The position numbers were made by a program, and so were the translations under genes. The notes under the pieces were generated by a model. The model made no database searches. It saw only the letters and a program-made list of their open reading frames with translations, and had not been told where the DNA came from. From Poritiphilus flavus (GTDB taxonomy: Bacteria; Bacteroidota; Bacteroidia; Flavobacteriales; Flavobacteriaceae), in the NCBI RefSeq assembly GCF_009901585.1, contig NZ_WXYO01000002.1:92769-156768 (forward strand): a stretch of 64,000 nucleotides of DNA. Reading direction: 5' to 3'. Below, in pieces: positions 1-64,000 of this stretch (the stretch's first letter is position 1; each line of letters opens with the position of its first letter).

Positions 1-710
1 CCATACTAATACTTCCCTTGCTGGCTGAGCAGGCGGATTATACCAAAGGAAATAGATTTCACGACTTTACAGCCCTGAAGAGCATGCCAAAAATCAGGCT
101 TTTGGGCAATAGTGTGTTGTCTTTTGTGGTAAAAGCAACCTCCGGCTATTGGAACCTGATGGACCCCACAAACGGCTTTTGTGCCATTTCTTATCCCGCA
201 TTATGTGAGCTTAAGCTGGATAAGATCGACAAGGGATATTTTTTCGAGACCGATATGCTTATCCATTTGAACCTAATCAATAAAGTGGTAATGGATGTTC
301 CTATTGCCGCAATTTACGGGAACGAAATCAGCAATCTACGCATAAGGAACGTCCTGTTTAGTTTTGCGATAAAAGCATGGAAAGGACTGCTTAAAAGAAT
401 TTTTTATAAATACTATATCTACGATTTCAATATGGCCTCTATCTATTTTCTAATTGCAATTCCGCTACTTGTATTCGGTCTTGCATTTGGAGGATACAGA
501 TGGAATATGGGAATCCTGGAGAACTCAGAGAACAATGCGGGTACCATCATGCTGGCGGCCTTGCCGATTATTTTGGGAATTCAATTCTTGTTGCAGGCCA
601 TTAATATAGATATTAGCAGTATTCCTAAAAAAAGCGCTGATTCGTATAGGTCAGATCACATAATGAGTTTTGCCAATAAGAAGAGGAGCGAAAAAAGCTT
701 TTCAAGCTAA
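1..710 (+). CDS. Glycosyltransferase family 2 (DPM1/ArnC-like), 5'-truncated at window edge; the M at 18 is probably internal
   Basis: Frame is open from nt 3. 'DPTNGFCAI' and 'YFFETDMLI' catalytic-region motifs, followed by C-terminal TM helices typical of GT2 bactoprenol-sugar transferases. Confidence 0.65.
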   Translation, partial: ILILPLLAEQADYTKGNRFHDFTALKSMPKIRLLGNSVLSFVVKATSGYWNLMDPTNGFCAISYPALCELKLDKIDKGYFFETDMLIHLNLINKVVMDVPIAAIYGNEISNLRIRNVLFSFAIKAWKGLLKRIFYKYYIYDFNMASIYFLIAIPLLVFGLAFGGYRWNMGILENSENNAGTIMLAALPIILGIQFLLQAINIDISSIPKKSADSYRSDHIMSFANKKRSEKSFSS

Positions 711-1087
711 TCACAGCATAGCCACAGGCTATCCCTTAGCGCAAAGAGGTTTCCCTGAAGGTCTTCCAGCATCTCAATATCTATTGCCGTCTGCATGCGT
801 ACCTTATCATTCAACATTTCAGTGCCAGGGTAGGTGAGCGTGTACACTCCTTCTTCCTGAGACCATTTGAAATCTGTTTGAACGATCTTTTGGTTATCCT
901 GATATTGGTGATGCCGCCCGAGATAGGCGTCATTAAAGATCCATTCCTGCCGAAGTTTACTATTTTTTTCGTTCTGCTCTTCCTTGCTCCAGATCCCTAT
1001 TATAGGATCGTTGTTCTCCGGAATCTTTGAACAGTTGCTGGCAGTCCAAAGGCTGATGATGACCAACACGTAAAGGAGCTTTTTCAC
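707..1087 (-). CDS. Hypothetical lipoprotein (signal peptide plus lipobox 'ASNCS')
   Basis: N-terminal hydrophobic segment followed by a Cys. No recognisable domain. Confidence 0.45.
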   Translation of the reverse strand: MKKLLYVLVIISLWTASNCSKIPENNDPIIGIWSKEEQNEKNSKLRQEWIFNDAYLGRHHQYQDNQKIVQTDFKWSQEEGVYTLTYPGTEMLNDKVRMQTAIDIEMLEDLQGNLFALRDSLWLCCD

Positions 1088-1261
1088 TGGGTATGGTTTG
1101 GTTATCCTGCTACGGAATACCTTAAGTTACCCATGAGTGGCTATAGCTACAAACCCCGTTTCATAAGTGGCTTGTTGTAATTATAAGTGGTTTGATTTTG
1201 AATCTTAACTAACTCAATTCAGGGAAGATAACTTGCCAAAGGTGTTGAACAAAAAGCATTG

Positions 1262-2155
1262 TTATTCCTTAGGAAGCAGTCCTTCTTCGCTATCCTGTGC
1301 AAGGGATACCAATCCGCCCAGGGCCCCAAGGTTCATGGAATCCAGTGCTGAACTTGGAACTATTACCATGGACCCCTTTTCTTTTAGACCTTCAAAAAGC
1401 ATGTTCATTCCTCTGAGATGTAAGGCCACCGGGTTCTTTTTATAGCGCTCACTGGCTTCCGAAAATTTATGTGCTATTTCAGTTTCGGCGGTCCCGAGAA
1501 TAACCCTTGCCCTGCGCTCGCGCTCTGCCTGGGCCTCTTTACTCATAGCATCTGCCAAAACCTGTGGGATGATGATATCCTTTATTCCAACGGTCTGACA
1601 GGTTATTCCCCATGGATTGGTGTTGTGATCCAGGACCTTTTGTAAGTCCAACGCGATCTTTTCCCTTTCCTGAAGAATATCAGCCAATTCATGCTTGCCG
1701 ATGATATCCCTTAATCCTGTTTGTGCGATGTAAAAAATAGCACGTTCATATTCCTGCACTTCCAAGGCGGCCTTTTCCACGTCCCAGACGGTCCAATAGA
1801 CCACTGCATCTACATTGACCGGAACCGTATCTTTTGTCAGGGTCTGTTCGGCCTTAAAGTCGGTAACCCTCACCCGCTGGTCTATATACTTGTCTATCTG
1901 GTCAATAATCGGGATGATAAAAAATATACCCGGGCCTTTAAGGCTTTTGAATTTTCCCATCCTCAGTACCACCGCCTTTTCCCATTGATCTGCAATATGT
2001 ATGGAGCGGGATATAAAGAGGGAAACCAATAACAGCAATGCCAGGGACTGTATGTTTATGATGTCCAGATAGTATAGGGCAAAACATATTACTGATGCTG
2101 TTAGCATTACCGTTGCGGAAATAGGATTCCACAATTTTTTCCTGACTGCTTTCAT
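1262..2155 (-). CDS. SPFH/band-7 (stomatin/prohibitin-like) membrane protein
   Basis: N-terminal TM, then an SPFH core 'VVLRMGKF…IDQRV…VDAVVYW'. Confidence 0.8.
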   Translation of the reverse strand: MKAVRKKLWNPISATVMLTASVICFALYYLDIINIQSLALLLLVSLFISRSIHIADQWEKAVVLRMGKFKSLKGPGIFFIIPIIDQIDKYIDQRVRVTDFKAEQTLTKDTVPVNVDAVVYWTVWDVEKAALEVQEYERAIFYIAQTGLRDIIGKHELADILQEREKIALDLQKVLDHNTNPWGITCQTVGIKDIIIPQVLADAMSKEAQAERERRARVILGTAETEIAHKFSEASERYKKNPVALHLRGMNMLFEGLKEKGSMVIVPSSALDSMNLGALGGLVSLAQDSEEGLLPKE

Positions 2156-2156
2156 A

Positions 2157-2526
2157 TCATTGTTGTTTTTTTAGTTGATCGATTATGTCATCTACAGAAA
2201 AGCCATAGCTGTAAGCAATAGAAGAGAATTCACTACATATATCCTTTAGTTTTTCCTCTTTTTCCCTGGCCGATATTTTAACCTTGTTTTCGTTGATAAA
2301 TGTTCCGGTACCCTGATGGGTCTCCAGAATATTCTGGATTTCGAGTTCCTTGTAAGCTTTGGCAATGGTATTTAGATTGACCTTTAATTCCACAGCCAGA
2401 GACCGGACGGTGGGCAGCTGCTCTCCTGTCTTCAGGTTTCCGGAGGCAATCCCAAATTTGATTTGATCAATGATTTGCCTGTAAAATGGGATTCCGGTCT
2501 TAGGATCCAATCTAAATTTGATCATT
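2157..2526 (-). CDS. GntR-family HTH transcriptional regulator. The true start is the internal Met 'MIKFRLD'; the upstream part of the ORF is AT-rich promoter read-through
   Basis: 'IPFYRQIIDQIKFGIASGNLKTGEQLPTVRSLAVELKVNLNTIAKAYKEL' is a GntR winged HTH. ATG reverse-complement at 2524-2526. Confidence 0.75.
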
Positions 2527-2727
2527 GTACTATTATAACATTGTAATATATGTATAGTACAAATATACAATAAAATTTTAAATGAAAGAATATCAGTTGG
2601 ATAATTTAGATTTTTCAAGAATGGTACGGTAATTGCAATATTTATGTAAACAAAAACGTTTACAATTAGTAAATAAATTTGTTTACTTTTTTTATATTTA
2701 CTTAGTTTTATTTTAATAACCGGAAAT

Positions 2728-3240
2728 ATGTTGCCTAGATTAAATAAAGTAAAAGGAGTACATCCCGGTGCTCTGCTAAGAAGGGAGTTAGCGCTTAGGA
2801 ATATTAAGGGTTCTGACTTAGCGGAATCTGTTGATGAACATAAGCAAACAATAAGTGCAATCCTTAATAAGAGGAGGGATATCAATGCTAAACTTTCAAT
2901 CAAGCTTTCAAAAGTGTTCAAGGTGGAAAAGGATTATTTCATGTTATTGCAAGCAAGCTATGATGTCAAAAAAGCAAATGAAAGCCTTCAGAGGGCTTCT
3001 ACCAAAATGGAGAGTTTTAGAAGTGTTTTGTTTTGGGATACTGATATTGATAGAATTGATTGGAATAGAAATAGACATTCTATAATAAAGAGAGTTCTGG
3101 AAAGGGGAAATCACGCAGAAATAAGCGAACTTATTTCAATCTATGGAAAGAAAACTATTTCTAAAGAGGTCAGCAAAATTAAAGGAAGAACCCTTCCTTC
3201 ATTACGTAAGAATCTCAAAAAATATGACCTTGTCAATTGA
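2728..3240 (+). CDS. HigA-like XRE-family HTH antitoxin domain with a ~75-aa C-terminal extension
   Basis: 'VHPGALLRRELA…SDLAESVDEHKQTISAILNKRRDI' matches the HigA HTH_3 signature 'hPGe.L'. 4-bp overlap with the next gene. Confidence 0.6.
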   Translation: MLPRLNKVKGVHPGALLRRELALRNIKGSDLAESVDEHKQTISAILNKRRDINAKLSIKLSKVFKVEKDYFMLLQASYDVKKANESLQRASTKMESFRSVLFWDTDIDRIDWNRNRHSIIKRVLERGNHAEISELISIYGKKTISKEVSKIKGRTLPSLRKNLKKYDLVN

Positions 3241-3875
3241 TGAATTTGCATTTTAATACTGTTTCGAACCTCCTTATGACTTCCCTTGACAAGTTGATGG
3301 AGATCGATGAGTTGGACGAATTTCGGCTCGTTGGAGGTACTTCCCTGAGCTTACAGATGGGGCATAGGGAATCTGTGGATATTGATTTATTTACAGACCA
3401 GGAATACGGAACCGTAGATTTCAATAAAATTGACGAAATACTCAGAAAGTCCTTTGTATATGTAGACTCACTTCATTTAGGCGACGTAACTATCGGAAAA
3501 TCCTATTTTGTTGGAGAAAATCGAGAAAACCTGATCAAATTGGATTTGTTCTGCACAGATAGTTTTGTATTCCCAATAGTTCAACACAATAATCTAAGGA
3601 TGGCCAGTATGGAAGAGATCGCTGCGATGAAATTAGAAATTATTGGACAGGGAGGACGCAAGAAAGACTTCTGGGATCTACACGAATTGATCGGCCGATA
3701 TTCTCTAACTGAATTACTGGAATTCTATGTTCGAAGATATCGATATGGTTATACTCAGGATGAAATAAAACAAAAGCTACGTGATTTTAGTCAAGCTGAA
3801 GATGACTTGCCTCCAATATGTCACAAAGATAAAAGTTGGGAATTGATTAAATTGGATTTTGAAGACCTTGTATAA
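3237..3875 (+). CDS. Nucleotidyltransferase, AbiEii/AbiGii-toxin (DUF1814-like) family
   Basis: 'LVGGTSLSLQMGHRESVDIDLF' = minimal NTase motif G[GS]x9-13DxD. Size 212 aa. Translationally coupled to the upstream HTH gene. Confidence 0.55.
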   Translation: MMNLHFNTVSNLLMTSLDKLMEIDELDEFRLVGGTSLSLQMGHRESVDIDLFTDQEYGTVDFNKIDEILRKSFVYVDSLHLGDVTIGKSYFVGENRENLIKLDLFCTDSFVFPIVQHNNLRMASMEEIAAMKLEIIGQGGRKKDFWDLHELIGRYSLTELLEFYVRRYRYGYTQDEIKQKLRDFSQAEDDLPPICHKDKSWELIKLDFEDLV

Positions 3876-4080
3876 ATTAAAAAGCAGAAATCCCCCTATC
3901 TTATTTATGTTTGGGTTTGAAATGTTTTAGGTTGGTTTACTAAGGATTTCGCCAGATCAGATCCTTCGAAACCTTGAATTTGACAAACCTGGGGTTTTCA
4001 TAGGATCCCGGGTTTGAAAAGGATGTTTTTCTATCGATAAATTCAACCATCATGTCTAAGAACTCATTTCTTCCCATCAC

Positions 4081-6930
4081 TCACACCTTACTGGGAAGCA
4101 CTCCAAACTTTTCCTTGAAACTTTTTGTAAAATAAGACATATTGGTGAAGCCAACCGAATAGGCAATTTCCGAGACCGAACCGACCTTTTGTTTCAACAT
4201 GTTCTTAGCCTTTTTTAATCGGATCTCATTGACCAATTGCCCGGCGCTTTTGTTGGTGAGCGCTTTGAGTTTTCGATGTAATTGTGCCCTGCTAAAACCT
4301 ACTTTGGAGGCAATATCTTCCACTGAGAGCAACTCATTATCTATATTATCTTTGATAATTTTCACCACTTTTTGCAGAAAAGTATCATCCACAGAACTCA
4401 GGTTTAAATCAGATATGGCAACTAAGTCAAGCGACTGCAGATGTTCCCAAACCTTTTTACGTGCATCGATCAGATTTCTGACACGCAGCAATAACTCATC
4501 CGCATTGAATGGTTTGGTAATATAGGCATCTGCCCCTTGTGTTAGCCCCGCCATTTTGCTGGATTGTCCTGCCTTGGCAGTCAACATGATAACTGGAATG
4601 TGGCTGGTTTTTATGTTGTTCTTTAAGGAACTGCACAATTCGTAGCCGTCTTTTTTGGGCATCATAACATCGCTGATGATCAGATCGGGTATATGCTCAA
4701 ATGCCATTCTTTCTCCTTGCAGCCCATCATTAGCAGTGAGAACCTTATACCGATCTTCCAAAATCTCTGAAATGTGACTTTGCAGATCCTGGTTGTCTTC
4801 CACCAACAGAACCACTTCTTCCTGAATTGGTTGAACCAAGGGTTCGGCAATGGAAACTTCAGTTTCTTTCAAAGGAGGGGTTTCTAAATCTGAAGGTTTA
4901 GAAATGTCTTTCTCTATCCTTACGGATTGCGGAAGACCTTCCGGCAGTATAGGAATTCTCAGTTTGAAAGTGGTTCCCCGGCCCTTTTCGCTATGTACAC
5001 TGATTTGTCCGTTATGCAAATCAACCAGTTCCTTGGTTAGGGCCAGGCCTATACCGGATCCTTTGGTTTCGGTCCCTTCCACACGATAAAACCGATCAAA
5101 GATCCGATCGATCTCCCTTTTGTTCATGCCATTGCCGGTATCGCTGATCTCTATTGAGATGTTTTTATCCGTATGCCCAATATTCACACTAACCGCACCC
5201 CCTGCCGGAGTATATTTAAAGGCGTTGGAAAGCAGGTTGTTGATTATTTTTTCCAGTTTGTCCTTATCGTAATAGGCCAGCTCAGGTTCACTTGAAAAAT
5301 GGGTGTTCAAACTGATATTTTGACGCTCCGCAAGGCTTTCGAATGAGAAAATATGTGACCGTAGAAATTGGATCAAACCTCCCTTACTCAGTTTCAGGTA
5401 CAGATTACCACTTTCAATTTTAGATAGATCCAACAGCTGATCAACCAACATTTGAAGGCGCATGGTATTCTTCTTAATAACGCCAAAGGTCTTGTCGGAT
5501 AAAACAATGGATTTATCACCCCTGTCATCCGAAGATTTTTTCGCTTGTTGCAGCGGGCCGTTTATCAAAGTCAAAGGGGTTCTAAATTCGTGACTGACAT
5601 TGGCGAAAAAGCGGGTTTTAACTTCATCCAGATCTTTCATTCTTTGTATTTCTGCGAGAGACCGGGCAGCATTCAAACGTTCAAGTTCATTCTGCTGGTT
5701 TATCTTCTGGCTGCGATAAGCAATGCCGAAGGAATAAATGATAATCTGCAGGAACATGCCTGTTCCGTATGGGTCAAGTCTGAAAGGAGGTCTTATTATT
5801 CCCATAGACCACAGTGTACCGATGATCAGAAAAATACTGGCAATCAGGGAGCCGATACCAAAGTATCTTGCGAAGAGATCCTTTTTAAGGGACAGGACGA
5901 TAGATAGTATGAGGCTTCCAAAAGTGTAAAGGTTCAGAAACTGATAATGAATACCGGGTCCTGTAAAATGAATGTTCGGTTTAAAAAAGATCACATAGAG
6001 TGTCATCAGAACAATTTCAATCAATACAAAAAAGGCCAACCCCAGAATGAACTTGTCCAGAAGAGGGAACTTACGTTTTGATTCTATAAAAGAGCGGCCA
6101 AAGAACCAGAAGGTAAAAAAGATGCCGTTGGCGAAGAACATCCAAAAAGGAAATCGGATGTTTTGTAAAACACCAATTATAAGTCCATTGGCCATCGCCT
6201 GGGTAATCACACAGAAAAATAACCACAAAGAGAACCAGAAGAAAATGGATTCTTTTAGATAGATGTATTGTAACAAAAAGAACAGAAAAACAATAAATGT
6301 TACTCCGAACAAAAAGGTATTGAAAGAGTTGTGGAATTGATAGATCTGATGGTAATAAGGCTGATCCGGGCTTCGCGCGCTTAAATTAAAGTAGGCCGGA
6401 TAACCAAAACTGTTTCCTCTGGCTCTAATAATAAGTGTAACGGTTTCCCCAACCGGTAATTCTTGCAGTTTGATGCTGTTTAAGACCCAGCTCCCTTTTG
6501 CGGCTCGTTCTTTTTTGGAATACTCTACTCCGGTTTTTTGGTGGAAGATCAGTTTGCTCCCGGCATAGGCATAAACATCAACTTTGCCGTTGCTTTTGGT
6601 CCAGGCGGGCGGCCCTATCATTTTATCCTCAAAATGCAGCATCCAGTTTGTCAGCGTGTCCAGGGCCTTTACTCGTAGTTTCCCCCAATAAGTGAGATTG
6701 CTATTGAGAAGACGGGGTAACTCATCTCCTCTGCTAAAATGCAGAATACTGTCCCGGAGCAAGTATTCCGCCGAAAGACTGTCTGTGCTATCAGTGTAAA
6801 CCTGCAGCTGGCTATTCAAATCGTGAACCGGGTATTGCGGGTCAATTTCATAAGTGTCTTGCCCGGATACCAGGTTCACAAAAAACAGGAAAATCGGAAT
6901 GTAGTGGAGTTTAGCCATCATATTTAGCAA
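4081..6930 (-). CDS. Hybrid sensor histidine kinase/response regulator with N-terminal 7TMR-DISM sensor and C-terminal AraC-type HTH
   Basis: Signal peptide, periplasmic domain, ~7 TM helices, HisKA 'SHEFRTPLT', HATPase 'GSGIGLAL', REC 'LLVEDN…DLIISDVMMP', AraC HTH at the C-terminus. Confidence 0.85.
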   Translation of the reverse strand: MLNMMAKLHYIPIFLFFVNLVSGQDTYEIDPQYPVHDLNSQLQVYTDSTDSLSAEYLLRDSILHFSRGDELPRLLNSNLTYWGKLRVKALDTLTNWMLHFEDKMIGPPAWTKSNGKVDVYAYAGSKLIFHQKTGVEYSKKERAAKGSWVLNSIKLQELPVGETVTLIIRARGNSFGYPAYFNLSARSPDQPYYHQIYQFHNSFNTFLFGVTFIVFLFFLLQYIYLKESIFFWFSLWLFFCVITQAMANGLIIGVLQNIRFPFWMFFANGIFFTFWFFGRSFIESKRKFPLLDKFILGLAFFVLIEIVLMTLYVIFFKPNIHFTGPGIHYQFLNLYTFGSLILSIVLSLKKDLFARYFGIGSLIASIFLIIGTLWSMGIIRPPFRLDPYGTGMFLQIIIYSFGIAYRSQKINQQNELERLNAARSLAEIQRMKDLDEVKTRFFANVSHEFRTPLTLINGPLQQAKKSSDDRGDKSIVLSDKTFGVIKKNTMRLQMLVDQLLDLSKIESGNLYLKLSKGGLIQFLRSHIFSFESLAERQNISLNTHFSSEPELAYYDKDKLEKIINNLLSNAFKYTPAGGAVSVNIGHTDKNISIEISDTGNGMNKREIDRIFDRFYRVEGTETKGSGIGLALTKELVDLHNGQISVHSEKGRGTTFKLRIPILPEGLPQSVRIEKDISKPSDLETPPLKETEVSIAEPLVQPIQEEVVLLVEDNQDLQSHISEILEDRYKVLTANDGLQGERMAFEHIPDLIISDVMMPKKDGYELCSSLKNNIKTSHIPVIMLTAKAGQSSKMAGLTQGADAYITKPFNADELLLRVRNLIDARKKVWEHLQSLDLVAISDLNLSSVDDTFLQKVVKIIKDNIDNELLSVEDIASKVGFSRAQLHRKLKALTNKSAGQLVNEIRLKKAKNMLKQKVGSVSEIAYSVGFTNMSYFTKSFKEKFGVLPSKV

Positions 6931-7166
6931 GAAAAAAGATAATGAAATTTCTACAGGGTAGCTACTGTATGCTAAGTTCGATGGTATTGATGGTTTGCAC
7001 TAACAGCTGTGTATCATGAAATGACACTTTTGTCTCCTCTTGAAAAGTTTGAATCAAATCTACCAGAATCTGCAACCTGACTGTCAATCCACATTGATCC
7101 CCAGAGATACCTTTGACTTCATTGAATCAGCACAATCAATTTAGAGTTTAACTAAAAGCATAAACA

Positions 7167-7709
7167 ATGAACAGAAAAACATTTATAACCCAATTAGGAG
7201 GAACAGGACTTGCGGCCATACTGCCTGTTGGCGTACATGCCAGCTCAAAAAGATCCATTAAATCATCAATTGATACAAAGGAAAAAGTAGTTCGCGCGAA
7301 TGAAGGTACAGAGCTGCGAATATTTGGCAATCCGCAATGGCAAAAAGTAGTAGGAGCCGATACGGATAATCAGATCTTCGAATGGATTGATGACCTCAGT
7401 CCCGGATCAGGCATACCACCGCATATACATACCAAAGAAGATGAGATCTTCAGGGTACTTAGCGGGCAGGTAGAATTAATGGTCGACAATAAATCTACCA
7501 TTTTAGGAGAAGGCGATATGGCGTATGCTCCTAAAAATATAGTCCATTCCTGGAAGGTCATAGGAGATCAAAAAGCCAGAATGTGGGTCAGTGCCTTTCC
7601 CTCGGGGATGGAACATATGTTTAAGGAATTGAATGATTTGCCACCAGGCAAACCGGATTTCGAAGAGGTGGTCAGAATTTCTAAGACCTACGGGATAAAA
7701 TTCCTGTAA
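7167..7709 (+). CDS. Cupin-domain protein with N-terminal signal sequence
   Basis: 'GIPPHIHTKEDEIFRVLSGQVEL' is a cupin_2 metal-binding motif. Confidence 0.65.
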   Translation: MNRKTFITQLGGTGLAAILPVGVHASSKRSIKSSIDTKEKVVRANEGTELRIFGNPQWQKVVGADTDNQIFEWIDDLSPGSGIPPHIHTKEDEIFRVLSGQVELMVDNKSTILGEGDMAYAPKNIVHSWKVIGDQKARMWVSAFPSGMEHMFKELNDLPPGKPDFEEVVRISKTYGIKFL

Positions 7710-7733
7710 TAGTAAATAAAAATAAATCCAAAT

Positions 7734-8246
7734 ATGTTTATCATGAAAAAGAGTAAATATTTAAATGGAATTACGGCTTTAGTGCTTACCGTGTTGATTT
7801 TCGGTTGCGAAAGTGATGACAGCGATAACAACCCGGTAGCTGAGGCCTGGGAACTGGAAGTAGAACAGCTCAAATCTGAGACTTTGCAGTTTATGGATTT
7901 TAGTGTAGCGGAGAATGAAGGAAGGATAGATGTCTCAGGTTACGTCCCTAATATGGGGCATCACTATTTGAATCCGGCATTAGTTGATGGCACCTTTGAA
8001 TTGGACAAACCCGAAATCATCCTTTATGTGCCGGACCAAAATGGTGGTATGCAAATGGTAGCTGTCGAATACGCGATCATCCCGGAAAACCCGGATAATC
8101 CTGGAAATCCACCTGAAGGATTTACAGGGGATCAGGATGTTTGGCATTTTAACGAAATGGTAGGGCAATGGCAATTGCATGTCTGGACTATACTGGAGAA
8201 CCCGGATGGAATATTCGCTCCGTTTAACCCTGCCATAGGCGATTAG
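7734..8246 (+). CDS. Hypothetical lipoprotein
   Basis: Lipobox 'LIFGCES'. No known domain recognised. Confidence 0.45.
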   Translation: MFIMKKSKYLNGITALVLTVLIFGCESDDSDNNPVAEAWELEVEQLKSETLQFMDFSVAENEGRIDVSGYVPNMGHHYLNPALVDGTFELDKPEIILYVPDQNGGMQMVAVEYAIIPENPDNPGNPPEGFTGDQDVWHFNEMVGQWQLHVWTILENPDGIFAPFNPAIGD

Positions 8247-8268
8247 CCAAAGATTTGTATTAGCTATT

Positions 8269-8300
8269 TAAACCGAAGCGCTACTGTTTCGGTTTTTTGT
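8269..8300 (+). terminator. Rho-independent terminator
   Basis: aaaccgaag-cgctactgt-ttcggttt hairpin followed by TTTTTT. Confidence 0.7.
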
Positions 8301-8652
8301 ATTGGAAAAACATTTTAAAGGATAAGAAAATCAGTATTTTAAGGAAAAGGTGTATCCCAATTGGGAGAGTAGTGTAAAAGTTATTAAGCAAGTGGTAGAA
8401 AGAGGTTAAGTAAATACCATAGACTTAGTAGCTAAGTCTTGGAAATATACCAGGAAAGTAAGAATGGGATATTAAGTATTTCGGAGGCATATACTTAATA
8501 AGTGAGATACATTCGATAAGCATATGGAATTATCGGTCTTTAAAACCGAAGAGTAGGCCATACTCCATGGAGAGATTCTAAAACTCCAGGTAATTGTTGA
8601 CTTACTTTGAAGAAAAAGGCCGTCGAATTTTTTACAAAATAGGAACCTTAAG

Positions 8653-9744
8653 TTATTTATAGAGTATTTTTTTGATTTCCTCTGTAATTTTGATTGTCTT
8701 GACGCCATGTAGATTTGACAACAGAACAATTGTATAATTATCATCGGTAAGGTGAGTCAGAATTGCACTAAAGCCATTAATACTTCCCGAATGACGAACC
8801 CATTTAGGCCCGCTATGTTTATCTGGGAGGCTGACGAACCATCCATAGGCATAATTGTCCTTTGTTGGTAGTGAAGGGGTAAACATGACATCCATGTATT
8901 TTTGGGAGAGCAACTTGTTGGAAAACAATGACAGACTGAACAAAAATAAATCCTCCACTGTCGATACAATATCCCCGGACCCTTTTACTATAGATTGGTC
9001 CCAGGGAGGGGCATTTATTACTTCCTTTCCGGTATTTGCATAACCTTCTGCCCTTTGGTCCAGTATGGTTCTAAATTTGGCAACGCTAGTATTGTCCATT
9101 CTGGCTATATCAAAAATCTCAGTTTGAAGTATTTCAGCAAACTCTTTTCTTTTAACCTTCTCCAGAATGACTGTAAGTAAATAATATCCCAGATTACTAT
9201 ATTTAAAATTAGTTCCCGGCTCAAACTTCAGTTCCTTATCCTGAAAATAAGCCAACATCATCTCTTGGGAATGGCCCAGACGTTCCAGGTTCCATTCAAA
9301 ACCAGGAATATCCGGAAAATCAATTATACCAGAAGTGTGTGATAAAAGATGGTGTATGGTGATTTTATCACCAGGTGTTTTCGGATAATCGGGTAAATAA
9401 TCGGTAATCCTCTTGTTCAAATCCAATAATCCCTCCTCCACAGCTTTAAGAACTGCGAGAGCAGTAAACGGCTTGGTGACAGATCCTATCTGAAATTTTG
9501 TGGATATGGTATTTGGAGTTTTCCATTCCATATTCGATTCTCCGAAGGCATTCTGATAAATAATTTTTCCATGCTTGGCAACTAATGCAGCTCCTTGAAA
9601 GCTTCTCTTTTCGAATTCGGAGTTTAACAATGAATCTATTTGTTCATATTCTTCGCCTTCAACAATTTGACCTTTGCAAAATATAGATGTTAACGCTAAG
9701 AAGAAAACAAAAAGTCTTTTGAACTGGGATTCATACTTTCTCAT
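8653..9744 (-). CDS. Serine hydrolase, class-C beta-lactamase/transpeptidase family. Start taken at 'MRKYES'
   Basis: S-x-x-K motif 'IGSVTKPFTA'. Paralog of the hydrolase at 35191..36279. Confidence 0.75.
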   Translation of the reverse strand: MRKYESQFKRLFVFFLALTSIFCKGQIVEGEEYEQIDSLLNSEFEKRSFQGAALVAKHGKIIYQNAFGESNMEWKTPNTISTKFQIGSVTKPFTALAVLKAVEEGLLDLNKRITDYLPDYPKTPGDKITIHHLLSHTSGIIDFPDIPGFEWNLERLGHSQEMMLAYFQDKELKFEPGTNFKYSNLGYYLLTVILEKVKRKEFAEILQTEIFDIARMDNTSVAKFRTILDQRAEGYANTGKEVINAPPWDQSIVKGSGDIVSTVEDLFLFSLSLFSNKLLSQKYMDVMFTPSLPTKDNYAYGWFVSLPDKHSGPKWVRHSGSINGFSAILTHLTDDNYTIVLLSNLHGVKTIKITEEIKKILYK

Positions 9745-10082
9745 GATGATCTGATTGTTAAGAAGTAGACTTGTACTTCTTATAGAGAGCTTAAAATTCA
9801 AAACGTTACATCATGAAACAATTTATTTTTTTGCGATTCGAAAGGGTGGATTAGTGTTACTTGCGAAAAGATTGTCAAATTCCAGGAATCCATCGCTCCT
9901 GGATTACTTGCTCCCTATTGAAATTAAATAGTTTAATCCCTACTTATATTTCACTTTTCATTAAAACGCCTTAAGCCAATACCACGTTTGCCTGAGAAGT
10001 CATCCTTTCGTAAAACTGTAATATTATTCACTGAGGTTAGTGATGATAGAGAATCACCACTCTTGAGCAATGAAAGGACATA

Positions 10083-12506
10083 TTAACGATAAACATTTAT
10101 TGATCCCATTTGTCCATCAACGGTTACCGCACTAGCTTCAATCCTGAGTATGGAACTTTCCGAAAACTTTGGAACCTCAATAATGGCCTCCCCCTCTTCA
10201 TTGGTTTCCAGATCTGGACTCCAAAACAGTAGATTGGATTTTTCTTTACGTTTTTTTGAAAGCTTCCTGCGGTCTGGTTTAAAATCAACCAAAGGTTCAA
10301 ATCCTTTAAAACTCATCTGCCCTTTTCTTTTCGAGGAGGACTCCCGATCTTTTCCTGTCCTGGTATGTATACTGATTACTCCTCCGGCAGCTCTCGTTCC
10401 GTACATAGATGCTTCGGGTCCGGTTAGCAGTTCAATTCTTTCAATATCTATTGCGGAGACCAGGCCCATAATGCCGTTCAAGGAAGTTCTGACTGGTCCT
10501 CCCAGGCTTAAGCCTTGATCCTCTTGTGCCAGTGGAAATCCATCCAATACGAACAAAATGGGTCCGGAAGTAGATAGTAGCCTTACGGATGGGGCAAAAT
10601 CAAAATTTCCAAAGACCATTACCCCAGGGATCTCAGAGATCATTTGTGCTATAGATCTCGGTCTTTTTGGGTTCTGGTAAGTAATTCTACTTTTAATGAC
10701 CTCAACGCCATATACGGAGGGGGTATTCTTTCGTTCTTTAGGTTGATCTTTGTTTAATTCCACTTCCTGAAGCTCAATCAATTCATCGGTCTCACCAGTT
10801 TCCAATGCAATGTCATCGGTGCTTTTTGATTTAGCGGCTAGCTCAATACTTTCAGCGTATTCCGGTTCTTTCGCATCAGAAGAAGGACCTGATCCTGCTT
10901 CTTCTTTCTGCAGGTCTTTTGTGTTAATCAACTTAACACGCCTGGATTTGGATTCTTCGCCACTAGTTCTAAGAATTAAGTTTGCATCGCCATAAAACTG
11001 GAGTTCCTCCAGACTTAATAAGCCATCGGCATCAGTCTGAACCTCTTTTAGCCAAATCTCATCTTTGGTCTTAGCCATGATCTGGATTTTGGTGTTACCT
11101 AGCAAATTATTGTCCAGATCATACGCATAACCTTTAAGTTCCAATCCCTTTTGAATTTTATGCTTTAAAGTACTTCCTATTTGGTTTTCGCCTGGGGTAT
11201 TGTTTTCAGGAATTGCTTGGTGTAACTGTATTTCCAAGTCCTTTTGAAAACGTTCTTTTCTGTCTATAGAGCTGTTATCTTCATCTGTTAAACTTCTTCT
11301 TACTGCATGATCTTTGGCAAAATCAGTATGGTTCACGCTTACAGCAAGGGATGTTTTTACCGGAGCATTGGATTTGTCAGTCACCTTTATCTTGAAGGTA
11401 TTGGTATCTGAGCCTGAAGAAACAGGTTCTAAATGGATATTGAGTTTCCTGGTATCGATCCAAATAGGCCTTCTGGCCAATTCCGTTCCAGCCTCGTCCA
11501 TTAGTTTTAGTGTAAAAATTCCTGAGGGGAAATTCTTTTTTTGAAACTCGAGTTTCAAGGTCTTATTTTCCTTTAGATCCAATTGGCTCTCAAAATAATT
11601 TACGCCACCGGATTCCCCTACCAATTTGATATTGGATTTAGCGCTTTCCCGGGCAGCCGCGATCTCAATTTTAACTTTTTCCACATCCAAATTATTTACC
11701 TGAAGTAAATAACCCCGAGTTTCTGCATCTGGTATTTTGTGGACGGAACCGTCATCCAGTTGCAAATAGTATTTTCTATCTTTTTTAGGTTTAAGATCAG
11801 CAGACGCTATTCCGGGAGAGAAATTTTGTGCAGTTGCCACCTCACGGTTCATATCGTCCAATATTTTACTGGCTTTTGGATAACTCCTGGTATCTGAAGA
11901 TGGAAGCTGAATGATCAGTTTATTCTTAAACTCGCTCAAGATCGTTCCTCCTTCACTTACAATAGTGATGTTGGATGTATTGTCAGCCTTCAACTCATCA
12001 GATGTTGGATAACCCACAAAGATTTCCTGTTGCGCGATTAAATCTTCATCAAAGTTTTGCATCCAACGGGTATAGGCTTTGAGATTATATTTACCGGGAT
12101 GAATGTCTTTTGGCAGTTCCAAATATCCGTCTACCACCCCATTTATAATCTCATGGAACTGACTTTGAATTATATCTCCCTTGCTGTTTAGTAATTCCAC
12201 AATCAAAACAGTACTTAGACTGTACCTTTTTTGATCGACACCGGTAAGATGGTAACACTTAAAAAACAGATCCTTTGAGTTACCCAGATAGGGATTTGCG
12301 ATATGCAGGGTAGTTCTTTCCTTTAAATGTACTAAGGAATCAGATAGAATATTTTGAAAATTATCCATTGATTCTTTTCTGTCGATACTTGAATCAAGGC
12401 TTTGTCCTGAAACAACAATAAACAATAGCAAAAAGTTCAAAAGACAGACGCGTTTTAACACTGCGTTGCTTTTCTGGGTTATCGAATGGGTTGGGCCAAT
12501 ACTCAT
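10083..12506 (-). CDS. Large secreted protein with a C-terminal TonB-dependent-receptor Plug domain and no beta-barrel
   Basis: C-terminus 'IPGVMV…LFVLDGFPL…IERIELLTGPEASMYGTRAAGGVISIHT' is a Plug domain. ~650 aa N-terminal region of unknown fold. Confidence 0.55.
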   Translation of the reverse strand: MSIGPTHSITQKSNAVLKRVCLLNFLLLFIVVSGQSLDSSIDRKESMDNFQNILSDSLVHLKERTTLHIANPYLGNSKDLFFKCYHLTGVDQKRYSLSTVLIVELLNSKGDIIQSQFHEIINGVVDGYLELPKDIHPGKYNLKAYTRWMQNFDEDLIAQQEIFVGYPTSDELKADNTSNITIVSEGGTILSEFKNKLIIQLPSSDTRSYPKASKILDDMNREVATAQNFSPGIASADLKPKKDRKYYLQLDDGSVHKIPDAETRGYLLQVNNLDVEKVKIEIAAARESAKSNIKLVGESGGVNYFESQLDLKENKTLKLEFQKKNFPSGIFTLKLMDEAGTELARRPIWIDTRKLNIHLEPVSSGSDTNTFKIKVTDKSNAPVKTSLAVSVNHTDFAKDHAVRRSLTDEDNSSIDRKERFQKDLEIQLHQAIPENNTPGENQIGSTLKHKIQKGLELKGYAYDLDNNLLGNTKIQIMAKTKDEIWLKEVQTDADGLLSLEELQFYGDANLILRTSGEESKSRRVKLINTKDLQKEEAGSGPSSDAKEPEYAESIELAAKSKSTDDIALETGETDELIELQEVELNKDQPKERKNTPSVYGVEVIKSRITYQNPKRPRSIAQMISEIPGVMVFGNFDFAPSVRLLSTSGPILFVLDGFPLAQEDQGLSLGGPVRTSLNGIMGLVSAIDIERIELLTGPEASMYGTRAAGGVISIHTRTGKDRESSSKRKGQMSFKGFEPLVDFKPDRRKLSKKRKEKSNLLFWSPDLETNEEGEAIIEVPKFSESSILRIEASAVTVDGQMGSINVYR

Positions 12507-12661
12507 AGATAAGAAGTTTCCTATTTAAAGATAGGACTTTAAAAACTTATCTTAATTCACTTTAACAATCCTTAAAGGAATTTCAGATTCCCCTTAGCAG
12601 TGCATGAGCACTATCGGCATCTAAAGAGGAGTATTAACGAGCAGAGAACAGCTACTACAGC

Positions 12662-13030
12662 TTAAGAGGTTATAGATTCTTCATCGGGAATATTCTCTAT
12701 ACTGTAAAAGATCTTAAGCCCCAGTTTTTTGGCTACTTCAACATCCTGATCCGCACCTTTGGACACCCCTTCAATTCGCAAAACAGCATCGCATTTGGTC
12801 AATAATCTATGGGCCACAGGGTACTGGATTTCTGTGAATATTTCGTCACCCACCTCTTTTGAGCCCGCTAATTCAATCAATGGATTAGCCACCCATTCCC
12901 CTATCATGGGGATATGCCCTTTTCGGAACAACGGAAGCGCCATGGCTTCTAACTTGTCCATGTTTTTCTTGATTAATTTAGGATCATTCCCCGTGCCGCT
13001 ACGGTAAGGTCCGGCTATTAATATCATCAT
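12662..13030 (-). CDS. DUF4406 / nucleoside 2-deoxyribosyltransferase-like protein
   Basis: 'ILIAGPYRSG…CDAVLRIEG.SKGADQDVEVAKKLGLKIFY' pattern. Confidence 0.4.
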   Translation of the reverse strand: MMILIAGPYRSGTGNDPKLIKKNMDKLEAMALPLFRKGHIPMIGEWVANPLIELAGSKEVGDEIFTEIQYPVAHRLLTKCDAVLRIEGVSKGADQDVEVAKKLGLKIFYSIENIPDEESITS

Positions 13031-13086
13031 GTCCTTTGATTTTCTGTAAAGGACGGAAGAAGATGGCTAATAAAACTTAAGATAGT

Positions 13087-13668
13087 TTAAGTCGCTTCTT
13101 TTTTTCTTTTGAAACTGCTCAAGAACTCCGGGGTGATACCCAGATAAGAAGCCAGATCCTTTTGTGTTATCTTCTCGCTTATCAAAGGATATTTCTCAAC
13201 AAATCTGGTATATCTTTCTGCTCCGCTAAAGGTAATATTATCCAGGGCCCTTAGTTGTTCCCGGCAGTAAGCGTTTTGCATCAGGATTCTAAAGAACCTC
13301 TCAAATTTTGGAATTTCAATAAAAAGGTTTTGCAGCCTATTGTAGTCAAGGGACCAAAGCCTGCTATCTTCCAGGGCCTCGATATTCAGCAAGGCAGGTT
13401 TCTGGTTTATAAAACAGTACATATCGGTAATCCACCAATCTGCAATACCGAACATAATGGTAGATTCCTTACCCTCCTGGGTAGGATAAAAGGCCCTTAA
13501 ACTTCCGGATCGAATGAAATAAATATTCCGACAGCTATTCCCCTGTTCCAGCAGCATTTCTTTTTTGGCTATGGACCTTTCTCTAAGCTGACTGGTGAAA
13601 TACCTCTTTTCCGCTTCATTTAGCGCAATGTGTTTTTTGATATTTTTTAATATAAGTTCAAAGTCCAT
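13087..13668 (-). CDS. Crp/Fnr-family transcriptional regulator
   Basis: cNMP-binding beta-barrel plus C-terminal HTH 'QKDLASYLGITPEFLSSFKR'. Confidence 0.8.
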   Translation of the reverse strand: MDFELILKNIKKHIALNEAEKRYFTSQLRERSIAKKEMLLEQGNSCRNIYFIRSGSLRAFYPTQEGKESTIMFGIADWWITDMYCFINQKPALLNIEALEDSRLWSLDYNRLQNLFIEIPKFERFFRILMQNAYCREQLRALDNITFSGAERYTRFVEKYPLISEKITQKDLASYLGITPEFLSSFKRKKEAT

Positions 13669-13789
13669 CCTCTACCATGAAAATATCTAAGGTAATCATT
13701 TAGGTAGGAAAAGTACCTATTGTCCAAAGTCTACCGGGAATGTTTTGATTATTACCCAAAAGGATTTATTGCGATTGTTTGCTGTTAGC

Positions 13790-13846
13790 TTATTGCAGTC
13801 AAAACGGTTAATTTTAGGTTGGGGAGGGGATTGGGAAATCCCCCGG
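13790..13846. repeat. Dispersed copy of the ~62-bp double-hairpin module (family described in findings)
   Basis: ttgcagtcaaaacggttaattttaggttggggaggggattgggaaatccccc aligns to the 3' end of the 175-bp unit. Confidence 0.6.
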
Positions 13847-13993
13847 CTTTTGACCAATTAAATTCAGGTCTGTCCTTGAGACCTTGCCTCAACCTATTTG
13901 TCTCTCCTCTTTACACGGATTATAAGATATAGGGATTATATGAGAAGTATTGAATGGGTAGGATGATATTGGAATTCCATCTAACTTTAGGGC

Positions 13994-14800
13994 ATGATTC
14001 CACAACACATTGCTGAAAGAAAAGGGGCAAGAAGCCTGAAAGATCTGAGTCCGGAAGTGATTGAATATCTTAACGCCGGAAAAATAGAGACTAAAAACCT
14101 TATAGAATGGTTGGCAACAGACCAACTTGTTTTGCTAAGAACGGTTTTGGAGTCTGCCAAAAAGTTGGACTGGCACGATTCTTTCGCAGCGGCTGTCAAC
14201 GCTCAAAAAAAGCCTACCGCTAATAGCAACACCAAAATAATAGGTGAGACCTTCATTCAGCTTACCGACTCCAATTTTGTTAAAATGAATTTGTCAAATC
14301 ATCCAAGCGATATTGTTCGTTGCTGGAGCTGCTGGGCGGAAAGCTTATTTCAGAATTCAATAGAGAATTTGTTGAAAGCGATGAAACCTTACGCCGCCGA
14401 TGCCCATTTTGGAGTACGTGAAGTAGTTATTTTTGCTTCCAAAGAACGTCTAATCGTAGATTTAGACAAGGCCATGGCTATCTTATCGGGATGGATTTCT
14501 GACGAAGATGAAAATGTTCGGCGCTATGCCGTTGAAGCCTTACGCCCGGTGGGAGTATGGACCAAAAAGATCCTTGAATTTCAGGAAAATCCCGAAAAAG
14601 GGTTACACATTCTGGAACCCTTAAGATCGGATTCCTCCAAATATGTTCGGGATTCTGTGGGGAATTGGCTAAACGACGCCAGTAAATCAAAACCGGATTG
14701 GGTCCAGGCCGTATGCAGTAGATGGAAAGCAGAATCGGCTACTAAGGAAACGGCATATATTCTCAAAAGAGGGTTGCGGACAATTGAAAAAAATAAGTAG
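13994..14800 (+). CDS. DNA alkylation repair enzyme-like HEAT-repeat protein (AlkD-like)
   Basis: HEAT-like repeats 'NVRRYAVEALRP', 'KYVRDSVGNWLND'. Confidence 0.45.
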   Translation: MIPQHIAERKGARSLKDLSPEVIEYLNAGKIETKNLIEWLATDQLVLLRTVLESAKKLDWHDSFAAAVNAQKKPTANSNTKIIGETFIQLTDSNFVKMNLSNHPSDIVRCWSCWAESLFQNSIENLLKAMKPYAADAHFGVREVVIFASKERLIVDLDKAMAILSGWISDEDENVRRYAVEALRPVGVWTKKILEFQENPEKGLHILEPLRSDSSKYVRDSVGNWLNDASKSKPDWVQAVCSRWKAESATKETAYILKRGLRTIEKNK

Positions 14801-14829
14801 GCAAGAGGGATTGTTTAAGCCCTTACATG

Positions 14830-14883
14830 CTCTTTGCAGAGAATAGCGCTAAATTTTGAATGGGGAAGGATTCAGGAATCCCA
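14830..14883. repeat. Dispersed copy of the ~62-bp double-hairpin module
   Basis: tctttgcagagaatagcgctaaattttgaatggggaaggattcaggaatccc. Confidence 0.55.
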
Positions 14884-15270
14884 CTCATAACAGCATTTGT
14901 TATTAAGGCAGATTTTCTAATTCAGCTGGTCAATGAGCGAATATTTAGATAGTTTTTTTCACGAATTCCCGAATGATGTTTCCTTCATAAATAACTCTGG
15001 TTCAGCGGCATAAGAGTTTACACATATTTTTGCTACAACGGTTTTTAAACTTGAGGAAAGCTTCAAAAAAGCAAAAACTATCCTCATGAAATACGGGTAA
15101 CATGAGAAGTTGGTCTAAAAAGTTGTCCTAAATCCCCTGCTGAGATCGTCAATTTTATGAGATGAAATATTGACTGGCCAAGGGGTTGGTCCATAAAGCA
15201 GCCCCATTAAAGAAAATCTGAGTGGGCATAAATTCATTTATAGATTAACAGATATAAAATAACTAAACCA

Positions 15271-15750
15271 ATGAAAACCATTGTCACCCTTTTACTGATG
15301 GCCGTTGTGGGCATTCAAATCTGCAATTCACAAAGTTTTTTTGAAAAAGTCTCAAATCTAAAATGGAAAGGTGAGGGAGAACTTATGGGAAGTAAGGCAT
15401 CCTTTAAAATGGACTGGAAGCCTATTCTGGACGGTAAATTCTACCAACTAACATTTCAAAATCAACGCGAAGAATCCAAAGAATATGTTTTCAAGGCCAG
15501 GGGCATTTATCGAGTAGGGGAAAGCAATAATGTTAGCGGTAGCTGGTTCGATTCAAGAGGATATTCATTTCCTCTTAAAGGTGAAGTTTCAGAAGACGCA
15601 CTTATGGTGATCTGGGGTTCACCGGAACTTGAGCAAGGAAAAACCATTTACACGATTAAAGACGGTTCCACCATTTTTGTGGAGGACTATGTTTTAAAAG
15701 ATGGGGAATTCATAAAATTTGGAAACGCCGAGTACAAACCAAACAATTAG
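15271..15750 (+). CDS. Hypothetical secreted protein
   Basis: Signal peptide. No recognised domain. Confidence 0.4.
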   Translation: MKTIVTLLLMAVVGIQICNSQSFFEKVSNLKWKGEGELMGSKASFKMDWKPILDGKFYQLTFQNQREESKEYVFKARGIYRVGESNNVSGSWFDSRGYSFPLKGEVSEDALMVIWGSPELEQGKTIYTIKDGSTIFVEDYVLKDGEFIKFGNAEYKPNN

Positions 15751-15777
15751 GTTCAGGCATCGCAATGGGGAAGTGGT

Positions 15778-15840
15778 ATACTGCTGGCTTTTTACAGTGA
15801 GAAGCCTTAAATTAAAGCGGGGAGGGGAGTAGAACTCCCC
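15778..15840. repeat. Dispersed copy of the ~62-bp double-hairpin module
   Basis: actgctggctttttacagtgagaagccttaaattaaagcggggaggggagtagaactcccc, near-identical to the unit's 3' end. Confidence 0.75.
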
Positions 15841-15945
15841 AAACTATGTAGGCAAAAACAGTTTTGATGGTCTAACTAAGCCAAGCCCTGCTCAGCAGAC
15901 GAAGAATTACCTTTTCACCATAGGATCAATCCACCAAAAACCTAT

Positions 15946-16881
15946 CTATTCATCCCCGGTCTTTGGCGTTGGTGGCATGCTATGGTTTATCATCTGACGA
16001 TAGATCTCTACTTTCCCGTCATCTCTCCTCCTGTATAGAGATAAACCCTTACCTCTTATGAAATTAGGCTTGTCTTCATAGGTCCACGCTACATAGTATT
16101 CCCCAAATTTTAAAGCATAATCGCCAAGTTCTACGACTTTGATTGCCCATGTCGCCAAAGAATCCCTTGTAACTAAAGGGTTGTAATGAGCATGGAAATA
16201 GTCGGAGATCCTATCTTTTCCAATAAAAGGTGGATCGTAATAGGTCATGTAAATGGCGTCTTCTGAATAAGATTTCAGTTGCTTCGCCGCATCTCCTGTT
16301 AAAACAGCCTGATATACGTATTTTCGAACATTTTCAATATCCCTTTCCCATTGCGTTTTGGGTATTAAACGATCCGTATCTAAGGTTGCTATCTCAACAA
16401 ATTGCAGATTTTCGGCTTCAAAATAATGCGAAGCGCCCCAAATATGGGCTACTATTTTTGGGGTTTTATCATCAATAAGCTTCCAATAAGTAAGGTATTT
16501 TCCATTATAATCGAAAATGACGTTGTTAGGTGTTCTATACTTATGCTCAAAAGTGCCCAATTCTATATACAAATGCCCTATTCGTTGCACTTCAAAGGCG
16601 TCTTTCGTATAAGAAATGGTTGCGGATTGTTTAAAGAAATCATCATAGTAGCTTGAAATGCGAGGAAGTCCGCTTAATGTCTTATGATATTCAGGCAGGA
16701 TAAAGCTTTCATTATCGAAAACCTCATCAAGTAAGTCCAAATTCTCTCCCTCAATGGCTGCTGCGAGGGTCTGACTTTGATTTTTAATCAGTACCTCATC
16801 AGTTTTTTTAGTTTGTAAAGCAAATGCCTCAGCAACAAAGAACAAAGTCAGTACACTCTTAATAATATGCTTCATTTTCAT
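15946..16881 (-). CDS. Secreted protein with two NTF2-like (SnoaL/DUF4440-type) domains; paralog A
   Basis: Signal peptide. Clear paralogy to the next gene (EYxKTL.G….YY..F..…; GK..IYRxxxN). Confidence 0.45.
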   Translation of the reverse strand: MKMKHIIKSVLTLFFVAEAFALQTKKTDEVLIKNQSQTLAAAIEGENLDLLDEVFDNESFILPEYHKTLSGLPRISSYYDDFFKQSATISYTKDAFEVQRIGHLYIELGTFEHKYRTPNNVIFDYNGKYLTYWKLIDDKTPKIVAHIWGASHYFEAENLQFVEIATLDTDRLIPKTQWERDIENVRKYVYQAVLTGDAAKQLKSYSEDAIYMTYYDPPFIGKDRISDYFHAHYNPLVTRDSLATWAIKVVELGDYALKFGEYYVAWTYEDKPNFIRGKGLSLYRRRDDGKVEIYRQMINHSMPPTPKTGDE

Positions 16882-16884
16882 TGA

Positions 16885-18276
16885 TTATCTTTCTATTTGG
16901 TTATGCAATCCAATATGCCGGTAAATCTTAAGGGAGTTGTCTGGCTGTCGCTTCCAAAGTCGGATTCCCTTGCCTTCATTGGTGCCCGAATTTTCTTTGA
17001 AGCGCCAATCCACTTCAAATAGGGAATACTCCAATATGTGATCTTCCAAATAAACATATTCGTAAGGCAGGACCTTAATATGGTCAATTTCTACGTCCCC
17101 TTTGTGGTAATCCTTTAAGTATGGTTTCAGAACCTCAAGGCCTACTTTGGCTTTATCAGCAAAAGGGTAGAATATGGCATCTTCAGCATACAGATCAATT
17201 CGCATTTGAGCATCCCAATTTTTAATTGCTTTTTCCCCATAGGCGGCATAAGCTCTTAGCTCAAGATTGCCGTTATTCGCAGGAACAATACCTTTGTCTA
17301 CTACCACATATTCCTCCTGTGTTAATTCCCGGTGGTATCCCTGGGCATAAGCATAAAGCTTATAACCCCCTGTGGTTTCCTTCCAGATGCACCAAAACTT
17401 TCCATTTTGTTGAAAAGGCTCTTTTAGCCGGGGACTTTTGATCTTTTGGGAGAATAAACCTATCTCTATCTTGTAGCCCGGTAGCTCAATGACCTCTTCT
17501 ATCAAGGGGTTTAACGCCACAATCTTATATTCATCAAACACTTTTTCGTAGTAAGCCAATATCTGCTCATGCCCCTTCAGTGTCTTTTGATATTCCAGCA
17601 TAAATATCCCATTAGGATGGATGTAGTTTCTTAAATCGTCTTCATTTTGGTTTTTAAGGGCATCAAAAAAAACCTTGCGTTCCCTGTCCGTATTGAACCC
17701 TTGCCTTATTCTGTTGAAAGTACCTTCATAAAAAAGCCCGGTAGGTCTGTGGTTATTATCATATTGTATTGACCGCATATTATAGCTGTCTTTTGAGATC
17801 CAGCTGTAATGGTATATGCGATACGTATTGTTGGGTTCACCCTCGAACCGTATCTTAAGGGACAAATCCCCTTTTTCATCAAAAGTTCCCTGACCCACTC
17901 CCGCTCTTATGGTTCCAAAACTGGACAAATGAGAGACCTCCTTTGTATTGGGGTTGTACGACCAAAATATATGACCGTTTGGTTCCGGTCCATCAATGAT
18001 CGATAGTAAACTGTTTTGCGTGTTCAGCTGCCTGGAAACAGTATGGTGGTTAGCTATTCTGATGGTATCTGTCTTATCTCCCCAATTTTGAATCCACCTA
18101 TCGTCTTTTAGCGTCCACTCTCCCATAAATCTTGTGAAAGGGTTTTTAGAGATTTCTATGGAATCCATGAGTTGCTCGTGGGAAGGCTTTCCATTTAGTT
18201 CAAATTCTATAGCCGTTCTTTGCGCCAAAGCAACACCAAAGGACCAAAAACAAAAGATGAGTGTTAATGTCTTCAT
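16885..18276 (-). CDS. Secreted NTF2-like-domain protein; paralog B. Start taken at 'MKTLTLIF'
   Basis: Paralogous blocks shared with 15946..16881. Confidence 0.45.
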   Translation of the reverse strand: MKTLTLIFCFWSFGVALAQRTAIEFELNGKPSHEQLMDSIEISKNPFTRFMGEWTLKDDRWIQNWGDKTDTIRIANHHTVSRQLNTQNSLLSIIDGPEPNGHIFWSYNPNTKEVSHLSSFGTIRAGVGQGTFDEKGDLSLKIRFEGEPNNTYRIYHYSWISKDSYNMRSIQYDNNHRPTGLFYEGTFNRIRQGFNTDRERKVFFDALKNQNEDDLRNYIHPNGIFMLEYQKTLKGHEQILAYYEKVFDEYKIVALNPLIEEVIELPGYKIEIGLFSQKIKSPRLKEPFQQNGKFWCIWKETTGGYKLYAYAQGYHRELTQEEYVVVDKGIVPANNGNLELRAYAAYGEKAIKNWDAQMRIDLYAEDAIFYPFADKAKVGLEVLKPYLKDYHKGDVEIDHIKVLPYEYVYLEDHILEYSLFEVDWRFKENSGTNEGKGIRLWKRQPDNSLKIYRHIGLHNQIER

Positions 18277-18755
18277 TCTTGATAGGGTTGAATGATTTCG
18301 TGAATAGTGGCCCAACCTGTCGGACTTTCGTCTGAACGCTCAAGTATCAATAACGTCCGTCCCCTGAAAACGAAGGGTTCATCCCCGTTTTTTGGAATTA
18401 GTCTTAAGGCAAAAAGCATCTGTTTAATTACCAGGTCGTTTTTATAGATGAATTTTTCCGTGACTTTTTCATCCAGGAATTCCAGATCAAAGCTTTCCAT
18501 AGTAGACTTTAAGCCGCTTAATACTTCTTCCCGACCTATTTGCAGATTGTTATACGCCAAAGCCTTGGTCACCTCAGGATGGTGGTATAATTTGATGGTC
18601 TCTAAATCTGCATTTTTAAATGCTTCCCTTACCGCCATCCCGGTCTCCGTAATTTGTCTTGAAACCTCTTCTTCTGTTGGCTTGTTGCTGGAACAACAGT
18701 AGAGTAAAAGTGTCAAGGGAATCGTTAAGATTGTTACATTCCGCCAGTATAATTT
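18273..18755 (-). CDS. Small secreted/lipoprotein NTF2-like (DUF4440-like) protein; paralog C. Start taken at 'MKLYWRN'
   Basis: Lipobox 'LYCCSS'. '…FVFRGRTLLILERSDESPTGWATIHE'. Confidence 0.45.
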   Translation of the reverse strand, partial: KLYWRNVTILTIPLTLLLYCCSSNKPTEEEVSRQITETGMAVREAFKNADLETIKLYHHPEVTKALAYNNLQIGREEVLSGLKSTMESFDLEFLDEKVTEKFIYKNDLVIKQMLFALRLIPKNGDEPFVFRGRTLLILERSDESPTGWATIHEIIQPYQE

Positions 18756-18966
18756 CATAGGCTTTTGTTTATTTTGACCAAAGGAAATGAAGTTCCGGGC
18801 CATGCGGAAATGTTATTGCCAAATGGAGCTGCCTGGTTGACAAGTTGAATGGTTTTCCGGATATCAGACAAAAAAAGCGGGTTTAAGATCTCGTATTGTA
18901 TTTCGTCATTTATTCGGTACACCTTGTCAATTCGATAGGCCCCAACTGTCAGGTCTCACCCGTTTT

Positions 18967-20112
18967 TTGACTAATTTTGTTCGAATGGTTCTCTCTAAAA
19001 CATTGAAATCCATAATCGCATTTATTAGCAGGTACAAATTGTATCATCTGGCATTTTGGTCTTTGTACCACTACTTCTGGTGGGCACTCATGAGTGGTAG
19101 CGCGGTTGAGGCGGTGCAGAATATCTTCTTTTCAGCATATTCTACAAAGTTTATTTTCTATGTGGTAATGCAGGCATTAGGGGTTTATTTTAATCTGTAT
19201 TTCTTAATCCCGCGGTTTTTACAGAAAGGGAACTATTTGGTTTACATCCCGATGTTATTACTGACAGTGCTTACTACTTCAGCCGGGATTATTGGGGGTT
19301 ATTATGTCAATGCTGCCGTGGTGGGCCTCCCTTTTGAAGAGCTTTTTAAGATAGCACCTACAGAGTTCTTTACTTTATTCAAAAGCAACGCGCTACCATC
19401 AACCCTGGCAAGTATGACCCTGGCCATGAGTATTAAACTGACCAAGAACTGGATGGCCTCTGAAAAGCGCAGAAATACCATTGAAAAGGAAAAACTGCAA
19501 ACCGAACTTAAATTTTTGCGTTCCCAGTTCAATCCTCATTTCTTGTTCAATACCATTAATTCCATTTTTGTGCTGATACATAAGGACCAGGATAAAGCCT
19601 CAAACTCTTTGGCAAAATTCTCTGAATTGCTTCGATATCAATTGTATCAATGCAACGAACCTTTTATTCCTCTGGAACAGGAATTGGATTATCTAGTCAA
19701 TTTTATTGAACTGGAAAAGCTAAGGCAAGAGTCGGAGCTTTTGGAATTAAATGTTGATCTGGACAAAACAACTTCCCTCACTTTGGAAATCGCCCCTTTT
19801 CTAATGATACCTTTTGTGGAAAACGCTTTTAAGCATGTTTCGTATCATAAAAACGCTAAAAATTGGATTGATATCCAGTTACGACTAGAACAAAGCAACT
19901 TACAGCTAATGGTCTCTAATAGTAGGAATCCCCTTGTAGTTGAAAAGGAAAATGGAGTTAATGGGATAGGTTTGGCCAATGTAAAGCGCAGGCTGGAGTT
20001 ACTGTATCCGAACGCCCATAAGCTGGAGATCATTAAGGATAATCTGCAACACGCCATAAAACTAGATCTTAAACTACAACAGCTTGAAGTTGTAAAATCT
20101 CAAATAGCCTGA
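18967..20112 (+). CDS. LytS-type sensor histidine kinase (His_kinase PF06580 + HATPase_c) with membrane N-terminus
   Basis: 'FLRSQFNPHFLFNTINSI' is diagnostic of LytS/YehU-family kinases. Confidence 0.8.
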   Translation: MTNFVRMVLSKTLKSIIAFISRYKLYHLAFWSLYHYFWWALMSGSAVEAVQNIFFSAYSTKFIFYVVMQALGVYFNLYFLIPRFLQKGNYLVYIPMLLLTVLTTSAGIIGGYYVNAAVVGLPFEELFKIAPTEFFTLFKSNALPSTLASMTLAMSIKLTKNWMASEKRRNTIEKEKLQTELKFLRSQFNPHFLFNTINSIFVLIHKDQDKASNSLAKFSELLRYQLYQCNEPFIPLEQELDYLVNFIELEKLRQESELLELNVDLDKTTSLTLEIAPFLMIPFVENAFKHVSYHKNAKNWIDIQLRLEQSNLQLMVSNSRNPLVVEKENGVNGIGLANVKRRLELLYPNAHKLEIIKDNLQHAIKLDLKLQQLEVVKSQIA

Positions 20113-20116
20113 CAGA

Positions 20117-20839
20117 ATGATACGATGTGCTGTAATAGATGATGAACCCCTGGCTCGGGAATGTTTGGTGAATTACATCCAAAAAATTGATTTTTTGGAT
20201 TTGGTAGGTGAAGGGCCAGACCCTACTGCCTTGTTGAATATTGCAAATAGGCAAACGCTGGACCTTGTATTCCTCGATATACAAATGCCGATCATGACCG
20301 GAATTGAGTATTTAAAGTCAACCAAAGTGAGGCCAATGGTAATCCTGACCACTGCGTATCCCAGCTATGCACTTCAAGGATTTGAATTGGACGTCCTGGA
20401 TTATATGGTCAAGCCCATAACCATGGAACGATTCCTAAAAGGTGCCAACAAGGCGAAGGACTATCTTTTGCTTGCTAAGGGTGACAATAATGCCAATAAG
20501 AGCGGCGCTCCTCCGGAATATTTTTTTGTGAAGTGCGAAAGTGTATATGAAAAGATATTCTTTGATGAAGTGGAATATGTGCAGGCACTGCAAAATTATG
20601 TGGTCATATACACTTCAGGCAGCAAGTACGTAACGCTTATGTCTATGAAGCGCATAGAGTCGCTTTTAGGAGCTTCGCAATTTATTAGGGTCCACAAGTC
20701 CTATCTGGTTGCATTGGACAAAATACAAAGTGTAGAGAATACGCGATTGCATTTAACTTCAGCGACCATTCCCCTAAGTCGAAATTATAAGATTAATGTC
20801 TTTGAACACGTTCTGAACAAATCGTTTTTAAAGAAGTAG
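20117..20839 (+). CDS. LytR/AlgR-family response regulator (REC + LytTR DNA-binding domain)
   Basis: REC 'CAVIDDEPLA…LVFLDIQMP', C-terminal LytTR. Confidence 0.85.
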   Translation: MIRCAVIDDEPLARECLVNYIQKIDFLDLVGEGPDPTALLNIANRQTLDLVFLDIQMPIMTGIEYLKSTKVRPMVILTTAYPSYALQGFELDVLDYMVKPITMERFLKGANKAKDYLLLAKGDNNANKSGAPPEYFFVKCESVYEKIFFDEVEYVQALQNYVVIYTSGSKYVTLMSMKRIESLLGASQFIRVHKSYLVALDKIQSVENTRLHLTSATIPLSRNYKINVFEHVLNKSFLKK

Positions 20840-21020
20840 ATCTCTTACACCTGGGATGAATTCCAGGTGAAACAAATGCTGTATTCATGTATAAATTTTG
20901 TGGTTGATCTGATCTTTACCTGATTGTCCGCTATAAGACCAGTTTCTATTGGCTCATCTAAACCGGTTTACCTTTGGCCAATTCTTGGGCTGAATACCTA
21001 AAGCAGTTTACTAGCACTAA

Positions 21021-21083
21021 AACTGTTGGTTTTTTACAGAGAGGAGGCCTAAATTGATATTGAGGAGGGGATTGGTAATCCCC
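21021..21083. repeat. Dispersed copy of the ~62-bp double-hairpin module
   Basis: actgttggttttttacagagaggaggcctaaattgatattgaggaggggattggtaatcccc. Confidence 0.7.
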
Positions 21084-21512
21084 ATTTTAAAAGCAAAACC
21101 AGAACTTGGCCAATTACTTCACTTTGTTGGCATCCAAGGTATTTTTGTATTTCTGGGACCGTACCGACTCCGTGTGGTTAAACACCTTTTTTCAGGACTA
21201 TTGACAGACCTTAACGATCTGGATAATCTCAGATGGACTTATTATTTGGGCTCCATATCCGGCACTATTATAGGATTCCTTTTGCATAGATTTAAATACT
21301 TCTGGAAGATCCAATCCATGGGCATAAGCGGGTAATTTTGTCAGAAATTATTAGTGTAACAGGTTGATGACTTTGCATGCATGAATCAGGAATGTGTCGC
21401 TTTCAGCATTTGAACTGCCACAATCGCATAGGCGGTATTGCAGGATCTGCCAAAGGAATTGTACAACTGTTTCTGCCTCATGAAAATCACCTTAAATAAA
21501 AGAATATTTGCA

Positions 21513-22475
21513 ATGAAAAATGAAAACACTCCTCAAGATCTACCATGGTGTGAATATCCAAAGGCTTCTGAATTGGAACGACATGGTTTGATGAAGTTGC
21601 CGAACAAACTAAGGACCATCTGCTGGAGCAAAGTGAAAAAGTATCGAACCAATACCTATGCCATAAAAATGTTGGGTTGTCTAAATGATCCCCAAATATT
21701 GGAAATGGCCAGAATGGTAGCTGATTCTTTTGGAAAGAACGAACCTATGAATCGGCATATCAATATGCCAAAACAAATACCGGATGAACTTAAAAACTAT
21801 CTTCACAGAGACCCATTTGGCAGCGCATTTTTTGGAGAGTGGTCCTCGGAAAATTTGATGTATTGGTTCATACGAATGTTTATACTTACCGATCCGGCAG
21901 ATCCGATTGACAAGGTAGAGATTAACAGGGACCTAAAGAAAATGTCGCTTACCATGCTTGGTCCTGATTCCAAAATTTTGGGCGGAGCATATAATATTAC
22001 AGTATGCGAAGAGGAAGACGGTTTCAGGGAGTTTGATCCAATTCTCAGAGCTGTATTTACGGTAGATAAACCTATTTTCGATTTTATATTTTCTCAAGAG
22101 CATCTGGCTATTCAGCTGCTAAAAAGTAAGTATTTTGAATTTAAGAAGGCATTAGAGAATGGAGAGGTAGCATCTCATTTTATGGTTGCAAAGTGTCCGC
22201 AATTACCTAAAAAGCATGCCTTCGAGTTAGTGGCTGCTTCTGCAGAAGTATTAAAAGTTCAGGGATTCAAATATATAATGGTTTGCGCTACAAATCAATG
22301 GACCGGTGCGGCTTGCGAGGCACTAAACGGAACAAGAGTACATTTTGCTCCTTTTAGGACAGAAAGACTAATTGCAGATGCTTTTAGCGCTTCTGAATCA
22401 GAGCCCTATAGCAGTGATGGCTTTATATCAGATAAAGATAGCGGAGCAATGCTTTATGTATTGAACCTTAACTAA
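21513..22475 (+). CDS. Hypothetical cytoplasmic protein. Start taken at 'MKNENT'
   Basis: Long ORF with no confident domain. C-terminal half is weakly GNAT-like. Confidence 0.45.
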   Translation: MKNENTPQDLPWCEYPKASELERHGLMKLPNKLRTICWSKVKKYRTNTYAIKMLGCLNDPQILEMARMVADSFGKNEPMNRHINMPKQIPDELKNYLHRDPFGSAFFGEWSSENLMYWFIRMFILTDPADPIDKVEINRDLKKMSLTMLGPDSKILGGAYNITVCEEEDGFREFDPILRAVFTVDKPIFDFIFSQEHLAIQLLKSKYFEFKKALENGEVASHFMVAKCPQLPKKHAFELVAASAEVLKVQGFKYIMVCATNQWTGAACEALNGTRVHFAPFRTERLIADAFSASESEPYSSDGFISDKDSGAMLYVLNLN

Positions 22476-22593
22476 TTCTGTCTACTTAAAACTTTAGGAT
22501 ATCAATAACAAGTAAGAATCTATCATTTGATAATTTTGCAAGCGTTGTACTTATTATACTTCAGAAAACTGCAGCATTAATTTCCTTTGAAAA

Positions 22594-23541
22594 ATGGACC
22601 AGTCAACGATGTTGAATTCTAGCAAATACGAGAGATTTATCCTATTATTCGCGATTTACATTTTAAGCCATGCTTGTAGCAAGGATAACACGCCCGCGCA
22701 GATAAGTGACCCCGACCCAATTGATCCCGACTTGGAATTGGTACAGCTACCTATAGTGGTTCATGTAATTCACAATGGAGAGGAAATTGGGGCCGGGCCT
22801 AATCTTTCAACCGAACGCATCCTAAGGCAAATAGCAATTATAAATGAGGACTTTCGTCGTAAAGAAGGTACCAAAGGGTACAATGAGCATCCGGATGGTG
22901 CGGACTCAAGGGTGGAATTTGTGCTTGCCAAAAAAAATCCGGATTCGGAGTCTTTTAATGGAATTAATAGGATAGATGCTTCTACAATAGATGTAGAAGA
23001 TCTGGGTTATAGTCCCAATCATTATTCGCAATACGCGTATTGGGATCCCAACCAATATATAAACGTTTGGACTACCCCTTTACCGGCCGAAACATCCTGT
23101 GTGGTCCTTGGATTGGCTACCGGGCCACTTACCGATCTTCCGGGGACTGAATTACTTGCCATTCCGCAGGAAGGAGATGCAGAAGGCATTTTAATCAACT
23201 GGTCACATTTTGGTGAATCAGTAATAAATTGTCATGCGCGATACGGGCGAACCCTAACCCATGAGATGGGCCACTATTTGGGACTCTTACATCCCTGGGG
23301 TGGAAACGACTGTGAATCCAATGACTTCTGTGATGATACCCCTCCAGTGGACAAAGCGGTTTTTGGACGAACTGCCTTTGAGGGCTGTTCGGGAGAATCT
23401 ATTATGATAGCTAACTATATGAACTATAGCGATGATGAGGTAATGAATATTTTTACGAAGGATCAGGTTGATAGAATTCGTTACGTCCTCAAAAACCACC
23501 CCGGCAGGAACAATTTGATAACTAGTCCGGCGCTGCAGTAA
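22594..23541 (+). CDS. Zinc metalloprotease, metzincin M43 (cytophagalysin/pappalysin-like) lipoprotein
   Basis: 'HEMGHYLGLLHPWGG' = HExxHxxGxxH. Lipobox 'SHACS'. Confidence 0.75.
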   Translation: MDQSTMLNSSKYERFILLFAIYILSHACSKDNTPAQISDPDPIDPDLELVQLPIVVHVIHNGEEIGAGPNLSTERILRQIAIINEDFRRKEGTKGYNEHPDGADSRVEFVLAKKNPDSESFNGINRIDASTIDVEDLGYSPNHYSQYAYWDPNQYINVWTTPLPAETSCVVLGLATGPLTDLPGTELLAIPQEGDAEGILINWSHFGESVINCHARYGRTLTHEMGHYLGLLHPWGGNDCESNDFCDDTPPVDKAVFGRTAFEGCSGESIMIANYMNYSDDEVMNIFTKDQVDRIRYVLKNHPGRNNLITSPALQ

Positions 23542-23542
23542 A

Positions 23543-24019
23543 ATGAAACCTGAGAACTTAATTATTCTGACTTGCCCGGATTGGGAAAGCGTACCAATTT
23601 CACTTTTGTTGTTAGCAGATCCTGATGAGAAAAGGCTTGAAGCCTATATAAAAACGGGAAGTTGTTATATTGCCAAAATAGAGGACACCATAATTGGAGT
23701 ATTGGTGTTAAAAGAAATCAATCCAACTACTCTGGAAATTAAGAACATTGCCATAGATGAACCTTTTCAGGGCTACGGCTTTGGTAGTCATCTACTGAAT
23801 TTTGCATCGGAAGTTGCCAGAGATCAGGGGTATAAGTCGCTGATAATCGCAACGGGGAATTCCAGCATAGGACAGCTAAAACTATATCAGCGAATCGGTT
23901 TTGAAATATTTGATATCGAGATGAACTACTTTACTCTCGAATACCAAGCGCCGATTTATGAAAACGGAATTCAGTGCAAGCACAAGATTTTTCTACGGAA
24001 AGATTTGAACAACAACTAA
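23543..24019 (+). CDS. GNAT-family N-acetyltransferase
   Basis: 'IAIDEPFQGYGFGSHLL' acetyl-CoA-binding motif. Confidence 0.75.
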   Translation: MKPENLIILTCPDWESVPISLLLLADPDEKRLEAYIKTGSCYIAKIEDTIIGVLVLKEINPTTLEIKNIAIDEPFQGYGFGSHLLNFASEVARDQGYKSLIIATGNSSIGQLKLYQRIGFEIFDIEMNYFTLEYQAPIYENGIQCKHKIFLRKDLNNN

Positions 24020-24048
24020 AGTAAGCTCCTATACGATCTGCCCCCTTA

Positions 24049-25254
24049 TCATTTTTTTGACTGCAGTCTTTTTCTGAATTCCGTCGGGTTCATATTGAAT
24101 TTACGTTTGAAAGCAATTGAAAAATTATTAGAATGCTTGTAGCCTACTTTTTCGGCAATAGAGGCGATAGACTCCTCAGGGTCTGTTAATAGGCGGGAGG
24201 CATTGGAAAGTCTTATATCAGTCAGAAAATGAATAACCGGCGTCTCAAAAAGCTCTGAGAAAGCGGTTTTGATCTTGTACTGGTTTATTCCAAAAGACCT
24301 TGCTAAAGAGCTGATAGTTATCTCTTCAGGATAATTGGTTTCAAGGAAATCACGAATCTGGTATATCTTAAAGAGATCTTCTACGCGTAATTCCTCTAAC
24401 TTTGAATTTACTGTGGCTCTTTCACCGGTTACAAACGTTTGTATGGCCAGTAACTCTTTTTTATACTCGCCAAACCAAACAAGGTGATCATTCCCGCTGC
24501 TTAGTATTAATTGAGAGTTCGGAATTTTATCATGTATATATTGGCTATGTTGAGATTCTATTAATCTATCCCCTTCTCTATGGATAATTAAAGTAGGAGC
24601 TTGAACCTTTCTTAATATAGAAGTCACATCTATTTCAATGTTCATCTCATACAACTTTCTGGCAGTGGTTGGGCTTGCACTGCGGCGCAGAAATTGAGAC
24701 CATTGTTTTTGAACACCTTTCTTGTGTTGTACACTTGGAGCGAAGTATTTAAGCCCTACAGGTTCTCCCCAATGCTCAAATATATAATCTATAGATTTTA
24801 AATGTTGCCTCTTTGTTAAGCCGTATGGATAGCTATCGGACTTTAACCACTTTGCAAAGCTACCAATTAAGATGAGTTTGGAGACCATACCAGGGTGTTG
24901 CACAGCAAAGCGTAACGCCAGGGCACCTCCTTCGGAAAGGCCTATAAAATTTGCCTTTTTGACACCTATCTGCGACAAAATAATTTCAAGATCGTTTGCA
25001 CGTTCTTGAATGCCAGGGGGTTCATTCTCATTAATGTTATCAGACAGGCCCGTTCCTCTTTTATCAAAAATGACCAGTTTAGAAAAGGATGCAATATACC
25101 TTAACCATGCTGCTGCCTCAGGAATATCCCAAACCGCTTCAATGTTAGAAATCCATCCGGGGATCAATATCAAAAAATCACCTTTGTCGCCAATAATTTG
25201 ATATGCGAGATTACCCTCTTTTGATCGGGCATATAAAGTGTTGGGAATATTCAT
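24049..25254 (-). CDS. Alpha/beta-hydrolase fused to a C-terminal AraC-type HTH. Start taken at 'MNIPNT'
   Basis: 'GLSEGG' nucleophile elbow with HGW box upstream. AraC HTH 'SSLARSFGINQYKIKTAFSELF…FRKR' at the C-terminus. Confidence 0.7.
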   Translation of the reverse strand: MNIPNTLYARSKEGNLAYQIIGDKGDFLILIPGWISNIEAVWDIPEAAAWLRYIASFSKLVIFDKRGTGLSDNINENEPPGIQERANDLEIILSQIGVKKANFIGLSEGGALALRFAVQHPGMVSKLILIGSFAKWLKSDSYPYGLTKRQHLKSIDYIFEHWGEPVGLKYFAPSVQHKKGVQKQWSQFLRRSASPTTARKLYEMNIEIDVTSILRKVQAPTLIIHREGDRLIESQHSQYIHDKIPNSQLILSSGNDHLVWFGEYKKELLAIQTFVTGERATVNSKLEELRVEDLFKIYQIRDFLETNYPEEITISSLARSFGINQYKIKTAFSELFETPVIHFLTDIRLSNASRLLTDPEESIASIAEKVGYKHSNNFSIAFKRKFNMNPTEFRKRLQSKK

Positions 25255-25355
25255 TAATGGCAAGTTAAAGAAAGACAACCTTCTTTGCGCATAGATTAAA
25301 ATACTTTTAAGATATCCTGTCTCCATGCTTATGCCGGTACATTTGGGCAAAAAAC

Positions 25356-25988
25356 ATGTGCTCAAATAACAATTTCTCATTGAGACTTATCAATTCAAGA
25401 ATATTCCGTGCATTAAACGGATATATGCATTATAAATACAAGAATAGAAAAACAGCGCTTTTTTCGGATCTGCCGGAACGCTTACTTGAAATTGGCCCTG
25501 GTGCAGGGGCTAACATGCGCTACTATAAACCGGGCACTGAGGTAATAGCTGTTGAACCGAACCCACATATGCATAGATCATTAATTGATCAATCTGAAAG
25601 ATACGGACTGCAACTTCGAATCGTCAAGGGTTCTGCTGAGGTTCTAAACCTTATGGACAATAGCATTGACGCTGTTGTCAGCACCTTAACACTGTGCACT
25701 ATACCAGACGAAAGGCAGGCGCTTTCCGAGATTAAACGTGTATTGAAACCTGGAGGTAAGTTCTACTTTTTAGAGCACGTTGCAGCCAATAAAGGATCCC
25801 TGTTAAGAAGAATTCAAATAGTGATCCACCGTCCCTGGAAGTGGTTTTTTGATGGCTGCCATACACATAAGAACTTAAGGAGACGGATTTGCGAGACTGG
25901 CTTTTCAAATGTTCAAATAGAAAATTTTAAGCTTTATTCTCCCTTTATTCCAATCACTCCACAGATTTCTGGTATTGCACGCAAATAG
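25356..25988 (+). CDS. Class I SAM-dependent methyltransferase
   Basis: Motif I 'LEIGPGAGAN', post-I 'VIAVEPN', 'LKPGGKFYFLEH'. Confidence 0.7.
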   Translation: MCSNNNFSLRLINSRIFRALNGYMHYKYKNRKTALFSDLPERLLEIGPGAGANMRYYKPGTEVIAVEPNPHMHRSLIDQSERYGLQLRIVKGSAEVLNLMDNSIDAVVSTLTLCTIPDERQALSEIKRVLKPGGKFYFLEHVAANKGSLLRRIQIVIHRPWKWFFDGCHTHKNLRRRICETGFSNVQIENFKLYSPFIPITPQISGIARK

Positions 25989-26036
25989 ATCTGAGGAAAC
26001 AAACTGGTATGATATCGCAATTCAAAAATTCACATA

Positions 26037-26636
26037 ATGTATTATATAAAAACTATAATCTTCCTGATGCTAAGCTTATTTTGGTATAGTTCTTTCGCTC
26101 AAAGAAACAATTGCTCCATAATAGATCAAGAAGAATGTTTCATCTACCCGGACCAGTTCAAGCCCGGCTTCGGGGAAGCTCCCGAGAGCCTAATTAAAGC
26201 AGACCGTAAATGGTCAGTATTGTCCAACCGTATTTCATTTATCAGTCAAAATGGAGTCAAACTCAATTATTTAGAAATTGAAGATAAAATGATTGCACCG
26301 GAAATCTTGTTATTATATAAGAATCATGGAGGTGGTCTGTCATTTAAGCAAGTTGTAAGTGAAATGCAGAGACTGAACAAAGAAACCAAAATAATAGCTG
26401 TAAATCTTGATGAAACCAATTCAAAGGAATCTCAGATTGAAGCTAAAACCCAAGTAAGTACAGCATCAACAATCGAGTTGGTCAAGGCAATTGTTGAGTT
26501 AATCTTACATAAAAACATTGTGAACTGCCTTATAGTGCCCTATGCTGATGCCAAAGTGGTTGCTGCTGAAATTGAGCGTCGGCGCAAGACAGGTGGGAAA
26601 GAATGGTTTATGAATACCGATTCTTACCTTCACTAG
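26037..26636 (+). CDS. Hypothetical secreted protein
   Basis: Signal peptide. No domain recognised. Confidence 0.4.
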   Translation: MYYIKTIIFLMLSLFWYSSFAQRNNCSIIDQEECFIYPDQFKPGFGEAPESLIKADRKWSVLSNRISFISQNGVKLNYLEIEDKMIAPEILLLYKNHGGGLSFKQVVSEMQRLNKETKIIAVNLDETNSKESQIEAKTQVSTASTIELVKAIVELILHKNIVNCLIVPYADAKVVAAEIERRRKTGGKEWFMNTDSYLH

Positions 26637-26700
26637 GCCAACTTAAGCTATGTGATCTAAAAGTTAATCGAAACCAAGATTTAAATGCATAAAACCAAAA

Positions 26701-26724
26701 CCCTGTATGAGAATACAGGGTTTA
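26701..26724 (+). terminator. Possible terminator hairpin
   Basis: ccctgtatgagaatacaggg then ttta. Weak T-tract. Confidence 0.35.
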
Positions 26725-26726
26725 CG

Positions 26727-27127
26727 CTTTAAGTGACCTCCACAGGCTTGCCTGCCATAGCCTTAGCGACGACAGGATTGTTACCTTACCCTTCAAACCC
26801 AATTGCTATTGCAATGGGAAAGCTGTAAACTGCTGATTTTTTGCAGTGAGAAGCTTTAAATTATGTTTAGGGAGGGGAGTAGAACTCCCCGATTTTCTGC
26901 TTTAAGTGACCTCCACAGGCTTGCCTGCCATAGCCTTGGCGACGGCAGGATTGTTACCTTACCCTTCAAACCCAATTGCTATTGCAATGGGAAAGCTGTA
27001 AACTGCTGGTTTTTTGCAGTGAGAAGCTTTAAATTATGTTTAGGGAGGGGAGTAGAACTCCCCAATTTTTCTGCTTGATGTGACCTCCACAGGCTTGCCT
27101 GCCATAGCCTTGGCGACGGCAGGATTA
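26727..27127. repeat. Tandem array of ~2.3 copies of a 175-bp hairpin-rich unit, each beginning with a copy of the tRNA-Arg 3' end
   Basis: Copies start at 26733, 26906 and 27080 (gtgacctccacagg). Units are >95% identical. Confidence 0.9.
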
Positions 27128-27547
27128 CTCGCCGAACCTACCTTGAGTGGTGGTCGAAAGGCTCGTGATCCTTTGAACCCACTCTTGTAAATGCAATCAG
27201 CGGCCATATTTACAAAACCTTGGTTTGAGAATATCATTACTGGGACATTAGGGTATTAGGGATTGCAAACGACCGAACTAGCTGATCTGCGTCTTTAATG
27301 CGGCACAGTGTGAGTGGGTCCTTTCCCTGCTGGTATATCTTGGTCGATCTTGGTTGGATGCCCATTTTCTCTACACCTGTGAAGGCAAACAAGAACAGTC
27401 CAATCATCTGCATCTACGAAAATGTCAAATCTATCCCGACCTTATTTACTTTTGCATTCCAGCGGCTTGATACCATTTTGAATTGGCCTCGACGTCTTCC
27501 ACAGCAATGATTGGATAGGTTTTGGTCATACTAAATTGTTTTATGAT

Positions 27548-27988
27548 TTAGTCGGTAATCAGCTGTTCTATTTTAATAAAGCCAGCTCTTGCCGCATCTG
27601 CGTGTACTTGCATTGCTTTTTCGTCGTAAAGATTTTCGTGCGTGTATGTTAGTTCAGTTTTTCCATTGACTTCCTTAAACTCGACCGTTAGGATTGTCTC
27701 GTTCGCCCAGTTTTCGATCTTCTCATTCTTGGCCCATTGGAACGTCCCAACGAGTTTATATGGTGGATCAACCTCGGTATACATTCCTGAGAGTGGATAC
27801 TTGATTCCATCATCACCGAGCATCGTGAGTCGATAGGTGCCACCTTTAGAAACATTCAATTCATGAATTTCTGCACCGTCTTTGCTGGATCCAAACCATT
27901 TTGCCATTTTTGCTGGATCGGTCCAGGTTGCATAAACCTTTTCTGGTGATGCATTAAATGTGTGTTTTAAAATAAGTGTTGTATTCAT
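27548..27988 (-). CDS. SRPBCC-superfamily protein (Aha1/activator-of-Hsp90-ATPase-like domain)
   Basis: 'EKVYATWTDPAKMAKWFG…' AHSA1 pattern. 146 aa. Confidence 0.65.
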   Translation of the reverse strand: MNTTLILKHTFNASPEKVYATWTDPAKMAKWFGSSKDGAEIHELNVSKGGTYRLTMLGDDGIKYPLSGMYTEVDPPYKLVGTFQWAKNEKIENWANETILTVEFKEVNGKTELTYTHENLYDEKAMQVHADAARAGFIKIEQLITD

Positions 27989-28794
27989 ATTCCATGTATT
28001 AGTTTTGAAACATCAGGTTCAAGTGTCGGCACCTAGAAACTACACTCACATCCCTTTTAGCTTTAGTAAAACAGACCGGATTCAAAACATTTAAGAAATA
28101 AATATTTGCCTTAATATTGCTTTCTCCAGCTCATTCGAAGAGAAAAACAGAGGTGTGGTCTTGCCAAAGATCTAGTGCATAATGTGTATCTGACATATAT
28201 TCCGGATACTCATTGGATGGCTCATATAACCAAGTTATGAGATCAATTCCATCATAATAGAATCAAATAATTCACTCATTGCCTGGCCGAAGGAACTCTT
28301 AATATCGAGATGAAAATTTCGTCAAATGAAACTTAACCTCCGTATTGATTTTTCTGCCGGTCCCTGCCGTCCGCTTTGAGCCGAAAACAGACTATAAATC
28401 TTAATTTAAAAAAACAATGACATTAGTCACGTAAACGGCCATTTTACAAGACATGAATTCAAAAACAAACTTTCTTTTGTATAGGTTTCCTAGCTCTGGT
28501 CTTTTTTAGTGATTTTGTTAATTAACCTTTTATCGCAGACTCTACTTGCATTTGTAATTCGGTTAACGCTGTTGACTAATAAAAAGTGACCCTGCCTATG
28601 CCGGCAGGCTCTACAGATTTCCTTACTTTGTTCGGTTTTCCTTCGAACTCCTTCCTAAAAATAAAATCCCTGCTTGGAATTTGGAGTTTGTGATTTGAAT
28701 TTCAAGGATTATATGCGGTGATCCTAAATAAGTTCCGTAGTCTAAATGCAAAGCTGCAAATCGCGGATTTACCTGCTTTCAGGGAGCTTTTCAT

Positions 28795-28996
28795 TCTTAA
28801 GTGACCTCCACAGGCTTGCCTGCCATAGCCTTGGCGACGGCAGGATTGTTACTTTACCCTTCAAACCCAATTGCTATTGCAATGGGAAAGCTGTAAACTG
28901 CTGGTTTTTTGGAGTGAGAAGCTTTAAATTATATTTAGGGAGGGGAGTAAAACTCCCCGATTTTCTGCTTGATGTGACCTCCACAGAATTATTCCA
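28795..28996. repeat. Fourth copy of the 175-bp unit, flanked by tRNA 3'-end core copies at 28801 and 28984
   Basis: ~93% identical to the units at 26727-27075. Confidence 0.9.
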
Positions 28997-29143
28997 TGAT
29001 CCTGAATAAAATCGCTGCTGCAAATAGAAAGTCCAATTACTTGCGTAATTATTTTTCATTTTACTCCGAACCTCTGAAGCATAGCTCCAGGTTCTTCGTA
29101 AAACAAAAAATCCACCACGGTGGTGATGGACTTTCTGCTTGAT

Positions 29144-29160
29144 GTGACCTCCACAGGATT
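29144..29160. repeat. Sixth direct copy of the tRNA-Arg 3' end (gtgacctccacaggatt), 164 bp from the gene itself
   Basis: Exact 17-bp match to tRNA positions 29308-29324. Confidence 0.85.
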
Positions 29161-29242
29161 ACCTCTCTTCGTTTGGTTTTCCTTTGTGTTCCATGTTGAG
29201 AATCAAAAAATCAATGCTTCGCATTGCAAAATCCTCTCTTAC

Positions 29243-29277
29243 AAAACAAAAAAGCGAGCTTTATGTTTTGCTCGCTT
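29243..29277 (-). terminator. Rho-independent terminator downstream of tRNA-Arg
   Basis: Minus strand: agcgagc-aaaacataa-agctcgct followed by TTTTTTGTTTT. Confidence 0.7.
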
Positions 29278-29308
29278 CGGTTTGTTGAATCATTTTTTGA
29301 TTCATCTG

Positions 29309-29382
29309 TGACCTCCACAGGATTCAAACCTGTAACCTCTTGAGCCGTAATCAAGTGCTCTATTCAGTTGAGCTAGGAGGCC
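29309..29382 (-). tRNA. tRNA-Arg (anticodon ACG). CCA not encoded
   Basis: Manual cloverleaf: acceptor GGCCTCC/GGAGGTC, D-arm GCTC…GAGC, anticodon stem CTTGA/TCAAG with loop TTACGGC, T-arm ACAGG-TTTGAAT-CCTGT. Confidence 0.85.
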
Positions 29383-29834
29383 TTTGTTATTAATGTTCTT
29401 AACGTACCCTTTTATGCCTTTGCTAAGGGAGGGCAAATATATTTCTTTTTGTACTTAAGGCAAAATAACCACGCACCAAATATTGGTAGCCATGCCATAG
29501 CCGAAGTGAATGCCTCGAACTAATTTCCGAGGGATTTGGTCGTTACGTAATAGCGCCAGCCGATGATGGCCAACTGAAATTTTGAGGCCTTAGACAAATC
29601 CAAACCCCGCTTTGAATAGGAGGGCAAAAAGAGCCTGTTGGCCCTGGCTAAAAAAGTAAATAAAGCCTTTTTCATCGGTCTGCTTATGTGGTAAAGGTAA
29701 GCAATGTCCCGGAATAGGCATTTCCCTAACCAAAGCGATACCTTCCCTCAATGCTCTTGTACTCTGGCTAACCACCCATTTCAGATACGGCCAATTCGCC
29801 CTAGTTTAAGATCAAATTCAAAAGATATGTCATT

Positions 29835-31136
29835 ATGAAAACAAAACTTCATTTACTTCTTATTCCGGCTGTGATCTTACTTGGAGGAGCCCTGCGCTTC
29901 TTCCCGGGTTCTCCGGAAAAGGCAAGAACAATAAAGCCTGAAAAAGGTTGTGTCTTCATGACCGTTATGGGGGAGCAGTCTTCCCTGGGCTTTGAACGCT
30001 ACAAATCTGATGAAAATATGGAACTGTCAGTCAGAGATGGACTTCAATGGTTGTCAAAAGCCCAGCTTCCCAACGGTGGTTACGGGGCAGGCAGCCACAG
30101 CGCCCAGCATATTAGGGACCCCCACGCGGTAAAAGCAGATCCAGCAACAACCGCCATGGTGGGTATGGCTTTCCTGAGAAGTGGTACTACACTTCAAAAA
30201 GGGATACACGCCAACCACCTGAAAAAAGCATTGAATTACCTGCTCGAAACCATAGAAAGCGCCGAGGCTGGATACCCCTATATCACCAAAGTCAGAAATA
30301 CCCAGATACAGACAAAACTAGGTGAGAATATAGACGCGGTGCTGGCTTCTCAATTCCTTTCCAGTATTTTGGACAGAGATCTGGAAGGTATTGATAGAAA
30401 ACGAGTTTCGCGATGTTTAGACATTTGTATCTCCAGGATCGAAGCAGGGACTGATGAGTCCGGTAAACAGAGAGGCGCAGGCTGGGCAGGAGTATTGCAA
30501 AGTGGCCTTGCCAGTAGTGCCCTGGAAGCCGCGCAGGCTGTCGGAGCTACGGTAGACGAGGTAATTGTAGAGCGGTCTAAATCCTATCAGAAAAGCAATT
30601 ATGATGAGAAAAACACCTCGGTTAAAACAACAGACGGCGCCGGGATAGTACTATATGCCGTAAGCGGAAGTGTAAGGGCTAGCGCCAAAGAAGCAAGAAA
30701 GGTCAAAAGTGATATGAAAAAAGCCCGTAAAGAAGGTAGAATTCCAACTGCGGCGGAAGTTAGCGTAGAGGTTCTGGAAGATATTGGCTATTCCAAAGAG
30801 GACGCTATGAAATACAATACCTCTTACGAAATTTACGAGTCTGCCAAGCTTATGGCCCAGGATGAAAAGGTTATGGACGGATTTGGAAACAATGGCGGAG
30901 AAGAATTCCTGAGCTATCTTCAAACAGGCGAGTCCTTGCTCGTTAGCAAAGACGAAAGCTGGAAGAAATGGTATGACGACATGAGCGGAAGGATTCTGAA
31001 GATCCAGAATTCAGACGGTAGCTGGAGCGGGCATCATTGTATCACTAGTCCCGTTTTCTGTACAGCCACCAGCCTCATGTTACTTACGGTTGAGGAAGAC
31101 ATTGATTTTTTACAGAAGATAGGAGAAGAAGGTTAG
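29835..31136 (+). CDS. Secreted prenyltransferase/squalene-oxidase-repeat (alpha/alpha-toroid) protein
   Basis: 'LQWLSKAQLPNGGYG' and 'NSDGSWSG' QW-type repeats. Signal peptide. Confidence 0.5.
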   Translation: MKTKLHLLLIPAVILLGGALRFFPGSPEKARTIKPEKGCVFMTVMGEQSSLGFERYKSDENMELSVRDGLQWLSKAQLPNGGYGAGSHSAQHIRDPHAVKADPATTAMVGMAFLRSGTTLQKGIHANHLKKALNYLLETIESAEAGYPYITKVRNTQIQTKLGENIDAVLASQFLSSILDRDLEGIDRKRVSRCLDICISRIEAGTDESGKQRGAGWAGVLQSGLASSALEAAQAVGATVDEVIVERSKSYQKSNYDEKNTSVKTTDGAGIVLYAVSGSVRASAKEARKVKSDMKKARKEGRIPTAAEVSVEVLEDIGYSKEDAMKYNTSYEIYESAKLMAQDEKVMDGFGNNGGEEFLSYLQTGESLLVSKDESWKKWYDDMSGRILKIQNSDGSWSGHHCITSPVFCTATSLMLLTVEEDIDFLQKIGEEG

Positions 31137-31250
31137 TTGGCAGTCCTCCTTCGCTAAAGCTTCGGAGGATGAAATCAGTTGGCAGTAAACAGTTATAACT
31201 TTTAACACTTAAAACCTTTTAAACTTCAACTTAAACAGTCATCAAATTAA

Positions 31251-31281
31251 GCGCCCACCTCTATTAGGTGGGCGCTTTACT
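31251..31281. terminator. Bidirectional intrinsic terminator between convergent genes
   Basis: gcgcccacct-ctatt-aggtgggcgc, a 10-bp GC-rich stem, then TTT. Confidence 0.65.
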
Positions 31282-31330
31282 GATGGTCCATTAGCATCAA
31301 TAGTATTGGTAGTAGGGCATGGCTGTTTGA

Positions 31331-32671
31331 TTATTTGGATTTGGTTTTAGTCTCCATCATCTTTTTGGCCAGTTCAGCTCCTATCAGGGACTGCAGCAGA
31401 TTGCCGTCATTAGAGCTGGTTTTTCCGCCTTCTATATAGATGTCTGGCAATTTAAGCTCCTTGAGTTCCCTGGCTACACCGACCGAGGTTTTATATTCCC
31501 ATTCAGCGCGCTCCTGGGGTGTAAGACCAGCAGTTACCAATTTGGCATTCTGATAAGCTTCCGCATCCGCTGCAACCTTTTTGCTCTGAGCCTTGAACTT
31601 CTCCACCTCAAACTGCTTCTTCTCCTTTACCAGGTTAAATTCAGCAACTTTGGCTTCGGTCTCAGCCGCGATGGTTTTTTGGATCTGCTCCTTTTCCAGT
31701 CGGGCACGCTCGGCGGCTTTTTCAGCCTCACCACGAGCCTTTTCTTTCTGAGCGCGATAAAACTCTCTTTCGGCCTGCTGCTTTTCAAGTTGAGTTTGTG
31801 CAACTTCCTCTTTTTGCAACTGTAGCCGCTTGTCAAAAGTCTCTTCCCAATCAATTTCGGTAACCACTGCCTGAACTACGGTTAGTCCGTACGCTCTAAG
31901 GGAATTTCCCTCTTCGCGAATTGGCATGCCGTTCTCCCTTTTGATACGGAAGCGCTTCTGCTTGGTTTCTTTGTTGATCACGGTGCGGACAGTGGCGCTA
32001 TCGCCAATGATATCCTTGCGCTCGTTCTCAACATACTCCTCGAGTACGTACATTCCGTTTTCGAGCTGATCTTTAAAATACCTGTCAAAATCTGAGGCCT
32101 GGCCAGAGATATAATCCTGGGCGTCCATAAGTTTACAGGTGTTCTTTATAGACTGATCAATGTTGGGAATGATACGTGAACGAATCATATTTTGCTCTGT
32201 TTTGTTTCGATCTGCCACGGAAAGAAATTGTGCTTCGTCTTCCGTATTGATGCTGATCACTACAGAAGTAGCGATTCTGGCTTTTACAGCGTCACTGAAT
32301 GCCCAGTACTTGGCTGCATCCACGTTGGCGTATTCGCTCTGCTCTCCCAACTCGCCATCCCTGCCGGGTATGACATACTTAATGGGTAGTTCAAATTGAA
32401 TGGGTATAAGCCTTCCCCACATCTTGGTGTTGATCCCCTGCCGGAAAACAGCTTTCTGGCCACCCCAGGGGTACTGGACCGCATAAGCGGTTCCGGGCTC
32501 TGCATAAAATAGTAGTCCGGTAAAAATACTCATTAGGATACCTAAGAGGATGATCTGAAGGCTCCTTCTCTGGTTAAACCAATTGAGCAGACTAATATTC
32601 TTAAATATAGGTTTGGCGATAAGGGTGATTACGCCAATAATTATGATAAATATTCCTAAGAAAGTTAACAT
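31331..32671 (-). CDS. SPFH/flotillin-like (YqiK-type) membrane protein with a long coiled-coil
   Basis: N-terminal TM helices, then an E/K/A-rich coiled coil and flotillin-like C-terminus 'IEGGKTSSNDGNLLQSLIGAEL'. Confidence 0.5.
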   Translation of the reverse strand: MLTFLGIFIIIIGVITLIAKPIFKNISLLNWFNQRRSLQIILLGILMSIFTGLLFYAEPGTAYAVQYPWGGQKAVFRQGINTKMWGRLIPIQFELPIKYVIPGRDGELGEQSEYANVDAAKYWAFSDAVKARIATSVVISINTEDEAQFLSVADRNKTEQNMIRSRIIPNIDQSIKNTCKLMDAQDYISGQASDFDRYFKDQLENGMYVLEEYVENERKDIIGDSATVRTVINKETKQKRFRIKRENGMPIREEGNSLRAYGLTVVQAVVTEIDWEETFDKRLQLQKEEVAQTQLEKQQAEREFYRAQKEKARGEAEKAAERARLEKEQIQKTIAAETEAKVAEFNLVKEKKQFEVEKFKAQSKKVAADAEAYQNAKLVTAGLTPQERAEWEYKTSVGVARELKELKLPDIYIEGGKTSSNDGNLLQSLIGAELAKKMMETKTKSK

Positions 32672-33062
32672 AGTGAAAAGTTTAGAGGTTAGAAGATAGG
32701 ATAATGATAAGCAGACTCACGAGGAGTTTGGCTAAAGTGATCATAGTGGGTGGAATTAGCGGTTAATAATTAGTTGTTGATACTTGTGATGCATAATCGA
32801 TTATCCAATCAATATATATCAGAAAGAACCATATTTGCTAACGAATTTGAAAGAATTAATGGATTTGAATATAGATATGTAAGCAAATAAATGATCAGAC
32901 TTACAATATTTAGAAGTGGGTCTTGGACAAAGTTTTAATTAATAAGTAGAAAACTATCCCATAGCTCGGAAGTATAAGAATTGAAGGGGCTTTTTTGGGC
33001 GAATTTGATTTTGCAAGGCGAATTTTTTCTAAAAAATAACGGTTTTCGGTCATTTCATCTTT

Positions 33063-33098
33063 GAAAAATAAAAAAACCGATAGTATTACCATCGGTTT
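33063..33098 (-). terminator. Rho-independent terminator after the BlaR1-like gene
   Basis: Minus strand: aaccgatgg-taatac-tatcggtt followed by TTTTTTTATTTTT. Confidence 0.7.
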
Positions 33099-33146
33099 TC
33101 CAAACTACTTAAATACTCCTTCAGATGCGCTTGGAGATCTTCAAGA

Positions 33147-34817
33147 TCACGATTTGGTTGTGATTTCCACAACACCGTATTTTGCCCTTTCACCGTATTT
33201 TTTGAGGGCCCCTTCTCCCTTACTCACATCTATGGACTCGATGTCGTCCGGTGAAAGGGATTTGAAGGTCTTTTCATCGACTTCCTCCCCGTCCAGAATG
33301 TATAGCGGAGGGTTACCACCGGTATGATCCGAAAAGAAAAAATTAGGCCCATCTGAACTGATGACCTCTACGTCGTGCTCATCGTCCGAGTCTCTCAATA
33401 TCATTACATTACTGGAGGAGTTCCTTCCAATGCGTTCTACCTTGATTTTACTGTTATGAAATTCTCCGTCCTCTTTGAGCTTTTCATACTCCTCTCGGCT
33501 GACTTCCTCTCCGTCTATTAAAATGCGTTCCTCTCCGTCTTCTTCCAGGATCTCTATAACCTTTCCATCATGCTTCCCACTATGGACCCAAACGGATTGA
33601 CCTCCCCTTTGGTGAAGCATCTCTGGATGTGAGGGCTCGCCCCCCATGGAGAATACCTGATTCTCCGGATCGTAGTAAATGGTAATAGGATCTATAGGCT
33701 CTCCGTCATTATCGTATTTGGACGAAGCGGAAAACTGCTTTCCTTCTTTTTCTATCCCACCCATATGAATGGATATATTGGTGATTTCACGGTCGTTATT
33801 CCGAATGACATCGTATGAGAAGTCCACACCTTTTTTGGCAAGGTCCTTCTTCATTTTCTGAAGTTCATTTTCGGAAGTCTTCTTGTCTATAGTGATCTCT
33901 ATGATCTTTTGCCCGGTCAGGGTCATGGCAAAAGGCTGCTGTAGCTGCCCGTCCGGAACATAGATCTCTGCCGTGTTGAAACTAAACAAAAAGATGGCTA
34001 AAGCCGGTAAGACCAGCATGGCCCTCAGAACCCTGGTTTTACTTGATCTGGATCTTTGTAACATAACTATTCGTTTTTTGATTAATGAATTGAAAAAATG
34101 GTTCGTAATAGCCGTGCAAAAGGGGTTTCCGGATACCTTTAGCATGGTGTATTGATAGGCTTTAACGGAAGATTCTTCCTTAATGGCGCTGGCATCTGCC
34201 AGGAACTCCAGGTTTTGCTGTATGGTCTTCCTATACAACCAGCTTACCGGGTTTAACCAGAATACTACGGTCAGTAAATTTGCCAACAAAACATCCACCG
34301 TATGCACCTGTTTACAATGTACTTTTTCATGCCTTAGGATGGCTTGCAGTTCCGTGGCTTTGTAGCTGGATGGATTGTATACGATATAATTAAAAAATGA
34401 AAAAGGCGCCAGGGTTTGTTCTGTTTCTACAAACACATATTTGCCCTCTCTGCGTTTTGGGTTGATACCGAGGATACGCCTGAGTGAAAATAGCTGCACC
34501 CCCAGCCTGATCAGCAGGATCAGCACTCCGCTTAAGTATATCAATGCAAGTGGTAACCACCAATTGAATGCCGCTGATTCTTCAATTGCAATTCCCTGAG
34601 AAAAGCTGTCTTCTGTAACCGTAACAGGAAGCGGTGCTACCTCTACATATCGGACCAGCGTGATCAATGGAAACAGTATGGAAAACAATATTCCGGCCAC
34701 TAAAAAGTGCCTGTTCAGGGAGAAGAAGGTCTCGTTTCTTAGGAGTAACTGATAGATCCCATAGAATAAAAGCAGTATAAACGACGACTTTAGAAAATAG
34801 ATAAAAAAGGCTTCCAT
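33147..34817 (-). CDS. BlaR1/MecR1-family M56 peptidase signal transducer with a large non-canonical C-terminal domain
   Basis: 4 TM helices. 'LRHEKVHCKQVHTVDVLLANL' = M56 HExxH. Confidence 0.8.
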   Translation of the reverse strand: MEAFFIYFLKSSFILLLFYGIYQLLLRNETFFSLNRHFLVAGILFSILFPLITLVRYVEVAPLPVTVTEDSFSQGIAIEESAAFNWWLPLALIYLSGVLILLIRLGVQLFSLRRILGINPKRREGKYVFVETEQTLAPFSFFNYIVYNPSSYKATELQAILRHEKVHCKQVHTVDVLLANLLTVVFWLNPVSWLYRKTIQQNLEFLADASAIKEESSVKAYQYTMLKVSGNPFCTAITNHFFNSLIKKRIVMLQRSRSSKTRVLRAMLVLPALAIFLFSFNTAEIYVPDGQLQQPFAMTLTGQKIIEITIDKKTSENELQKMKKDLAKKGVDFSYDVIRNNDREITNISIHMGGIEKEGKQFSASSKYDNDGEPIDPITIYYDPENQVFSMGGEPSHPEMLHQRGGQSVWVHSGKHDGKVIEILEEDGEERILIDGEEVSREEYEKLKEDGEFHNSKIKVERIGRNSSSNVMILRDSDDEHDVEVISSDGPNFFFSDHTGGNPPLYILDGEEVDEKTFKSLSPDDIESIDVSKGEGALKKYGERAKYGVVEITTKS

Positions 34818-35176
34818 TACTTGGTTTTTTCGATGAGATCTATGATTTCCTTTAATTCTTTTACCGAGATCTTTTCTTCCTTGGCAAAATGTGAGACCAG
34901 ATTCTTGAAAGAATTGTCATAATAGTCCGCTATAGTAGCGTTGATGTAGCGCTTGCGGTAAGCCTCTTTAGAAACCAGCGGGTAGTACCGGTGAGTGTTT
35001 CCAAAGGCCTCGTAAGACACATACTTTTTGTCTTCCAGGTTACGAACAATGGTGGACAGCGTATTGTAGTGCGGCTTGTCTTTCTTAAATTCCGCCCGGA
35101 TCTCCTTAACAAAGGCCTTTTTAAGCCTCCAAAGGATCTTCATCACTTCTTCTTCCTTATTGGTTAACTTTTGCAT
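34817..35176 (-). CDS. BlaI/MecI/CopY-family transcriptional repressor
   Basis: 119-aa winged helix 'EEEVMKILWRLKKAFVKEI'. Stop overlaps the blaR1-like start. Confidence 0.85.
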   Translation of the reverse strand: MQKLTNKEEEVMKILWRLKKAFVKEIRAEFKKDKPHYNTLSTIVRNLEDKKYVSYEAFGNTHRYYPLVSKEAYRKRYINATIADYYDNSFKNLVSHFAKEEKISVKELKEIIDLIEKTK

Positions 35177-35190
35177 ATTCCTGCTGTTTT

Positions 35191-36279
35191 CTATTGAGGT
35201 TGTATTTTGTTTATCACGATGCCAGCTATCTCACTGGCTATGCTCTCACTAATATCCCCGGATTTGTTGGACGAAACGATTATGGTGATCTCTTCGCTCA
35301 GGTATCTCCAGAAATCGGCAAAGAAAATGCCGTTCCCACCATTGTGGGCCACAAGATAAGTATCCCGGGGAGTAGGGAAGAGGGCCCATCCATAGCCGTA
35401 GTAAGACCTTCCTTCAGGGTCTTCCTTAATATGCCTGTAGTAGTACTTCTCTTTGGCCTCCTGGGATAGCACAGTATCCCCCAGTAATGCCAAATGCCAT
35501 TTATAAAGATCCTCTACGGTAGATAAGATACCGCCATTTCCCTTTAGATGTAAATAGGGACCATCCTTGGCCCATTTCTTTTCCGTAGGCTTACCCCAGC
35601 GGTTTTTTCCACGATAGCCTACAGCGATATCCGCGGTGTTCCATTCTCCCAGCAAATAGCCCGTATGATGCATATCTGCGGGTAAGAAAAGAAATTCTCT
35701 AAGAAAGGCCTCATAGCTCATCCCGCTTACCTTTTCGATGATAATAGCCAATAGACTATATCCGACGTTGGAGTAATGGTAGGTTTTCCCAACGCGTTTG
35801 GCATTGACACTTTTAAACGCTTTTGAAATAAACTCATTTTCGGAAATGGAGTTGTAATCACCGCCAATGGCCCCGGGCATCCCGGCAGAATGGGTGAGGA
35901 GATGGTGCAGGCTAATTTCCTGCAGTTTCGCCGGTACCCCATCCAGGTATGCGGATATCTTATCTTGGGTGGATAGTTTTCCCTGCATTTCCAGCTTCAG
36001 TATGGCAGCCGCCGTAAATTGCTTGGTAACCGAACCGATATCGAAGACCGTTTCCGGATCGTTCTGCAACTTATTGTCAAAATCGGCATACCCATATCCT
36101 CCCGACCAGATCTTCCGGCCGTTCAGTCCTAACAATACCGTTCCTGAAAAGCCTTCGCTTTCAGCATCGCTCATAAAAGTTTCAATCTCTTTAGTTAGCT
36201 CTTTTTCCTTGGGATCCTGACAGAATAGATGCTGGCAACTCAAAACCGAAAAGAGTATGAAAACGAATAACTTTTGCAT
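35191..36279 (-). CDS. Secreted serine hydrolase, class-C beta-lactamase family
   Basis: 'IGSVTKQFTAAAIL' S-x-x-K motif, 'YSNVGY'. Confidence 0.75.
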   Translation of the reverse strand: MQKLFVFILFSVLSCQHLFCQDPKEKELTKEIETFMSDAESEGFSGTVLLGLNGRKIWSGGYGYADFDNKLQNDPETVFDIGSVTKQFTAAAILKLEMQGKLSTQDKISAYLDGVPAKLQEISLHHLLTHSAGMPGAIGGDYNSISENEFISKAFKSVNAKRVGKTYHYSNVGYSLLAIIIEKVSGMSYEAFLREFLFLPADMHHTGYLLGEWNTADIAVGYRGKNRWGKPTEKKWAKDGPYLHLKGNGGILSTVEDLYKWHLALLGDTVLSQEAKEKYYYRHIKEDPEGRSYYGYGWALFPTPRDTYLVAHNGGNGIFFADFWRYLSEEITIIVSSNKSGDISESIASEIAGIVINKIQPQ

Positions 36280-36439
36280 ATTGATTTTTGAATTAACAAT
36301 CCAAACATATTACTAATTTTTTAGTTGAACAACTATTTTTATAGTTATTTAACTAAATTTTTAGGAATGGTAAATTGGGCCTCTAAGCTTAATGCTTTGA
36401 AAATTGAAATCTTAGGTTATATTTACCAAAACTCTATGC

Positions 36440-37378
36440 ATGCTGGACCTGCTTTTTATTCTATTGGGACTCTTCCTATTAATACTCGGCGGGCATTGGC
36501 TGCTAAAATCTGCTGTCGCTTTTTCTTTGCGTCTAAGCATCCCAAAAATTGTGATAGGAATGACGGTGGTATCCTTTGCCACTTCTGCTCCGGAACTTAT
36601 TGTGAGCATTAAAGCCGCCCTGGATGGATTTCCGGACTTGGCCTTGGGCAATGTGGTAGGGTCTAACATAGCGAATTTGGGTTTGGTATTGGCAGTTACC
36701 ATCATTCTGGGGAGTATAGAAGTCAGGCGCAGTTTCTATACCACGGATTGGCCGGTGATGATGTTGGCCTCATTGCTCTTTTTCGGATTTATTTTCTTCG
36801 ATGGTTTACTTGAACAGTATGAAGGAGCGATCATGTTCATCTTTTTGTTCATTTTCCTGGTGTACCTGCTGAGATTTCAGAAGCAGGCCGTAGTGGACGA
36901 ACTCCCGGAAGACGATGTGCTCATGCCCTTGTACAAATCCGTACTTTTTCTGGGACTTGGAGGTACCGCGCTTTGGGGAGGTTCGGAATTGCTTATTTCA
37001 GGTGCCGTAGGAATGGCCAGCAGCTTAGGTGTTAGTGAACGGGTCATAGGAATAACCGTAGTCTCCGTGGGTACCAGTATTCCGGAATTGGCTGCTTCGG
37101 TCTTTGCCATATTAAAGAAGGAAAAAGCGATCTCTGTTGGGAACCTGATCGGATCAAATATCTTTAACCTGCTGGCTGTTTTAGGTATTACCTCCATGAT
37201 CGCACCAATAACCGTCATGGACGAAACCTTATTGACCAATGATATTTTCTGGATGCTGGGGATCTCCTTCCTGATCCTTCCCCTGGTGTTTTTCCCAAAA
37301 GGACTGCGATTGGGTTGGCGGGATGGTCTGGTTCTTATTGCCGTCTACACCCTCTTTATCTTCCTTACACTAAATTGA
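36440..37378 (+). CDS. Ca2+/Na+ antiporter (CaCA family, YrbG-like)
   Basis: Two alpha-repeats 'GNVVGSNIANL' and 'GNLIGSNIFNL'. ~10 TM helices. Confidence 0.75.
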   Translation: MLDLLFILLGLFLLILGGHWLLKSAVAFSLRLSIPKIVIGMTVVSFATSAPELIVSIKAALDGFPDLALGNVVGSNIANLGLVLAVTIILGSIEVRRSFYTTDWPVMMLASLLFFGFIFFDGLLEQYEGAIMFIFLFIFLVYLLRFQKQAVVDELPEDDVLMPLYKSVLFLGLGGTALWGGSELLISGAVGMASSLGVSERVIGITVVSVGTSIPELAASVFAILKKEKAISVGNLIGSNIFNLLAVLGITSMIAPITVMDETLLTNDIFWMLGISFLILPLVFFPKGLRLGWRDGLVLIAVYTLFIFLTLN

Positions 37379-37489
37379 AAAAATAAGTATTCCTGGTTTA
37401 TCCTGGAAGTTTGATCTTCGATCCAAAGACCTGTACTGTTTGTAGTTTTAATTGCGAGTAGTTATCAGTTCTATACGGCTTGATGCAAT

Positions 37490-37523
37490 AAAAAAACCCG
37501 TGAGCCATCTCACGAGTTTTTCC
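37490..37523. terminator. Bidirectional intrinsic terminator
   Basis: cccgtgag-ccat-ctcacgag with T-tracts on both strands. Confidence 0.6.
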
Positions 37524-37542
37524 TTATTTATCTATTCAACAA

Positions 37543-38568
37543 TTAATTTGCAGCGGCAGTTACTTCTGCACCTTTCACAGTCTTAACGATCCTACCTGCA
37601 ATTTTGTATGGGTCTCCGTTAGAAGCAGGTCTTCTGTCTTCTAACCAACCTTTCCAACCTCTTTCTACAGTGGCAATAGGGATCCTGATGGAAGCTCCTC
37701 TATCCGATACACCGTAGCTGAAATCGTTGATTGATGCGGTTTCGTGCAATCCTGTCAGACGTTGGTCATTGAACTCGCCGTAAACTGCGATGTGCTCCTT
37801 GGCCACTGGTCTGAAGGCCTCACAGATCTGCTCATAAACTTCTTTAGAACCGGCGTTACGCAGGGTTGAGTTAGAGAAGTTGGCATGCATACCAGATCCG
37901 TTCCAGTCACCTTTAATTGGTTTCGGGTGATACTCTATATAGTAACCGTATTGCTCAGTAAGACGATCTAACAGATAACGCGCAACCCAAACCTGGTCAC
38001 CAGCGGTTTTTGCTCCTTTGGCAAAGATCTGAAACTCCCACTGTCCACTGGCCACTTCCTGGTTGATCCCCTCAAAGTTGATCCCAGCTTCCAGACAAAG
38101 GTCTGCGTGTTCCTCCACAAAATCCCTTCCGTGAGTGTTTTTCCCCCCAACAGAGCAGTAGTAAAGCCCTTGAGGTCCTGGATACCCGCCAACAGGAAAT
38201 CCTAGTGGCAATTGGGTGTCTTTATCCATGATAAAGTACTCCTGCTCAAAACCAAACCAAAAATCGTTGTCGTCATCGTCAATTCTCGCCCTGTGATTGC
38301 TCTCATGTGGCGTTCCGTCCGCATTGAGAACTTCTGTCATTACCAGATAACCGTTTTTTCTGGCCGGGTCTGGAAAAATTGCAACAGGTTTTAGTAAACA
38401 GTCCGAAGAATTACCCTCAGCCTGCAAGGTAGAACTTCCGTCAAATGACCAAATCGGACAGTCTTCAAGTTTTCCACTAAAGTTATCCTCAATTTTCGTT
38501 TTGCTTCTCATATTTTGGGTAGGTGTATACCCATCTAACCATATGTACTCTAATTTAGATTTACTCAT
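37543..38568 (-). CDS. Glutamine synthetase, type II (eukaryote-like, ~340 aa)
   Basis: 'LEYIWLDGYTPTQNMRSK…' GSII N-terminus. Catalytic C-terminal domain present. Confidence 0.8.
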   Translation of the reverse strand: MSKSKLEYIWLDGYTPTQNMRSKTKIEDNFSGKLEDCPIWSFDGSSTLQAEGNSSDCLLKPVAIFPDPARKNGYLVMTEVLNADGTPHESNHRARIDDDDNDFWFGFEQEYFIMDKDTQLPLGFPVGGYPGPQGLYYCSVGGKNTHGRDFVEEHADLCLEAGINFEGINQEVASGQWEFQIFAKGAKTAGDQVWVARYLLDRLTEQYGYYIEYHPKPIKGDWNGSGMHANFSNSTLRNAGSKEVYEQICEAFRPVAKEHIAVYGEFNDQRLTGLHETASINDFSYGVSDRGASIRIPIATVERGWKGWLEDRRPASNGDPYKIAGRIVKTVKGAEVTAAAN

Positions 38569-38779
38569 AATACCAAAGGATTAGTTTAATTTAAATGACC
38601 GTCAAAAATATACCTTTTCTTAGTACCTCCACAATAAAATTAGGGGTAAATATCAAAAATTTGGATATAATTATTAACACCCCCTTTTTTCTAAGGGTAT
38701 TTTATAAAAAATGTATTATTTAAGGCCAATTCTTTTAAATGTTTAATTTTGCGATTCAACCGAAACCAAAAAAAGAAAC

Positions 38780-40966
38780 ATGTCCATACCGAGATTCGAA
38801 GCCATTACGGAAAGCAACAGCAGGAAACCACTTACAACAGAGGAAAAAGGGAGGCGTTCCGAATATTTTGGAACCCATGTTTTCAACGAGGAACGCATGT
38901 TGCAGTACCTTACCAGGGATGCCTATAACAGCGTTAAAGACGCTATCTTTTCCGGTTCTAAAATAGACCGTAAGATCGCGGACCAGGTTGCAGAAGCAAT
39001 GAAGGTTTGGGCCATTTCCATGGGGGCAACCCATTATACCCACTGGTTTCAACCTTTAACAGGGGCAACAGCGGAAAAACACGATGCCTTCCTGGATCTG
39101 AAACAAGACGGGAGAGCGGTGGAGAAATTCGGCGGAAGTCAGTTGGTACAGCAGGAACCGGATGCTTCAAGTTTCCCGAGCGGAGGTATTCGCAACACCT
39201 TTGAAGCCAGGGGTTACACCGCCTGGGACCCCACCTCGCCAGCGTTCATTTACGGCAGTACCCTTTGTATTCCCACCATATTTGTTTCCTATACCGGGGA
39301 GGCCCTGGATAATAAGGCGCCCTTGCTTAGGGCCCTTCACGCCGTAGATGAAGCGGCTACCGGTGTGGCCAGGTATTTTGACAAGAATGTCACCAAGGTT
39401 AATGCGACCCTGGGTTGGGAGCAGGAGTACTTCCTTCTCGATAAAGCCCTGGCTGCTTCAAGACCGGATCTGGTGCTTGCAGGCAGGACCTTGGTAGGCC
39501 ATTACGCCGCCAAAGGGCAGCAATTAGACGATCATTACTTTGGGGTAATACCTGTCAGGGCCATCAATTTTATGCGAGACCTGGAGATGGAATGCAATAA
39601 ACTGGGCATTCCAGTCAAAACCAGGCATAATGAGGTAGCACCAAACCAGTTTGAGCTGGCCCCCGTATTCGAGGAAGCCAACCTTGCTGTAGACCATAAC
39701 CTGTTGCTTATGGATGTCATGGAAAAAGTGGCGGATAAGCACGATCTGAAAGTCTTATTTCACGAAAAGCCTTTCGCTGGTATCAATGGCTCCGGGAAGC
39801 ACAACAACTGGTCTTTGGCGACTGATACCGGGGTAAACCTCCTCAGCCCGGGGACCACACCGATGAAAAACCTGCAGTTCCTGACCTTTTTTGTCAATAC
39901 CATCAAAGCCGTAGACACTTACGAAGAGCTTTTACGGTCTTCCATAGCTTCTGCCAGCAATGACCATCGCCTGGGTGCTAACGAAGCCCCGCCAGCCATT
40001 ATTTCCATCTTTATCGGCAAGCAACTCAGTGATGTACTGGATGAACTGGAGGGTGTCTCTCAGGGAAAGCTGTCCCCGGAAGAAAAAACTGAACTCAAAC
40101 TCAACGTAGTAGGTAAGATCCCGGAAATACTATTGGACAATACAGATAGAAACCGGACCTCACCTTTCGCCTTTACCGGAAATAAGTTTGAGATCCGCGG
40201 TGTAGGGGCCAAGACCAATTGTGCCAAACCTATGACCATCCTCAATGCCATCGTGGCCTGGCAACTTAACGCCTTCAAGAAGGAGGTAGACAGTCTTATC
40301 GACAAAAAGAAACTAAAAAAAGACGAGGCCATATTCAATGTTTTGAGGGAGTACATCAAGTCTTCCAAGCGCATTCGTTTTGATGGTGATGGTTACAGCC
40401 AGGAATGGGAGCTGGAGGCGAAAAGGCGCAAACTCAGCAACAATAAGAACACACCGGAGGCCCTGCAGGTTATGACTTCCAGCGAAGCTTTGGCGCTTTT
40501 TAAGTCAATGGAAGTGATGAGCGAAATTGAAGTCCGGGCCAGACAGGAAGTGGAACAGGAAACCTATATACTACAAACTCAAATAGAGGGTAGGGTCTTT
40601 AACGAGTTGGTTTATAATTATATTATTCCGGCTTCACTGAGTTATCAGAATGAACTCATTACAAATGTATTAGGGTTGAAGGAAATCTATGGGGCTGCCC
40701 ATAAAAAGCTGTCGGACGGTCAGCATGCCATAATTGAGCAGATCGCGGAGCATGTGGCCACTATTAAAAAGAAAACAGACCAAATGACCGAGGCAAGAAA
40801 AAGGGCCAATAAGCTAAAGGATATACCAAAAAAGGCCCAGGCATACTGTAATAGCGTAAGGCCTTATTTTGATGAGATCCGTTATCACAGTGATAAACTG
40901 GAGCAGTTGGTTGCCAATAGTTCATGGCCTTTGGCAAAGTACCGGGAATTGCTGTTTATCAAATAG
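38780..40966 (+). CDS. glnN: Glutamine synthetase, type III (GlnN, ~729 aa)
   Basis: Size. 'NGSGKHNNWSL' GS ATP-binding signature. Confidence 0.85.
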   Translation: MSIPRFEAITESNSRKPLTTEEKGRRSEYFGTHVFNEERMLQYLTRDAYNSVKDAIFSGSKIDRKIADQVAEAMKVWAISMGATHYTHWFQPLTGATAEKHDAFLDLKQDGRAVEKFGGSQLVQQEPDASSFPSGGIRNTFEARGYTAWDPTSPAFIYGSTLCIPTIFVSYTGEALDNKAPLLRALHAVDEAATGVARYFDKNVTKVNATLGWEQEYFLLDKALAASRPDLVLAGRTLVGHYAAKGQQLDDHYFGVIPVRAINFMRDLEMECNKLGIPVKTRHNEVAPNQFELAPVFEEANLAVDHNLLLMDVMEKVADKHDLKVLFHEKPFAGINGSGKHNNWSLATDTGVNLLSPGTTPMKNLQFLTFFVNTIKAVDTYEELLRSSIASASNDHRLGANEAPPAIISIFIGKQLSDVLDELEGVSQGKLSPEEKTELKLNVVGKIPEILLDNTDRNRTSPFAFTGNKFEIRGVGAKTNCAKPMTILNAIVAWQLNAFKKEVDSLIDKKKLKKDEAIFNVLREYIKSSKRIRFDGDGYSQEWELEAKRRKLSNNKNTPEALQVMTSSEALALFKSMEVMSEIEVRARQEVEQETYILQTQIEGRVFNELVYNYIIPASLSYQNELITNVLGLKEIYGAAHKKLSDGQHAIIEQIAEHVATIKKKTDQMTEARKRANKLKDIPKKAQAYCNSVRPYFDEIRYHSDKLEQLVANSSWPLAKYRELLFIK

Positions 40967-40994
40967 AGCGGTTAGCAAAGCCTCATGAAAGTAT

Positions 40995-41024
40995 AAAGCG
41001 TACATTATGTGCGCTTTTTTTTAT
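40995..41024 (+). terminator. Rho-independent terminator after glnN
   Basis: aagcgtac-atta-tgtgcgct followed by TTTTTTTT. Confidence 0.65.
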
Positions 41025-41053
41025 TATTCGGCTATTTTTGTCACAAATTTAGA

Positions 41054-42235
41054 ATTATGGGTTCGTCTGCTGATGAAAGGTATTCGCAAAGAGGTGTCTC
41101 CGCATCCAAGGAGGATGTTCACAATGCCATAAAAAACATTGATAAAGGGTTGTTTCCCAAGGCCTTTTGCAAAATTGTCCCGGATTATCTTACCGGAGAC
41201 CAAGACTACTGCCTTGTGATGCATGCGGATGGAGCCGGAACCAAGTCTTCCCTGGCCTATATGTACTGGAAAGAAACCGGAGACCTCTCGGTCTGGAAAG
41301 GGATTGCCCAGGATGCGCTGGTGATGAATATAGACGATCTTATCTGTGTCGGGGCGGTAGAGGATATCATGTTGTCTTCAACCATCGGTAGAAATAAAAA
41401 TCGCATTCCCGGAGAAGTGATCGCTGCCCTGATCAACGGAACAGAGGAACTGATTGATGAGCTGCGGCAATACGGGGTAAACATCCATTCTACCGGTGGA
41501 GAAACCGCAGATGTAGGGGATCTTGTGCGAACTATTATCGTGGATTCCACGGTAACCGCAAGAATGAAAAGAAATAAGGTCATTGACAACGCGAATATCC
41601 GGGCAGGTGATGTCATTGTGGGGCTTGCTTCATACGGACAGGCCTCCTATGAAAAGGAATATAACGGTGGTATGGGCAGTAATGGACTTACATCGGCCCG
41701 TCACGACGTCTTTTCGGGATATCTGGCCGATAAGTACCCGGAAAGTTTCGATCCTGAGGTACCTGAAGAGCTCGTTTATTCAGGCAATACAAAGTTAACG
41801 GACCCGGTAGCGGGAAGTCCCCTGGATGCAGGTAAGTTGGTACTTTCTCCAACGAGGACTTACGCGCCTATCATCAAAAAGATACTCGAGGACCACGATT
41901 CCGAAAATATCCATGGGATGGTACATTGCAGTGGAGGAGCGCAGACCAAAATCCTCCATTTTGTCGAAGACCTGCATATTGTTAAGGACAACCTATTCGA
42001 TCTCCCACCGCTTTTCAGGCTTATACAAGAGCAATCTGGTACGGATTGGCGCGAAATGTACCAGGTTTTCAACTGTGGGCACCGCATGGAACTTTATGTA
42101 GATGAGCGAATGGCGGACGAGATAATGCGCATATCTCAGGATTTTGGCGTCGATGCCCGCATTATAGGGCGTGTGGAGGAAAGTTCCGCCAAAAAACTCA
42201 CAATAAGCAGCCAATATGGCACCTTTGTATATTAA
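41054..42235 (+). CDS. purM: Phosphoribosylformylglycinamidine cyclo-ligase (AIR synthetase). Start taken at 'MGSSADERY'
   Basis: AIRS N- and C-domains 'YSQRGVSASKEDVH…DGAGTK…'. Confidence 0.65.
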   Translation: MMGSSADERYSQRGVSASKEDVHNAIKNIDKGLFPKAFCKIVPDYLTGDQDYCLVMHADGAGTKSSLAYMYWKETGDLSVWKGIAQDALVMNIDDLICVGAVEDIMLSSTIGRNKNRIPGEVIAALINGTEELIDELRQYGVNIHSTGGETADVGDLVRTIIVDSTVTARMKRNKVIDNANIRAGDVIVGLASYGQASYEKEYNGGMGSNGLTSARHDVFSGYLADKYPESFDPEVPEELVYSGNTKLTDPVAGSPLDAGKLVLSPTRTYAPIIKKILEDHDSENIHGMVHCSGGAQTKILHFVEDLHIVKDNLFDLPPLFRLIQEQSGTDWREMYQVFNCGHRMELYVDERMADEIMRISQDFGVDARIIGRVEESSAKKLTISSQYGTFVY

Positions 42236-42390
42236 GGTATACGAATCCGTCGTTTAAGGCGTTTTGAATATAATAAAACCCCCGGCTTTCCTATAAGGGA
42301 ATGGCTTACTGGTTTTATCCCCAATTCCGGTATATTTCGCGGAGTTCGAAAGGGTTTTGCGAAGAAACCATTGATCTTAAAATTTGTGTT

Positions 42391-42822
42391 ATGGAAAGAA
42401 AAGAGTTTTTGAGAAGCCTGGGAGCAGGTGCGGCCTTTGCACTTACCTTCCCATGTATTCACGGTTGTTCCAGCGATGGCGAAGACCTGGACATGAAACC
42501 GGTACCCACAGGAGTGGATTTCACCATAGATCTTGACTCCGCCGAGGGTGAGGGTCTCCAAAATAACGGTGATTTCATACTTAAGAATGATGTGGTAGTG
42601 GTTAAGAACCTTGAAGGTAATTTTGTTGCTGCCAGTCAGATTTGCAGTCATCAACAAACAGACCAGGTGCGTTTCCTGGAAGAAGACGGTGGAATTTTTC
42701 GCTGCTTTACCCATGGTTCAGAGTTCGATCAGAACGGCACCCCATTGAACAATATCACAAGCAATCCGCTTAAAATCTTCAATACGGAATTAAACGGTTC
42801 CATACTACGGGTTTTTGAATAG
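42391..42822 (+). CDS. Rieske [2Fe-2S]-domain protein with a Tat-like signal. Start taken at 'MERKEFLRSLG'
   Basis: 'CSHQ' … 'CFTHGS' = CxH…CxxH. Confidence 0.7.
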   Translation: MERKEFLRSLGAGAAFALTFPCIHGCSSDGEDLDMKPVPTGVDFTIDLDSAEGEGLQNNGDFILKNDVVVVKNLEGNFVAASQICSHQQTDQVRFLEEDGGIFRCFTHGSEFDQNGTPLNNITSNPLKIFNTELNGSILRVFE

Positions 42823-42942
42823 GCCTGTGAAAAGCAAAATCAAACCAAACAACAAACCCCGGCCGGTCCAATCTCTGTGCAGAACAGACTGGTTAACCTT
42901 TAAACCACAAAAACGACCTAAGGAGCATTTAAATAGCAACAC

Positions 42943-43935
42943 GTGAGAATCTGGGCAGCCCTATTTTTTAGCCTCTTTGTTTTGGCCGCCCTACGGTCTC
43001 AGGAGAGTATTGACGTAACCGTAAAACGCTCTCTGCGTTTAATGGGCAGTACTTTTGAGATCACAGTAGTTGCTGCCAACGAGGAAATAGGCTATATCAA
43101 TATAGAAGAAGCTATTGCCGAGGTTGAGCGTATTGAAGCCCTGATATCTTCATGGAAGGAGGATTCCGAGACTTCCAGGATCAACCGCAATGCCGGAATA
43201 AGGCCTGTAAAGGTTAGTCTGGAATTGTATAAATTGATAGAGCGTGCCGTACAGATCTCTGAGATCACTGACGGTGCTTTTGATATAACCTATGCCGCCC
43301 TGGATGAGATCTGGAAGTTTGACGGCTCCATGCAATATCCGCCAACTGCCGGTGAGATCGGTGAAGTCCTGGATAAAGTGGATTATAATAAAGTTGTACT
43401 AAACAGTACCGAGCGCACCGTTTTTCTCAAGGAGAAAGGTATGAAGATAGGGTTTGGAGCGATCGGAAAAGGATATGCTTCCGATAAGGTAAAGGAATTA
43501 ATGGTTTCCAAACAGGTGAAAGCTGGTATGATAAACGCTGGAGGAGATATCACCGCCTGGGGAACAAAAGCCACGGGAGAACGCTGGCTCATCGGGATTG
43601 TCAATCCGCAAAGCCGTACCAAGATATTTTCCTGGCTTCCGTTGGTGGAATCTTCCGTAGCCATAACGGGAAGCGAAAATGCATTTGTAAGCTTTAACGG
43701 CAAAAAATACACACATATCATTGACCCCAAGAACGGCTATCCCTCCATAGGGATCAGCAAAGTGACAGTTTTAGGAAAGAGTGCCGAACTGTGCGACGCC
43801 TTGGCCACAGCGGTTTTTGTAATGGGTAAGGAAAGAGGGCTTGCACTTATCAACCAACTTGGTGGTACAGAGGCTATCATTGTGGATAACCTGGATATCG
43901 TACATCAAAGCCAGGGTATTATGCTGGATAAGTAA
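42943..43935 (+). CDS. apbE: FAD:protein FMN transferase (ApbE family)
   Basis: 'GFGAIGKGYASDKV', 'ITGSENAFVSFNGKKYTHIIDPKNG'. Confidence 0.8.
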   Translation: MRIWAALFFSLFVLAALRSQESIDVTVKRSLRLMGSTFEITVVAANEEIGYINIEEAIAEVERIEALISSWKEDSETSRINRNAGIRPVKVSLELYKLIERAVQISEITDGAFDITYAALDEIWKFDGSMQYPPTAGEIGEVLDKVDYNKVVLNSTERTVFLKEKGMKIGFGAIGKGYASDKVKELMVSKQVKAGMINAGGDITAWGTKATGERWLIGIVNPQSRTKIFSWLPLVESSVAITGSENAFVSFNGKKYTHIIDPKNGYPSIGISKVTVLGKSAELCDALATAVFVMGKERGLALINQLGGTEAIIVDNLDIVHQSQGIMLDK

Positions 43936-44036
43936 GTCCCTTGGTTGGGTCTAGCATCCAGGTTCAATCTGAGTGATTTCCAGGATTCTCGGCCACCAAA
44001 AAAGTTGTAAATTCGCAGTTTAAGGGCAGACAGATT

Positions 44037-45113
44037 ATGATAGACAAATTAAATGTGGTAAAACAGCGTTTTGATGAGGTTTCGGACCTTATCATACAAC
44101 CTGATATTATCGCTGACCAAAAGAAGTATATACAGCTGAACAGGGAATACAAGGACCTTAAGATTCTTATGGATAAGCGAGATTCCTATGTTGAGCTCAT
44201 GAATAATATCTCAGAAGCCGAAGAGATCATTTCGGATGGTAGCGATACCGAAATGCTGGAAATGGCCCGAATGCAGTTGGATGAGGCCAAAGAGGCCTTA
44301 CCCGCGCTGGAGGAAGAGATCAAATTGCTCCTGATCCCCAAAGATCCGGAAGACGCCAAGAACGTTGTTATGGAGATCCGGGCTGGTACAGGTGGAGATG
44401 AAGCCAGTATTTTTGCGGGTGACCTGTATAGAATGTATGCCAAATACTGTGAGTCTAAGGGATGGAGGACTAACGTGATCGACCTGAGTGAAGGAACCAG
44501 CGGAGGATATAAGGAGATCCACTTCGAAGTAACAGGAGAGGATGTGTATGGCACGCTGAAATTCGAAGCAGGAGTACATAGGGTACAAAGGGTACCACAA
44601 ACCGAGACCCAGGGAAGAGTGCATACCAGTGCCGCAACGGTAATGGTGTTGCCAGAGGCAGAGGAATTTGACGTGCAGATAGACCCAAAGGATGTACGTA
44701 TTGACTTTTTCTGCTCTTCAGGGCCGGGAGGTCAATCTGTGAACACCACCTATTCCGCGGTGAGGCTGACCCATATCCCTACAGGAATTGTGGCCCAGTG
44801 TCAGGATGAGAAATCCCAGCACAAGAACAAGGATAAAGCGTTTAAGGTTTTGAGATCCCGGCTTTACGATATGGAACTTGCCAAAAAGCAGGAAGAAGAT
44901 GCGGCGAAAAGGAACTCTCAGGTAAGTAGTGGCGACCGATCAGCAAAGATCAGAACCTACAACTATCCACAAGGCAGGGTTACAGATCATCGAATAGGCC
45001 TTACGCTGTATGATCTGCAAAACATAATCAACGGGGATATTCAGAAGATCATTGACGAGTTAATGCTGGTAGAGAACACTGAGAAGCTTAAAGAAGCTTC
45101 AGAAATATTCTGA
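44037..45113 (+). CDS. prfA: Peptide chain release factor 1
   Basis: Near-colinear with E. coli RF1. 'GGQSVNTT' GGQ motif and '[17 protein letters not shown]' recognition loop. Confidence 0.93.
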
Positions 45114-45210
45114 TATAGCGTTAAAAGAACGCCCTAAATAAACTCGTAAACATCTGAAAGATCCGACAAAATAAACATATCCTCAAATACTGAAAATTTG
45201 AGCGTTCTAT

Positions 45211-46020
45211 ATGACCACCGAAGAACTCGTTAACCAAATTCAACTTAAAAAGTCTTTCCTCTGCATCGGACTGGATACCGATTTAGATAAAATACCTCCT
45301 CATTTGTTGGAGGGTGAAGATCCGATATTCGAATTCAACAAAGCTATTATAGATGCGACACAGCATCTATGCGTGGCGTATAAGCTAAATATTGCCTTCT
45401 ATGAAGCTTATGGATTAAAGGGTTGGCAAGCTCTGGAAAAGACTATGCAATACCTGAATAGCAACTTCCCGGAAATCTTTACGATCGCGGACGCCAAAAG
45501 GGGGGATATTGGCAATACCTCTACACGTTATGCCAGGGCTTTCTTTGAGGAATTGGATTTTGACTCCATTACCGTGGCCCCGTATATGGGCAGGGATTCT
45601 ATAGAACCATTTCTGGCCTTTGAATCCAGGCATACTATTCTGCTGGCGCTGACCTCAAACCCGGGTGCTTTCGATTTCCAAACCAAACAGGCAGAAGGCC
45701 GGGAATTATACAAAAGTGTACTGGAGATTTCTCAGACCTATAAGAATGCACACAATCTGATGTACGTTGTTGGGGCAACTAAGGCCGAATACTTAAAGGA
45801 AATTAGGGAACTGGTGCCCGATAGCTTTTTGCTGGTACCAGGAGTAGGTGCTCAGGGGGGAAGTCTGGACGAAGTATGCCGTTACGGGCTAAACAAAAAT
45901 ATAGGTTTATTGGTAAACTCTTCCAGAGGCATAATATATGCCTCTAATGGGGTGGATTTCGCCTCGGCAGCTGCCGAAAAGGCCGCAGAACTGCAAGGCC
46001 AGATGGCACTACAGTTTTAA
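45211..46020 (+). CDS. pyrF: Orotidine-5'-phosphate decarboxylase (long type-2 form)
   Basis: 'FLCIGLDTD', '[12 protein letters not shown]'. Confidence 0.85.
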
Positions 46021-46051
46021 TGTTTGAATTAATATTTGAGGGGAGAGTATA

Positions 46052-46252
46052 CTATACCAGGTTTTCCAATACTTTCTGGATCTTCTTAGCTTTTTGCTCG
46101 AAGAATTCTTTCAACTTGGTATCGGCGTAAGTGATGTCCGCAGCTTTCTGCATGAAGATCTGATATTGGTACTCCAATACGGTTACCGCATGACTTCCAC
46201 TGGTGATTGGGGTTATTGCTCCAACTCTGCAATACTGATTTTCCATAGTCAT
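46052..46252 (-). CDS. Small hypothetical protein (66 aa from 'MTMENQ'). Doubtful
   Basis: ORF only. Confidence 0.25.
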   Translation of the reverse strand: MTMENQYCRVGAITPITSGSHAVTVLEYQYQIFMQKAADITYADTKLKEFFEQKAKKIQKVLENLV

Positions 46253-46482
46253 TTTCTTTGTTCTTACAAATATACGGCCTAAAGCAGCTTTTGGATGTCT
46301 GTCAGGATGGGCATACAACTAAAAATCAGGCGATTTATCTATTTTTTAACGAAATCCTTCCTTAGAGAGCCCGTTTGTTGCATATTCTTAACAGATTCCG
46401 GCTATTCTTTGAGCCATTATTTCAGTTTGATCTTCCTGCCCCCAATTGATTTTCGTACTTTAGGATAAGACTAAATTTTGAT

Positions 46483-46992
46483 ATGATGAGAACACTCTTT
46501 ACCAGCATTTTTCTGCTTGCCAGCGTTAATTTGATGCTTGCTCAGCAGGAGAATTGCGGATGTTGTACCGAAGATCATACGGCATTTGATTTCTGGGTTG
46601 GCAGTTGGACCGTCACGAATGCGGATGGTACAGCCGCCGGGCAAAACACTATAGAAAAAATTGAGAATGGCTGTGTATTAAAAGAAAGCTGGAAAAGTGC
46701 CAAAGGCCAGTTCACCGGAAGCAGCATGAACTTCTTCAATAAACAGTCCGGTTCCTGGGAGCAACTCTGGATTGATAACCAAGGCTCACATCTTAAGCTC
46801 AAAGGAAACCGGAAGGGCAATCAAATGATCCTTAGCTCTGATGAATTTACCCATACCGATGGAAAAACCTATGTAAACCGCATTACCTGGACCATGAACG
46901 AAGACGGAACGGTCCGTCAGCTTTGGGAGGTATTGCATCAGGGAGAAGTGGCCAATGTGGCCTTTGACGGCCTTTATAAAAGAGCCAAATAG
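46483..46992 (+). CDS. Hypothetical secreted protein
   Basis: Signal peptide. No domain recognised. Confidence 0.4.
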   Translation: MMRTLFTSIFLLASVNLMLAQQENCGCCTEDHTAFDFWVGSWTVTNADGTAAGQNTIEKIENGCVLKESWKSAKGQFTGSSMNFFNKQSGSWEQLWIDNQGSHLKLKGNRKGNQMILSSDEFTHTDGKTYVNRITWTMNEDGTVRQLWEVLHQGEVANVAFDGLYKRAK

Positions 46993-47009
46993 ATTATTAC
47001 AGACTTCAA

Positions 47010-47045
47010 GAAAAAACCATGATGGGACCCCATCATGGTTCTTTA
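47010..47045. terminator. Bidirectional intrinsic terminator
   Basis: aaccatgatggg-acc-ccatcatggtt with A/T-tracts on both sides. Confidence 0.7.
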
Positions 47046-47107
47046 AAAATTCAGGACTAACTAAACAAGGCCTGCTCTCAAATGGAGAACAGGCCTGATG
47101 CAATGCA

Positions 47108-47914
47108 TTAGTTTATACAGGGAGCCGGATTAGGCCCAAATGGACCCCTGACATCCCCGTCCGGTGTTTGTACCGTATACACATGTTCCTCTTCAAAGGC
47201 ACCGCTGGTATAGGCAATAACCAAACTGGTTGTGCCCTCTGGGACTTCGATGATGTGCGTGGCTGCGTCACCTTGCCCGGCGGTTATGGTATAATCAGTA
47301 CCCACCCCGTCTATTTCGAAGGTCAGGAAGGCTCCATCCCAACCATCTCCATATAGATCTTCCATTTCTACGATCCAGGTACCCGGGACGGTCGCGTCGG
47401 AGATCGGAGAGCATTTTATAAGTACAATGAAATTAAATGCCTGTCGTTGTTCCGGTTGCCCGGTAATACTTGCGGTAAAATTGTCAAAGGTGAATACAGA
47501 ACCGTCCGTACCCGTTGCTGTTCCCAGGAATCGAATAAAGTCTCCACCTAAAATATCATCCGTAGAGATCCCCAGTGCGGCAGCAACGTCTGTATAGGGT
47601 ATAGAGATCTCACTTGGAAAACTGGTTATAGTGGTAAGCGAGACCGTATCACTTGCCACTCCACCGGATTCACGGCTAACACTTAGTTCCCAGGAAGCTA
47701 CGTTGTTGTTCAGCGCACTTACGGTGGCATTCAGGGAGCTGCTCGCAATATCTCCCTGAGCCACTATAGGCTCTTCAACAATGATCCGTACATACGGTGC
47801 TTTCGTCTCATCACCCCCTAACAGATTCAGTGGTTTTTTGTCTTCGTCATCGCAGCTCATAAAGGCAATGGCCCCGATAAGCAGTACGATAATGGATTTT
47901 ATTGTGATTTTCAT
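47108..47914 (-). CDS. SusC/SusD-locus-associated surface lipoprotein (SGBP-like). Start taken at 'MKITIKS'
   Basis: Lipobox 'FMSCDD'. Position immediately downstream of the SusD-like gene. Confidence 0.5.
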   Translation of the reverse strand: MKITIKSIIVLLIGAIAFMSCDDEDKKPLNLLGGDETKAPYVRIIVEEPIVAQGDIASSSLNATVSALNNNVASWELSVSRESGGVASDTVSLTTITSFPSEISIPYTDVAAALGISTDDILGGDFIRFLGTATGTDGSVFTFDNFTASITGQPEQRQAFNFIVLIKCSPISDATVPGTWIVEMEDLYGDGWDGAFLTFEIDGVGTDYTITAGQGDAATHIIEVPEGTTSLVIAYTSGAFEEEHVYTVQTPDGDVRGPFGPNPAPCIN

Positions 47915-47940
47915 TTTTCTTAAATTTTTATATGGTTGAA

Positions 47941-49665
47941 TCAATCTACAAAACCTTCCGGATTGGTATCCCAGAATACCGGTGTAACCGGACCTGGTTT
48001 TTGGGTGATGTTCGTATTGTTGTCCGAAGCCACCTGGGGATACCAGTGTGAGCGTATAAAGGTACCCGGATCTGACAAGAAAAATGCAGGTGTCAGATTA
48101 TCTGGTTGACCGGTTCTTCTATAAGTATTGTAGGCCTCGATTCCGTTGCCCCATAAGGCGATCATGTATTGTTCTACAATAATACGCAGTTTGTCGGTAT
48201 CTGAACCTGCGTCATAAGCGCTGAGTATATCGTCTACATGATCGTCTATATCCGTCTGTGTAGGGATTAAGCTACTGCCAGCGGCCAGAGTTGCCCCAAA
48301 AGCCATTACTGTACCGATAGATTCCCTTACCCCGTTTTCCAGGTAGGTTCTGGCATTTCCTGTTGTCCCTAAGGTCAAAGCGGCTTCAGCAAGCATGAAA
48401 TTGGTATAGGAAGACATCAAAATTGGTGAGATCCCTGCTCCGATCAGGCCTTCGTTAACTGCGGAGGAACCTGATACATTCCTAAAAGAATCGTCATCAA
48501 AAGGACCACCTACCGGATATACCCCAAATTGGGTCCTGAAGGCATCGTCTGGAGGGATACCGTCATTGTCCAGGAAGTTCCTGCCCCAAAGACCGTCAAA
48601 GCCATTGATATTTGGTACCAGGCAATAGGGCTCATCAGCGGCCCACCATGAAGGTCTTGAAATTTCGGTAACACATTCTTTGGTCACCACATCCGCACCG
48701 GAGTAGTCCCCTACCTGACGGTAGAAATAATAGCGGGTACGCGGATCGGCATCGCCGTATTGGTTAACCAGCAAATTCATATAATAGTTGCACATATAGA
48801 AATCCGCATCCGGCCCGGCACCGTCAAAATTCTGTGCAAAATACGGGTGTCTGCTGTCTGGTGCCGCGAGGCTGGTAGCCCACTGAAACTTCAGATCATC
48901 GCCTGAATCCAGGATGAGCTGGTTGCCGGCGATCAACTCGTTGATCACTGTTGTGGATTTAGCAGCACCGAATCCTTCTTCATTAGCAAGCCGGGATTGC
49001 AAATACAGCTTTAATCTCAGTGTATTGGCTGCTTTTACCCATTTACTTTTATCTCCGCCGTAATACAGATCATTTGTGGGCAGGGCGAATTCCTGTCTGC
49101 CCAGGTTGGAGATAGCGTCGAGCAATAGAAGATCCAAAGCAGCATATATGGAAGCGCCGGAATCTACTACCGGATTCAGTATGCCTTCTCCACCGCTTAC
49201 CGCTTCTGTATAAGGTACGTCCCCAAAAAAGTCGACCATGGTCATCATTACATAGGCCTCCAGGATCTGGCCAATGGCGATATGGGTATAGAATTCGCCT
49301 TCCAGCGCAAGCGGATTCATGGTGCGGATGTCTATAAGGGCGCGGGCATAAACATTGTCCCACAACCTGTCATAGTCTACCGGGTCATTAATCTCCCTGT
49401 AGGTAGGGCCGTTAGCCCCGTTAAGCATCCGTACGGGTTCCATACCAAACTGGCTCAGACCGTATTCTTCCTGATCTTCTTCTCCGGAATGAATTTCAGC
49501 CACCTGAATTTGTATCTGGTTCAGGAAGAAATCAACGCTTGCCTGTTCAGGGCTTAATTCATTCGGACTGGGTACTACCCCCAAATCTGTGGTATCGCAG
49601 CCCAGCAAGCAGAAGGTAGCCGTGGTGATAAGCGCAATACTTAATTTATTATATATTTTTTTCAT
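47941..49665 (-). CDS. SusD/RagB-family nutrient-binding outer-membrane lipoprotein
   Basis: Lipobox 'LLGCD'. SusD-like TPR region. Immediately follows the SusC-like gene. Confidence 0.85.
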   Translation of the reverse strand: MKKIYNKLSIALITTATFCLLGCDTTDLGVVPSPNELSPEQASVDFFLNQIQIQVAEIHSGEEDQEEYGLSQFGMEPVRMLNGANGPTYREINDPVDYDRLWDNVYARALIDIRTMNPLALEGEFYTHIAIGQILEAYVMMTMVDFFGDVPYTEAVSGGEGILNPVVDSGASIYAALDLLLLDAISNLGRQEFALPTNDLYYGGDKSKWVKAANTLRLKLYLQSRLANEEGFGAAKSTTVINELIAGNQLILDSGDDLKFQWATSLAAPDSRHPYFAQNFDGAGPDADFYMCNYYMNLLVNQYGDADPRTRYYFYRQVGDYSGADVVTKECVTEISRPSWWAADEPYCLVPNINGFDGLWGRNFLDNDGIPPDDAFRTQFGVYPVGGPFDDDSFRNVSGSSAVNEGLIGAGISPILMSSYTNFMLAEAALTLGTTGNARTYLENGVRESIGTVMAFGATLAAGSSLIPTQTDIDDHVDDILSAYDAGSDTDKLRIIVEQYMIALWGNGIEAYNTYRRTGQPDNLTPAFFLSDPGTFIRSHWYPQVASDNNTNITQKPGPVTPVFWDTNPEGFVD

Positions 49666-49689
49666 AATACTTTTATTTTTTCCTGACAA

Positions 49690-52600
49690 TTAGAAAGAAG
49701 CTCTTATGGTTAATCCGTACCTTCTTGTGGAAGGACCTGTTATAAAGTCAATACCCTGTCCGTTACCTACACCGGTACTTGAAGCATTGGTGTCATAGCG
49801 AAGATTTTTCTCAAAATTGATCGCCTTATACCATAGGTTGAATCCGGATAGTGTGAAAGACAGGCTTCCAAAGGGTGTGTTTTCCAGCATCTGCCTGGAT
49901 AAGGAGTATCCTAAGGAAGCTTCCTGTACCCTTATAGTGGTACCATCAAAAACACTTAGTTCATTGATATCTCCTCCGAAGAAGGTATTAAACCCGAACT
50001 CGGTAGAGCTAATTGCTATATTATTAGGTGTTCCATCCTGAAGAACCCCCGGAAGAACGTATTGCGCTTCCCGGTCTATTGGGTCGTCAGCGTCTACGGT
50101 TCCTCTACCGATCAGTGCCGCGGATGTAACTGAATAGATATCTCCGCCGTGTCGGTACTGAATATTTGCTGACAAGCTGAAACCTTTATAGGTAAATGTC
50201 GGGATTATGGCAGTGGTCCAGTCCGGGTTAGGATCACCTATCTCGGAAATGTTGTTATCCACCAGGTAAAGGCCGTTATTCCCAACTATTCTGTTGCCAT
50301 TTGCGTCCTTGAGGAAAGTAGTACCCAGGAAAACACCGAAAGGCCTGCCTTCAACGGCGTAGTTGGCTGCTTCTCCGGCGATGGCATCGGTCAATAAAAT
50401 ATTGTTGGTTCCTTCTGCCAGATCGGTTACTGTAGTTTCAATGGTGGTAAAGTTACCCGCGAGGTTAAAACCAAATTTATCCTCTCCACCTCTTAGTACA
50501 ACAAGATCGTAATCAACCTCTACTCCCTGAGATTTGATCTCTCCAATATTTACAAAAGTACTCAGGAAACCTGTTGAGCTGTCCAACGTCCGGTCTGTGA
50601 TAAGGTCAGTAGTAGTCTTGTCAAACAAACTGACATTCAGGTTCAGACGGTTGAACAACCTGGTATCGATCCCTATTTCCAGTTCTTCAACCCGCTCGGG
50701 CTTCAGATCCTGGTTTCCGAGGGCATCGTTAACCGTATTCCCGGAAATTACCGTTCCGTTTAGGTCTACCAGTGTTCTCGCACCAAGGGTAAGAACATCC
50801 CGGGTGTTAAATGGAGTTGGGAACCCTGCAGAAGATCCGTAACCGAATCGCAGTTTCATATAATTGAGCACATCACCCTGCATGTTTTCAAAAGCGGAAG
50901 TAGGGACAAACGAAACACTCGCTCCCGGATAGAATAGAGAGTTGTTTTCCCTTTCCAATGTAGAAGACCAGTCATTCCTTCCTACAACATTCAGGTAAAG
51001 GAAATCTTTATAACCAAGTGTTGCGTCCAGGTAGACACCTACCAGATTTTCTTCGAAATCCTGATTCATAGCGGTTCCGGAAAATGAATTTGTGGACGAA
51101 GGTGTTGTAAAGTTGAAATGCTCCAACACACCAAATACCAATTGTCCCTGACTTTCCAAACCGTCTTGCTGGAAGATATCCCGCCTACTGTTAAGACCCA
51201 GAGTGACGTTTAAATTGAGGTCTTCATTGATGTCCTTATTAGCGGTGAGGATCACATCGTGGTTCCAGATAGTGTTCCGAACGGCGGAAGTTCTCAATAT
51301 CCCGAGTACAGGACCATCAACCCCACCGCGATTCTGTCCGTAGGAGTTCAATTCTGTATAGGTGTCAAGACCCAATCTATAGGTCAGTCCCAGCCAATCG
51401 TTCATCTGATAGGTTGCGGACATATTCCCCAGGAATCGATCCGTATCCTGGGTAGTCTTGGAATTGGCCACGGTCCAGTAAGGATTCTGAATATCGTTTC
51501 CGGAACGATAGTATACACTTCTACCGTCGGCAGCCTGGAATGGAAGGTTGGTAAGATCAACACTTCTCGGGGTATACAAAAGATCCCCGAAGATGGCTCC
51601 ACCGAGGAAGGCGGCTCCACTTCCCGTACTCACGGCGTTTGGGGGAGATTTATATCCGGTTCGTATAAAATTAAATACTCCTGAAACGGTAAAGTTGTTC
51701 GACAGCTGAGCGCTTCCTCCCAAACTAAAGTTGTTTCGGAGTACTTCATTACCCGGGGTTACCCCAATGTCGTTGGTACGTCCGTAATTCGCATTAAAAT
51801 TTATCTTTTCAGAACCTCCTCTGACATTCAGCGAGGTACTGCTTACAAATCCTGTTCTGAAAAACTCCTCAACCCCATTGTATGGTTGATAGGGGTAGGG
51901 GTCGTCCAGCAGGTCTTCAAAACCCGCGATCAGGGTTGGGTCTGCAATAAAGTTATGAGGGTGTCTCAACAGCGCTACACCACCGGGACCATCAGAGAGG
52001 AATTGTGCTGCATTTGCGATACCATCGTCATCAGTTCTGTCGAAACGAGGCCCCCAGTTACTGAAGAAATACCCAAAGCCCTGGTGAAAACCACCTCCGT
52101 AATTATTTTGATACCGCGGAACAATTGCTTTGGAAGCAAAGATGGATTGTGTTACCGAGATCTCATTCTTTGAAGCGGTTTCTCCGGAAACCGAATTTTT
52201 TGTGGTAATGAGGATTACCCCGTTTCTTCCTCGGTTACCGTATAGCACCGTCGCACTTAACCCCTTAAGTACACTGACACTCTCTATGGTGTTCGGGTCA
52301 ATATCGAGAAACCTGCTCGATTCCGTGTTCCCGTCCAGAAAGTCCGTTTGTGTATTAGTGCCGGAGTCGAATGGAACCCCGTCTACAATAAATAAGGGTT
52401 GGTTAGACTGTGTGGCCGAGGAATAACCCCTGATGATGATGTTGGTACCTGAACCTGAAAGTCCGTTGTTAGAGGTTATGTTTACCCCTGCAACCTTTCC
52501 ATTAAGGACCCTGGCGATATCAGCTTCTGGCCTGGACTCTACCAGTTCAGATTCCACGGTGGTTACTGCGTAACCCAGCGACCTTTTTTCCCGAACGATA

Positions 52601-52929
52601 CCCTGGGCCGTCACTACGACCTCTTCGAGCGCCTGGGTGTCTTCCTCCATTTGGACGTTCATGGTGTTGGAACTGCCTACGAGCAATTCCACGGTTTGTT
52701 GTCCTAGATAAGAAAAGACCAGTGTCTGGCCCTCGCTCACCTGGATGAGGTAGTTACCGTCAAAATCAGATTGTACACCGGTAGTTGTTCCTTTAATAAC
52801 AATGTTTACTCCTGGTAAGGGAACGCCAAAGCTGTCTGTAATGGTTCCCGAGACCGTTTTTTCTTGTGCATATGCCCAGGAGGTCCCCAATAGGAATAGC
52901 ATAAGCAACCGAATCCATGTTTTTCTCAT
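49690..52929 (-). CDS. SusC/RagA-family TonB-linked outer-membrane transporter
   Basis: N-terminal carboxypeptidase-regulatory-like domain 'GTITDSFGVPLPGVNIVIKGTTTG', Plug, 22-strand barrel. Terminal 'IRASF'. Confidence 0.9.
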   Translation of the reverse strand: MRKTWIRLLMLFLLGTSWAYAQEKTVSGTITDSFGVPLPGVNIVIKGTTTGVQSDFDGNYLIQVSEGQTLVFSYLGQQTVELLVGSSNTMNVQMEEDTQALEEVVVTAQGIVREKRSLGYAVTTVESELVESRPEADIARVLNGKVAGVNITSNNGLSGSGTNIIIRGYSSATQSNQPLFIVDGVPFDSGTNTQTDFLDGNTESSRFLDIDPNTIESVSVLKGLSATVLYGNRGRNGVILITTKNSVSGETASKNEISVTQSIFASKAIVPRYQNNYGGGFHQGFGYFFSNWGPRFDRTDDDGIANAAQFLSDGPGGVALLRHPHNFIADPTLIAGFEDLLDDPYPYQPYNGVEEFFRTGFVSSTSLNVRGGSEKINFNANYGRTNDIGVTPGNEVLRNNFSLGGSAQLSNNFTVSGVFNFIRTGYKSPPNAVSTGSGAAFLGGAIFGDLLYTPRSVDLTNLPFQAADGRSVYYRSGNDIQNPYWTVANSKTTQDTDRFLGNMSATYQMNDWLGLTYRLGLDTYTELNSYGQNRGGVDGPVLGILRTSAVRNTIWNHDVILTANKDINEDLNLNVTLGLNSRRDIFQQDGLESQGQLVFGVLEHFNFTTPSSTNSFSGTAMNQDFEENLVGVYLDATLGYKDFLYLNVVGRNDWSSTLERENNSLFYPGASVSFVPTSAFENMQGDVLNYMKLRFGYGSSAGFPTPFNTRDVLTLGARTLVDLNGTVISGNTVNDALGNQDLKPERVEELEIGIDTRLFNRLNLNVSLFDKTTTDLITDRTLDSSTGFLSTFVNIGEIKSQGVEVDYDLVVLRGGEDKFGFNLAGNFTTIETTVTDLAEGTNNILLTDAIAGEAANYAVEGRPFGVFLGTTFLKDANGNRIVGNNGLYLVDNNISEIGDPNPDWTTAIIPTFTYKGFSLSANIQYRHGGDIYSVTSAALIGRGTVDADDPIDREAQYVLPGVLQDGTPNNIAISSTEFGFNTFFGGDINELSVFDGTTIRVQEASLGYSLSRQMLENTPFGSLSFTLSGFNLWYKAINFEKNLRYDTNASSTGVGNGQGIDFITGPSTRRYGLTIRASF

Positions 52930-52934
52930 GTTTT

Positions 52935-53150
52935 ATAATGTTTAAGTTAGCGTGCAAAAATGCGGCTCAGGGTGTTGGCTGATTAATTCAAAAACCGCTA
53001 TGGCTAAAGAATTCGATTGTGAGGTAAGTGTTTAGGAGCTGCATTATTGACATTAGCTAGTTTTCATGCCTAATGTAAGTTGGTGTATGAGTAAATGGGG
53101 AAATACTGATAAACGTTTACTTATCCGATGAATGCTTACGGATGTTTTAC
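52935..53150 (-). promoter_or_regulatory. Conserved ~215-bp control module abutting the SusC-1 start codon (copy 1a)
   Basis: Blocks A-D are shared with copies at 53320-53528 and 58803-59026. Block D ataaacgtttacttatccgatgaatgcttacggatgttttac. Confidence 0.6.
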
Positions 53151-53319
53151 CTTTTCTAACATTTTGTAGCCCTTCTGTGATATTGTTATTGGCGAAAAGC
53201 GGGTTTTTTGGTTGTTTTTCGCCGGTTTTACCGATTTAACAGGAAAAGTGCCATAGATTGTACCTAATCTGGCTTTAAATGGAAATAGATAATTCTGATA
53301 CTGAAGTCCTGCTGATGAA

Positions 53320-53528
53320 GAGGAAATGTAAATTGCAGCCCTGAATAATTTTGATAGCTAATTCAAATAATTACAGTCTAAAAAATGAGACAGAAGTTTT
53401 TTTAGAAGTAAGTGATCAGGGCTGCTTTACATTTAACAGGTTGTTTATTCAAAGAAAGGATGTCTGCTCCTAATTACAGGAAAGACTTATAAACGTTTAC
53501 TATTCCGATGAATGTTTACGCCTGTTTT
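53320..53528 (-). promoter_or_regulatory. Second, orphan-looking copy of the control module (copy 1b)
   Basis: …ctaattcaaataa…aaaaatgagac…cttataaacgtttactattccgatgaatgtttacgcctgttttac. Confidence 0.55.
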
Positions 53529-53551
53529 ACTGAGAATAACGCCAGATTTCA

Positions 53552-54262
53552 TTATAAGTTATAATAATAACTTAAAATAGTGACCATATCATTTTTCTCA
53601 TTCAACTTTAGACCTTCCTTTTTTATCTTTTTATCAATGGTTTTACCTTTATCGCCGAATGTCTTAATAAGTGTTTTCTTCTTTTTAGGCAATAAGACCA
53701 GTTTTTGTCCCTCAGAATCTTGCTCAATGAGGTAAAAGCTGTTTTTATTTTTTACGAATTTGGCAGGTATTGGCTGATCGTAACTGCTTTTCGCCGGTTT
53801 GGCCTCAACGTAACGTATATTTTCTTTCATATAGAGCATGAACTTATCATTGGAAAAGACCTTTTCGAGAAAGACTTTTTCCTGTTTGCCATTTTCAGTT
53901 TCTACAGGATGGATCTCGAAAATACGCTCGGAGCCGTCCCTTAGTTTTACACTATAAGCTTTAGACATGGTAAGTCCCAGAATATTTTCTCCCTGTTTGA
54001 CTTCAATAACGTTTTCCACGGCATTAAAGCGCACCATCTTAGTTTCCTTGATATTGTTGATTTGGGCGGGCAGAAAATCTTCATACAAATATGGACTTCC
54101 TTCAGTTTCATCGTATTTGATGGTATTGGTACCAACAAAGAATAACAGTTCATTAAAGGAGTCATTACGCGGCCGGTTTATTTGAGCATTAAGACAGGGG
54201 GCCAGAGCAAGAGCAAAAACAACAGTTATCAGTACGGAATTTTTCATAGTTCTTTTAAGCAA
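53552..54262 (-). CDS. Hypothetical secreted protein
   Basis: Signal peptide. K-rich. No recognised domain. Confidence 0.4.
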   Translation of the reverse strand: MLKRTMKNSVLITVVFALALAPCLNAQINRPRNDSFNELLFFVGTNTIKYDETEGSPYLYEDFLPAQINNIKETKMVRFNAVENVIEVKQGENILGLTMSKAYSVKLRDGSERIFEIHPVETENGKQEKVFLEKVFSNDKFMLYMKENIRYVEAKPAKSSYDQPIPAKFVKNKNSFYLIEQDSEGQKLVLLPKKKKTLIKTFGDKGKTIDKKIKKEGLKLNEKNDMVTILSYYYNL

Positions 54263-54297
54263 AAAACCACCAGGTTCAGGGAAACTCTGGTGGTTTT
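54261..54297 (-). terminator. Intrinsic terminator between the SusD-2 gene and the downstream gene
   Basis: Minus strand: aaccaccag-agtttccctgaac-ctggtggtt followed by TTTTTTGC. Confidence 0.6.
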
Positions 54298-54327
54298 ATT
54301 ATTTATTTAATGGTCTGAAAAAGTATT

Positions 54328-55761
54328 CTAGAAGTTCCCTGGGTTCTGAGTAATGTTAGGATTGTTGGTAAATTCATCTTCAACAATCGGGAAGATTACC
54401 TTGTCAGCTCCAGGGGCAGATTCCGGTCCACCGCCTGGTCTCAGGTTTTGGTTATTTCTGAGCAGGTCCATTCTTCGATGTCCTTCAAAGCAGAATTCCT
54501 TTCTTCTTTCCAATAGGATAGCATCCAAATCAACGGCACCCAATGCTGGAAGTCCGGCTCTTGCACGAATGGCATTTACATCGTTTAGCGGGGTGTCACC
54601 TATAGAAGTACCTCCTCTTAAATTAGCCTCCGCTCTGGTCAGATACATTTCCGCCATACGCAGTATCATACCGTCTGAGGCGTTATTAACAACATCTGGA
54701 TACTTGGTGGTAAAAAAGGTGTTGTTACCCCCCGCGTCCGTTGCCGCCTGTGAAAGCTCATCAAATCTTCTGTCACCAGGTTCAGCCGCGAAAGTATCGA
54801 TAAGGTCCTGGCTAAAGGGTGCATCACCTCTTCCACCTGGTGCCGGGTTATAGAAATTTACATAGACTTCATCACTGATCGTTGGCTCCTGAGGTCCGTC
54901 CGTCGGAGTGTTTAAAGCAACAAATAAGTTCTCCGGAGAACTGGGATTGCTGTCGTAAAAATCGTAATTAGGAGTAAGGGAGAAAACTCCCGATGAAATC
55001 ACCTGATCTGCGAGATCCGCTGCCTGGCTCCACTGTTCGCGATATAGATATAATCTGGACAAAAGTGCTCTTGCCGCCCCTGCGGTAGCACGACCATCAG
55101 TTCCGAAGGGCGCTATATTAGTGGGGTTTTCAGGCAAACTTGCAATAGCGTCCAAAAGATCCTGCTCTATCAAGCCGTGTACTTCATTTACTGTAGAGCG
55201 TTCCAATTGGAAATCAGACAGCTCACTTTCTGCAAGGAAAGGCTGTAGTTGAAGGGGCACTCCTAAGTTGGAACCCTGAGCGAACTGGTACGGCTGTGCG
55301 AACAGATTTACCAATTGAAAATAGGTCAATGCCCGGAGGAATTTAGCTTCTCCTATAAACTTCGCTTTTTCGGTAGCCGAAAGATCCGGAAGATCTACAT
55401 CCGGAAGGTTTTGAACAATATTGTTTGCTGCTCCAATAAGCTCGTATCCATCCAGCCAGATGTTATCGATAGAGGTATTGGTAGCCAAAGTCTCATATTG
55501 ATCTACTTCCTGAAGTGAAGGGAAACTCCCTACGAAATTTACATTGTCCGACATGAAATCAGACATCAGTTGGGCCATCCCGTTAAGGTCACCACTCTGA
55601 TTTTTACTATAGATACCTACCACAGCTCCATTGATAGAACCTCTGGTATTGAACACCGTAGCAGCTTCAACACTGTCTTCCGGAACAACATCCAGTCGGT
55701 CTTCACATGAAAAAGTGATGAGTAGTCCGAATAATATTGCGATTAATTTTATTGTCTTCAT
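54328..55761 (-). CDS. SusD/RagB-family lipoprotein
   Basis: Lipobox 'ITFSCED'. SusD-like fold motifs. Confidence 0.85.
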   Translation of the reverse strand: MKTIKLIAILFGLLITFSCEDRLDVVPEDSVEAATVFNTRGSINGAVVGIYSKNQSGDLNGMAQLMSDFMSDNVNFVGSFPSLQEVDQYETLATNTSIDNIWLDGYELIGAANNIVQNLPDVDLPDLSATEKAKFIGEAKFLRALTYFQLVNLFAQPYQFAQGSNLGVPLQLQPFLAESELSDFQLERSTVNEVHGLIEQDLLDAIASLPENPTNIAPFGTDGRATAGAARALLSRLYLYREQWSQAADLADQVISSGVFSLTPNYDFYDSNPSSPENLFVALNTPTDGPQEPTISDEVYVNFYNPAPGGRGDAPFSQDLIDTFAAEPGDRRFDELSQAATDAGGNNTFFTTKYPDVVNNASDGMILRMAEMYLTRAEANLRGGTSIGDTPLNDVNAIRARAGLPALGAVDLDAILLERRKEFCFEGHRRMDLLRNNQNLRPGGGPESAPGADKVIFPIVEDEFTNNPNITQNPGNF

Positions 55762-55779
55762 TGCTTAATTTTTTTTGAA

Positions 55780-58700
55780 TTAAAACTGTATTCTGGCTCC
55801 TAATGAATAGGTTTTTGCCTGAGGTGCGGTGAAGAAAGACTCACCCTGGAATAGTGGATCGATATCATCCGTTACTTCCGGGTCAATTCCTTCCATTTCA
55901 CTTCGCTTAATAGTAAAGAGGTTGGTGGCAGTTCCGTAGAAACGGACACCTGAAAATATACCTCCTAGTCGATCAAGCACCTTCTGTGGCAAACTGTAGC
56001 CTAAAGTTACGTTTTTAAGTCGCAGATAAGAAGCATCCAATTGTTGTTGTGTAGAACGCTGGTTAAACAGATTAAAGGTAGAACTTGTCGGACTGGGTAG
56101 GAAAGCATTGTCTCCAGGTTGTCTCCAGTAGTTCAGGTTCTGCCTTCTGATATTTACAATACCCCCGATAGCGTCATTACCGTCCGCAAATCGCAAACCA
56201 TCGATAACCACATCGTTTCCGTAAGAGTAGTTCATCAGCACAGAAAGGTCAAAATCCCCCCATCGGATGGTATTCGTGATACCACCGGAAAAATCAGGTA
56301 GCGGGCTTCCTGTTACCACCCTGTCCGCAGACCCCGGATTGGTTGTAATATTACCGTTTACATCCAGCCATTCTGCATCTCCCGTTTGCGGGTTAACGCC
56401 TACATATCGGATCAGGAAGAAGTTATTCAACGATTCTCCTTCGATTGCCCTCTGTATAGGACCATCAATAATCCTTCTGCCTTGCGCATCTGTAGCAGCA
56501 TCTTCATTGAGTTTAAGAACCTCATTATCTATGGTAGTAAGGTTGAAATTTAAACGCCAGTTGAAGTTTTCTGTCTGCGCGATCACACCGCTAAGGTCAA
56601 ACTCCCATCCTGAGTTTTCCATCTCACCGATATTCCGACTAATGGTTGCAAATCCGGTTTGTGGAGGAAGCACCTGGTTAAGTAGCAGGTCGCTGGTCGT
56701 TTTCTTAAAGTAAGAAACATTGAAATTCAGTCTTCCACTAAACATGGTAGACTTGAATCCGATATCCAAAGTCTCACTTTCCTCCCATTTCAGGTCCGGA
56801 TTGGCAGGTTGCCCTGGAATAATCCCGGACTGACCGGTGTAATCCGCAATCGCTCCAGCACTGTAAAGTGCCAAAGATGGGAAGGTCCCTAAACGGTCAT
56901 TACCTACAGTACCGATACTTGCTCTCAAAGACAAATAATCAAAGAAGTTAAGGTCTTTGATGAATGTTTCCTCGGAAAGGATCCAACCTGCAGCTGCAGA
57001 CCAGAAATAACCGAATCTATTATTTGCCCCGAATCGAGAAGAACCGTCACGTCTTATAGATCCTTCTACTAGGTACTTTCCTTTATAGTCATAGGAGACC
57101 CTGCTAAAAAGACCAAAAAGCCTTGATGGGAAACGATCTCCGTTTAATACTGTTGGTGTAGAACCGGAACCAAGATTTCTAAGGTCGTCTGTAAGGAAAC
57201 CTGTAGAGAATACATTCAGACGGGTTCTCATGGTCTCTTCGTAGTTAAGACCTAATAATACGTTTAAATTATGATCATCTCCAAAGGTGTTCGTATAATT
57301 TAGCGTTTGGTTGGTCAACCATCGCTCTTCACGTACACTTACCTGCTGACCAAGTCCACCAGGACTGTTGAATTCCGCTTCTCTAGTAGTTTCTTCAGTG
57401 TCCAGACGGTCCATACCGAATTCCGAACGCCAGGTAAGGCCAGGTAGCGGAGTAACTTCTGTAAAGGCGTTTCCGATGACCCTGAATGTTTTTAACTCCC
57501 TGTCGTCTAATGCTACACGGGCGAAGATATTAGGGATAAAGGAACCGGATTGTACAAAGTTGCCCTCGTCGTCAAAAGCCCTTACTACCGGACTTTGCAG
57601 GAAAGCAGTTGTAAACGGCGCATCGATCTCATTCTCAATAAAAACCCTTGCCAGTCTGTTATTGGTAACCCCAAGGTTCATGCCGGCCTTTAACCAATCT
57701 GTCACATCTGTGTCAATATTAATCCGAGCGGCAGCTCGCTGCTGGTCGTTACCTATGATAAATCCTTCCCGGTCCGAATAGTCAAGTCCGAAGAAGAATG
57801 AGCTTTTTTCTCCACCTCCTCGTACTCCGAGATTGTAGTTCTGAGAAATTCCTGTACGCTGTACTCCTCCAAGCCAGTCAGTACCAGGATCTCCGATGGA
57901 TCCAAGTCCCAGGTCTTCCGGAGAAACCGGGGTTCCCTGTTGCAGCGTAGCTACTTCGGATTTGAATTGTCTGAATTCATCGGCCGTCAGTATTTCCGGT
58001 ACATCGGTAGATTCTGAAAACTGAGTGTTTACATCCAGGGTAACGGTAGTTTTGGAATTTCTTCTACCTTTTTTAGTGGTGATCAGAATAACCCCGTTTG
58101 CACCCCTTGACCCGTAAATAGAAGTTGCCCCTGCATCCTTAAGTACAGTAAGCGACTCTATATCATTAGGGTTTACATAAGAGAGGGGGTTGATATCTGT
58201 ATTACCACCCCTGTTTAATGTATTTCCTTCAGTATCTGTGATAGGAACCCCGTCGATCACGATAAGGGGCTGACTACCGGAGTTAATGGAGTTTACACCT
58301 CGCACCCTGATCACAGCCGCAGAACCGATAACCCCAGAGGCATTTACGATCTGGGTACCGGCGGATTGTCCCTGAAGCAGCTGATCCGCAGATACTACCT
58401 GCAGATTCTCTATGGCTTCTTCCTTAACAATACCTACGTTCTGGATGATCTTTCGTTCTTCCTGGTTACCATAACCGATGACTACTACTTCTTCCAGTGC
58501 CTGAGCGTCCTCCTCCATTTGTACATTTAAGGTGCTGGAAGCTCCCACAGTCCGTTCCGTGGTACGTTGACCTAAATAGGAAAAGACCAATACATCGCCC
58601 TCGCTCGCGCTAATGGCATAATTCCCGTCAAAATCCGATTGAGTCCCGGTTGTCGTACCCTTGATCACAATGTTGACCCCGGGTAGGGGAATGTTGTTTT

Positions 58701-58797
58701 GGTCTGTGACCAGACCTGTAATTGTTTTTTCTTGTGCAAAAGAAAGTGTCATCCCCATGAGGAATAACAAGCACAGCCAGTTACATTTTTTTTTCAT
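55780..58797 (-). CDS. SusC/RagA-family TonB-linked outer-membrane transporter
   Basis: Paralog of 49690..52929 ('GLVTDQNNIPLPGVNIVIKGTTTG'). Confidence 0.9.
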   Translation of the reverse strand: MKKKCNWLCLLFLMGMTLSFAQEKTITGLVTDQNNIPLPGVNIVIKGTTTGTQSDFDGNYAISASEGDVLVFSYLGQRTTERTVGASSTLNVQMEEDAQALEEVVVIGYGNQEERKIIQNVGIVKEEAIENLQVVSADQLLQGQSAGTQIVNASGVIGSAAVIRVRGVNSINSGSQPLIVIDGVPITDTEGNTLNRGGNTDINPLSYVNPNDIESLTVLKDAGATSIYGSRGANGVILITTKKGRRNSKTTVTLDVNTQFSESTDVPEILTADEFRQFKSEVATLQQGTPVSPEDLGLGSIGDPGTDWLGGVQRTGISQNYNLGVRGGGEKSSFFFGLDYSDREGFIIGNDQQRAAARINIDTDVTDWLKAGMNLGVTNNRLARVFIENEIDAPFTTAFLQSPVVRAFDDEGNFVQSGSFIPNIFARVALDDRELKTFRVIGNAFTEVTPLPGLTWRSEFGMDRLDTEETTREAEFNSPGGLGQQVSVREERWLTNQTLNYTNTFGDDHNLNVLLGLNYEETMRTRLNVFSTGFLTDDLRNLGSGSTPTVLNGDRFPSRLFGLFSRVSYDYKGKYLVEGSIRRDGSSRFGANNRFGYFWSAAAGWILSEETFIKDLNFFDYLSLRASIGTVGNDRLGTFPSLALYSAGAIADYTGQSGIIPGQPANPDLKWEESETLDIGFKSTMFSGRLNFNVSYFKKTTSDLLLNQVLPPQTGFATISRNIGEMENSGWEFDLSGVIAQTENFNWRLNFNLTTIDNEVLKLNEDAATDAQGRRIIDGPIQRAIEGESLNNFFLIRYVGVNPQTGDAEWLDVNGNITTNPGSADRVVTGSPLPDFSGGITNTIRWGDFDLSVLMNYSYGNDVVIDGLRFADGNDAIGGIVNIRRQNLNYWRQPGDNAFLPSPTSSTFNLFNQRSTQQQLDASYLRLKNVTLGYSLPQKVLDRLGGIFSGVRFYGTATNLFTIKRSEMEGIDPEVTDDIDPLFQGESFFTAPQAKTYSLGARIQF

Positions 58798-58802
58798 ACG
58801 AA

Positions 58803-59026
58803 TTAAAGTTTGAGTTATAATGTAAGTGGCAGCCCTGAAAGGTATTGATGACTAATTCAAATAAATACCCAAAAAAATGAGACCAAAGTAGTGTCTTTAA
58901 GGATACTTTTTCAGAGCTGCATTATTTACATTAGCTAGTTATGGCGTCAAAGTAACGGGCTGTACCAGAAATTGGAGGAAAGTCTTATAAACGTTTACTT
59001 AGCCGATGAAAGTTTACGCTTCTTTT
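58803..59026 (-). promoter_or_regulatory. Third copy of the control module (copy 2), abutting the SusC-2 start
   Basis: Blocks A-D are colinear with copies 1a and 1b. Confidence 0.6.
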
Positions 59027-59031
59027 ACGTT

Positions 59032-60546
59032 TTACGACCTGACGTAGATCTTTTGGTACTCACTGGGAGTCAGTTGAGTATCTTTTTTGAAGGCTTTATT
59101 AAAAGTTACTTTATTGTTGTAACCGACTTCATAAGCAATATCTATGATATTTAAATTCTTCTTGCGATCACTATCCAGGATTTTCTTGGCTTCTTCAATC
59201 CTGTACTTGTTGATAAGTTCATGGAAACTCATCTCAAAGTGTTCGTTGATCACCTGTGAAGCGTTGTGTCTTGTAGTGTTTAATCTGGAGGCCAATAATT
59301 CCAAGCTGATATCGCTCTCTTTGTAGATCTTTTCCATTTCGAAAAGGGCTATGAGCTGATCCTTCAGTTCTATGGATAAACTGCTGGTGAGGCCGGACTT
59401 TTTGTACTTAAAGAATAGAGGATTCTTATAGGCGAAGGTTCCGCTGAAAACATTTGGTTGCACATTGGCGGAATAGCCGATATACAAAACCATAAGTGCC
59501 ATACTGATTACCTGCATGTGGTAGAAGAATCCCGAATTGATATGATTGGTTATTAAAGTTCCGTATACGGCATAGGTAATAATGTAGAATACATGAATAA
59601 AATAGATATTGCGCTGCCAGATCCTGTTCTCCGTCGGTAACTCCTGTTCCTGCTTGCTCTTCAAATAGAGCTTGCGGATAAAGAACGCGTAAATGCCTAA
59701 AGACAGTAGCTTTAGGGAGACAAGGATGACCAGGTAGGAGGAGTCTCCAGGATTGTAACCGGCAATGGTACGTTCCAGCATCAACTGTAGTTTATCGTCT
59801 GCCGGCAAGGCGTAAATAGGCAGTATATAAAAAAGGAACAACACTGTGGGCAACAGATGTAGTAGGTCTATTTTCTTGAATTTATGCTGCTGCGTGATTC
59901 GCTTAAAATAAAAGTATAGCAGTGGGCCATACAGAAATATAAATACCGTCGACATCAAATAAGAATGTGGGAACTCATACTGATAATTCGTGATCAGCAG
60001 GCAGATATGAAAAATGAAGAAGGAGTGAATGAAAACAAACAGGCTGATCAGTATCCGGGCTACGAAGTCGATCTTTCGGTTAAAGTTGATCACCACGGCA
60101 ATGTAAAAGCCGACAAACGCAACGTATAAATACACTAAGGCCCAGCCGTTTATCTTTGGGGTATATTTCCTGATCACCTCTTTGAATTCAGGGGCCTTTT
60201 GAATTGTGGTAAAGCCTTCACTATAGAGGAAACTCGTGTTGAATTCCTTTAAAAAGTAGCGTTCTATATGATCTGCCGCCTCGCTTGCTTTTCCCAGGCT
60301 TGCAGCGCTAAGCGCCATGTTTCTGTAGATCTTGGCACTGTCTCCTGATGCGCCTGGAAGTGCGGCTTTGAGGGATGGTACGGGTTTTTTGTTTACAACA
60401 GGGGGTTGAATAAGATCGGCCTCAGCCAGGCTTTGAATATTATTTTGAAAACTTTCGCCAAAATAATCTGCATTTCCTATCGGGGCTATAGGATAACCAT
60501 ATCCGACATAGAAAAGAAACAATAAAACAAGGCGAACCCGTCCCAT
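59032..60546 (-). CDS. Membrane-embedded AraC-family regulator: signal/TPR-like N-domain, ~6 TM helices, C-terminal AraC HTH
   Basis: 'TRHNASQVINEHFEMSFHELINKYRIEEAKKIL…' AraC HTH. Hydrophobic core region. Confidence 0.7.
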   Translation of the reverse strand: MGRVRLVLLFLFYVGYGYPIAPIGNADYFGESFQNNIQSLAEADLIQPPVVNKKPVPSLKAALPGASGDSAKIYRNMALSAASLGKASEAADHIERYFLKEFNTSFLYSEGFTTIQKAPEFKEVIRKYTPKINGWALVYLYVAFVGFYIAVVINFNRKIDFVARILISLFVFIHSFFIFHICLLITNYQYEFPHSYLMSTVFIFLYGPLLYFYFKRITQQHKFKKIDLLHLLPTVLFLFYILPIYALPADDKLQLMLERTIAGYNPGDSSYLVILVSLKLLSLGIYAFFIRKLYLKSKQEQELPTENRIWQRNIYFIHVFYIITYAVYGTLITNHINSGFFYHMQVISMALMVLYIGYSANVQPNVFSGTFAYKNPLFFKYKKSGLTSSLSIELKDQLIALFEMEKIYKESDISLELLASRLNTTRHNASQVINEHFEMSFHELINKYRIEEAKKILDSDRKKNLNIIDIAYEVGYNNKVTFNKAFKKDTQLTPSEYQKIYVRS

Positions 60547-60730
60547 TTAGTGATTGATGAATTAGCGTTTGCATGAAATTAGTTAATATATGTGCCCAGA
60601 AATCTTAAATTTCTCTTAAAAAAGGTAAGCCCCGATAATAATTTACCTTTTAGAAGTGGCCGGAATCCCCTTGTAACCAGCTAAATAGGATAATTATCAA
60701 TAATATGGAAGAATACAGAGAATATGTTAA

Positions 60731-60760
60731 CAAAAAACCCCGACCGGCAGGTCGGGGTTT
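60731..60760 (-). terminator. Rho-independent terminator
   Basis: Minus strand: aaccccgacc-tgcc-ggtcggggtt followed by TTTTTTG. Confidence 0.7.
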
Positions 60761-60907
60761 AAAACTAACTAACTCAAAAAATACTAACTCAAATAATTCG
60801 GTATTGAAACTGTAAAGCCTTTTCCAGTCGGGAAAAAATTTTAACAGTTATATTTTAAACGGGGAAATCCCAGGTATATTGTGGTGATTATTAGGAATTT
60901 TCGCCCT

Positions 60908-61618
60908 TTAATCCTGCAAGGCAAAAACCCTTTGAAGTAAGGTGGTCGTCCTTGAAGAAACCTGATCGCGAATCGCTTTTTCCTCTACCGCTATCATCGT
61001 AAAAACCCCCTTGAGCGCTTCGGTGGTTACATAGTCTGTAAGATCTGGATTTACAGGTTTTACCAGAGGGATTGTGTTGTACCTGGTAATCAGTTTGCTC
61101 CAGACCTGATCCGCACCAACTTTCTTAAATGAGCTCTGGATCACCGGATTGAACCTGGCATAGAGCGGGTCCCTGGTTTTACCGGATAGATACTGTGTAG
61201 CCGCGTCCTGAGTACCCAGTAATATATTCCTGGCATCATTGAACGTAATACCCTTTACTGCATCCACAAAAATGGGCGTGGCTTCTCCTACGGCTTTTTC
61301 TGCTGCCCGATTGAGCAGCAGCAGCCCTTCGTCCGCAAGTTTACCGAGTCCGATATCCCTAAGAGTCTTATCCACTTTCTGAAGTTCCTCGGGTAAGAGG
61401 ATCTTCACCAACTGGTTTTTATAGAAGCCATCAACTGCGGTGAGTTTGCTCACCTGCTTGTCAATACCCATCTGCAGCGCCTCCCTGAGGCCGTTAGCAA
61501 TTTCGGCATTTGTAATCGGGGCACCTCCGCCGGGAAGCTGATTTACAACCTGTTGTAATTCGCCACAGGCCGTGGCGGTCAATACCAATAGAATGAGGAA
61601 TAGCTTTTTCATAGACAT
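60908..61618 (-). CDS. Lipoprotein, DUF4197-like. Start taken at 'MSMKKLF'
   Basis: Lipobox 'TATACG'. No catalytic motifs. Confidence 0.45.
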   Translation of the reverse strand: MSMKKLFLILLVLTATACGELQQVVNQLPGGGAPITNAEIANGLREALQMGIDKQVSKLTAVDGFYKNQLVKILLPEELQKVDKTLRDIGLGKLADEGLLLLNRAAEKAVGEATPIFVDAVKGITFNDARNILLGTQDAATQYLSGKTRDPLYARFNPVIQSSFKKVGADQVWSKLITRYNTIPLVKPVNPDLTDYVTTEALKGVFTMIAVEEKAIRDQVSSRTTTLLQRVFALQD

Positions 61619-61682
61619 AGAACGTCTGTATATGAGGAATTGTTTTGTGAAGGACTTAATTCTTAGTATAGCCGGAGTAGAA

Positions 61683-62531
61683 CTAGGAAAAAATGACCGT
61701 TTTATTGTTGTATACCATGGTCTTGCGATCAATATGTAAGTGCACTGCTCTGGCCAGCACTATCTTTTCCAGGTCCCTTCCCTTGGCAATGAAGTCCTTA
61801 ACAGTATGCGCGTGTGAAACCGGTGTAACATCCTGTTCAATGATAGGGCCGGCATCTAACTCCTCCGTAACGTAATGGCTGGTAGCGCCTATGATCTTGA
61901 CACCACGCTCAAAAGCCGCATGATAAGGTTTTGCTCCTGCAAAAGCGGGAAGAAAAGAGTGGTGAATATTAATTATTCTATACGGGAACTCACTGATGAT
62001 CTTTGAGGTCACGATCTGCATATAACGAGCTAGCACGATGAAGTCAATCTTATATTCCTTCAGCAATTCCAGCTGCCGGTCTTCCGCCTTAGCTTTGGTA
62101 TCACGGGTCACGGGAATATGGTAAAAAGGAATGTCAAATTGCTTTGCAATATATTCCAGATCCAGATGGTTGCTCAAAATAAAAGGGATCTCAACCACCT
62201 TTTCTCCGGAACTGAACCTGCTTAGAAGATCGTAAAGGCAGTGATCGTACCTGGAAACAAACAAGGCCATTCTGGGTCTTAAGTGATCCAGATTCAGATT
62301 CCATTCCATATTGTAAGGCCCGGCCAGCTGCTCAGAAAAGCTCTTCTCAAAATCCCAAGGCAGCGACTGCCCTTCGAATTCGCACTCCAACCGCATAAAA
62401 AATACACCAACTTCTTTGTCAACATGTTGGTCCAGGTAGGTGATATTCCCGCCCTGGGCATGGATAAAGCCGGTAACCGCGCTGATAATACCTGCCTGAT
62501 CCGGACAGTGAATGAGTATGGTTGCTTTCAA
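61683..62531 (-). CDS. purU: Formyltetrahydrofolate deformylase
   Basis: N-terminal ACT domain plus 'IINIHHSFLPAFAGAKPYHAAFERGVKIIGATSHYV', near-identical in pattern to E. coli PurU. Confidence 0.9.
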   Translation of the reverse strand: MKATILIHCPDQAGIISAVTGFIHAQGGNITYLDQHVDKEVGVFFMRLECEFEGQSLPWDFEKSFSEQLAGPYNMEWNLNLDHLRPRMALFVSRYDHCLYDLLSRFSSGEKVVEIPFILSNHLDLEYIAKQFDIPFYHIPVTRDTKAKAEDRQLELLKEYKIDFIVLARYMQIVTSKIISEFPYRIINIHHSFLPAFAGAKPYHAAFERGVKIIGATSHYVTEELDAGPIIEQDVTPVSHAHTVKDFIAKGRDLEKIVLARAVHLHIDRKTMVYNNKTVIFS

Positions 62532-62673
62532 AATCGTACTTTTAGGGTGTAAAATTATAGCATAAAGAATCTACGGTAGTCAAAGGCAAATATTTTTATA
62601 AAATTCTGATAATAAGGTTATTTTTTTTGCATTTTCCGTAAATTGCACCCTCTAAATTGACCATTTATTGTTA

Positions 62674-64000
62674 ATGAAGCAAGAAAAGCCGTATAAGCCA
62701 AAAAATAAGATTAGAATTGTTACCGCAGCCTCCTTGTTCGACGGGCACGATGCCGCAATAAACATCATGCGACGGATTATACAGGCTACCGGAGTGGAGG
62801 TCATCCACCTGGGACACGACAGAAGCGTCGCTGAGGTAGTAGATTGCGCGATCCAGGAAGATGTCAATGCCATTGCCATGACCTCTTACCAGGGTGGGCA
62901 TAATGAATATTTCAAATATATGTACGACCTGCTCCAGGAACGAGGGGCCGGGCATATCAAGATCTTTGGAGGTGGCGGAGGGGTGATACTTCCCAAAGAG
63001 ATAGAAGCACTAATGAAGTATGGTATCACCCGAATCTATTCCCCGGATGACGGCAGGAAGATGGGACTTCAGGGTATGATAAACGACCTGGTGATCCAAA
63101 GTGATACCGAGGTGCCGGAACTCTGTCTGCCAAAAGCGAAGAAGTTGAAGCAATGTCTGGAAGAAAAACAAGCGGGTGTGCTGGCTCGTTTGATCAGCCT
63201 GGCTGAGAACAGACCGGAAGAATTCGAAAAACACTTCAATTCCCTCGAAAATAGTCCAAAAGAACCTCCTGTACTGGGTATTACCGGCACAGGTGGAGCT
63301 GGTAAGTCGAGCCTTGTAGACGAGTTAGTGCGCCGATTTTTGATGGATTTTCCCGATAAGCATATCGGGATTATTTCTGTTGACCCGTCCAAGCGGAAAA
63401 CCGGCGGGGCTTTGCTGGGAGACCGGATACGGATGAATGCCATTAATAACGAGCGGGTTTATATGCGCTCACTGGCCACTAGGCAATCCAACCTGGCCCT
63501 TTCTAAATATGTGAGTGAAGCCGTCAGGGTTCTAAAAGCCGCTGCCTTCGACCTTATTATTCTGGAGACCTCAGGTATAGGCCAATCGGATACGGAGATC
63601 ATAGAACACAGCGACGTTTCTCTATACGTTATGACCCCGGAGTTCGGTGCGGCCACACAACTGGAAAAAATAGACATGCTTGATTTTGCCGACCTGGTGG
63701 CGATAAACAAGTTTGATAAGCGCGGAGCATTGGACGCCCTCAGGGATGTCCGCAAGCAATACGTACGCAATCATGGACTATGGGAAGAGGAAGACGAATC
63801 TCTGCCCGTATATGGTACTATAGCCTCGCAGTTCAACGACCCGGGCATGAATCTTTTGTATACCCGGCTTATGGAAAAGCTGGATGCAAAAACCAATGCC
63901 GGACTGCAAAGTAAATTGGAATTGAGCGATGAAATGTCGGAAAAAAGGTATGTGATCCCACCTGCAAGAACGCGCTACCTTTCCGAAATATCCGAAAACA
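62674..64000 (+). CDS. icmF: IcmF-like fused acyl-CoA mutase, N-terminal B12-binding plus MeaB-type G-domain. 3'-truncated at window edge and absent from the ORF track
   Basis: '[21 protein letters not shown]' B12-binding Rossmann motif. '[17 protein letters not shown]' P-loop. '[14 protein letters not shown]'. 'NKFDK'. Confidence 0.75.

Follow-up and report, generated by a model that had tools for sequence, protein, structure and literature searches.

At the E. coli tyrT locus, Egan and Landy reportedly described in 1978 repeats of 178 bp that all include the tRNA-Tyr 3′ end. Islands anchored at tRNA genes can also be built by stacked integrations (tandem accretion), for example the tycheposon islands of Prochlorococcus (bioRxiv 10.1101/2020.12.28.424599). 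A different class of element, the REP, is an imperfect palindrome of 20-40 bp, tagged on one side by GTAG or CGTC (PMC3733652). Here we describe a repeated module of ~71 nt in Poritiphilus flavus (Flavobacteriaceae), found in seven copies within the 64-kb stretch of DNA that was analysed (the window). Like tyrT, the locus has tandem units of ~170-180 bp downstream of a tRNA gene, each with the last ~17-19 nt of the tRNA; this parallel covers the 173-bp units only and leaves the solo modules at distant borders unexplained. As in tRNA-anchored islands, a variable region with scattered partial tRNA copies starts at the tRNA 3′ end, cargo blocks have been displaced from the tRNA, and relatives vary in content at the same tRNA, some carrying integrase-type elements. 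In contrast to such islands, that of P. flavus holds no integrase or remnant of one, its tRNA fragments are packed at a spacing of 164-174 bp, and its distal block borders bear a non-tRNA module instead of partial tRNAs. We put at roughly even chances the reading that the module is a junction repeat, similar to an att site, between gene blocks ("cassettes") that are stacked in a variable Poritiphilus region of lower GC, with the tRNA-Arg(ACG) 3′ end as its anchor. The features concerned are as follows.

13777-13849, + strand: module copy; covariance model 58 bits, 71% identical to the 173-bp unit by blastn
14819-14889, + strand: module copy; covariance model 51 bits, 19 nt past the stop codon of gene 13994-14800
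14890-15781, + strand: segment of 892 bp with the 159-aa gene (15271-15750); a module copy on each side in P. flavus
15759-15874, + strand: module copy with a left extension and a ~35-nt tail; covariance model 82 bits for 15776-15846, 83.5% identical to unit positions 83-167
21019-21089, + strand: module copy; covariance model 81 bits, 180 nt past the LytTR regulator gene 20117-20839
26726-27126, + strand: 2.3 tandem 173-bp units; Tandem Repeats Finder gives period 173, 2.3 copies, 96% matches
28797-28964, + strand: third full 173-bp unit, 97% identical to the unit; its module at 28893-28964 scores 88 bits with the covariance model
28967-29307, + strand: two units that have a tRNA fragment (28974-28990 and 29144-29160) but no module
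29308-29382, − strand: tRNA-Arg(ACG) gene, the last 17 nt of which recur six more times downstream with 0-1 mismatch

A covariance model was built from the module copies and the whole window was scanned on both strands with filters off. The results showed seven + strand matches, with scores of 48-96 bits and spanning 13777-28964; these are the model's own training sequences, and the informative part is the absence of further copies, the best non-module match in the window scoring 9 bits and the remaining 48.8 kb holding no module on either strand. All seven copies lie in the 15.2 kb next to tRNA-Arg, and two independent copies in a contig of a relative (L011) scored 51 and 64 bits. Searching the window with the 173-bp unit by blastn gave full copies at 26726-26896, 26899-27071 and 28797-28964 and partial ones at 15759-15842 (83.5%, E 3e-18), 21020-21088 (77%, E 4e-9), 13782-13843 (71%, E 7e-5) and 14833-14882 (68%, E 0.03), while the pattern GGGAGGGGA-N7-TCCCC with at most 2 mismatches matched 6 times against 0.62 expected. 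The module family thus exists, and within the 64-kb window its copies share a single orientation and do not leave the vicinity of the tRNA. It falls into subfamilies whose mutual identity is only 55-72%, the copy at 15759-15874 belonging with those of the units, and the left ends of the copies vary between unit positions 83 and 115. An earlier note on this DNA had proposed a dispersed intergenic repeat family, and this is supported, most copies lying behind the 3′ ends of + strand genes. Its four dispersed sites are all present, but its list was incomplete, as the seventh copy lies in the third full unit at 28797-28964; moreover, "near-identical" was too strong for the copies at 15776 (83%) and 21019 (72-77% identical), and the diverged copy suggested at 12570-12590 was not detected. 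The positions are intergenic as it claimed: copies lie 19-26 nt past the stop codons of genes 13994-14800 and 15271-15750 and 180 nt past that of gene 20117-20839, and one lies in the divergent intergenic region 13669-13993, between a Crp-family gene (13087-13668, − strand) and a DNA-alkylation-like gene (13994-14800, + strand).

Nearest the tRNA gene the module is part of a larger repeat. The three 173-bp units each start with the final 17 nt of tRNA-Arg(ACG), a 17-mer with 7 matches in all against 0.11 expected, and the 3′-end copies form two clusters, 26733-27096 and 28801-29324, with 1.7 kb between them. Each unit runs from the tRNA-Arg 3′ fragment through a 28-nt hairpin insert, a linker and a copy of the post-stop sequence of the 159-aa gene to the module (26825-26896 and 26998-27069 in the tandem units), which, in + coordinates, sits 17 nt ahead of the following tRNA-Arg 3′-end copy. 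In the stretch 28967-29307, a terminator-like − strand hairpin is present in each module-less unit. A tRNA-derived att repeat contains the 3′ end of its target tRNA, and this end is present in the 173-bp units and in the two neighbouring units. Beside the solo modules, four in number, no tRNA-like remnant was revealed by local alignment with the tRNA (p greater than 0.15), which argues against ordinary att repeats of tRNA origin in their case. The GC content is ~0.40 to the left of tRNA-Arg and ~0.445 to its right. The 64-kb window encodes no recombinase, be it an integrase, a transposase or another enzyme, and the tRNA-proximal end of the island has no adjacent integrase gene.

These units also suit a passive account, in which the 159-aa and similar genes have the module as their 3′ flank, a hairpin for termination or stabilisation that was spread by local segmental and tandem duplication, with rearrangements ending there via ordinary homology and no dedicated recombinase or site function. 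The right half of the unit does duplicate the 159-aa gene sequence from the stop codon on, downstream module included, the units are tandem with a period of 173, the window encodes no recombinase, and most copies lie 19-180 nt past a + strand stop codon. We nevertheless consider this passive origin unlikely. The subfamilies, at 55-72% identity and with a longest common run of ~11 nt (in the hairpin core, by eye in an alignment), are too diverged for ordinary homologous recombination and make a poor RecA substrate, yet the segment with the 159-aa gene moved recently. In addition, orthologous copies can still be detected behind both the DNA-alkylation-like gene and the LytTR gene, with the hairpin kept by compensatory change, despite synonymous-site identity of 38-44%.

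The earlier note had described the module as a double hairpin. One of the two is solid and well supported (hairpin 2, a 7-bp stem in 17 nt), but the other amounts to a weak stem of 4 bp around a 9-nt loop. Pairing in hairpin 2 stands at 91%, and compensatory changes at two pairs have preserved it; its covariation score was 0.182, against 0.098 in shuffles (0/500 reach 0.182) and 0.01-0.11 in slid controls, and a T-A to C-G change of this kind separates the copy at 21019-21089 from its ortholog in the relative. The only long stretch common to all subfamilies is GGGAGGGGA followed by this GC hairpin of 6-7 bp, and similarity runs ~35 nt past hairpin 2 in several copies. Scans with Rfam 15 gave nothing above the gathering threshold in the window except tRNA, and permissive scans of 13700-15900 and 26650-29400 gave chance-level matches only. 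For the 21019-21089 copy, the blastn alignment to the relative stops at hairpin 2 (21084), although by eye a weak similarity of the tail may run ~30 nt more. This copy supplies, as the earlier note correctly pointed out, the N-terminus of the doubtful ORF 21054-21335, which has no Pfam match, loses similarity to the relative within ~30 nt after hairpin 2 and has a body without counterpart there.

Such a hairpin could in principle be a Rho-independent terminator or a 3′-end protective structure and nothing else, its repetition reflecting convergent or conserved function and not mobility. The terminator role that the earlier note had suggested fits the sequence of the three full units, in which hairpin 2 with its T-tract is terminator-like and ranks first to third among + strand sites of this kind between 12.5 and 30 kb, but not that of the solo copies, which have no canonical T-tract: none follows the stem at 15840, right after the 159-aa gene (AAACTATG), in its L005 ortholog (AACCTGCA) or in the L011 modules (AACTACAT, TGATATAT), and that at 21083 is partial (ATTTTAAAA). 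Maintenance of the stem by compensatory changes would fit this function, as would the orientation of every copy, since all those in the window and in the relatives (7 + 3) are co-oriented with the flanking upstream + strand genes and none is paired. However, the copy at 13777 lies upstream of a gene and not at a 3′ end, the ~45 nt before and ~35 nt after the hairpin that the copies also have in common go far beyond what a terminator needs, folding z-scores of the copies are modest (−0.7 to −3), and the relation between one module in one genome and two in another (see below) is left unexplained. Termination as the sole explanation is therefore very unlikely.

The module resembles REP/BIME repeats in being a short GC-rich hairpin repeat with several diverged copies, intergenic and often after gene 3′ ends, and the earlier note had likened it to these or to a miniature mobile element, that is, to a repeat inserting by itself throughout the genome. 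We find this identity unsupported and regard it as highly improbable. The copies are clustered on a single strand, confined to 15.2 kb with none in the 48.8 kb of flanking window, and show no inverted pairs, terminal inverted repeats or target-site duplications, and their left ends are variable. The common sequence of ~70-110 nt exceeds the 20-40 bp REP palindrome, and the hairpin within it measures 17 nt. There is no GTAG or CGTC end tag: GTAG appears solely in the loop of one subfamily, where others have TTGG, GCGG or TCGG. No RAYT (REP-associated transposase) gene was seen. A MITE was rejected because the module ends lack inverse complementarity, short target duplications are absent, and relatives carry the module at orthologous sites instead of empty ones. 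With regard to other genomes, a strict module pattern had no match in GTDB representative genomes or JGI metagenomes, and a looser one was without a match in viral contigs and, in genome contigs, found only Tannerellaceae matches and a Pseudomonadota palindrome, none of them a credible relative. The loosely similar hairpin repeat in one Tannerellaceae MAG, which would favour the REP/BIME-type reading, was rejected, as its 18-33 bits are the level that the search pattern itself imposes.

The comparison with sister lineages, sampled as three short contigs (L005, L006 and L011; L011 and L005 are 94% identical and so not one genome), showed modules at matching places, namely after the DNA-alkylation-like gene, the LytTR regulator and the 159-aa gene. 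The L011 modules follow the orthologs of 13994-14800 (51 bits) and of the LytTR gene (6965-7035, 64 bits), with L011 6911-7030 aligning to window 20965-21084. Intergenic DNA beside orthologous modules was not aligned by blastn, while the modules remain detectable. The DUF4440-to-LytTR block is also retained in a more distant relative but has no modules there, which indicates that they were added in the Poritiphilus lineage and are not ancestral to the block. The 892-bp segment with the 159-aa gene is missing at the corresponding L011 site. Since L011 1797-2691 aligns to window 13994-14889 (74.6%) and L011 2627-3638 matches window 15782-16792, the single L011 module corresponds to the two P. 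flavus modules around 14890-15781, the left direct repeat (14819-14889, with a decayed hairpin) and the right one, which begins 9 nt past the 159-aa gene stop. The L011 copy (2622-2692) is also 72% identical to that at 13777-13849. In L005, the 159-aa gene instead adjoins tRNA-Arg and is followed by its module, and the right-hand copy aligns both to L005 4593-4700 and to L011 from 2627 on. At four-fold degenerate sites the 159-aa gene is 74% identical, against 38-44% in four neighbouring genes, which shows that the segment was exchanged recently. Altogether, 13.3 kb of P. flavus are represented by 295 bp in L005 (window 15105-15874 corresponding to L005 3929-4700, and 29212-31195 to 4995-6959), and L006 has yet another neighbour at this region. 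In Flagellimonas genomes, the 3′ side of the tRNA-Arg gene is occupied by an integrase/excisionase-type (HTH_17) element or a YopA/HNH element, and one Flagellimonas relative has an integrase gene ~6 kb downstream of tRNA-Arg.

The orthologous-junction copies and the one-versus-two relation around a relocated gene argue for recombination at the module and against transposition of the module itself, and the link to DNA mobility drawn by the earlier note is thereby supported. On the junction-repeat reading, the module probably serves as a crossover site for the gain, loss or movement of blocks. One module would end each block, all in the same orientation, and nearest the tRNA the module would be fused to tRNA 3′-end fragments as the 173-bp units. 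A block would leave as a putative circle with one module and re-enter via a crossover of its own module with a resident one (Campbell-type insertion), leaving the cargo flanked by modules on both sides; the reverse reaction would delete the cargo and leave one module. The most likely recognition or crossover site would be the conserved core, GGGAGGGGA plus the GC hairpin, for a recombinase encoded elsewhere, and the core hairpin may double as the 3′-end structure of the cassette transcript. Since no recombinase is encoded in the window, we infer this mechanism, including the circular intermediate, the identity of the enzyme and a site-specific rather than homologous recombination. Against this reading stand the lack of a recombinase gene in the window and of tRNA remnants beside the solo modules. 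Informative sites (7:5 against 1:8) give only a weak resolution of the crossover point within the module, with a decayed hairpin in the copy at 14819, and in L005 the 159-aa gene segment has a left boundary that does not coincide with a module, so that a simple history of one cassette and one circle misfits some junctions.

This proposed working recalls integron attC sites, which are likewise ~70-110 bp, imperfectly conserved, provided with a conserved hairpin and placed after each block in a single orientation, with block position differing between related genomes and one site corresponding to two around an inserted block. Identity with attC was rejected, given only a local 7-bp hairpin, no long palindrome of R″/L″ and L′/R′, and no integrase in the window. 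Unlike attC, the module does not form an imperfect palindrome over its full length and has no RYYYAAC and GTTRRRY boxes at opposite ends (by eye on aligned copies, both ends bearing direct and not inverted (T)AAAC/CTAAC motifs); the window further has no IntI, attI or Pc, and the P. flavus blocks are multi-gene and on both strands. It is quite unlikely, in our estimate, that the module is the site of an undescribed cassette-shuffling system of Flavobacteriaceae, one of attC-like working with a GGGAGGGGA box, short GC hairpin and ~35-nt tail, anchored at the tRNA and served by a recombinase elsewhere, which moved multi-gene blocks within and between lineages.

For annotation, ORF 21054-21335 should be regarded as doubtful and the 173-bp units as tRNA-fragment repeats. 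If the module were merely a duplicated 3′ flank, the locus would be an ordinary rearrangement hotspot of value limited to annotation. If it is a crossover site, however, the locus would be a compact example of a tRNA-anchored island built and reshuffled without a resident integrase, in which a non-tRNA repeat can mark block borders; the 892-bp segment of the 159-aa gene would then be a testable case for circles and empty sites, and the module a concrete sequence to seek in other Flavobacteriaceae islands.

The earlier note had described a repeated module in this stretch, and Tandem Repeats Finder, blastn and a covariance model all bore this out for the window. A 173-bp unit is present in 2.3 copies at 26726-27126 (Tandem Repeats Finder), a third complete unit lies at 28797-28964, and blastn of the unit returned the following partial copies:

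15759-15842, partial unit copy, 83.5%
21020-21088, partial unit copy, 77%
13782-13843, partial unit copy, 71%
14833-14882, partial unit copy, 68% (marginal)

When the covariance model of the module was run over the 64-kb window with filters off, seven matches of 48-96 bits were obtained, all on the + strand from 13777 to 28964, and the next best score was 9 bits; these seven are the model's own training sequences, and the informative part of the result is the absence of others. About 35 nt past the second hairpin are also common to several copies. A further copy suggested at 12570-12590 was not supported. The ORF at 21054-21335, whose TTG start falls within a module copy, matches nothing in Pfam, and since similarity to the relative fades within ~30 nt after position 21084, it probably does not represent a gene.

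Hairpin 2 (GGGGAGT-AGA-ACTCCCC and variants) is retained in every copy. Across ten aligned copies 91.7% of cells are paired, and two pairs have changed in a compensatory way: four sequences have U-A for G-C, and the orthologs behind the LytTR gene in P. flavus and in the sister-lineage contig L011 differ by U-A versus C-G. The covariation score of hairpin 2 was 0.182 against 0.098 for shuffles (0/500 reached 0.182), and slid controls gave 0.01-0.11. The name 'double hairpin' is generous, because hairpin 1 has a stem of only 4 bp around a loop of 9 nt and the z-scores for folding are modest. Rfam scans at gathering-threshold and permissive settings matched no family except tRNA. As for the proposed role as terminator, a T-tract follows hairpin 2 in the three unit copies, for which alone this function is plausible; the solo copies have none or, at 21083, a partial one. 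Two other readings were rejected: a Bacteroidetes-type promoter (TTG ... TAnnTTTG) within the module, discarded by eye (spacing of ~13 nt, boxes that vary among copies), and a dif/Xer-like reading of TTATGTTTA, discarded because the spacer varies among copies.

The module had also been likened to a REP/BIME-type or miniature mobile element, an identity against which the copies in the 64-kb window speak: they lie on one strand, tightly clustered, and show no inverted pairs, no terminal inverted repeats and no end tag. A strict module pattern had no matches in GTDB representative genomes and JGI metagenomes, and a looser one had none in viral contigs; in genome contigs the looser pattern found only a hairpin repeat in a Tannerellaceae MAG and a Pseudomonadota palindrome, which were rejected as relatives of the module as their covariance-model scores of 18-33 bits are explained by the search pattern itself. 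The Tannerellaceae repeat, GGGGATTACAAATCCCCTCCGTCCAAAATTTA, is interspersed with further GGAT..ATCC hairpins on three contigs of MAG MI.B10_13 (L001 365-441, L003 898-975, L004 2487-2565); it looks like a REP-like family of that genome, and the pattern used in the search accounts for most of its likeness to the module.

The 173-bp unit begins (GTGACCTCCACAGG) with the reverse complement of the 3' end of tRNA-Arg(ACG) (29308-29382, - strand), a tRNA fragment that is split in the units by a 28-nt hairpin (CTTGCCTGCC...GGCAGG), and its right half duplicates the sequence after the stop codon of the 159-aa gene, downstream module included. By this composition, the 173-bp units are tRNA-fragment repeats joined to the module. 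With up to one mismatch allowed, seven copies of the tRNA-Arg 3' 17-mer were counted against 0.11 expected, in clusters at 26733-27096 and 28801-29324 (spacing 164-174 bp within and 1.7 kb between); no tRNA remnants were found beside the solo modules. A second hairpin family (CCTGCC...GGCAGG), inserted at the T-loop position inside the tRNA-Arg 3' fragments, was seen at 26750-26779, 26923-26952, 27097-27126, 28818-28847 and 28591-28608, and in the sister-lineage contigs L005 (4893-4960) and L006 (673-740); the stem is the same in P. flavus and L006, and L005 has CCTACC...GGTAGG through a compensatory replacement of G-C by A-T. Directly before the first tRNA-fragment unit, the three lineages share another conserved hairpin, AAACCCTG...CAGGGTTT (window 26698-26724; L005 4847-4875; L006 622-650), which in P. 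flavus has an 11-bp stem and is terminator-like on the - strand. The tRNA-fragment hairpin insert had no matches in viral contigs, nor had the fragment-plus-insert pattern in metagenomes. The 17-mer had five matches in viral contigs, judged to be about chance level; one phage contig (L014, IMG/VR UViG_3300037485_000684) carries 23/24 nt of the tRNA-Arg 3' end and trailer in an intergenic gap at 3281-3304, which could be an attP, but the 7.6 kb read from L014 encodes no integrase and L014 has no module, and the match was set aside.

The gene content at 10-30 kb is that of ordinary accessory genes:

Crp-family regulator; HEAT/DNA-alkylation-like protein
159-aa secreted protein; DUF4440 proteins
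LytTR two-component pair
M43 peptidase, GNAT, AraC-hydrolase, methyltransferase, AHSA1 protein

No integrase or transposase is encoded there or anywhere else in the 64-kb window. GC is ~0.40 left of the tRNA-Arg gene; to its right, among core genes (RF-1, pyrF, glutamine synthetases, ApbE), it is ~0.445. An AbiEii-type toxin gene (3237-3875), with a possible antitoxin upstream (ORF 2728-3240), lies in a low-GC stretch at 2-4 kb, so the accessory region may reach far left of the module cluster. Elsewhere, an ~80-nt conserved block, TTATAAACGTTTACT...CCGATGAA.GTTTACG, recurs at 53069-53150, 53449-53530 and 58947-59028 (also 52613-52823 against 58481-58691), beside two large ORFs of the - strand (49690-52929, 55780-58797), with a SusD-like gene at 47941-49689; it may be a common regulatory region of duplicated loci.

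The sister comparison comprised three short contigs, of which L005 and L006 each carry an ortholog, 90% identical, of the gene on the right side of the tRNA. In L005 a module (80 bits) lies 22 nt after the 159-aa gene ortholog, and tRNA-Arg lies ~400 bp beyond it, with two tRNA-fragment units between. Window 15105-15874 corresponds to L005 3929-4700 and window 29212-31195 to L005 4995-6959, and hence P. flavus holds 13.3 kb where L005 has 295 bp. L006 has a different neighbour, and the module was not found there. In Flagellimonas genomes an integrase/HTH_17 element or a YopA/HNH element lies 3' of the tRNA-Arg gene. Together, these arrangements identify the site as a variable hotspot of integration, like the tRNA-anchored islands described previously, in which elements are stacked and partial tRNAs lie scattered (bioRxiv 10.1101/2020.12.28.424599).

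The third contig, L011, was reached via its LytTR ortholog (82% identical), and where it overlaps L005 the two are 94% identical. It carries one module of 51 bits, 19 nt past the DNA-alkylation-like gene and the counterpart of P. flavus 14819, and another of 64 bits, 118 nt past LytTR and the counterpart of 21019. L011 1797-2691 aligns with window 13994-14889 and L011 2627-3638 with window 15782-16792; thus, a single L011 module stands for two P. flavus modules flanking an 892-bp segment with the 159-aa gene. Past the post-LytTR copy the blastn alignment stops at hairpin 2 (window 21084, L011 7030), weak tail similarity going on for ~30 nt by eye, and upstream of the DNA-alkylation-like gene the two sequences likewise cease to be collinear. 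In a more distant relative the DUF4440-to-LytTR block is kept with no module on either flank, and the distant homologs of the LytTR block in L012 and L013 carry none.

Our preferred reading, rated at about even odds, makes the module a junction repeat that borders gene blocks, always in one orientation, in an island anchored at tRNA-Arg. The one-versus-two copy relation is the expected outcome of a crossover between a resident module and the module carried on a circular block, or of the reverse deletion. Since module subfamilies are only 55-72% identical and the sole long run they share, by eye, is the GGGAGGGGA-hairpin core, we favour a recombinase acting in trans that would recognise this core over RecA-type recombination. 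Informative sites divide 7:5 on the left versus 1:8 in the hairpin and hint at a switch just 5' of hairpin 2, a hint weakened by the decay of the hairpin at 14862-14880. In L005 no module stands at the left edge of the 159-aa gene segment, so a simple cassette history misfits some junctions.

The 159-aa gene (window 15271-15750, L005 4097-4579) is 85% identical in nucleotides and only 78% in amino acids. Identity at four-fold degenerate sites between P. flavus and the sister contigs was as follows:

Four neighbouring genes, 38-44%
159-aa gene (47 sites), 74%

The 85, 78 and 74% values together indicate roughly neutral or diversifying evolution of this gene. Its distant homologs (L007, L008) have no module; they lie in AraC/AHSA1 operons, once (L008) within a tRNA-Asp island that has a tyrosine integrase. 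From the 74% four-fold identity against 38-44% in the neighbours it follows that the segment and its module were exchanged after the lineages split, and in the compared contigs the two lineages carry the 159-aa gene segment with its module at separate sites, each bearing a module.

Follow-up and report, generated by a model that had tools for sequence, protein, structure and literature searches.

The window analyzed here, 64,000 nucleotides of the Poritiphilus flavus genome, carries on its minus strand a tRNA-Arg(ACG) gene, recognized by both ARAGORN and Rfam, followed by a tract in which the 3' end of that gene recurs (Table 1). The repeated core consists of the last 14–17 nt of the tRNA, (AAT)CCTGTGGAGGTCAC, whose 14-nt form reads GTGACCTCCACAGG on the plus strand and occurs exactly at 26733, 26906, 27080, 28801, 29144, and, in the gene itself, 29308, and with one mismatch at 28974. 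Seven such matches were observed against 0.13 expected by chance, and none of 100 shuffled sequences contained seven or more. Every copy lies downstream of the tRNA in the orientation of the gene. The copy at 29144 is a 17-nt match (AATCCTGTGGAGGTCAC) and the one at 28974 matches at 16 of 17 positions; the remaining copies are 14-nt matches that begin within the T-stem, and core copies in related bacteria read AATCCTG(Y)(S)GAGGTCAC. The block of identity runs from the T-loop/T-stem to the gene end, so that the tRNA is restored, as is characteristic of an array of att sites, and we infer from the sequence that the last 14–17 nt probably act as an attB-type site.

Successive cores are spaced 173, 174, 1721, 173, 170, and 164 bp apart, and the longest interval is cut into 215 and 1506 bp by an eighth, degenerate core, which a hairpin splits into the consecutive segments GTGAC, CCTGCCTATGCCGGCAGG, and CTCTACAGATT. 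A preliminary description of the locus had already reported seven direct copies of the tRNA 3' end, and machine alignment bears out this number together with the tRNA call, the 17-bp match at 29144, and the spacings of 173, 174, 1721, and 164 bp. The fifth copy, which had been placed at 28984 with a length of 13 bp, starts instead at 28974, and the associated spacings of 183 and 160 bp become 173 and 170 bp. The reported periodicity of ~170 bp likewise holds for the short spacings (164–174 bp), but it comprises only three independent lengths (164, 170, and 173 bp), because the three 173/174-bp units are 96–97% identical copies of one unit. The same motif was said to follow every copy; we found ATCAAGCAGAAA behind only the copies at 27080, 28974, and 29144, the trailers elsewhere being TTAAAGCAGAAA (behind 26906), TTAAGAATGAAAAGC (28801), and TTAAAGCGTAAACCC (26733). 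Hairpins with a T-tract, described behind the three copies nearest the tRNA, were recovered on the tRNA strand behind the tRNA itself, the 29144 copy, and the last copy at 26733; the GGGGAG..CTCCCC hairpin of the A units has its T-tract on the opposite (plus) strand, and a terminator scan calls a plus-strand terminator in each A copy. A junction 22-mer, TTCTGCTTNANGTGACCTCCAC, had no matches in our genome-contig collection, which evidently omits the P. flavus genome.

Table 1 Features of the tRNA-Arg(ACG) locus, listed from the promoter-like site outward.
Feature	Position	Strand	Remarks
Promoter-like site upstream of tRNA, TTGCCT..N16..TATATT then TATATTTG	29436..29463	-	Consensus scan; presumed function
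tRNA-Arg(ACG) gene	29308..29382	-	ARAGORN; Rfam RF00005, 58.4 bits
Cassette C, 164 bp	29144..29307	-	Ends in 17-nt core copy (29144-29160)
Cassette B, 170 bp	28974..29143	-	Ends in core with one mismatch (28974-28987)
Cassette A copy 3, 173 bp, chimera	28801..28973	-	96–97% identical to the other two A copies
Cassette K', 215 bp	28586..28800	-	Starts TTAAGAATGAAAAGC; core degenerate, split by 18-nt hairpin (28586-28619)
1.5-kb core-bounded unit	27080..28585	-	Starts TTTTTATTAGTCAAC; ends in G-type right arm and core (27080-27093)
AHSA1/SRPBCC-family gene, 146 aa	27548..27988	-	Pfam PF08327, E = 5.7e-23
Cassette A copy 2, 174 bp	26906..27079	-	Ends in core (26906-26919)
Cassette A copy 1, 173 bp	26733..26905	-	Starts TTAAAGCAGAAA; ends in last core (26733-26746)
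Displaced T-type trailer TTAAAGCGT and intrinsic terminator	26690..26732	-	Hairpin 26698-26723, then TGGTTTT (terminator scan)
Element outside array, 82-nt copy (84%) of cassette A left half	15762..15842	-	

Anatomy of the array

Directly behind the tRNA, cassette C comprises a trailer (AGATGAATCA..) and a terminator (GCGAGC..GCTCGC-T6), together with another hairpin resembling a terminator; its right arm is T-type. The cassette is homologous to the first cassette of locus L003 (77% over 150 nt, tRNA end included), where the same left arm is joined to a G-type right arm. Cassette B contains ATCAAGCAGAAA and a terminator (TCACCACCGTGGTGG-T6), and its interior has a long inverted repeat; the right arm is G-type (TTCAGGATCATGGAATAAT). 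Its opening, ATCAAGCAG(G/A)AA plus terminator, is the trailer found straight after the tRNA in L015, and it also opens A copies 2 and 3; copy 1 begins with TTAAAGCAGAAA, a T/B trailer hybrid. Cassette A copy 3 runs from ATCAAGCAGAAAATC through an 82-nt terminator element and a right arm, in which a CCTGCC..GGCAGG hairpin interrupts the core region, to the core (28801-28814). The terminator element is also present outside the array, as the terminator region behind a gene at 15271-15750, and the orthologue of this outlying element in sister genome L001 lies ~220 bp from the array. The right arm of cassette K' is T-type (AGGAAGGAGTTCGAAGGAA) and matches the T-cassette arm of sister genome L002 (93% over 28 nt); K-type cassettes are present in L042 and L048.

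The 1.5-kb unit, whose right arm is orthologous to the G-cassette end of both sister genomes, holds the sole intact ORF within the array, the AHSA1/SRPBCC-family gene, and the tract is thus not free of cargo as had been supposed. Homologues of this gene share 77–86% identity, one of them lying in another tRNA-Arg array, and the segment formed by K, TTTTTATTAGTCAAC, and AHSA1 is collinear with L048 (77–87% identity), where it stands behind the tRNA and a G cassette. Small ORFs over the units (71, 87, 63 aa, and others) cross unit boundaries and were read as chance ORFs, and the four scanned in 27040-27510 had no Pfam match. Also rejected were a frameshifted glyoxalase/VOC pseudogene at 27094-27547, the stitched translation of which had no Pfam match at E ≤ 1, and a core-integrated island spanning the ~10.85-kb block 15846-26690, which has no core copy at its far boundary. 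Upstream of the tRNA, a TTG...TATATTTGC stretch is shared with L039, L040, and L043. A sigma-70 promoter scan, which is uninformative for Bacteroidota, returned three sites, against 7.3 in shuffles. The 199-aa protein of a neighbouring gene has no identical entry on record.

Homology between units is confined to the three A copies, as A, B, C, and K' have no more than 12 nt in common besides the core, and of the tRNA nothing beyond the 3'-terminal 14–17 nt was copied into the units. These two features make a tRNA-derived tandem satellite or SINE-like retroelement, which the preliminary description had held to be equally compatible with the tract, extremely improbable, even if the regular-looking spacing and the common 14-nt tRNA-derived motif could evoke one: homology does not extend over the length of the units, the 5' two-thirds of the tRNA expected of a SINE are absent, and the 64-kb window holds neither further core copies nor a reverse transcriptase. 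The lack of homology among A, B, C, and K' outside the core and up to 12 further nt points to independent insertions rather than to a satellite.

Sister genomes and arrays in other Flavobacteriaceae

Sister MAGs L001 and L002, in which the tRNA-Arg(ACG) sequence is the same, can be aligned with the window across both flanks of the tract (~83% nucleotide identity) and have a single 180–188-bp cassette, versus 2.6 kb with seven or eight cassettes in the window; cassettes A and B have no counterpart in these two closest genomes. The trailer and terminator at the distal end of the P. flavus array are orthologous to the sequence behind the last core in both MAGs, and the same pair stands immediately behind the tRNA in Croceivirga thetidis (L014) and in the metagenomic loci L039, L041, L043/L045, and L044. 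The T trailer thus either adjoins the tRNA or is displaced from it, depending on the genome. This comparison, which had been proposed at the outset, identifies the tract as a lineage-specific expansion that breaks exactly at the cores.

Across lineages, arrays vary by presence or absence of units with breaks at the repeats (L003, L005, L014, L015, L039-L048), and at least seven unrelated trailer types lie directly behind the same tRNA. Cassettes of types T, G, C, B, and K, 114–217 bp long and mostly terminator-led, recur across genera in differing orders, with G preceding T behind the tRNA in L001, L002, L005, and L040, and T preceding G in L039 and L044; the tRNA sequences of L039 and L040 are exactly that of the window. 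Structurally, T and G cassettes have the same internal layout and precise core boundaries in many genera. T measures 169–174 bp in six loci (A, B, C, and K being 164–174 bp) and keeps two extra hairpins, in which both partners have changed in eight pairs and 91% of cells are paired, versus 26–46% when the partners are slid. In every array with a cassette directly behind the tRNA, that cassette supplies the terminator there. In most arrays, the acceptor variant of the resident tRNA is also that of the core copies, which requires either concerted evolution or recent arrival. Tandem duplication is seen both in L047, where two T cassettes are adjacent, and in the window, where two A copies are.

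Such duplications bring up a purely local origin, in which replication slippage or unequal recombination between short repeats duplicated the 3' end of the tRNA along with its trailer, followed by divergence and with no integration involved. The near identity of the A copies, the hybrid trailer that opens A copy 1, the T pair of L047, and the inclusion of neighbouring intergenic sequence in cassette A would all fit this origin, which we nevertheless regard as improbable for the array as a whole: the interiors of A, B, C, and K' are unrelated, different lineages show unrelated trailers straight behind the same tRNA, integrase elements of relatives occupy exactly this junction, and slippage is unable to make the first core duplicate with new intervening sequence.

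The folding of the units bears on a different alternative, namely that they are small structured RNA genes, co-transcribed with or located beside the tRNA, with the tRNA-like 3' end as a processing or stability signal. Folding beats shuffled controls (z = -3.1 for A, -5.5 for B, and -3.8 for C), the T cassette of relatives shows some covariation, and at the ends of right arms a hairpin resembling a T-arm, CAGGA..N14-25..TCCTG, precedes the acceptor 3' strand. Terminators and inverted repeats account for the excess folding energy, though, and a terminator opens every tRNA-adjacent cassette and would halt transcription from the tRNA promoter. Rfam 15 matched only the tRNA, both in the window (gathering and permissive thresholds) and in 14 related loci (gathering threshold), with sub-threshold matches at E ≥ 1.9, and no Bacteroidetes-type promoter (TAnnTTTG) was evident by eye inside the cassettes. 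The tract is moreover variable among relatives, in which the preliminary description had allowed for a conserved structured RNA locus, and A and B are absent from the two closest genomes. We therefore consider an RNA-gene origin quite unlikely, slightly more so than purely local duplication.

Integrases and relaxases at the same tRNA

In three genera (L035, L036, and L037), a 402-aa tyrosine integrase with Arm-DNA-bind_5, Phage_int_SAM_5, and Phage_integrase domains lies 226 nt after this tRNA. The integrase is followed by DUF6730 and a relaxase in L035 and L037, which by this gene content are predicted NBU1-like mobilizable elements, and L036 stops just past the integrase. Carriers of the integrase element include Maribacter algarum and Flagellimonas sp. 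CMM7. A search for the far att site in L035 and L037 found no core (≤5 mismatches) within 11 kb, and no complete two-ended element was recovered. L047 has a second integrase type, located beside an RteC homologue and ending ~190 bp from a core copy, behind which come three cassettes. The third array segment of L005 is the left arm of the integrase element, devoid of the integrase, and represents an intermediate of decay. The tRNA-Arg-associated integrases considered here are the P0121 family and the L047 type, all from other genera, with a specificity for the core that is judged from position only.

Integrase-bearing elements at this site were found in relatives only. The integrase-bearing island at the same tRNA that the preliminary description envisaged in related strains thus exists in other genera, and its remark that no integrase is in sight extends to the entire 64-kb window: a tblastn search of the full sequence with 40 family members yielded nothing above noise (E ≥ 0.14), and Pfam identified none among the neighbouring ORFs. 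The window likewise has no relaxase and no recognisable piece of either protein, a tblastx search with the L035 island returning two weak matches, both outside the tract. By comparison with an NBU1-like IME, both a tyrosine integrase and a relaxase of its own were absent from the window, and by comparison with an integron cassette array, there was no IntI integrase, and the site that recurs is an invariant core derived from the tRNA.

Tandem accretion at a probable integration hot-spot

From these observations, we consider it probable that the tract is a tandem accretion array of decayed integrative elements at a tRNA-Arg(ACG) integration hot-spot. The serial site-specific integration (attL/attR) that had first been suggested is backed by the core-exact break points, by the integrase elements of relatives, and by the cargo gene. 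Mechanistically, the 3' end of the tRNA from T-loop to discriminator, (AAT)CCTGTGGAGGTCAC, would be where tyrosine-integrase elements of marine Flavobacteriaceae attach to the chromosome, and each integration would restore the tRNA with a core copy brought by the element and add a new trailer, usually with its own terminator, pushing the older core and trailer downstream. In P. flavus, integrase and transfer genes are now absent from the units, most of which are 164–215-bp non-coding cassettes that consist of a left arm (a trailer that in most cases includes a terminator), a right arm, and the core; in ICE/IME terms they may be viewed as CIME-like remnants, and the 1.5-kb unit retains a cargo gene. 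Local remodelling would have followed, with cassette A arising partly from the nearby terminator element and being amplified to three copies, different arm types being fused through deletion, and small hairpins being inserted into cores. The cassettes of the window presumably came by integrase action and are now inert or only passively mobilised.

ICEs and IMEs have been described to integrate, decay to CIMEs that keep attL and attR, and undergo further integration, i.e., accretion (PMC5704250), as exemplified by ICESt1/CIME in Streptococcus (Pavlovic 2004, Bellanger 2011, reviewed in PMC5704250). Similarly, successive units in P. flavus are bounded by direct repeats of the target gene's 3' end, new elements lie beside old ones with strain-variable occupancy, and integrase and transfer genes are lost, with both att sites kept in the form of the cores that flank each unit. 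Described CIMEs, however, are kilobase-long and gene-bearing, whereas the units here are mostly 164–215 bp and non-coding, and the recurrence of the same mini-cassettes across genera is likewise unlike described CIMEs.

NBU1 and NBU2, mobilizable elements of Bacteroides, have a common core of ~13–14 bp. Together with the Riemerella 10K island, they share with the relatives studied here tyrosine integrases of the Bacteroidota IntN1/IntDOT type with an arm-binding N-terminus (PMC5704250; PMC6764341). In Riemerella anatipestifer, experiments showed that an IntN1-like integrase inserts a 10-kb island at tRNA-Arg, where the common core is 53 bp long and includes a terminator (PMC6764341). Integration at a tRNA 3' end with a short common core is a further likeness to the P. 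flavus locus, and the L035 and L037 elements carry a relaxase as NBU1/NBU2-type elements do; unlike an NBU1-type element, the window, with neither integrase nor relaxase, represents a footprint and not an element. In Dehalococcoides, tandem islands are delimited by more than 12 copies of a 20-bp repeat of the 3' end of ssrA (PMC3146451). They resemble the present units in that the direct repeats derive from the 3' end of a tRNA-like gene and are situated downstream of it; some of those islands are without integration genes and were proposed to be cis-mobilizable, and the insertion point is in the T-loop. They differ in their serine recombinase (CcrB-like) and in being kb-scale and gene-rich, and conserved miniature cassettes were not described there.

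The array is thus a miniaturised version of a known kind, the tandem accretion of decayed integrative elements, and its unusual feature is that related bacteria hold the same small cassettes in different orders. The unease expressed in the preliminary description over the small and similar unit sizes is legitimate, and integration explains these sizes only in part. Four cassette types of 164–215 bp are hard to derive from random, independent internal deletions, and T and G cassettes recur with the same layout in many genera. If accretion is correct, the locus would be an ordinary tRNA hot-spot with an unusually clear fossil record of the decay of elements to their attachment arms, and tRNA-Arg(ACG) would be marked as a hot-spot in several marine Flavobacteriaceae genera. 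For annotation, the lesson is that integrase-free repeats of tRNA 3' ends should not be called pseudo-tRNAs or satellites.

Possible mobility of the cassettes

The recurrence of cassette types raises a further possibility, which we advance with reserve and hold to be rather doubtful: the cassettes themselves may be mobile units, i.e., miniature, non-coding, att-only, mostly terminator-first segments of 114–217 bp that are moved in trans by resident tRNA-Arg-specific integrases. With the same reserve, they might excise and re-integrate alone or together with a neighbouring integrase element (cis-mobilisation), forming an integron-type array on a tRNA 3' end. In favor are the presence of the same types across genera with conserved layout and core boundaries and with permuted orders, the clustering of sizes as in T, the terminator supplied wherever a cassette directly follows the tRNA, the two-sided pair changes of the T-cassette hairpins, and the usual match of cores to the host's acceptor variant. 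Tandem duplication and loss, however, can also permute order without any integrase, the mixed arm combinations of the C left arm (T-type versus G-type right arm) fit fusion by deletion better, no excised form is known, the window has no known integrase, and a ~170-bp minicircle would demand strong DNA bending.

Extended to the whole group, a still slightly more tentative proposal is that marine Flavobacteriaceae share a pool of such att-only cassettes, which tyrosine integrases specific for tRNA-Arg would capture, excise, and reshuffle in trans; these cassettes would amount to an integron-like system on a tRNA gene, or to integrase 'MITEs'. Integron arrays are similar in their short, ordered units that each end in a recombination site, in including cassettes without an ORF, and in the variation of order and content among relatives. 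Unlike an integron, the P. flavus array has no IntI, attI, or Pc, and its repeated site is not a variable folded attC; its units are terminator-first and not expressed from a common promoter. The conserved hairpin region of the T cassette might mimic an oriT, with the cassettes then travelling with mobilizable elements. If cassettes of ~115–175 bp do endure and travel as single units, no smaller hitchhikers of tyrosine integrases would be known; they would stretch the concept of cis-mobilizable elements to the integron-like or MITE-like, and genetic tools for Flavobacteriaceae could draw on them as compact, natural attP substrates.

An 'empty' junction would consist of the tRNA followed by TTAAAGCG, and a conserved block reads TTTGCATTTTCAGGAAGGAGCACAAAGGA.

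A heterogeneous array of cassettes behind tRNA-Arg

The tRNA-Arg(ACG) gene named in the preliminary description was confirmed by both ARAGORN and Rfam, and its last 14 nt (GTGACCTCCACAGG in plus-strand reading), hereafter the core, matched the tract seven times versus 0.13 expected (0 of 100 shuffles gave seven). That earlier count of seven held, but the copy placed at 28984 actually begins at 28974, with spacings of 173, 174, 1721, 173, 170 and 164 bp between successive copies, and an eighth copy had been overlooked, reading GTGAC/CCTGCCTATGCCGGCAGG/CTCTACAGATT and broken by an 18-nt hairpin. Identity reaches 17 nt in the 29144 copy (AATCCTGTGGAGGTCAC). Williams (2002) reportedly distinguished sublocation classes of integration within tRNA genes, with which a core identity block starting in the T-loop/T-stem agrees. 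The motif ATCAAGCAGAAA was previously said to follow every copy, but it does so in only three of the six outside the tRNA gene, the rest being followed by TTAAAGCAGAAA, TTAAGAATGAAAAGC and TTAAAGCGTAAACCC. Small G+C-rich hairpins (CCTGCC..GGCAGG) break core copies at two positions (AATCCTG/../TGGAGG and GAG/../GTCAC), and at the same places they are longer or duplicated in L001, L002 and L048.

Read on the tRNA strand, the array runs tRNA, C, B, A, K', a 1.5-kb AHSA1/SRPBCC unit, A and A, and closes in TTAAAGCGT with an intrinsic terminator. The three A copies are 96–97% identical to one another, whereas A, B, C and K' share only the core and at most 12 further nt, so that the apparent period amounts to only three independent lengths. 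Every unit finishes in a right arm leading into the core, of which two types recur (T-type, AGGAAGGAG..CGAAGGAA..AATC; G-type, TTTGTCAGGA..AATCC). The satellite or SINE-like element offered earlier as an alternative is not supported, since the units are not homologous and no tRNA body was copied. C and B each start with an intrinsic terminator, as does the trailer of the tRNA itself; the terminator scan called none where K' begins. Terminator-like hairpins on the tRNA strand come after the tRNA, after the copy at 29144 and after the last one, but the A copies open with a hairpin whose T-tract lies on the opposite strand. All units fold better than their shuffles (z = −3.1, −5.5 and −3.8), owing to terminators and inverted repeats, and an Rfam scan of the window returned the tRNA and no other family. 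Cassette B (z = −5.5) contains a long imperfect inverted repeat in which AAGCAGAAAGTCC near its start pairs with GGACTTTCTATTTGC ~105 nt on, making the conserved ATCAAGCAGAAA one arm of a palindrome. Cassette A is a chimera, its left half being an 82-nt terminator element found also past the gene at 15271–15750. The orthologue of this element in the sister MAG L001 lies only ~220 bp from the tRNA-Arg array.

Coordinates of the array and of related features (window positions unless stated)
Feature	Position	Remarks
tRNA-Arg(ACG)	29308–29382, minus	ARAGORN and Rfam
Core, exact	26733, 26906, 27080, 28801, 29144, 29308	
Core, one mismatch	28974	
Core, split	28586–28619	eighth copy
Core-interrupting hairpins	28591–28608; ~26747–26776, 26920–26949, 27094–27123, 28815–28844	
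Cassette C		164 bp; first after tRNA
Cassette B	28974–29143	170 bp; second
Cassette A		173 bp (after B); 174 and 173 bp (distal end)
Cassette K'		215 bp; split core
AHSA1/SRPBCC gene	27548–27988	in 1.5-kb unit; Pfam E = 5.7e-23
TTAAAGCGT and intrinsic terminator	26690–26732	distal end
82-nt copy of A left half	15762–15842	84% identity; terminator region between convergent genes 15271–15750 (+) and 15946–16881 (−)
433-aa gene	29835–31136	product 100% identical to a P. flavus protein
Block missing from L001	15846–26690	~10.85 kb
L001 5067–8100	29300–32348	alignment
L001 4845–4918	26691–26764	alignment
L001 3939–4671	15115–15845	alignment
L047 tyrosine integrase	6200–7573 (L047)	457 aa
L047 RteC homologue	5220–6089 (L047)	adjoins integrase
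T-cassette hairpins	columns 71–90, 115–132 (alignment A1)	downstream of T terminator

Variation between sister genomes and across genera

Loci were retrieved with the 433-aa gene at 29835–31136 as anchor, whose product matches a Poritiphilus flavus protein at 100% identity. Two sister MAG contigs (L001 and L002), whose orthologues of this gene are 90% identical, align with the window to either side of the tract, with ~83% nucleotide identity, and their array consists of the tRNA, a single 180–188-bp G cassette, a second core and TTAAAGCG with a terminator, as in the window. Set against the stack in the window, this single cassette makes the tract a lineage-specific expansion from ~0.19 to 2.6 kb, with break points at cores and a distal end orthologous to the one in the sister genomes. 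Another block, carrying two DUF4440 genes, a His-kinase/LytTR pair, an M43 peptidase, a GNAT gene, an AraC-hydrolase fusion, a methyltransferase and a 199-aa ORF, is missing from L001, where 174 bp link the same flanks. As no core copy was found at its bounds, it is probably a separate indel beside the array.

Some 20 arrays were collected from loci near orthologues of the 433-aa gene and from metagenomic contigs containing the core and TTAAAGCG. Behind the same tRNA stand at least seven unrelated trailers, differing by lineage: TTAAAGCG and a terminator follow it immediately in Croceivirga thetidis (L014), L039, L041, L043/L045 and L044, opening a conserved 169–174-bp T cassette that closes in another core, and ATCAAGCAGGAAA with a terminator, the start of the window's B, trails it directly in L015. 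Cassette order after the tRNA is G–T in L001, L002, L005 and L040, T–G in L039 and L044, C–G in L003 and G–K–AHSA1 in L048; L042, whose contig begins within the first core, reads core–T–K, and L047 reads island end–Cg–T–T. Cores mostly share the acceptor variant of the resident tRNA (TG, TC, CC or CG), with mixtures in L005 and L042.

Integrases at the same tRNA

Serial integration, the classic reading of such repeats, gains comparative evidence from relatives, though the window itself holds no integrase: neither integrase, relaxase nor fragments of them were detectable in its 64 kb. In an uncultured Flavobacteriaceae (L006/L035), Maribacter algarum (L036) and Flagellimonas sp. CMM7 (L037), a 402-aa tyrosine integrase (Arm-DNA-bind_5, Phage_int_SAM_5 and Phage_integrase domains) begins 226 nt past the tRNA, beyond trailer and terminator. 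DUF6730 and a relaxase follow in L035 and L037, the latter additionally with a NikA-like gene (the L036 contig stops just past the integrase), the genes being those of an NBU1-like integrative mobilizable element; the far att site was not found within 11 kb in L035 or L037. L047 encodes a different, unrelated integrase adjoined by a homologue of RteC, a CTnDOT-type regulator; the pair ends ~190 bp away from a core copy with three cassettes behind it. At least two integrase lineages thus appear to use the tRNA-Arg site. The third array segment of L005, which has the left arm of the 402-aa-integrase element, GGTGAGTA-like repeats included, and no integrase, is a decay intermediate.

A probable stack of remodelled integration scars

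Mechanistically, an element would integrate at the tRNA 3' end and decay, losing its integrase while keeping attL/attR (a CIME), after which further elements would integrate beside the remnant (accretion). Later changes to the P. flavus stack of scars would have been local duplication, which gave the A copies, deletions that fused arms, and insertion of small hairpins. Comparative evidence supports reading the tract as such a stack, and the facts fit the three-step ICE/IME scheme of tRNA 3'-end integration, decay to a CIME and accretion (PMC5704250). The tract is a miniaturised form of an already known kind of array, with two close precedents: in Riemerella, an IntN1-like integrase puts a 10-kb island into tRNA-Arg, the repeat including a terminator (PMC6764341), and in Dehalococcoides more than a dozen ssrA 3'-end repeats bound tandem islands (PMC3146451).

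Described CIMEs are, however, far larger than these cassettes, several types of which cluster at 164–174 bp. T and G cassettes keep a constant internal layout across genera, and besides its terminator the T cassette has two hairpins paired in 13 genomes (alignment A1: L002, L005, L014 and L038–L047), with 91% of cells paired versus 26–46% when partners were slid, both sides changed in eight pairs, and a covariation score matched by 0 of 500 shuffles. Together, small size, clustering, kept layout and covarying hairpins suggest that selection may act on whole cassettes. We regard it as possible but rather unlikely that they are minimal attP-like hitchhikers, which an integrase element would move in trans or carry along in cis: T and G swap order while keeping their layout and the T hairpins keep pairing by compensatory change, yet duplication followed by loss, seen as A–A in the window and T–T in L047, can also permute orders, and mixed left-arm/right-arm pairings argue for deletion fusion. 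A 29-nt block of the T cassette (TTTGCATTTTCAGGAAGGAGCACAAAGGA) hardly varies from genus to genus, which for non-coding DNA is an unusually high degree of conservation; this hairpin/29-nt part is missing from the window, where it was lost.

Finally, in the metagenome contig L044 (ERZ1066125 NODE-1871), the 5' end of the tRNA is duplicated over 22 nt ~330–420 nt upstream of tRNA-Arg. Behind the duplicate come a G+C-rich hairpin and a small ORF of GIY-YIG-like appearance (MFYVYVLYS..YVGLTNDIERRLVEHN), an arrangement that suggests a different kind of insertion, 5' of this tRNA.

Follow-up and report, generated by a model that had tools for sequence, protein, structure and literature searches.

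Repeated 3' ends of tRNA-Arg(ACG) in Poritiphilus flavus delimit a probable relic array of attachment-site-flanked remnants

A hairpin-dense repeat with tRNA-like ends lies in the genome of Poritiphilus flavus, and its density of stems raises the question of whether it is a structured RNA, a small mobile element or something else. The original prediction, made on the 64,000-nt stretch of DNA that we analysed as a whole (hereafter, the window), described a unit of about 175 bp with 2.3 tandem copies and one distant copy. This repeat is real. Tandem Repeats Finder reported a period of 173 with 2.3 copies, 96% matches and 0 indels at 26726-27126, and a third full copy was located at 28788-28987 by repeat search and BLAST, with 95% identity over 190-200 nt. 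Aligned globally in pairs, the three full units were 96.0, 96.0 and 94.2% identical, so that the claimed identity of more than 93% across the 1.7-kb gap was borne out by measured values of 94-96%. The three copies are listed below.

26747-26905, minus strand: U1, tandem copy, 159 nt between cores (Tandem Repeats Finder, repeat search)
26920-27079, minus strand: U2, tandem copy, 160 nt between cores (Tandem Repeats Finder, repeat search)
28815-28973, minus strand: U4, isolated copy, 159 nt between cores (repeat search, BLAST)

The order of elements that had been described for the tRNA strand was recovered on the minus strand, as listed here for U2.

27093-27080, minus strand: tRNA 3'-end core CCTGTGGAGGTCAC
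27063-27047, minus strand: hairpin 1, GGGGAGT-tct-ACTCCCC
27019-27003, minus strand: hairpin 2, CTGC-aaaaaacca-GCAG
26991-26971, minus strand: imperfect palindrome cccattgcaatagcaattggg
26949-26924, minus strand: hairpin cctgcc-N14-ggcagg

On this strand, a unit runs from the core through a linker of 14-16 nt (ATCAAGCAGAAAAT or TTAAAGCAGAAAAT), hairpin 1, a single-stranded stretch, hairpin 2 and the imperfect hairpin to cctgccgt...atggcagg and a terminal caag. What had been called a near-perfect palindrome is actually an 8-bp stem with one bulge (cccattgc-aata-gcaattggg). Two ORFs span the units (26863-27078 and 28746-29009), and both had been dismissed as fake proteins; the first, which was the one of the two tested, had zero relatives among 5.8 billion proteins. 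When the unit-crossing ORF was used as a protein probe for further copies of the unit, none was found. The two ORFs should not be called genes in annotation.

The tRNA-like start of the unit was traced to a gene at one end of the locus. The 14-nt core CCTGTGGAGGTCAC reproduces the 3'-terminal 14 nt of an intact tRNA-Arg(ACG) gene (29321-29308), which turns the proposed tRNA 3'-end core into an exact match, and it covers the 3' strands of both the T stem and the acceptor stem, together with the discriminator base and one further base. The window holds seven cores, all on the tRNA strand (minus) and all within 2.6 kb, with 0.01 expected from shuffles, and six of them lie directly downstream of the tRNA gene.

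29434-29464, minus strand: Bacteroidetes-type tRNA promoter TTTG-N19-TATATTTG (pattern search, one of only two matches in the window)
29308-29382, minus strand: intact tRNA-Arg(ACG), the putative integration target (ARAGORN; Rfam tRNA, 58.4 bits)
29308-29321, minus strand: core 1, inside the tRNA gene (sequence)
29144-29157, minus strand: core 2, followed by ATCAAGCAGAAAG (core search)
28974-28987, minus strand: core 3, TCTGTGGAGGTCAC, with 1 mismatch (core search)
28801-28814, minus strand: core 4, followed by TTAAGAATG (core search)
27080-27093, minus strand: core 5, followed by ATCAAGCAGAAAAAT (core search)
26906-26919, minus strand: core 6, followed by the hybrid flank TTAAAGC-AGAAAATC (core search)
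26733-26746, minus strand: core 7, the distal end of the array (core search)

With its adjacent bases included, the match of core 2 to the tRNA 3' end extends to 18 nt (AATCCTGTGGAGGTCACA). The linker after core 6 is composite: its left part, TTAAAGC, is that of the ancestral flank described below, and its right part, AGAAAATC, is the start of the unit. The candidate att arms are the core CCTGTGGAGGTCAC plus ATCAAGCAGAAA and the hairpin-caag plus core. The cores at 29144 and 28974, and with them the boundaries of two unrelated cassettes (150 and 156 nt), had been missed in the earlier description.

The cores divide the locus into six intervals of, from the tRNA outward, 150, 156, 159, 1707, 160 and 159 nt. 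The 173-bp repeat thus belongs to a larger structure of core-delimited cassettes, in which it is simply the most striking component. The first two cassettes (S1 and S2) share no sequence relationship with the 173-bp unit or with one another.

29158-29307, minus strand: S1, 150 nt, gene-less, two terminator hairpins (terminator scan, comparison)
28988-29143, minus strand: S2, 156 nt, gene-less, terminator CCACCAC-cgt-GGTGG plus T-run (terminator scan)
29021-29035 and 29127-29141: internal inverted repeat of S2 (repeat search)
27094-28800, minus strand: 1707-nt cassette with one gene, about 600 nt of non-coding sequence and a degenerate core
27548-27988, minus strand: SRPBCC/AHSA1-like gene in the 1707-nt cassette (Pfam PF08327, 5.7e-23)
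28586-28616: degenerate core split by a hairpin, in the 1707-nt cassette
about 27200-27094, minus strand: complete module D at the end of the 1707-nt cassette, ggatcacgag...cgagtAATCCTG-hairpin-caag

The boundaries of the cassettes are sharp. The similarity of U4 to U1 and U2 (95%) starts and stops at the cores, and its outer neighbours, S2 on one side and TTAAGAATG on the other, are unrelated to the flanks of the tandem units; U therefore behaves as a discrete core-delimited cassette. Both S1 and S2 start with a terminator just past the core (terminator scan), which fits tRNA 3' ends that were supplied by incoming elements. A search of the 1.7-kb cassette for integrase remnants returned short ORFs only, without signal. 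The three unrelated cassettes are near-equal in length (150, 156 and 159 nt), an outcome not predicted by random deletion.

The two closest genomes (L003 and L004), found through a neighbouring 433-aa gene (90% protein identity), indicate where the array ends. Both carry the same tRNA-Arg, then one gene-less cassette of 166-174 nt and then a second core, which is followed by TTAAAGCGCAA and a terminator hairpin. Past core 7, the window likewise reads TTAAAGCG...terminator, and this flank is 84% identical to L004 616-719 and 80% identical to L003 4845-4918; in both relatives the matching flanks (80-84% over 74-104 nt) lie directly after the second core. Since the flank of core 7 is that of the second core in the relatives, everything between the tRNA and this flank has been inserted, and by this comparison with genomes that each already carry one cassette, the flank is the original attB flank of the tRNA.

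26690-26732, minus strand: ancestral tRNA 3' flank TTAAAGCGTAAACCCTGTATTCTCATACAGGGTTTTGG, with a bidirectional terminator (terminator scan)

The terminator in this flank is common to the array and to the convergent gene 26037-26636. The earlier description had also missed the ancestral flank after the last core and the dispersal of half the unit.

The tRNA gene also marks a change in genome content. Upstream of it, the window, L003 and L004 are collinear with 83-84% identity (29300-33099), and the genes are housekeeping genes (glutamine synthetases, RF-1 and pyrF) whose arrangement is kept as far as Allomuricauda. Downstream, the content differs among all three genomes, with only small shared pieces, and the accessory genes there encode an AbiEii toxin, GntR- and AraC-type regulators, beta-lactamase-fold proteins, a GNAT acetyltransferase and a methyltransferase. 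The GC content is 0.39-0.41 on the downstream side vs 0.43-0.47 on the other. In the more distant Allomuricauda (L026), the core is not repeated within 5.1 kb of sequence downstream of the tRNA-Arg, and the corresponding locus of Aureisphaera (L027) is without a tRNA. The change of synteny and gene content at the tRNA, together with the single core in Allomuricauda, makes the tRNA the edge of a variable island, and from the genomes compared the core array appears to be specific to the Poritiphilus clade. A metagenome scan with the neighbouring 433-aa protein returned 21 loci, none with a tRNA adjoining the gene. For annotation, the tRNA-Arg(ACG) of P. flavus may be read as an integration hotspot that borders a variable island, and its repeated 3' ends are usable to delimit the cassettes of the island.

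Pieces of the cassette found in the relatives are also present in the window, in another arrangement. The first ~96 nt of S1 are homologous to the sequence directly after the tRNA in L003 and L004 (BLAST match of 76% over 192 nt, tRNA included), and module D, the core-adjacent hairpin, is common to all three genomes. The ancestral cassette of L003 and L004 thus appears to be split in the window, with the first 96 nt of S1 beside the tRNA and module D 2 kb off, so that the history of the locus is more tangled than a simple stack. In L004 the core-adjacent hairpin is partially duplicated internally, and L003 carries a ~190-nt tandem duplication of module D. We also considered module D as a decayed tRNA 3' half reaching the anticodon loop; its alignment scores did not exceed those of shuffles.

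In our best account, serial integration was followed by decay, and then by re-copying of one remnant through both core-mediated and homologous recombination. We consider that the array is probably the relic of repeated tyrosine-integrase-type integration at the tRNA 3' end, which later decayed. An intact tRNA, direct repeats of its own 3' end and the ancestral flank in last position are together the textbook signature of site-specific integration. The target would have been the 3' end of tRNA-Arg(ACG), with its repeated 3' end as the attachment-site core. Each incoming element would have supplied its own tRNA 3' end, often with a terminator, so that the tRNA gene stayed intact, and every new integration would have displaced the earlier copies further downstream. 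Loss of genes through deletion may then have reduced the elements to att-flanked remnants of ~150-160 nt (S1, S2 and U), and decay would also have left the 1.7-kb remnant with its single gene. The U remnant was probably re-copied later. For the copy that went to a different core (U4), the simplest route would be excision by a recombinase and renewed integration at the cores. The tandem copy of U may instead have arisen by unequal crossing-over within the flanking 47-nt repeat (hairpin, core and flank), and the hybrid flank of core 6 is the product expected of such a crossover. We best read the high identity of the copies, from which the original prediction had concluded recent homogenisation or spread, as recent copying between tRNA-core repeats rather than as the homogenisation of a functional RNA family.

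Two observations complicate a simple form of this account. The hybrid flank of core 6 suggests that at least one copying step went through homologous rather than site-specific recombination, and the apparent split of the L003/L004 cassette is not explained by a simple order with the newest element nearest the tRNA unless the elements were related and had arms in common. Searches with Pfam and NCBIfam detected no integrase, excisionase or transposase domain in the 39 ORFs of at least 180 aa and several smaller ones of the 64-kb window, where 6 of the 39 received no family assignment at all; given that the window holds no integrase, we infer the recombinase. A full-length element with the same arms was not found in viral contigs, phages or plasmids. 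The database comparison that had been proposed, run as blastn of the unit against phages and plasmids, gave no match, and viral contigs scanned with the hairpin plus core, the core plus flank, module B (see below) or the tRNA 3' end yielded 0 hits. In the genome collection, the 21-nt palindrome had only two chance matches, in coding regions of unrelated MAGs and none in P. flavus itself, and a metagenome scan with the hairpin-caag-core junction gave 0 matches.

A window without an integrase is equally what would be seen if no recombinase had ever acted and the locus were a local minisatellite, in which the tRNA 3' end and its trailer were duplicated once and then expanded and diversified by slippage or unequal crossing-over into neutral junk. 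The hybrid flank of core 6 is an expected product of unequal crossing-over, and the partial hairpin duplication in L004 and the module D duplication in L003 indicate that slippage does occur at the locus. However, S1, S2, U and the 1.7-kb segment are mutually unrelated between the cores, and duplication alone cannot make such sequences. U4 is bounded by mere 14-nt cores and is unrelated to the other copies outside them, yet both of its ends are precise, and 14 nt is less homology than RecA normally needs. The position of the locus, at the synteny break of a variable island, also speaks against the minisatellite, which we regard as unlikely.

The original prediction had offered a structured RNA or a MITE, and had named as contrary evidence a match to an IS/MITE family with terminal inverted repeats and target-site duplications or to an Rfam family; no such terminal repeats or short target duplications and no Rfam match were found. 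The best matches for terminal inverted repeats of U, module B, S1 and S2 were no better than those of shuffles. Like MITEs, the unit is small, non-coding, repeated and AT-rich, with stems. It is nevertheless not a MITE as a whole, for it lacks terminal inverted repeats, is flanked by the 14-nt core instead of a short target duplication, and is confined to the tRNA array. We also rejected an integron attC array. An attC site is one long imperfect palindrome with R'' and R' boxes (RYYYAAC...GTTRRRY) that follows each ORF, and integrons carry an intI gene; by inspection, the two hairpins of module B are separate and short, there is no GTTRRRY end, and domain searches of the window found no integrase.

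About half of the unit does belong to a dispersed family. BLAST of the array against the window revealed that a segment of ~70-85 nt with hairpins 1 and 2 (hereafter, module B) is dispersed separately from the rest. A covariance model built on the copies (R1) recovered seven in the window irrespective of filtering, of which three belong to the units and four are dispersed, and one more copy is present in L003.

26978-27068, minus strand: module B in U2 (the three unit copies score 105-111 bits with R1)
26805-26895, minus strand: module B in U1
28873-28963, minus strand: module B in U4
15756-15845, minus strand: dispersed copy, 96 bits, 83% identical to the unit copy
21013-21088, minus strand: dispersed copy, 68.5 bits
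13765-13848, minus strand: dispersed copy, 67.1 bits
14807-14887, minus strand: decayed copy, 27.5 bits, E = 3e-5

All copies are intergenic and on the minus strand, and the dispersed ones all lie in the accessory region of 13.7-21.1 kb. The copy at 15756-15845, which has an orthologous counterpart at L003 4581-4671, begins 6 nt past the stop codon of a gene on the plus strand (15271-15750). Alignment of L003 with the window further upstream of this module gave no significant evidence of continued synteny. The decayed copy begins 7 nt past the stop codon of the gene 13994-14800. Pairing is conserved across the copies: 93.8% of cells are paired, and the pairing collapses when the partners are slid. 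Changes on both sides were seen in 6 of 12 pairs, compared with 2.1 +/- 1.0 in shuffles (0 of 500 as high), in an alignment that was fitted to the model and holds only ~5 independent sequences. Module B is a genuine stem-loop repeat family, and the hairpins of the unit are a mosaic of module B, the module D hairpin and an imperfect palindrome at a junction. Two further candidate relationships scored no higher than shuffles and were rejected. One would have derived the stretch of the unit that follows module B from the 3' end of a 159-aa gene; the other would have made a decayed hairpin plus core of the sequence that lies upstream of the 15.8-kb copy of module B.

These features bear on whether the 173-bp unit could be a multicopy structured ncRNA gene that is transcribed from the tRNA strand and uses its tRNA-like end as a processing or stability signal. 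The unit folds to -60.7 kcal/mol, more stably than shuffles (z = -2.6), the pairs of module B are kept through changes on both sides, its G-U wobbles fit the tRNA strand, and the module D hairpin has one compensatory change between genomes (cctGcc/ggCagg vs cctAcc/ggTagg). However, the opposite strand of the unit folds about equally well, and hairpin 2 has a stem-breaking substitution in one unit copy. At the gathering score, Rfam matched the tRNA alone, in line with the earlier statement that no known family (tmRNA, RNase P, riboswitch) fits; even at E <= 5, 26500-29500 gave chance-level hits to snoRNA and rli48 models, far below their gathering scores, and no match to the unit. The TAnnTTTG promoter motif, which the tRNA has in canonical form, is absent from both strands of the units, and the stretch from the tRNA promoter to the units contains at least three terminators. 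L003 and L004 lack the whole unit and have only pieces of it, arranged otherwise. An RNA gene is therefore scarcely probable, and of the proposed structured RNA or MITE, what survives is module B, a structured dispersed repeat; the whole unit is neither. The unit as a whole is best explained as an attachment-site-flanked remnant, with nothing in support of an RNA gene, and the candidate for a new structured RNA gives way to a reading that can be checked, a stack of attachment-site remnants.

The dispersal of module B could alternatively reflect a REP/BIME-like or IS200/IS605-derived (PATE-like) mosaic, spread by an HUH/RAYT transposase, to which the tRNA core would be incidental. REPs are single palindromes of 20-40 nt, usually in more than 100 copies and of alternating orientation in BIMEs (PMC2817692). 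Like them, the unit is a mosaic, hairpin-dense and extragenic, and module B is placed past gene ends, with two copies starting 6-7 nt past stop codons. In favour of such an origin, module B is also dispersed and intergenic, has a hairpin near each end and no terminal inverted repeats or target duplications, and 7 of 7 window copies share one orientation. Unlike a REP, it consists of two different hairpins in a single orientation, and the unit is bounded by tRNA cores, which a REP- or PATE-like origin leaves unexplained. Domain searches found no Y1/RAYT transposase in the window, and no conserved flanking target or tetranucleotide adjoins the copies. Dispersal is limited to module B, not the whole unit, and to merely four copies, all within 13.7-21.1 kb. 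We regard a transposase-driven origin of the unit as very doubtful.

The relic array that we favour resembles several known systems. In Streptococcus salivarius, microCIMEs measure 130-220 bp, carry no genes and have att direct repeats on both sides; they occur in tandem accretion arrays downstream of the 3' end of a target gene, sometimes two consecutively, and have been read as decayed ICE or IME remnants that keep the att sites alone (Lao et al. 2020, PMC7563491). The cassettes of 150, 156, 159, 160 and 159 nt fall within this size range (~130-220 bp, gene-less between att repeats) and, at 150-160 nt, share with microCIMEs that they are gene-less, core-flanked and in tandem; the 1.7-kb one-gene cassette is similar in size to a classical CIME. 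The host and target differ, a member of the Flavobacteriaceae and a tRNA here and rpmG, rpsI and fda in S. salivarius. The window is also without a tandem ICE, IME or integrase, whereas the S. salivarius survey could detect only microCIMEs adjacent to an ICE or IME. Also unlike the streptococcal cases, one array in the window holds five gene-less cassettes, three of them 94-96% identical, and it is by analogy that we take them to descend from a full element. By this analogy, the best explanation is that the locus exemplifies a known process, microCIME-like remnants at a tRNA hotspot. It would extend gene-less att-flanked remnants of 130-220 bp, so far streptococcal, to a marine flavobacterium and a tRNA target, as an unusually dense case with five consecutive remnants, three of which would be recent copies.

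Partial copies of a target gene are also known from larger islands. In Prochlorococcus, partial tRNAs in the islands of tycheposons have been interpreted as successive integrations, with older elements pushed inwards (bioRxiv 10.1101/2020.12.28.424599), and the ssrA-anchored islands of Dehalococcoides contain partial tmRNA 3' repeats (PMC3146451). The P. flavus locus is alike in having the intact gene at the island border and repeated partial 3' copies. It differs in that those islands have integrases and kb-sized elements, whereas the intervals in the window are mostly ~155 nt.

Another reading takes the 173-bp unit to be alive: it would be an attP-only mini-element that is moved in trans by a tRNA-Arg-specific integrase encoded elsewhere. 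It would then be the smallest piece with both arms and the core, the integrase counterpart of a MITE, and ~150-160 nt could possibly be the minimal functional size of an attachment site (both arms plus core). In a weaker variant, module B would be a new structured intergenic repeat or RNA family that is specific to a flavobacterial clade. We consider a live element decidedly unlikely. If true, it would explain that three unrelated cassettes are near 150-160 nt long, that an exact core-to-core unit is found at two cores, and that the copies are 94-96% identical; mobile units would further show the lower size limit of integrase-mobilised elements.

Copies of module B, the two-hairpin repeat of about 70-85 nt present in each 173-bp unit, were also found dispersed elsewhere in the window, where they occupied three consecutive intergenic regions and one more, in a single orientation throughout.

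13765-13848, minus strand: module B copy
14807-14887, minus strand: module B copy
15756-15845, minus strand: module B copy
21013-21088, minus strand: module B copy

Two of these copies start 6-7 nt past a stop codon (14800 and 15750), in each case that of a plus-strand gene, and dispersed copies were absent from the half of the window that holds housekeeping genes (35 kb). The dispersed module B may represent an element that the island carries at cassette junctions or in 3' UTRs.

Comparison with L003, one of the two closest genomes, revealed a difference in what lies between module B and the ancestral tRNA flank, the sequence originally 3' of the tRNA-Arg(ACG). In L003 (4672-4845), module B, with the 159-aa gene, and this flank are ~170 nt from each other, whereas in the window they are separated by ~10.9 kb of accessory genes (15846-26690), including those for DUF4440 proteins, a LytTR two-component system, an M43 peptidase, a GNAT acetyltransferase, an AraC-hydrolase fusion and a methyltransferase. 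No flanking repeat was recognised around this block. It also contains an orphan 199-aa gene (26037-26636) that adjoins the array and had, among 5.8 billion proteins, its own P. flavus entry as sole match.

The small palindromic region adjoining the core (the last 14 nt of the tRNA 3' end, repeated through the array) is unstable in all three genomes (window, L003 and L004). In L003 (4715-5000, minus strand), the core-adjacent module shows a tandem duplication of ~190 nt (D and D') and its hairpin (cctacc...ggtagg) is much longer; the same hairpin is partly duplicated internally in L004 (672-760, minus strand). Within the window, one degenerate core is split by a hairpin, and cassette S2, a gene-less interval of 156 nt between cores, contains an inverted repeat.

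28586-28616, minus strand: degenerate tRNA core interrupted by an 18-nt hairpin, aaatCTGTAGAG[cctgccggcataggcagg]GTCACttttt
29021-29035 and 29127-29141: internal inverted repeat of S2, CAAATAGAAAGTCCA and TGGACTTTCTGCTTG

The hairpin-split core had a terminator-like score and shares its cctgcc/ggcagg stem with the 173-bp units, in which the stem stands immediately before the core. In S2, the post-core linker pairs with a site ~90 nt downstream, and this repeat could be a protein-binding (arm-type) site.

Elsewhere in the window, the accessory region encodes, at 2157-3875, an AbiEii nucleotidyltransferase toxin and a divergent GntR-family HTH protein, which look like a type IV (AbiE-like) toxin-antitoxin pair. 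A cluster at 33147-36279 combines a BlaR1-like M56 peptidase, a BlaI/Penicillinase_R repressor and a beta-lactamase-fold gene, in an order kept in the more distant Allomuricauda genome (L026).

Follow-up and report, generated by a model that had tools for sequence, protein, structure and literature searches.

A three-copy cassette flanks two SusC/SusD operons

The 64-kb stretch of DNA analyzed here (the window) contains a ~215-bp unit that occurs three times (copies 1a, 1b and 2) near two SusC/SusD operons, which raises the question of what this unit encodes and why one copy leads no gene. Our comparisons indicate that each copy likely comprises an AraC-type binding site, a promoter and a folded RNA of ~120 nt. 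What the comparisons establish is the repeat itself with its conservation, the fold of the RNA and the existence of stand-alone copies; the layout of the cassette is conserved across many related genera, and its RNA has no match in Rfam.

The three colinear copies of the original prediction proved to be real and far above chance: the core of block D (TTCATCGGNNNAGTAAACGTTTAT) was found exactly 3 times in the 64 kb and in none of 100 shuffled sequences, while TAAACGTTTA occurred 3 times in the window versus 0.05 expected. All copies lie on the minus strand, which is the sense of the SusC genes. Since all genes here are on this strand, the unit is read in the order D, C, B, A, followed by the start codon. 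Copies 1a and 2 sit immediately 5' of SusC starts (52929 and 58797, respectively), as had been claimed. The view that the three copies share four blocks held except for block B (GTCTCATTTT in the sense orientation), which is present in copies 2 and 1b only, copy 1a being degenerate. The P3 hairpin discussed below (TTTGAATTAGnnATCAA) is likewise restricted to copies 2 and 1b. Coordinates and RNA-model scores are summarized in Table 1.

Each pair consists of a SusC/RagA receptor (TIGR04056) followed by a SusD-family lipoprotein, the core of a PUL; carbohydrate-active enzyme genes were not seen beside either pair. The 236-aa ORF that ends the SusC2 operon had no Pfam or NCBIfam match. SusC1 and SusC2 are paralogues with 73% DNA identity across 211 nt at their 5' ends, indicating that the operon and its upstream region were clearly duplicated.

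Table 1. Features of the cassette, the regulator gene and the neighboring operons (window coordinates).
Feature	Position	Strand	Details
SusC1	49690-52929	minus	1079 aa
SusD1	47941-49689	minus	582 aa
278-aa ORF	47108-47944	minus	after SusD1; no assigned function
SusC2	55780-58797	minus	1005 aa; TIGR04056 at 808 bits
SusD2	54328-55761	minus	477 aa; SusD Pfam families
236-aa ORF	53552..54262	minus	last gene of SusC2 operon (ORF list)
Membrane-anchored AraC-family regulator gene	59032..60546	minus	504 aa; Pfam/NCBIfam matches, residues 405-504
Operator-like inverted repeat GGTAAATTATTATCGGGGCTTACC	60624..60647	minus	~80-100 nt 5' of regulator start codon; carries block D half-site
GCTAATTCA in regulator 5' UTR	60558..60566	minus	within nearly invariant GCTAATTCATCAATCA; complementary, with weak statistical support, to P3-hairpin UGAAUUAGC
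Copy 2 operator	58977..59028	minus	GTAAA-N6-GTAAAC-TTTCATCGG-N4-GTAAACGTTTATAAG-ACTTTCC; predicted about -85 to -34
Copy 2 -7-like box	58948..58955	minus	TTACTTTG; predicted start near 58943
Copy 2 RNA (SusC2 5' leader)	58812..58937	minus	RNA-model score 76.9 bits; z = -5.6
Copy 2 P1 5' arm (block C)	58910-58932	minus	
Copy 2 P1 3' arm (block A)	58819-58839	minus	
Copy 2 block B (in P2)	58874-58883	minus	
Copy 2 P3 hairpin	58845-58861	minus	
Copy 1b operator (block D)	53479..53530	minus	
Copy 1b -7-like box	53450..53457	minus	TTTCTTTG; predicted start near 53445
Copy 1b stand-alone RNA (candidate small RNA)	53318..53438	minus	RNA-model score 114.5 bits; z = -7.2
Copy 1b P1 arms	53415-53433 and 53326-53345	minus	
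Copy 1b block B	53382-53391	minus	
Copy 1b P3	53351-53367	minus	loop AUUAGCUA
Copy 1a operator (block D)	53099..53150	minus	second repeat GTAAGC
Copy 1a -7-like box	53071..53078	minus	TTACATTA; degenerate
Copy 1a diverged RNA (SusC1 leader)	52930..53066	minus	weak same-strand match, 13.8 bits (degenerate)
Copy 1a P1, register-shifted	53036-53048 with 52956-52968	minus	
Copy 1a P3-like hairpin	52979-52991	minus	
Copy 1a 5' tail	53052-53060	minus	CTAGCTAAT

Block D is a probable AraC-type operator joined to a putative Bacteroidetes-type promoter

Among 53 distinct modules, block D is the most conserved part, with the consensus GTAAA-N6-GTAAAC-N-TTCATCGG-N4-GTAAACGTTTATAAG-N2-TTTCC. GTAAA(C) direct repeats are located at offsets 0, 11 and 30, accompanied by one inverted copy, and it is this single inverted repeat that produces the palindrome in block D. 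Measured between their starts, the half-sites, previously put ~21 bp apart, are therefore separated by 11 and 19 bp, as three direct repeats and one inverted. Downstream of block D, at a fixed distance of 21 bp (±1), lies a -7-like box of Bacteroidetes type, TTAYTTTG, and 39 of 41 modules share this offset. The Bacteroidetes -7 consensus is TAnnTTTG at -12 to -5, with the -33 TTG ~19 bp further upstream (PMC9723704). TTAYTTTG agrees with it at 7 of 8 positions, and a TTTCC -33-like element lies ~22 nt upstream, compared to 19-21 in the consensus. This promoter module precedes every RNA copy that was detected by structure alone.

The adjacent regulator gene encodes a 504-aa protein with HTH_18 (E = 1.4e-17) and HTH_AraC matches at residues 418-499, together with AraC-family matches in NCBIfam. 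Its translation begins with a signal or transmembrane segment, continues with a periplasmic part and ~7 hydrophobic segments, and closes with the C-terminal HTH_18/HTH_AraC region. The periplasmic part is TPR-like in homologues, and some orthologues have TPR matches. The protein is 100% identical to one from Poritiphilus flavus and has >120 orthologue clusters in marine Flavobacteriaceae.

The 15-nt half-site GTAARYNWTYATCGG has 4 exact occurrences in the window, versus 0.33 expected with up to one mismatch, and the fourth is upstream of the AraC-family gene. Likewise, GTAAAnTATTATCGG-N3-4-TTAC is kept 5' of the regulator gene here and 5' of its orthologues at 21 or more other loci. That a block D half-site also precedes the gene of the regulator itself is suggestive of autoregulation. 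Taken together, an adjacent AraC-type double HTH, phased half-sites and a related site at the regulator's promoter are attributes of an AraC/XylS-regulated promoter. Given its conservation, its fixed distance to the -7 box and the half-site 5' of the adjacent AraC-family gene, block D probably is, as proposed originally, an AraC-type operator.

Blocks A, B and C form a conserved three-helix RNA

Blocks A and C, described previously as separate boxes, are instead the two arms of one long helix, P1, in an RNA of ~120 nt with three helices. Block B lies inside P2, and the loop of P3, AUUAG(UC/CU)A, is nearly invariant. A covariance model retrieved 37 same-strand matches (44-121 bits) from 29 related loci. 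When folding was compared to shuffled sequences, all 35 distinct copies gave z-scores of -2.8 to -7.5 (median -5.0). Paired cells amounted to 85.9%, compared to 34-49% when partners were slid. Double changes were found in 18 pairs versus 8.2 ± 1.6 in shuffles, and 0 of 500 shuffles reached 18. Compensatory changes across the related loci thus exceeded controls, and, with the folding z-scores, these pair counts back the earlier suggestion that the unit may act as a structured 5' leader. P2 aligned poorly (57-66% of cells paired), and the high sequence conservation of P1 and P3 leaves few independent compensatory events. P1 contains 36 G-U versus 13 A-C pairs; this excess favors the SusC-sense strand and indicates constraint at the RNA level. 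In Rfam 15, the sole match to reach the gathering threshold was a tRNA in another part of the window, and searching 52800-59200 by E-value gave nothing beyond a chance miRNA match.

An RNA that resembles a three-way junction, conserved between promoter and start codon, with strongly conserved helices and junction sequences and a U-run (block B) after a small hairpin in P2, might be taken for a ligand-sensing riboswitch or a transcription attenuator that governs access of RNA polymerase or of the ribosome to SusC, with the stand-alone copies as decoys or terminated products. We consider this unlikely. The RNA matched no Rfam family at gathering or E-value thresholds, a hairpin plus U-tract terminator was lacking in 52800-53700, and the U-run of block B is itself paired inside P2. 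Moreover, 20-45 nt separate the end of the P1 3' arm from the AUG and the A/U-rich initiation region is unpaired, hence there is no obvious expression platform. Nor would a stand-alone copy facing a convergent gene be expected of such an element.

Stand-alone copies are conserved and retain complete promoter modules

An exact scan for block D across 185,579 species genomes identified 14 loci, all in marine Flavobacteriaceae, with 1 match each, which precedes an orthologous SusC by ~205-250 nt. When metagenomes were scanned under relaxed criteria, 16 further loci were added, several of them with two modules. In the exact scan, block D was found in SusC context each time, rather than as a dispersed repeat unrelated to SusC promoters. 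Although the long inverted repeat formed by blocks A and C and the presence of several copies per locus are reminiscent of a MITE-like mobile or dispersed DNA repeat that came to lie near SusC by chance, we regard that origin as highly improbable: in the exact scan there was one locus per species genome, always in syntenic SusC context; the orientation is always that of SusC; target-site duplications were not seen, and the 64-kb window held no further copies. The G-U bias of P1 likewise points to constraint on RNA.

None of the copies in the window folds more stably than copy 1b (z = -7.2), which has no ORF ahead of the next module. Stand-alone copies with complete promoters were also found in Maribacter, Saonia, Spongiimicrobium and several metagenomic relatives. 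At 6 or more loci (L015, L018, L021, L025, L028 and L032), such a copy faces a convergent gene and has no ORF to lead. Possession of its own promoter and the lack of a same-orientation ORF downstream, as at these six loci, are what would be expected of a trans-acting small RNA. Intrinsic terminators (hairpin plus U-tract) were sought as well: 52800-53700 contained 0 terminator-like sites, and the sequence 3' of P1 is not U-rich in most copies. Lacking such a terminator, an "orphan" copy in front of a leader could alternatively be a distal second promoter within a long 5' UTR.

Copy 1b had been tentatively interpreted as what is left of a third SusC/SusD pair, now lost. If so, it would be inert, and its likeness to the other copies would have been inherited through duplication of the operon rather than reflect any RNA function. 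The SusC paralogues do attest to duplication of the operon with its upstream region. Nevertheless, stand-alone copies recur at matching syntenic positions across many genera, the operator, the -7 box and the three helices all being intact, and they score above true leaders in the RNA model; in the window, it is the copy 1a leader that has decayed far more, while copy 1b scores above it and folds most stably. We therefore set the remnant interpretation aside as very unlikely.

A proposed model of AraC-controlled leaders and small RNAs

We favor, with moderate confidence, a model in which the modules are AraC-controlled transcription units whose product is either a structured leader of SusC or a small RNA paralogous to it. 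In this model, the membrane-anchored AraC-family protein would most likely bind block D, whose repeats are predicted to span about -85 to -43, and would activate a weak Bacteroidetes sigma-A-type promoter composed of the TTTCC -33-like element and the TTAYTTTG -7 box; it may also control its own gene through the half-site upstream. The transcript would begin with a ~15-nt tail followed by the ~110-nt three-helix RNA, its ends being predicted. In copies 2 and 1a, this RNA would serve as the 5' leader of a SusC/SusD operon, while copy 1b would be a stand-alone small-RNA gene expressed from the same promoter. Because the promoter is shared, regulator, transporters and RNA would be co-induced.

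The RNA is proposed to act post-transcriptionally. Its invariant P3 loop could pair both with the 5' UTR of the regulator itself, at GCUAAUUCA (~11-14 nt before the AUG), and with the 5' tails of SusC leaders (UAGCUAAU or UGACUAAUU). In this way, the RNA would feed back on the regulator and allow cross-talk of the two duplicated operons. In 20 of 21 cases, the P3 loop is complementary to the araC UTR and to leader tails at one and the same site, albeit with matches of at least 8 nt also present in 28% of control RNA/upstream-region pairs; against these controls, the complementarity of 8-9 nt is not significant by length. In addition, both variants of the P3 loop are present in most genomes, and their coexistence weakens the covariation argument. 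Loci L004, L005 and L014 are without a matching tail.

A different account of the same RNA is suggested by work in Flagellimonas taeanensis, another marine flavobacterium of the family Flavobacteriaceae, in which abundant ncRNAs, reported together with dCas12f-sigmaE systems, neighbor hth genes and precede susC (Hoffmann et al., Nature 2026; PMC13472631). There can be several loci of this kind per genome, and the promoter and function of the ncRNA are not known. The 5' end of the ncRNA coincides in part with the DNA site targeted by dCas12f guide RNAs, which recruit a dedicated sigma-E (PMC13472631). It is conceivable, though clearly less probable than the AraC model, that the RNA described here is such an hth-associated ncRNA and that its transcribed sequence has been conserved for use as a target of guide RNAs, this target lying in the tail of the leader or in the 5' arm of P1. 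SusC would then be turned on by RNA-guided transcription that begins within the RNA, 46 bp downstream of the target, and thereby bypasses the hairpin, and full-length RNA from the AraC promoter would be a negative element.

The arrangement is indeed similar, with an HTH gene, the RNA and susCD in multiple copies; at all loci examined, an AraC-type HTH gene is followed by the RNA and then susCD. Conservation of the P1 sequence also exceeds what structure alone needs, and L1-type leaders retain the 5'-arm CAGCUCU where its pairing partner has been lost. Moreover, the leader tail at 11 loci consists of an invariant G and a conserved 14-mer, a format that L1-type tails formally fit. Against a guide target stands the finding that neither the window nor 30 loci contained a sigma-factor or Cas12f-like ORF, with none among the Pfam-annotated genes of two 21-kb loci. 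In addition, the published targets are without conserved motifs beyond the heteroduplex (PMC13472631), in contrast to the strong operator and -7 box found here, and the self-pairing of the F. taeanensis guide (positions 2-4 with 12-14) was seen, on checking by hand, in no 14-mer of the modules.

Comparison with known systems

Judged by description only, our cassette resembles the hth-associated ncRNA (PMC13472631) in that a non-coding RNA lies beside an HTH regulator gene, upstream of susCD, in Flavobacteriia and in several copies per genome. It differs in that rpoE-dcas12f and guide RNAs were not seen in the window or the 30 loci, in that a conserved operator and -7 box precede every copy, and in its regulator, which is a co-directional, 504-aa membrane protein of AraC type; the HTH family is not stated in PMC13472631.

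Structured 5' leaders and riboswitch-derived sRNAs offer a second parallel, since one and the same fold serves in cis as a leader and may persist as a short transcript as well. Unlike these, the RNA described here has no recognizable ligand pocket or expression platform and no Rfam match, and its separate copies have their own promoter.

In gut Bacteroides, PUL-linked sRNAs (DonS-type antisense RNAs, GibS and RbpB-associated RNAs acting on susC leaders) modulate SusC/SusD-type operons; some are antisense to susC, and the others have no sequence relationship with their target leaders. The candidate RNA would likewise act post-transcriptionally on SusC/SusD-type operons. In contrast to those sRNAs, it lies on the sense strand and is paralogous to the SusC leader, with the same promoter and operator.

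Operators of the AraC/XylS family (araBAD I1-I2, RhaS/RhaR) have repeated half-sites upstream of and abutting the -35 equivalent, with the regulator gene adjacent. The cassette shares with them the repeated half-sites, the adjacent regulator gene and a related site at the regulator's own promoter. It is set apart by a membrane-embedded regulator with ~7 transmembrane segments and a periplasmic TPR-like part, and by a promoter of the Bacteroidetes -33/-7 type with three direct repeats and one inverted repeat at spacings of 11 and 19 bp. Finally, the units controlled here include a non-coding RNA.

Organization of the locus

The modules upstream of the two SusC/SusD operons are real and amount to more than a duplicated promoter: they belong to a conserved cassette of regulator, operator, promoter and structured RNA, found in use as a leader of SusC and also as an RNA gene that stands alone. 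The relevant genes at the locus are all encoded on the minus strand, and each module reads D, C, B, A, ATG in the sense of transcription. The AraC-family regulator is 100% identical to a Poritiphilus flavus protein; its translation contains an N-terminal hydrophobic segment, a ~110-residue stretch (TPR-like in homologues), about seven hydrophobic segments and a cytoplasmic AraC HTH. The order purU, DUF4197, regulator, RNA/susCD, 169-aa gene, pyrF, prfA is kept in complete genomes of Aggregatimonas and Maribacter. Control by an ECF sigma factor or by trans-envelope signalling was rejected, since neither SusC carries an STN domain and no sigma/anti-sigma pair lies nearby.

Features of the locus in reading order, with covariance model scores for the RNA copies
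Feature	Coordinates	Strand	Remarks
AraC-family regulator, 504 aa	60546 to 59032	-	first in reading order, followed by copy 2
Copy 2 RNA	58812-58937	-	model match, 76.9 bits
SusC2	58797 to 55780	-	directly after copy 2
SusD2	55761 to 54328	-	after SusC2
236-aa ORF	54262 to 53552	-	between SusD2 and copy 1b
Copy 1b RNA	53318-53438	-	model match, 114.5 bits
Spacer, 160 nt			separates copy 1b from copy 1a
Copy 1a leader		-	13.8 bits with filters off
SusC1	52929 to 49690	-	after copy 1a
SusD1	49689 to 47941	-	after SusC1; a 278-aa ORF is next

The window holds other regulatory genes. A 949-aa hybrid sensor with 7TMR-DISM, HisKA, HATPase, receiver and AraC-HTH domains (4081-6930, minus strand) is its second, distinct AraC-HTH regulator, and a LytS-type His_kinase gene and, after it, a LytTR response regulator occupy 18967-20839 (plus strand). 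At 2728-3875 (plus strand), an HTH_3/DUF6922 protein precedes an AbiEii nucleotidyltransferase toxin, forming a type IV (AbiE-like) toxin-antitoxin pair.

The repeat lies upstream of SusC

As originally predicted, the three copies align over ~215 nt. The core of block D, the operator-like box, occurs 3 times in the 64 kb and in none of 100 shuffles, and its palindrome is present 3 times compared to 0.05 expected. The claim that four blocks are common to all copies held for copies 2 and 1b, but not for copy 1a, which lacks block B and has degenerate blocks A and C. Blocks A and C are mutually complementary.

An exact scan for block D, using one genome per species, returned 14 loci, all in marine Flavobacteriaceae (the genera being Maribacter, Saonia, Muriicola, Zeaxanthinibacter and Spongiimicrobium), with one match in each, ahead of an orthologous SusC by ~205-250 nt. 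A relaxed pattern identified 16 further loci in metagenomes, several with two modules. Since the element occurs once per species genome upstream of orthologous SusC, and at these metagenome loci, it is linked to SusC promoters and is not a dispersed repeat, the outcome that would have refuted the original prediction.

Operator, promoter and autoregulation

The consensus of 53 distinct modules reads GTAAAa.aa..GTAAactTTcaTCGGaaaaGTAAACGTTTATAAG.cTTTCC-(21 nt)-TTAcTTTG, and the spacing between operator and TTAYTTTG is constant in 39 of 41 modules. In flavobacterial sigma-A promoters TAnnTTTG is found at -12 to -5 (PMC9723704), and a -33/-7 architecture is likewise described in PMC13472631. If TTAYTTTG is the -7 box, then transcription would start ~5 nt downstream of it, near 58943, 53445 and 53066; the operator would span ~-85 to -43 and TTTCC would fall at ~-38 to -34, a placement as expected of an activator site beside a weak -33 element.

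Block D had been viewed as an AraC-type or response-regulator site with half-sites ~21 bp apart. Although the proposed geometry was incorrect, the actual spacings being 11 and 19 bp, the operator reading is supported by recurrence of the 15-nt half-site GTAARYNWTYATCGG upstream of the regulator gene. Within the window this half-site is matched exactly four times, always on the minus strand, compared to 0.33 expected (at ≤1 mismatch): three of the matches are within modules, while the fourth is ~80-100 nt upstream of the regulator start codon and takes the form of an inverted repeat, GGTAAATTATTATCGGGGCTTACC. For orthologous regulators at at least 21 loci, conservation extends to the upstream half-site, to a duplicated TTTAAGA and to an invariant GCTAATTCATCAATCA immediately ahead of the ATG. 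On comparative grounds, conservation of the half-site ahead of these genes is good evidence that block D is probably recognised by the adjacent regulator, which would also autoregulate. The tandem TTTAAGA...TTTAAGA lies between the regulator operator and the 5' UTR (60570-60620, minus strand, and the orthologous loci); its resemblance to ATAAGACTTTCC, at the end of block D, suggests that the two have a promoter-proximal element in common.

The modules encode a structured RNA

The original prediction allowed for a structured 5' leader. Seventeen leaders, folded individually, adopted a single common architecture in which blocks C and A pair in a long outer helix (P1), P2 is an inner hairpin holding block B, and P3 is a short hairpin, UUUGA-AUUAGYYA-UCAAA. 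Since MAFFT with RNAalifold on the raw leaders recovered the P1 core alone, P2 not being alignable by position, a covariance model, its structure set by hand, was built from 11 sequences. It identified 37 same-strand copies (44-121 bits) at 29 loci, many of them missed by the DNA pattern, and a promoter module precedes every one.

All 35 distinct copies were more stable than their dinucleotide shuffles (z of -2.8 to -7.5, median -5.0). Of the cells in the model alignment, 85.9% pair, compared to 34-49% when partners were slid, and 18 pairs changed on both sides compared to 8.2 +/- 1.6 in shuffles, none of 500 reaching 18; as the copies were aligned by fitting them to the model and the sequence of P1 and P3 is nearly invariant, few of these represent independent compensatory events. 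Paired cells amount to 92-98% in P1 and P3 and to 57-66% in the poorly aligned P2, for which the evidence comes from the individual folds. The most informative compensatory changes are those of divergent copies, namely GUAAA/UUUAC to GCUGG/CCUGC at locus L030, C-G to U-A at L009, and UACGC/GCGUA in P2 at L014. The excess of G-U over A-C pairs in P1 (36 versus 13) favours the SusC-sense strand as the functional RNA. Taken together, the common fold, the stability scores and the double changes support a structured leader.

In all RNA copies the 5' arm of P1 contains an AUG directly followed by UAA (AAUGUAAAG), a start-stop pair found in the window at 58926-58931 and 53427-53432 (minus strand). 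The L2-type class of SusC leader has an additional three-codon ORF, AUG-CAG-CUC-UGA.

Stand-alone copies occupy conserved positions

Copy 1b was initially regarded as the possible remnant of a lost third pair. Stand-alone copies are instead conserved at two positions across genera. The upstream type, found in Maribacter, Saonia, Spongiimicrobium and others, is flanked by the regulator gene and by a second module abutting a long SusC (1079-1083 aa), and its P3 loop is usually AUUAGUCA. The downstream type, with P3 loop AUUAGCUA, lies behind the SusCD operon and faces a convergent ~150-169-aa gene, with no ORF to lead (L015, L018, L021/22, L025, L028 and L032). Copy 1b is of the downstream type; in P. 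flavus it is followed by a second operon with a more decayed leader, copy 1a. These conserved positions indicate that the orphan is a gene-like unit rather than debris, as judged from comparative sequence.

No U-tract terminator was found 3' of the stand-alone copies. This absence is notable, since a textbook hairpin and T-run (CCCCGACC-TGCC-GGTCGGGG-TTTTTT, ~60731-60758, minus strand) after the DUF4197 gene indicates that the genome uses intrinsic terminators. The spacer between the copy 1b RNA and the copy 1a operator contains an 8-bp inverted repeat (GGCGAAAA...TTTTCGCC, 53191-53223), whose lack of a U-tract makes it a doubtful 3'-end signal. At L032 (Maribacter aestuarii CP107031), the downstream stand-alone RNA (18156-18275, plus strand) extends precisely to the stop codon of the 169-aa gene convergent with it, such that read-through would be antisense to that gene; its orthologue in the window is at 46483-46992 (plus strand).

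Possible modes of action

Simple riboswitch-like occlusion is unlikely, since P1 ends 20-45 nt ahead of the AUG and the SusC initiation region is left unsequestered. An alternative pairing between SusC codons 4-6 (AAUGUAA) and the 3' arm of P1 was rejected, as it does not persist in SusC proteins with a different N-terminus. Whole-length RNAduplex comparison of the stand-alone RNA with the leaders was uninformative, being dominated by cross-pairing of paralogous P1 arms. Start codons of the long SusC type are preceded, at a distance of 20-28 nt, by a conserved (G/A)ACUAACU box (52945-52951, minus strand, and L1-type leaders elsewhere).

Two kinds of site complement the nearly invariant P3 loop: the 5' tails of leaders and the regulator 5' UTR. 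The tail UAGCUAAU (copies 2 and 1a, L008 and L025) is complementary to loop AUUAGCUA, and the tail UGACUAAUU of L1-type leaders to loop AUUAGUCA. The site in the regulator 5' UTR, GCUAAUUCA (60558-60566), is ~11-14 nt ahead of the AUG, and the P3 loop matches at this site in 20 of 21 RNA/locus pairs. Judged by length, loop/target complementarity failed to reach significance, 8-mers occurring in 28% of control pairs. Both P3 loop types are present together in most genomes, and the matching tail is absent from three loci. We hypothesize that pairing of the P3 loop with the translation-initiation region of the regulator would exert feedback on the regulator, and that pairing with SusC leader 5' tails would permit cross-talk between the duplicated uptake operons. 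The stand-alone copy may thus work in trans as a paralogue of the SusC leader, sharing its regulator-dependent promoter and acting in a feedback circuit or as a guide-RNA address, a reading that we consider less likely than not.

Relation to hth-associated ncRNAs

SusC/SusD systems dominate nutrient capture by marine Bacteroidota, yet little is understood of how those without sigma/anti-sigma or hybrid two-component regulators are controlled. The locus offers a compact, testable circuit consisting of a membrane one-component AraC-type sensor, a defined operator/promoter and a highly conserved structured RNA that doubles as leader and separate gene. This RNA matched no Rfam family, and is possibly of the family flagged, uncharacterised, in 2026 by Hoffmann et al. 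Their abundant "hth-associated ncRNAs" adjoin HTH genes upstream of susCD and rpoE-dcas12f in Flavobacteriia, and have 5' ends that overlap conserved dCas12f guide-RNA targets; they were proposed to be negative regulators, their promoter and function being stated as unknown (Nature 2026, PMC13472631). In the companion structure paper, the F. taeanensis target is ~278 bp upstream of susC.

The arrangement at our locus is strikingly similar, and a role as guide-RNA target would explain the extreme sequence conservation of the RNA 5' half. L1-type leaders also carry an invariant G and then a conserved 14-mer, (A/U)AUGACUAAUU(G/A)AA, ~5-20 nt after the -7 box (L001, L002, L003, L009, L010, L012, L015, L018, L019, L023 and L028), a stretch that is at the same time complementary to P3 loop AUUAGUCA. 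However, phmmer searches with RpoE and Cas12f detected no sigma or Cas12f ORF among all ORFs of the window and 30 loci, and the strong conservation of operator and -7 box is unlike the description of the targets in PMC13472631. Guide-type self-pairing of the F. taeanensis kind was not found in the module 14-mers on inspection by hand. A PDB search with Un1Cas12f1 returned the dCas12f chain 9n9c_A at rank 14, while one with E. coli RpoE failed to return the F. taeanensis sigma-E. We consider it doubtful that the hth-associated ncRNA system is the operative mechanism here; simple family identity is somewhat more probable. If the dCas12f-sigmaE link holds, the invariant 5' half would be a genomic address read by a guide RNA, and the hairpin a gate bypassed only by RNA-guided transcription starting inside it. 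Should the RNA be an hth-associated ncRNA, our analysis adds a candidate promoter/operator, a secondary structure with stand-alone copies, candidate pairing targets, and a concrete model for an RNA opposing or gating RNA-guided transcription.

An AraC-type operator combined with a leader or small RNA is a kind of arrangement already known. Compared by description, the HTH gene, ncRNA and susCD found together here resemble the hth-associated ncRNA system (PMC13472631).
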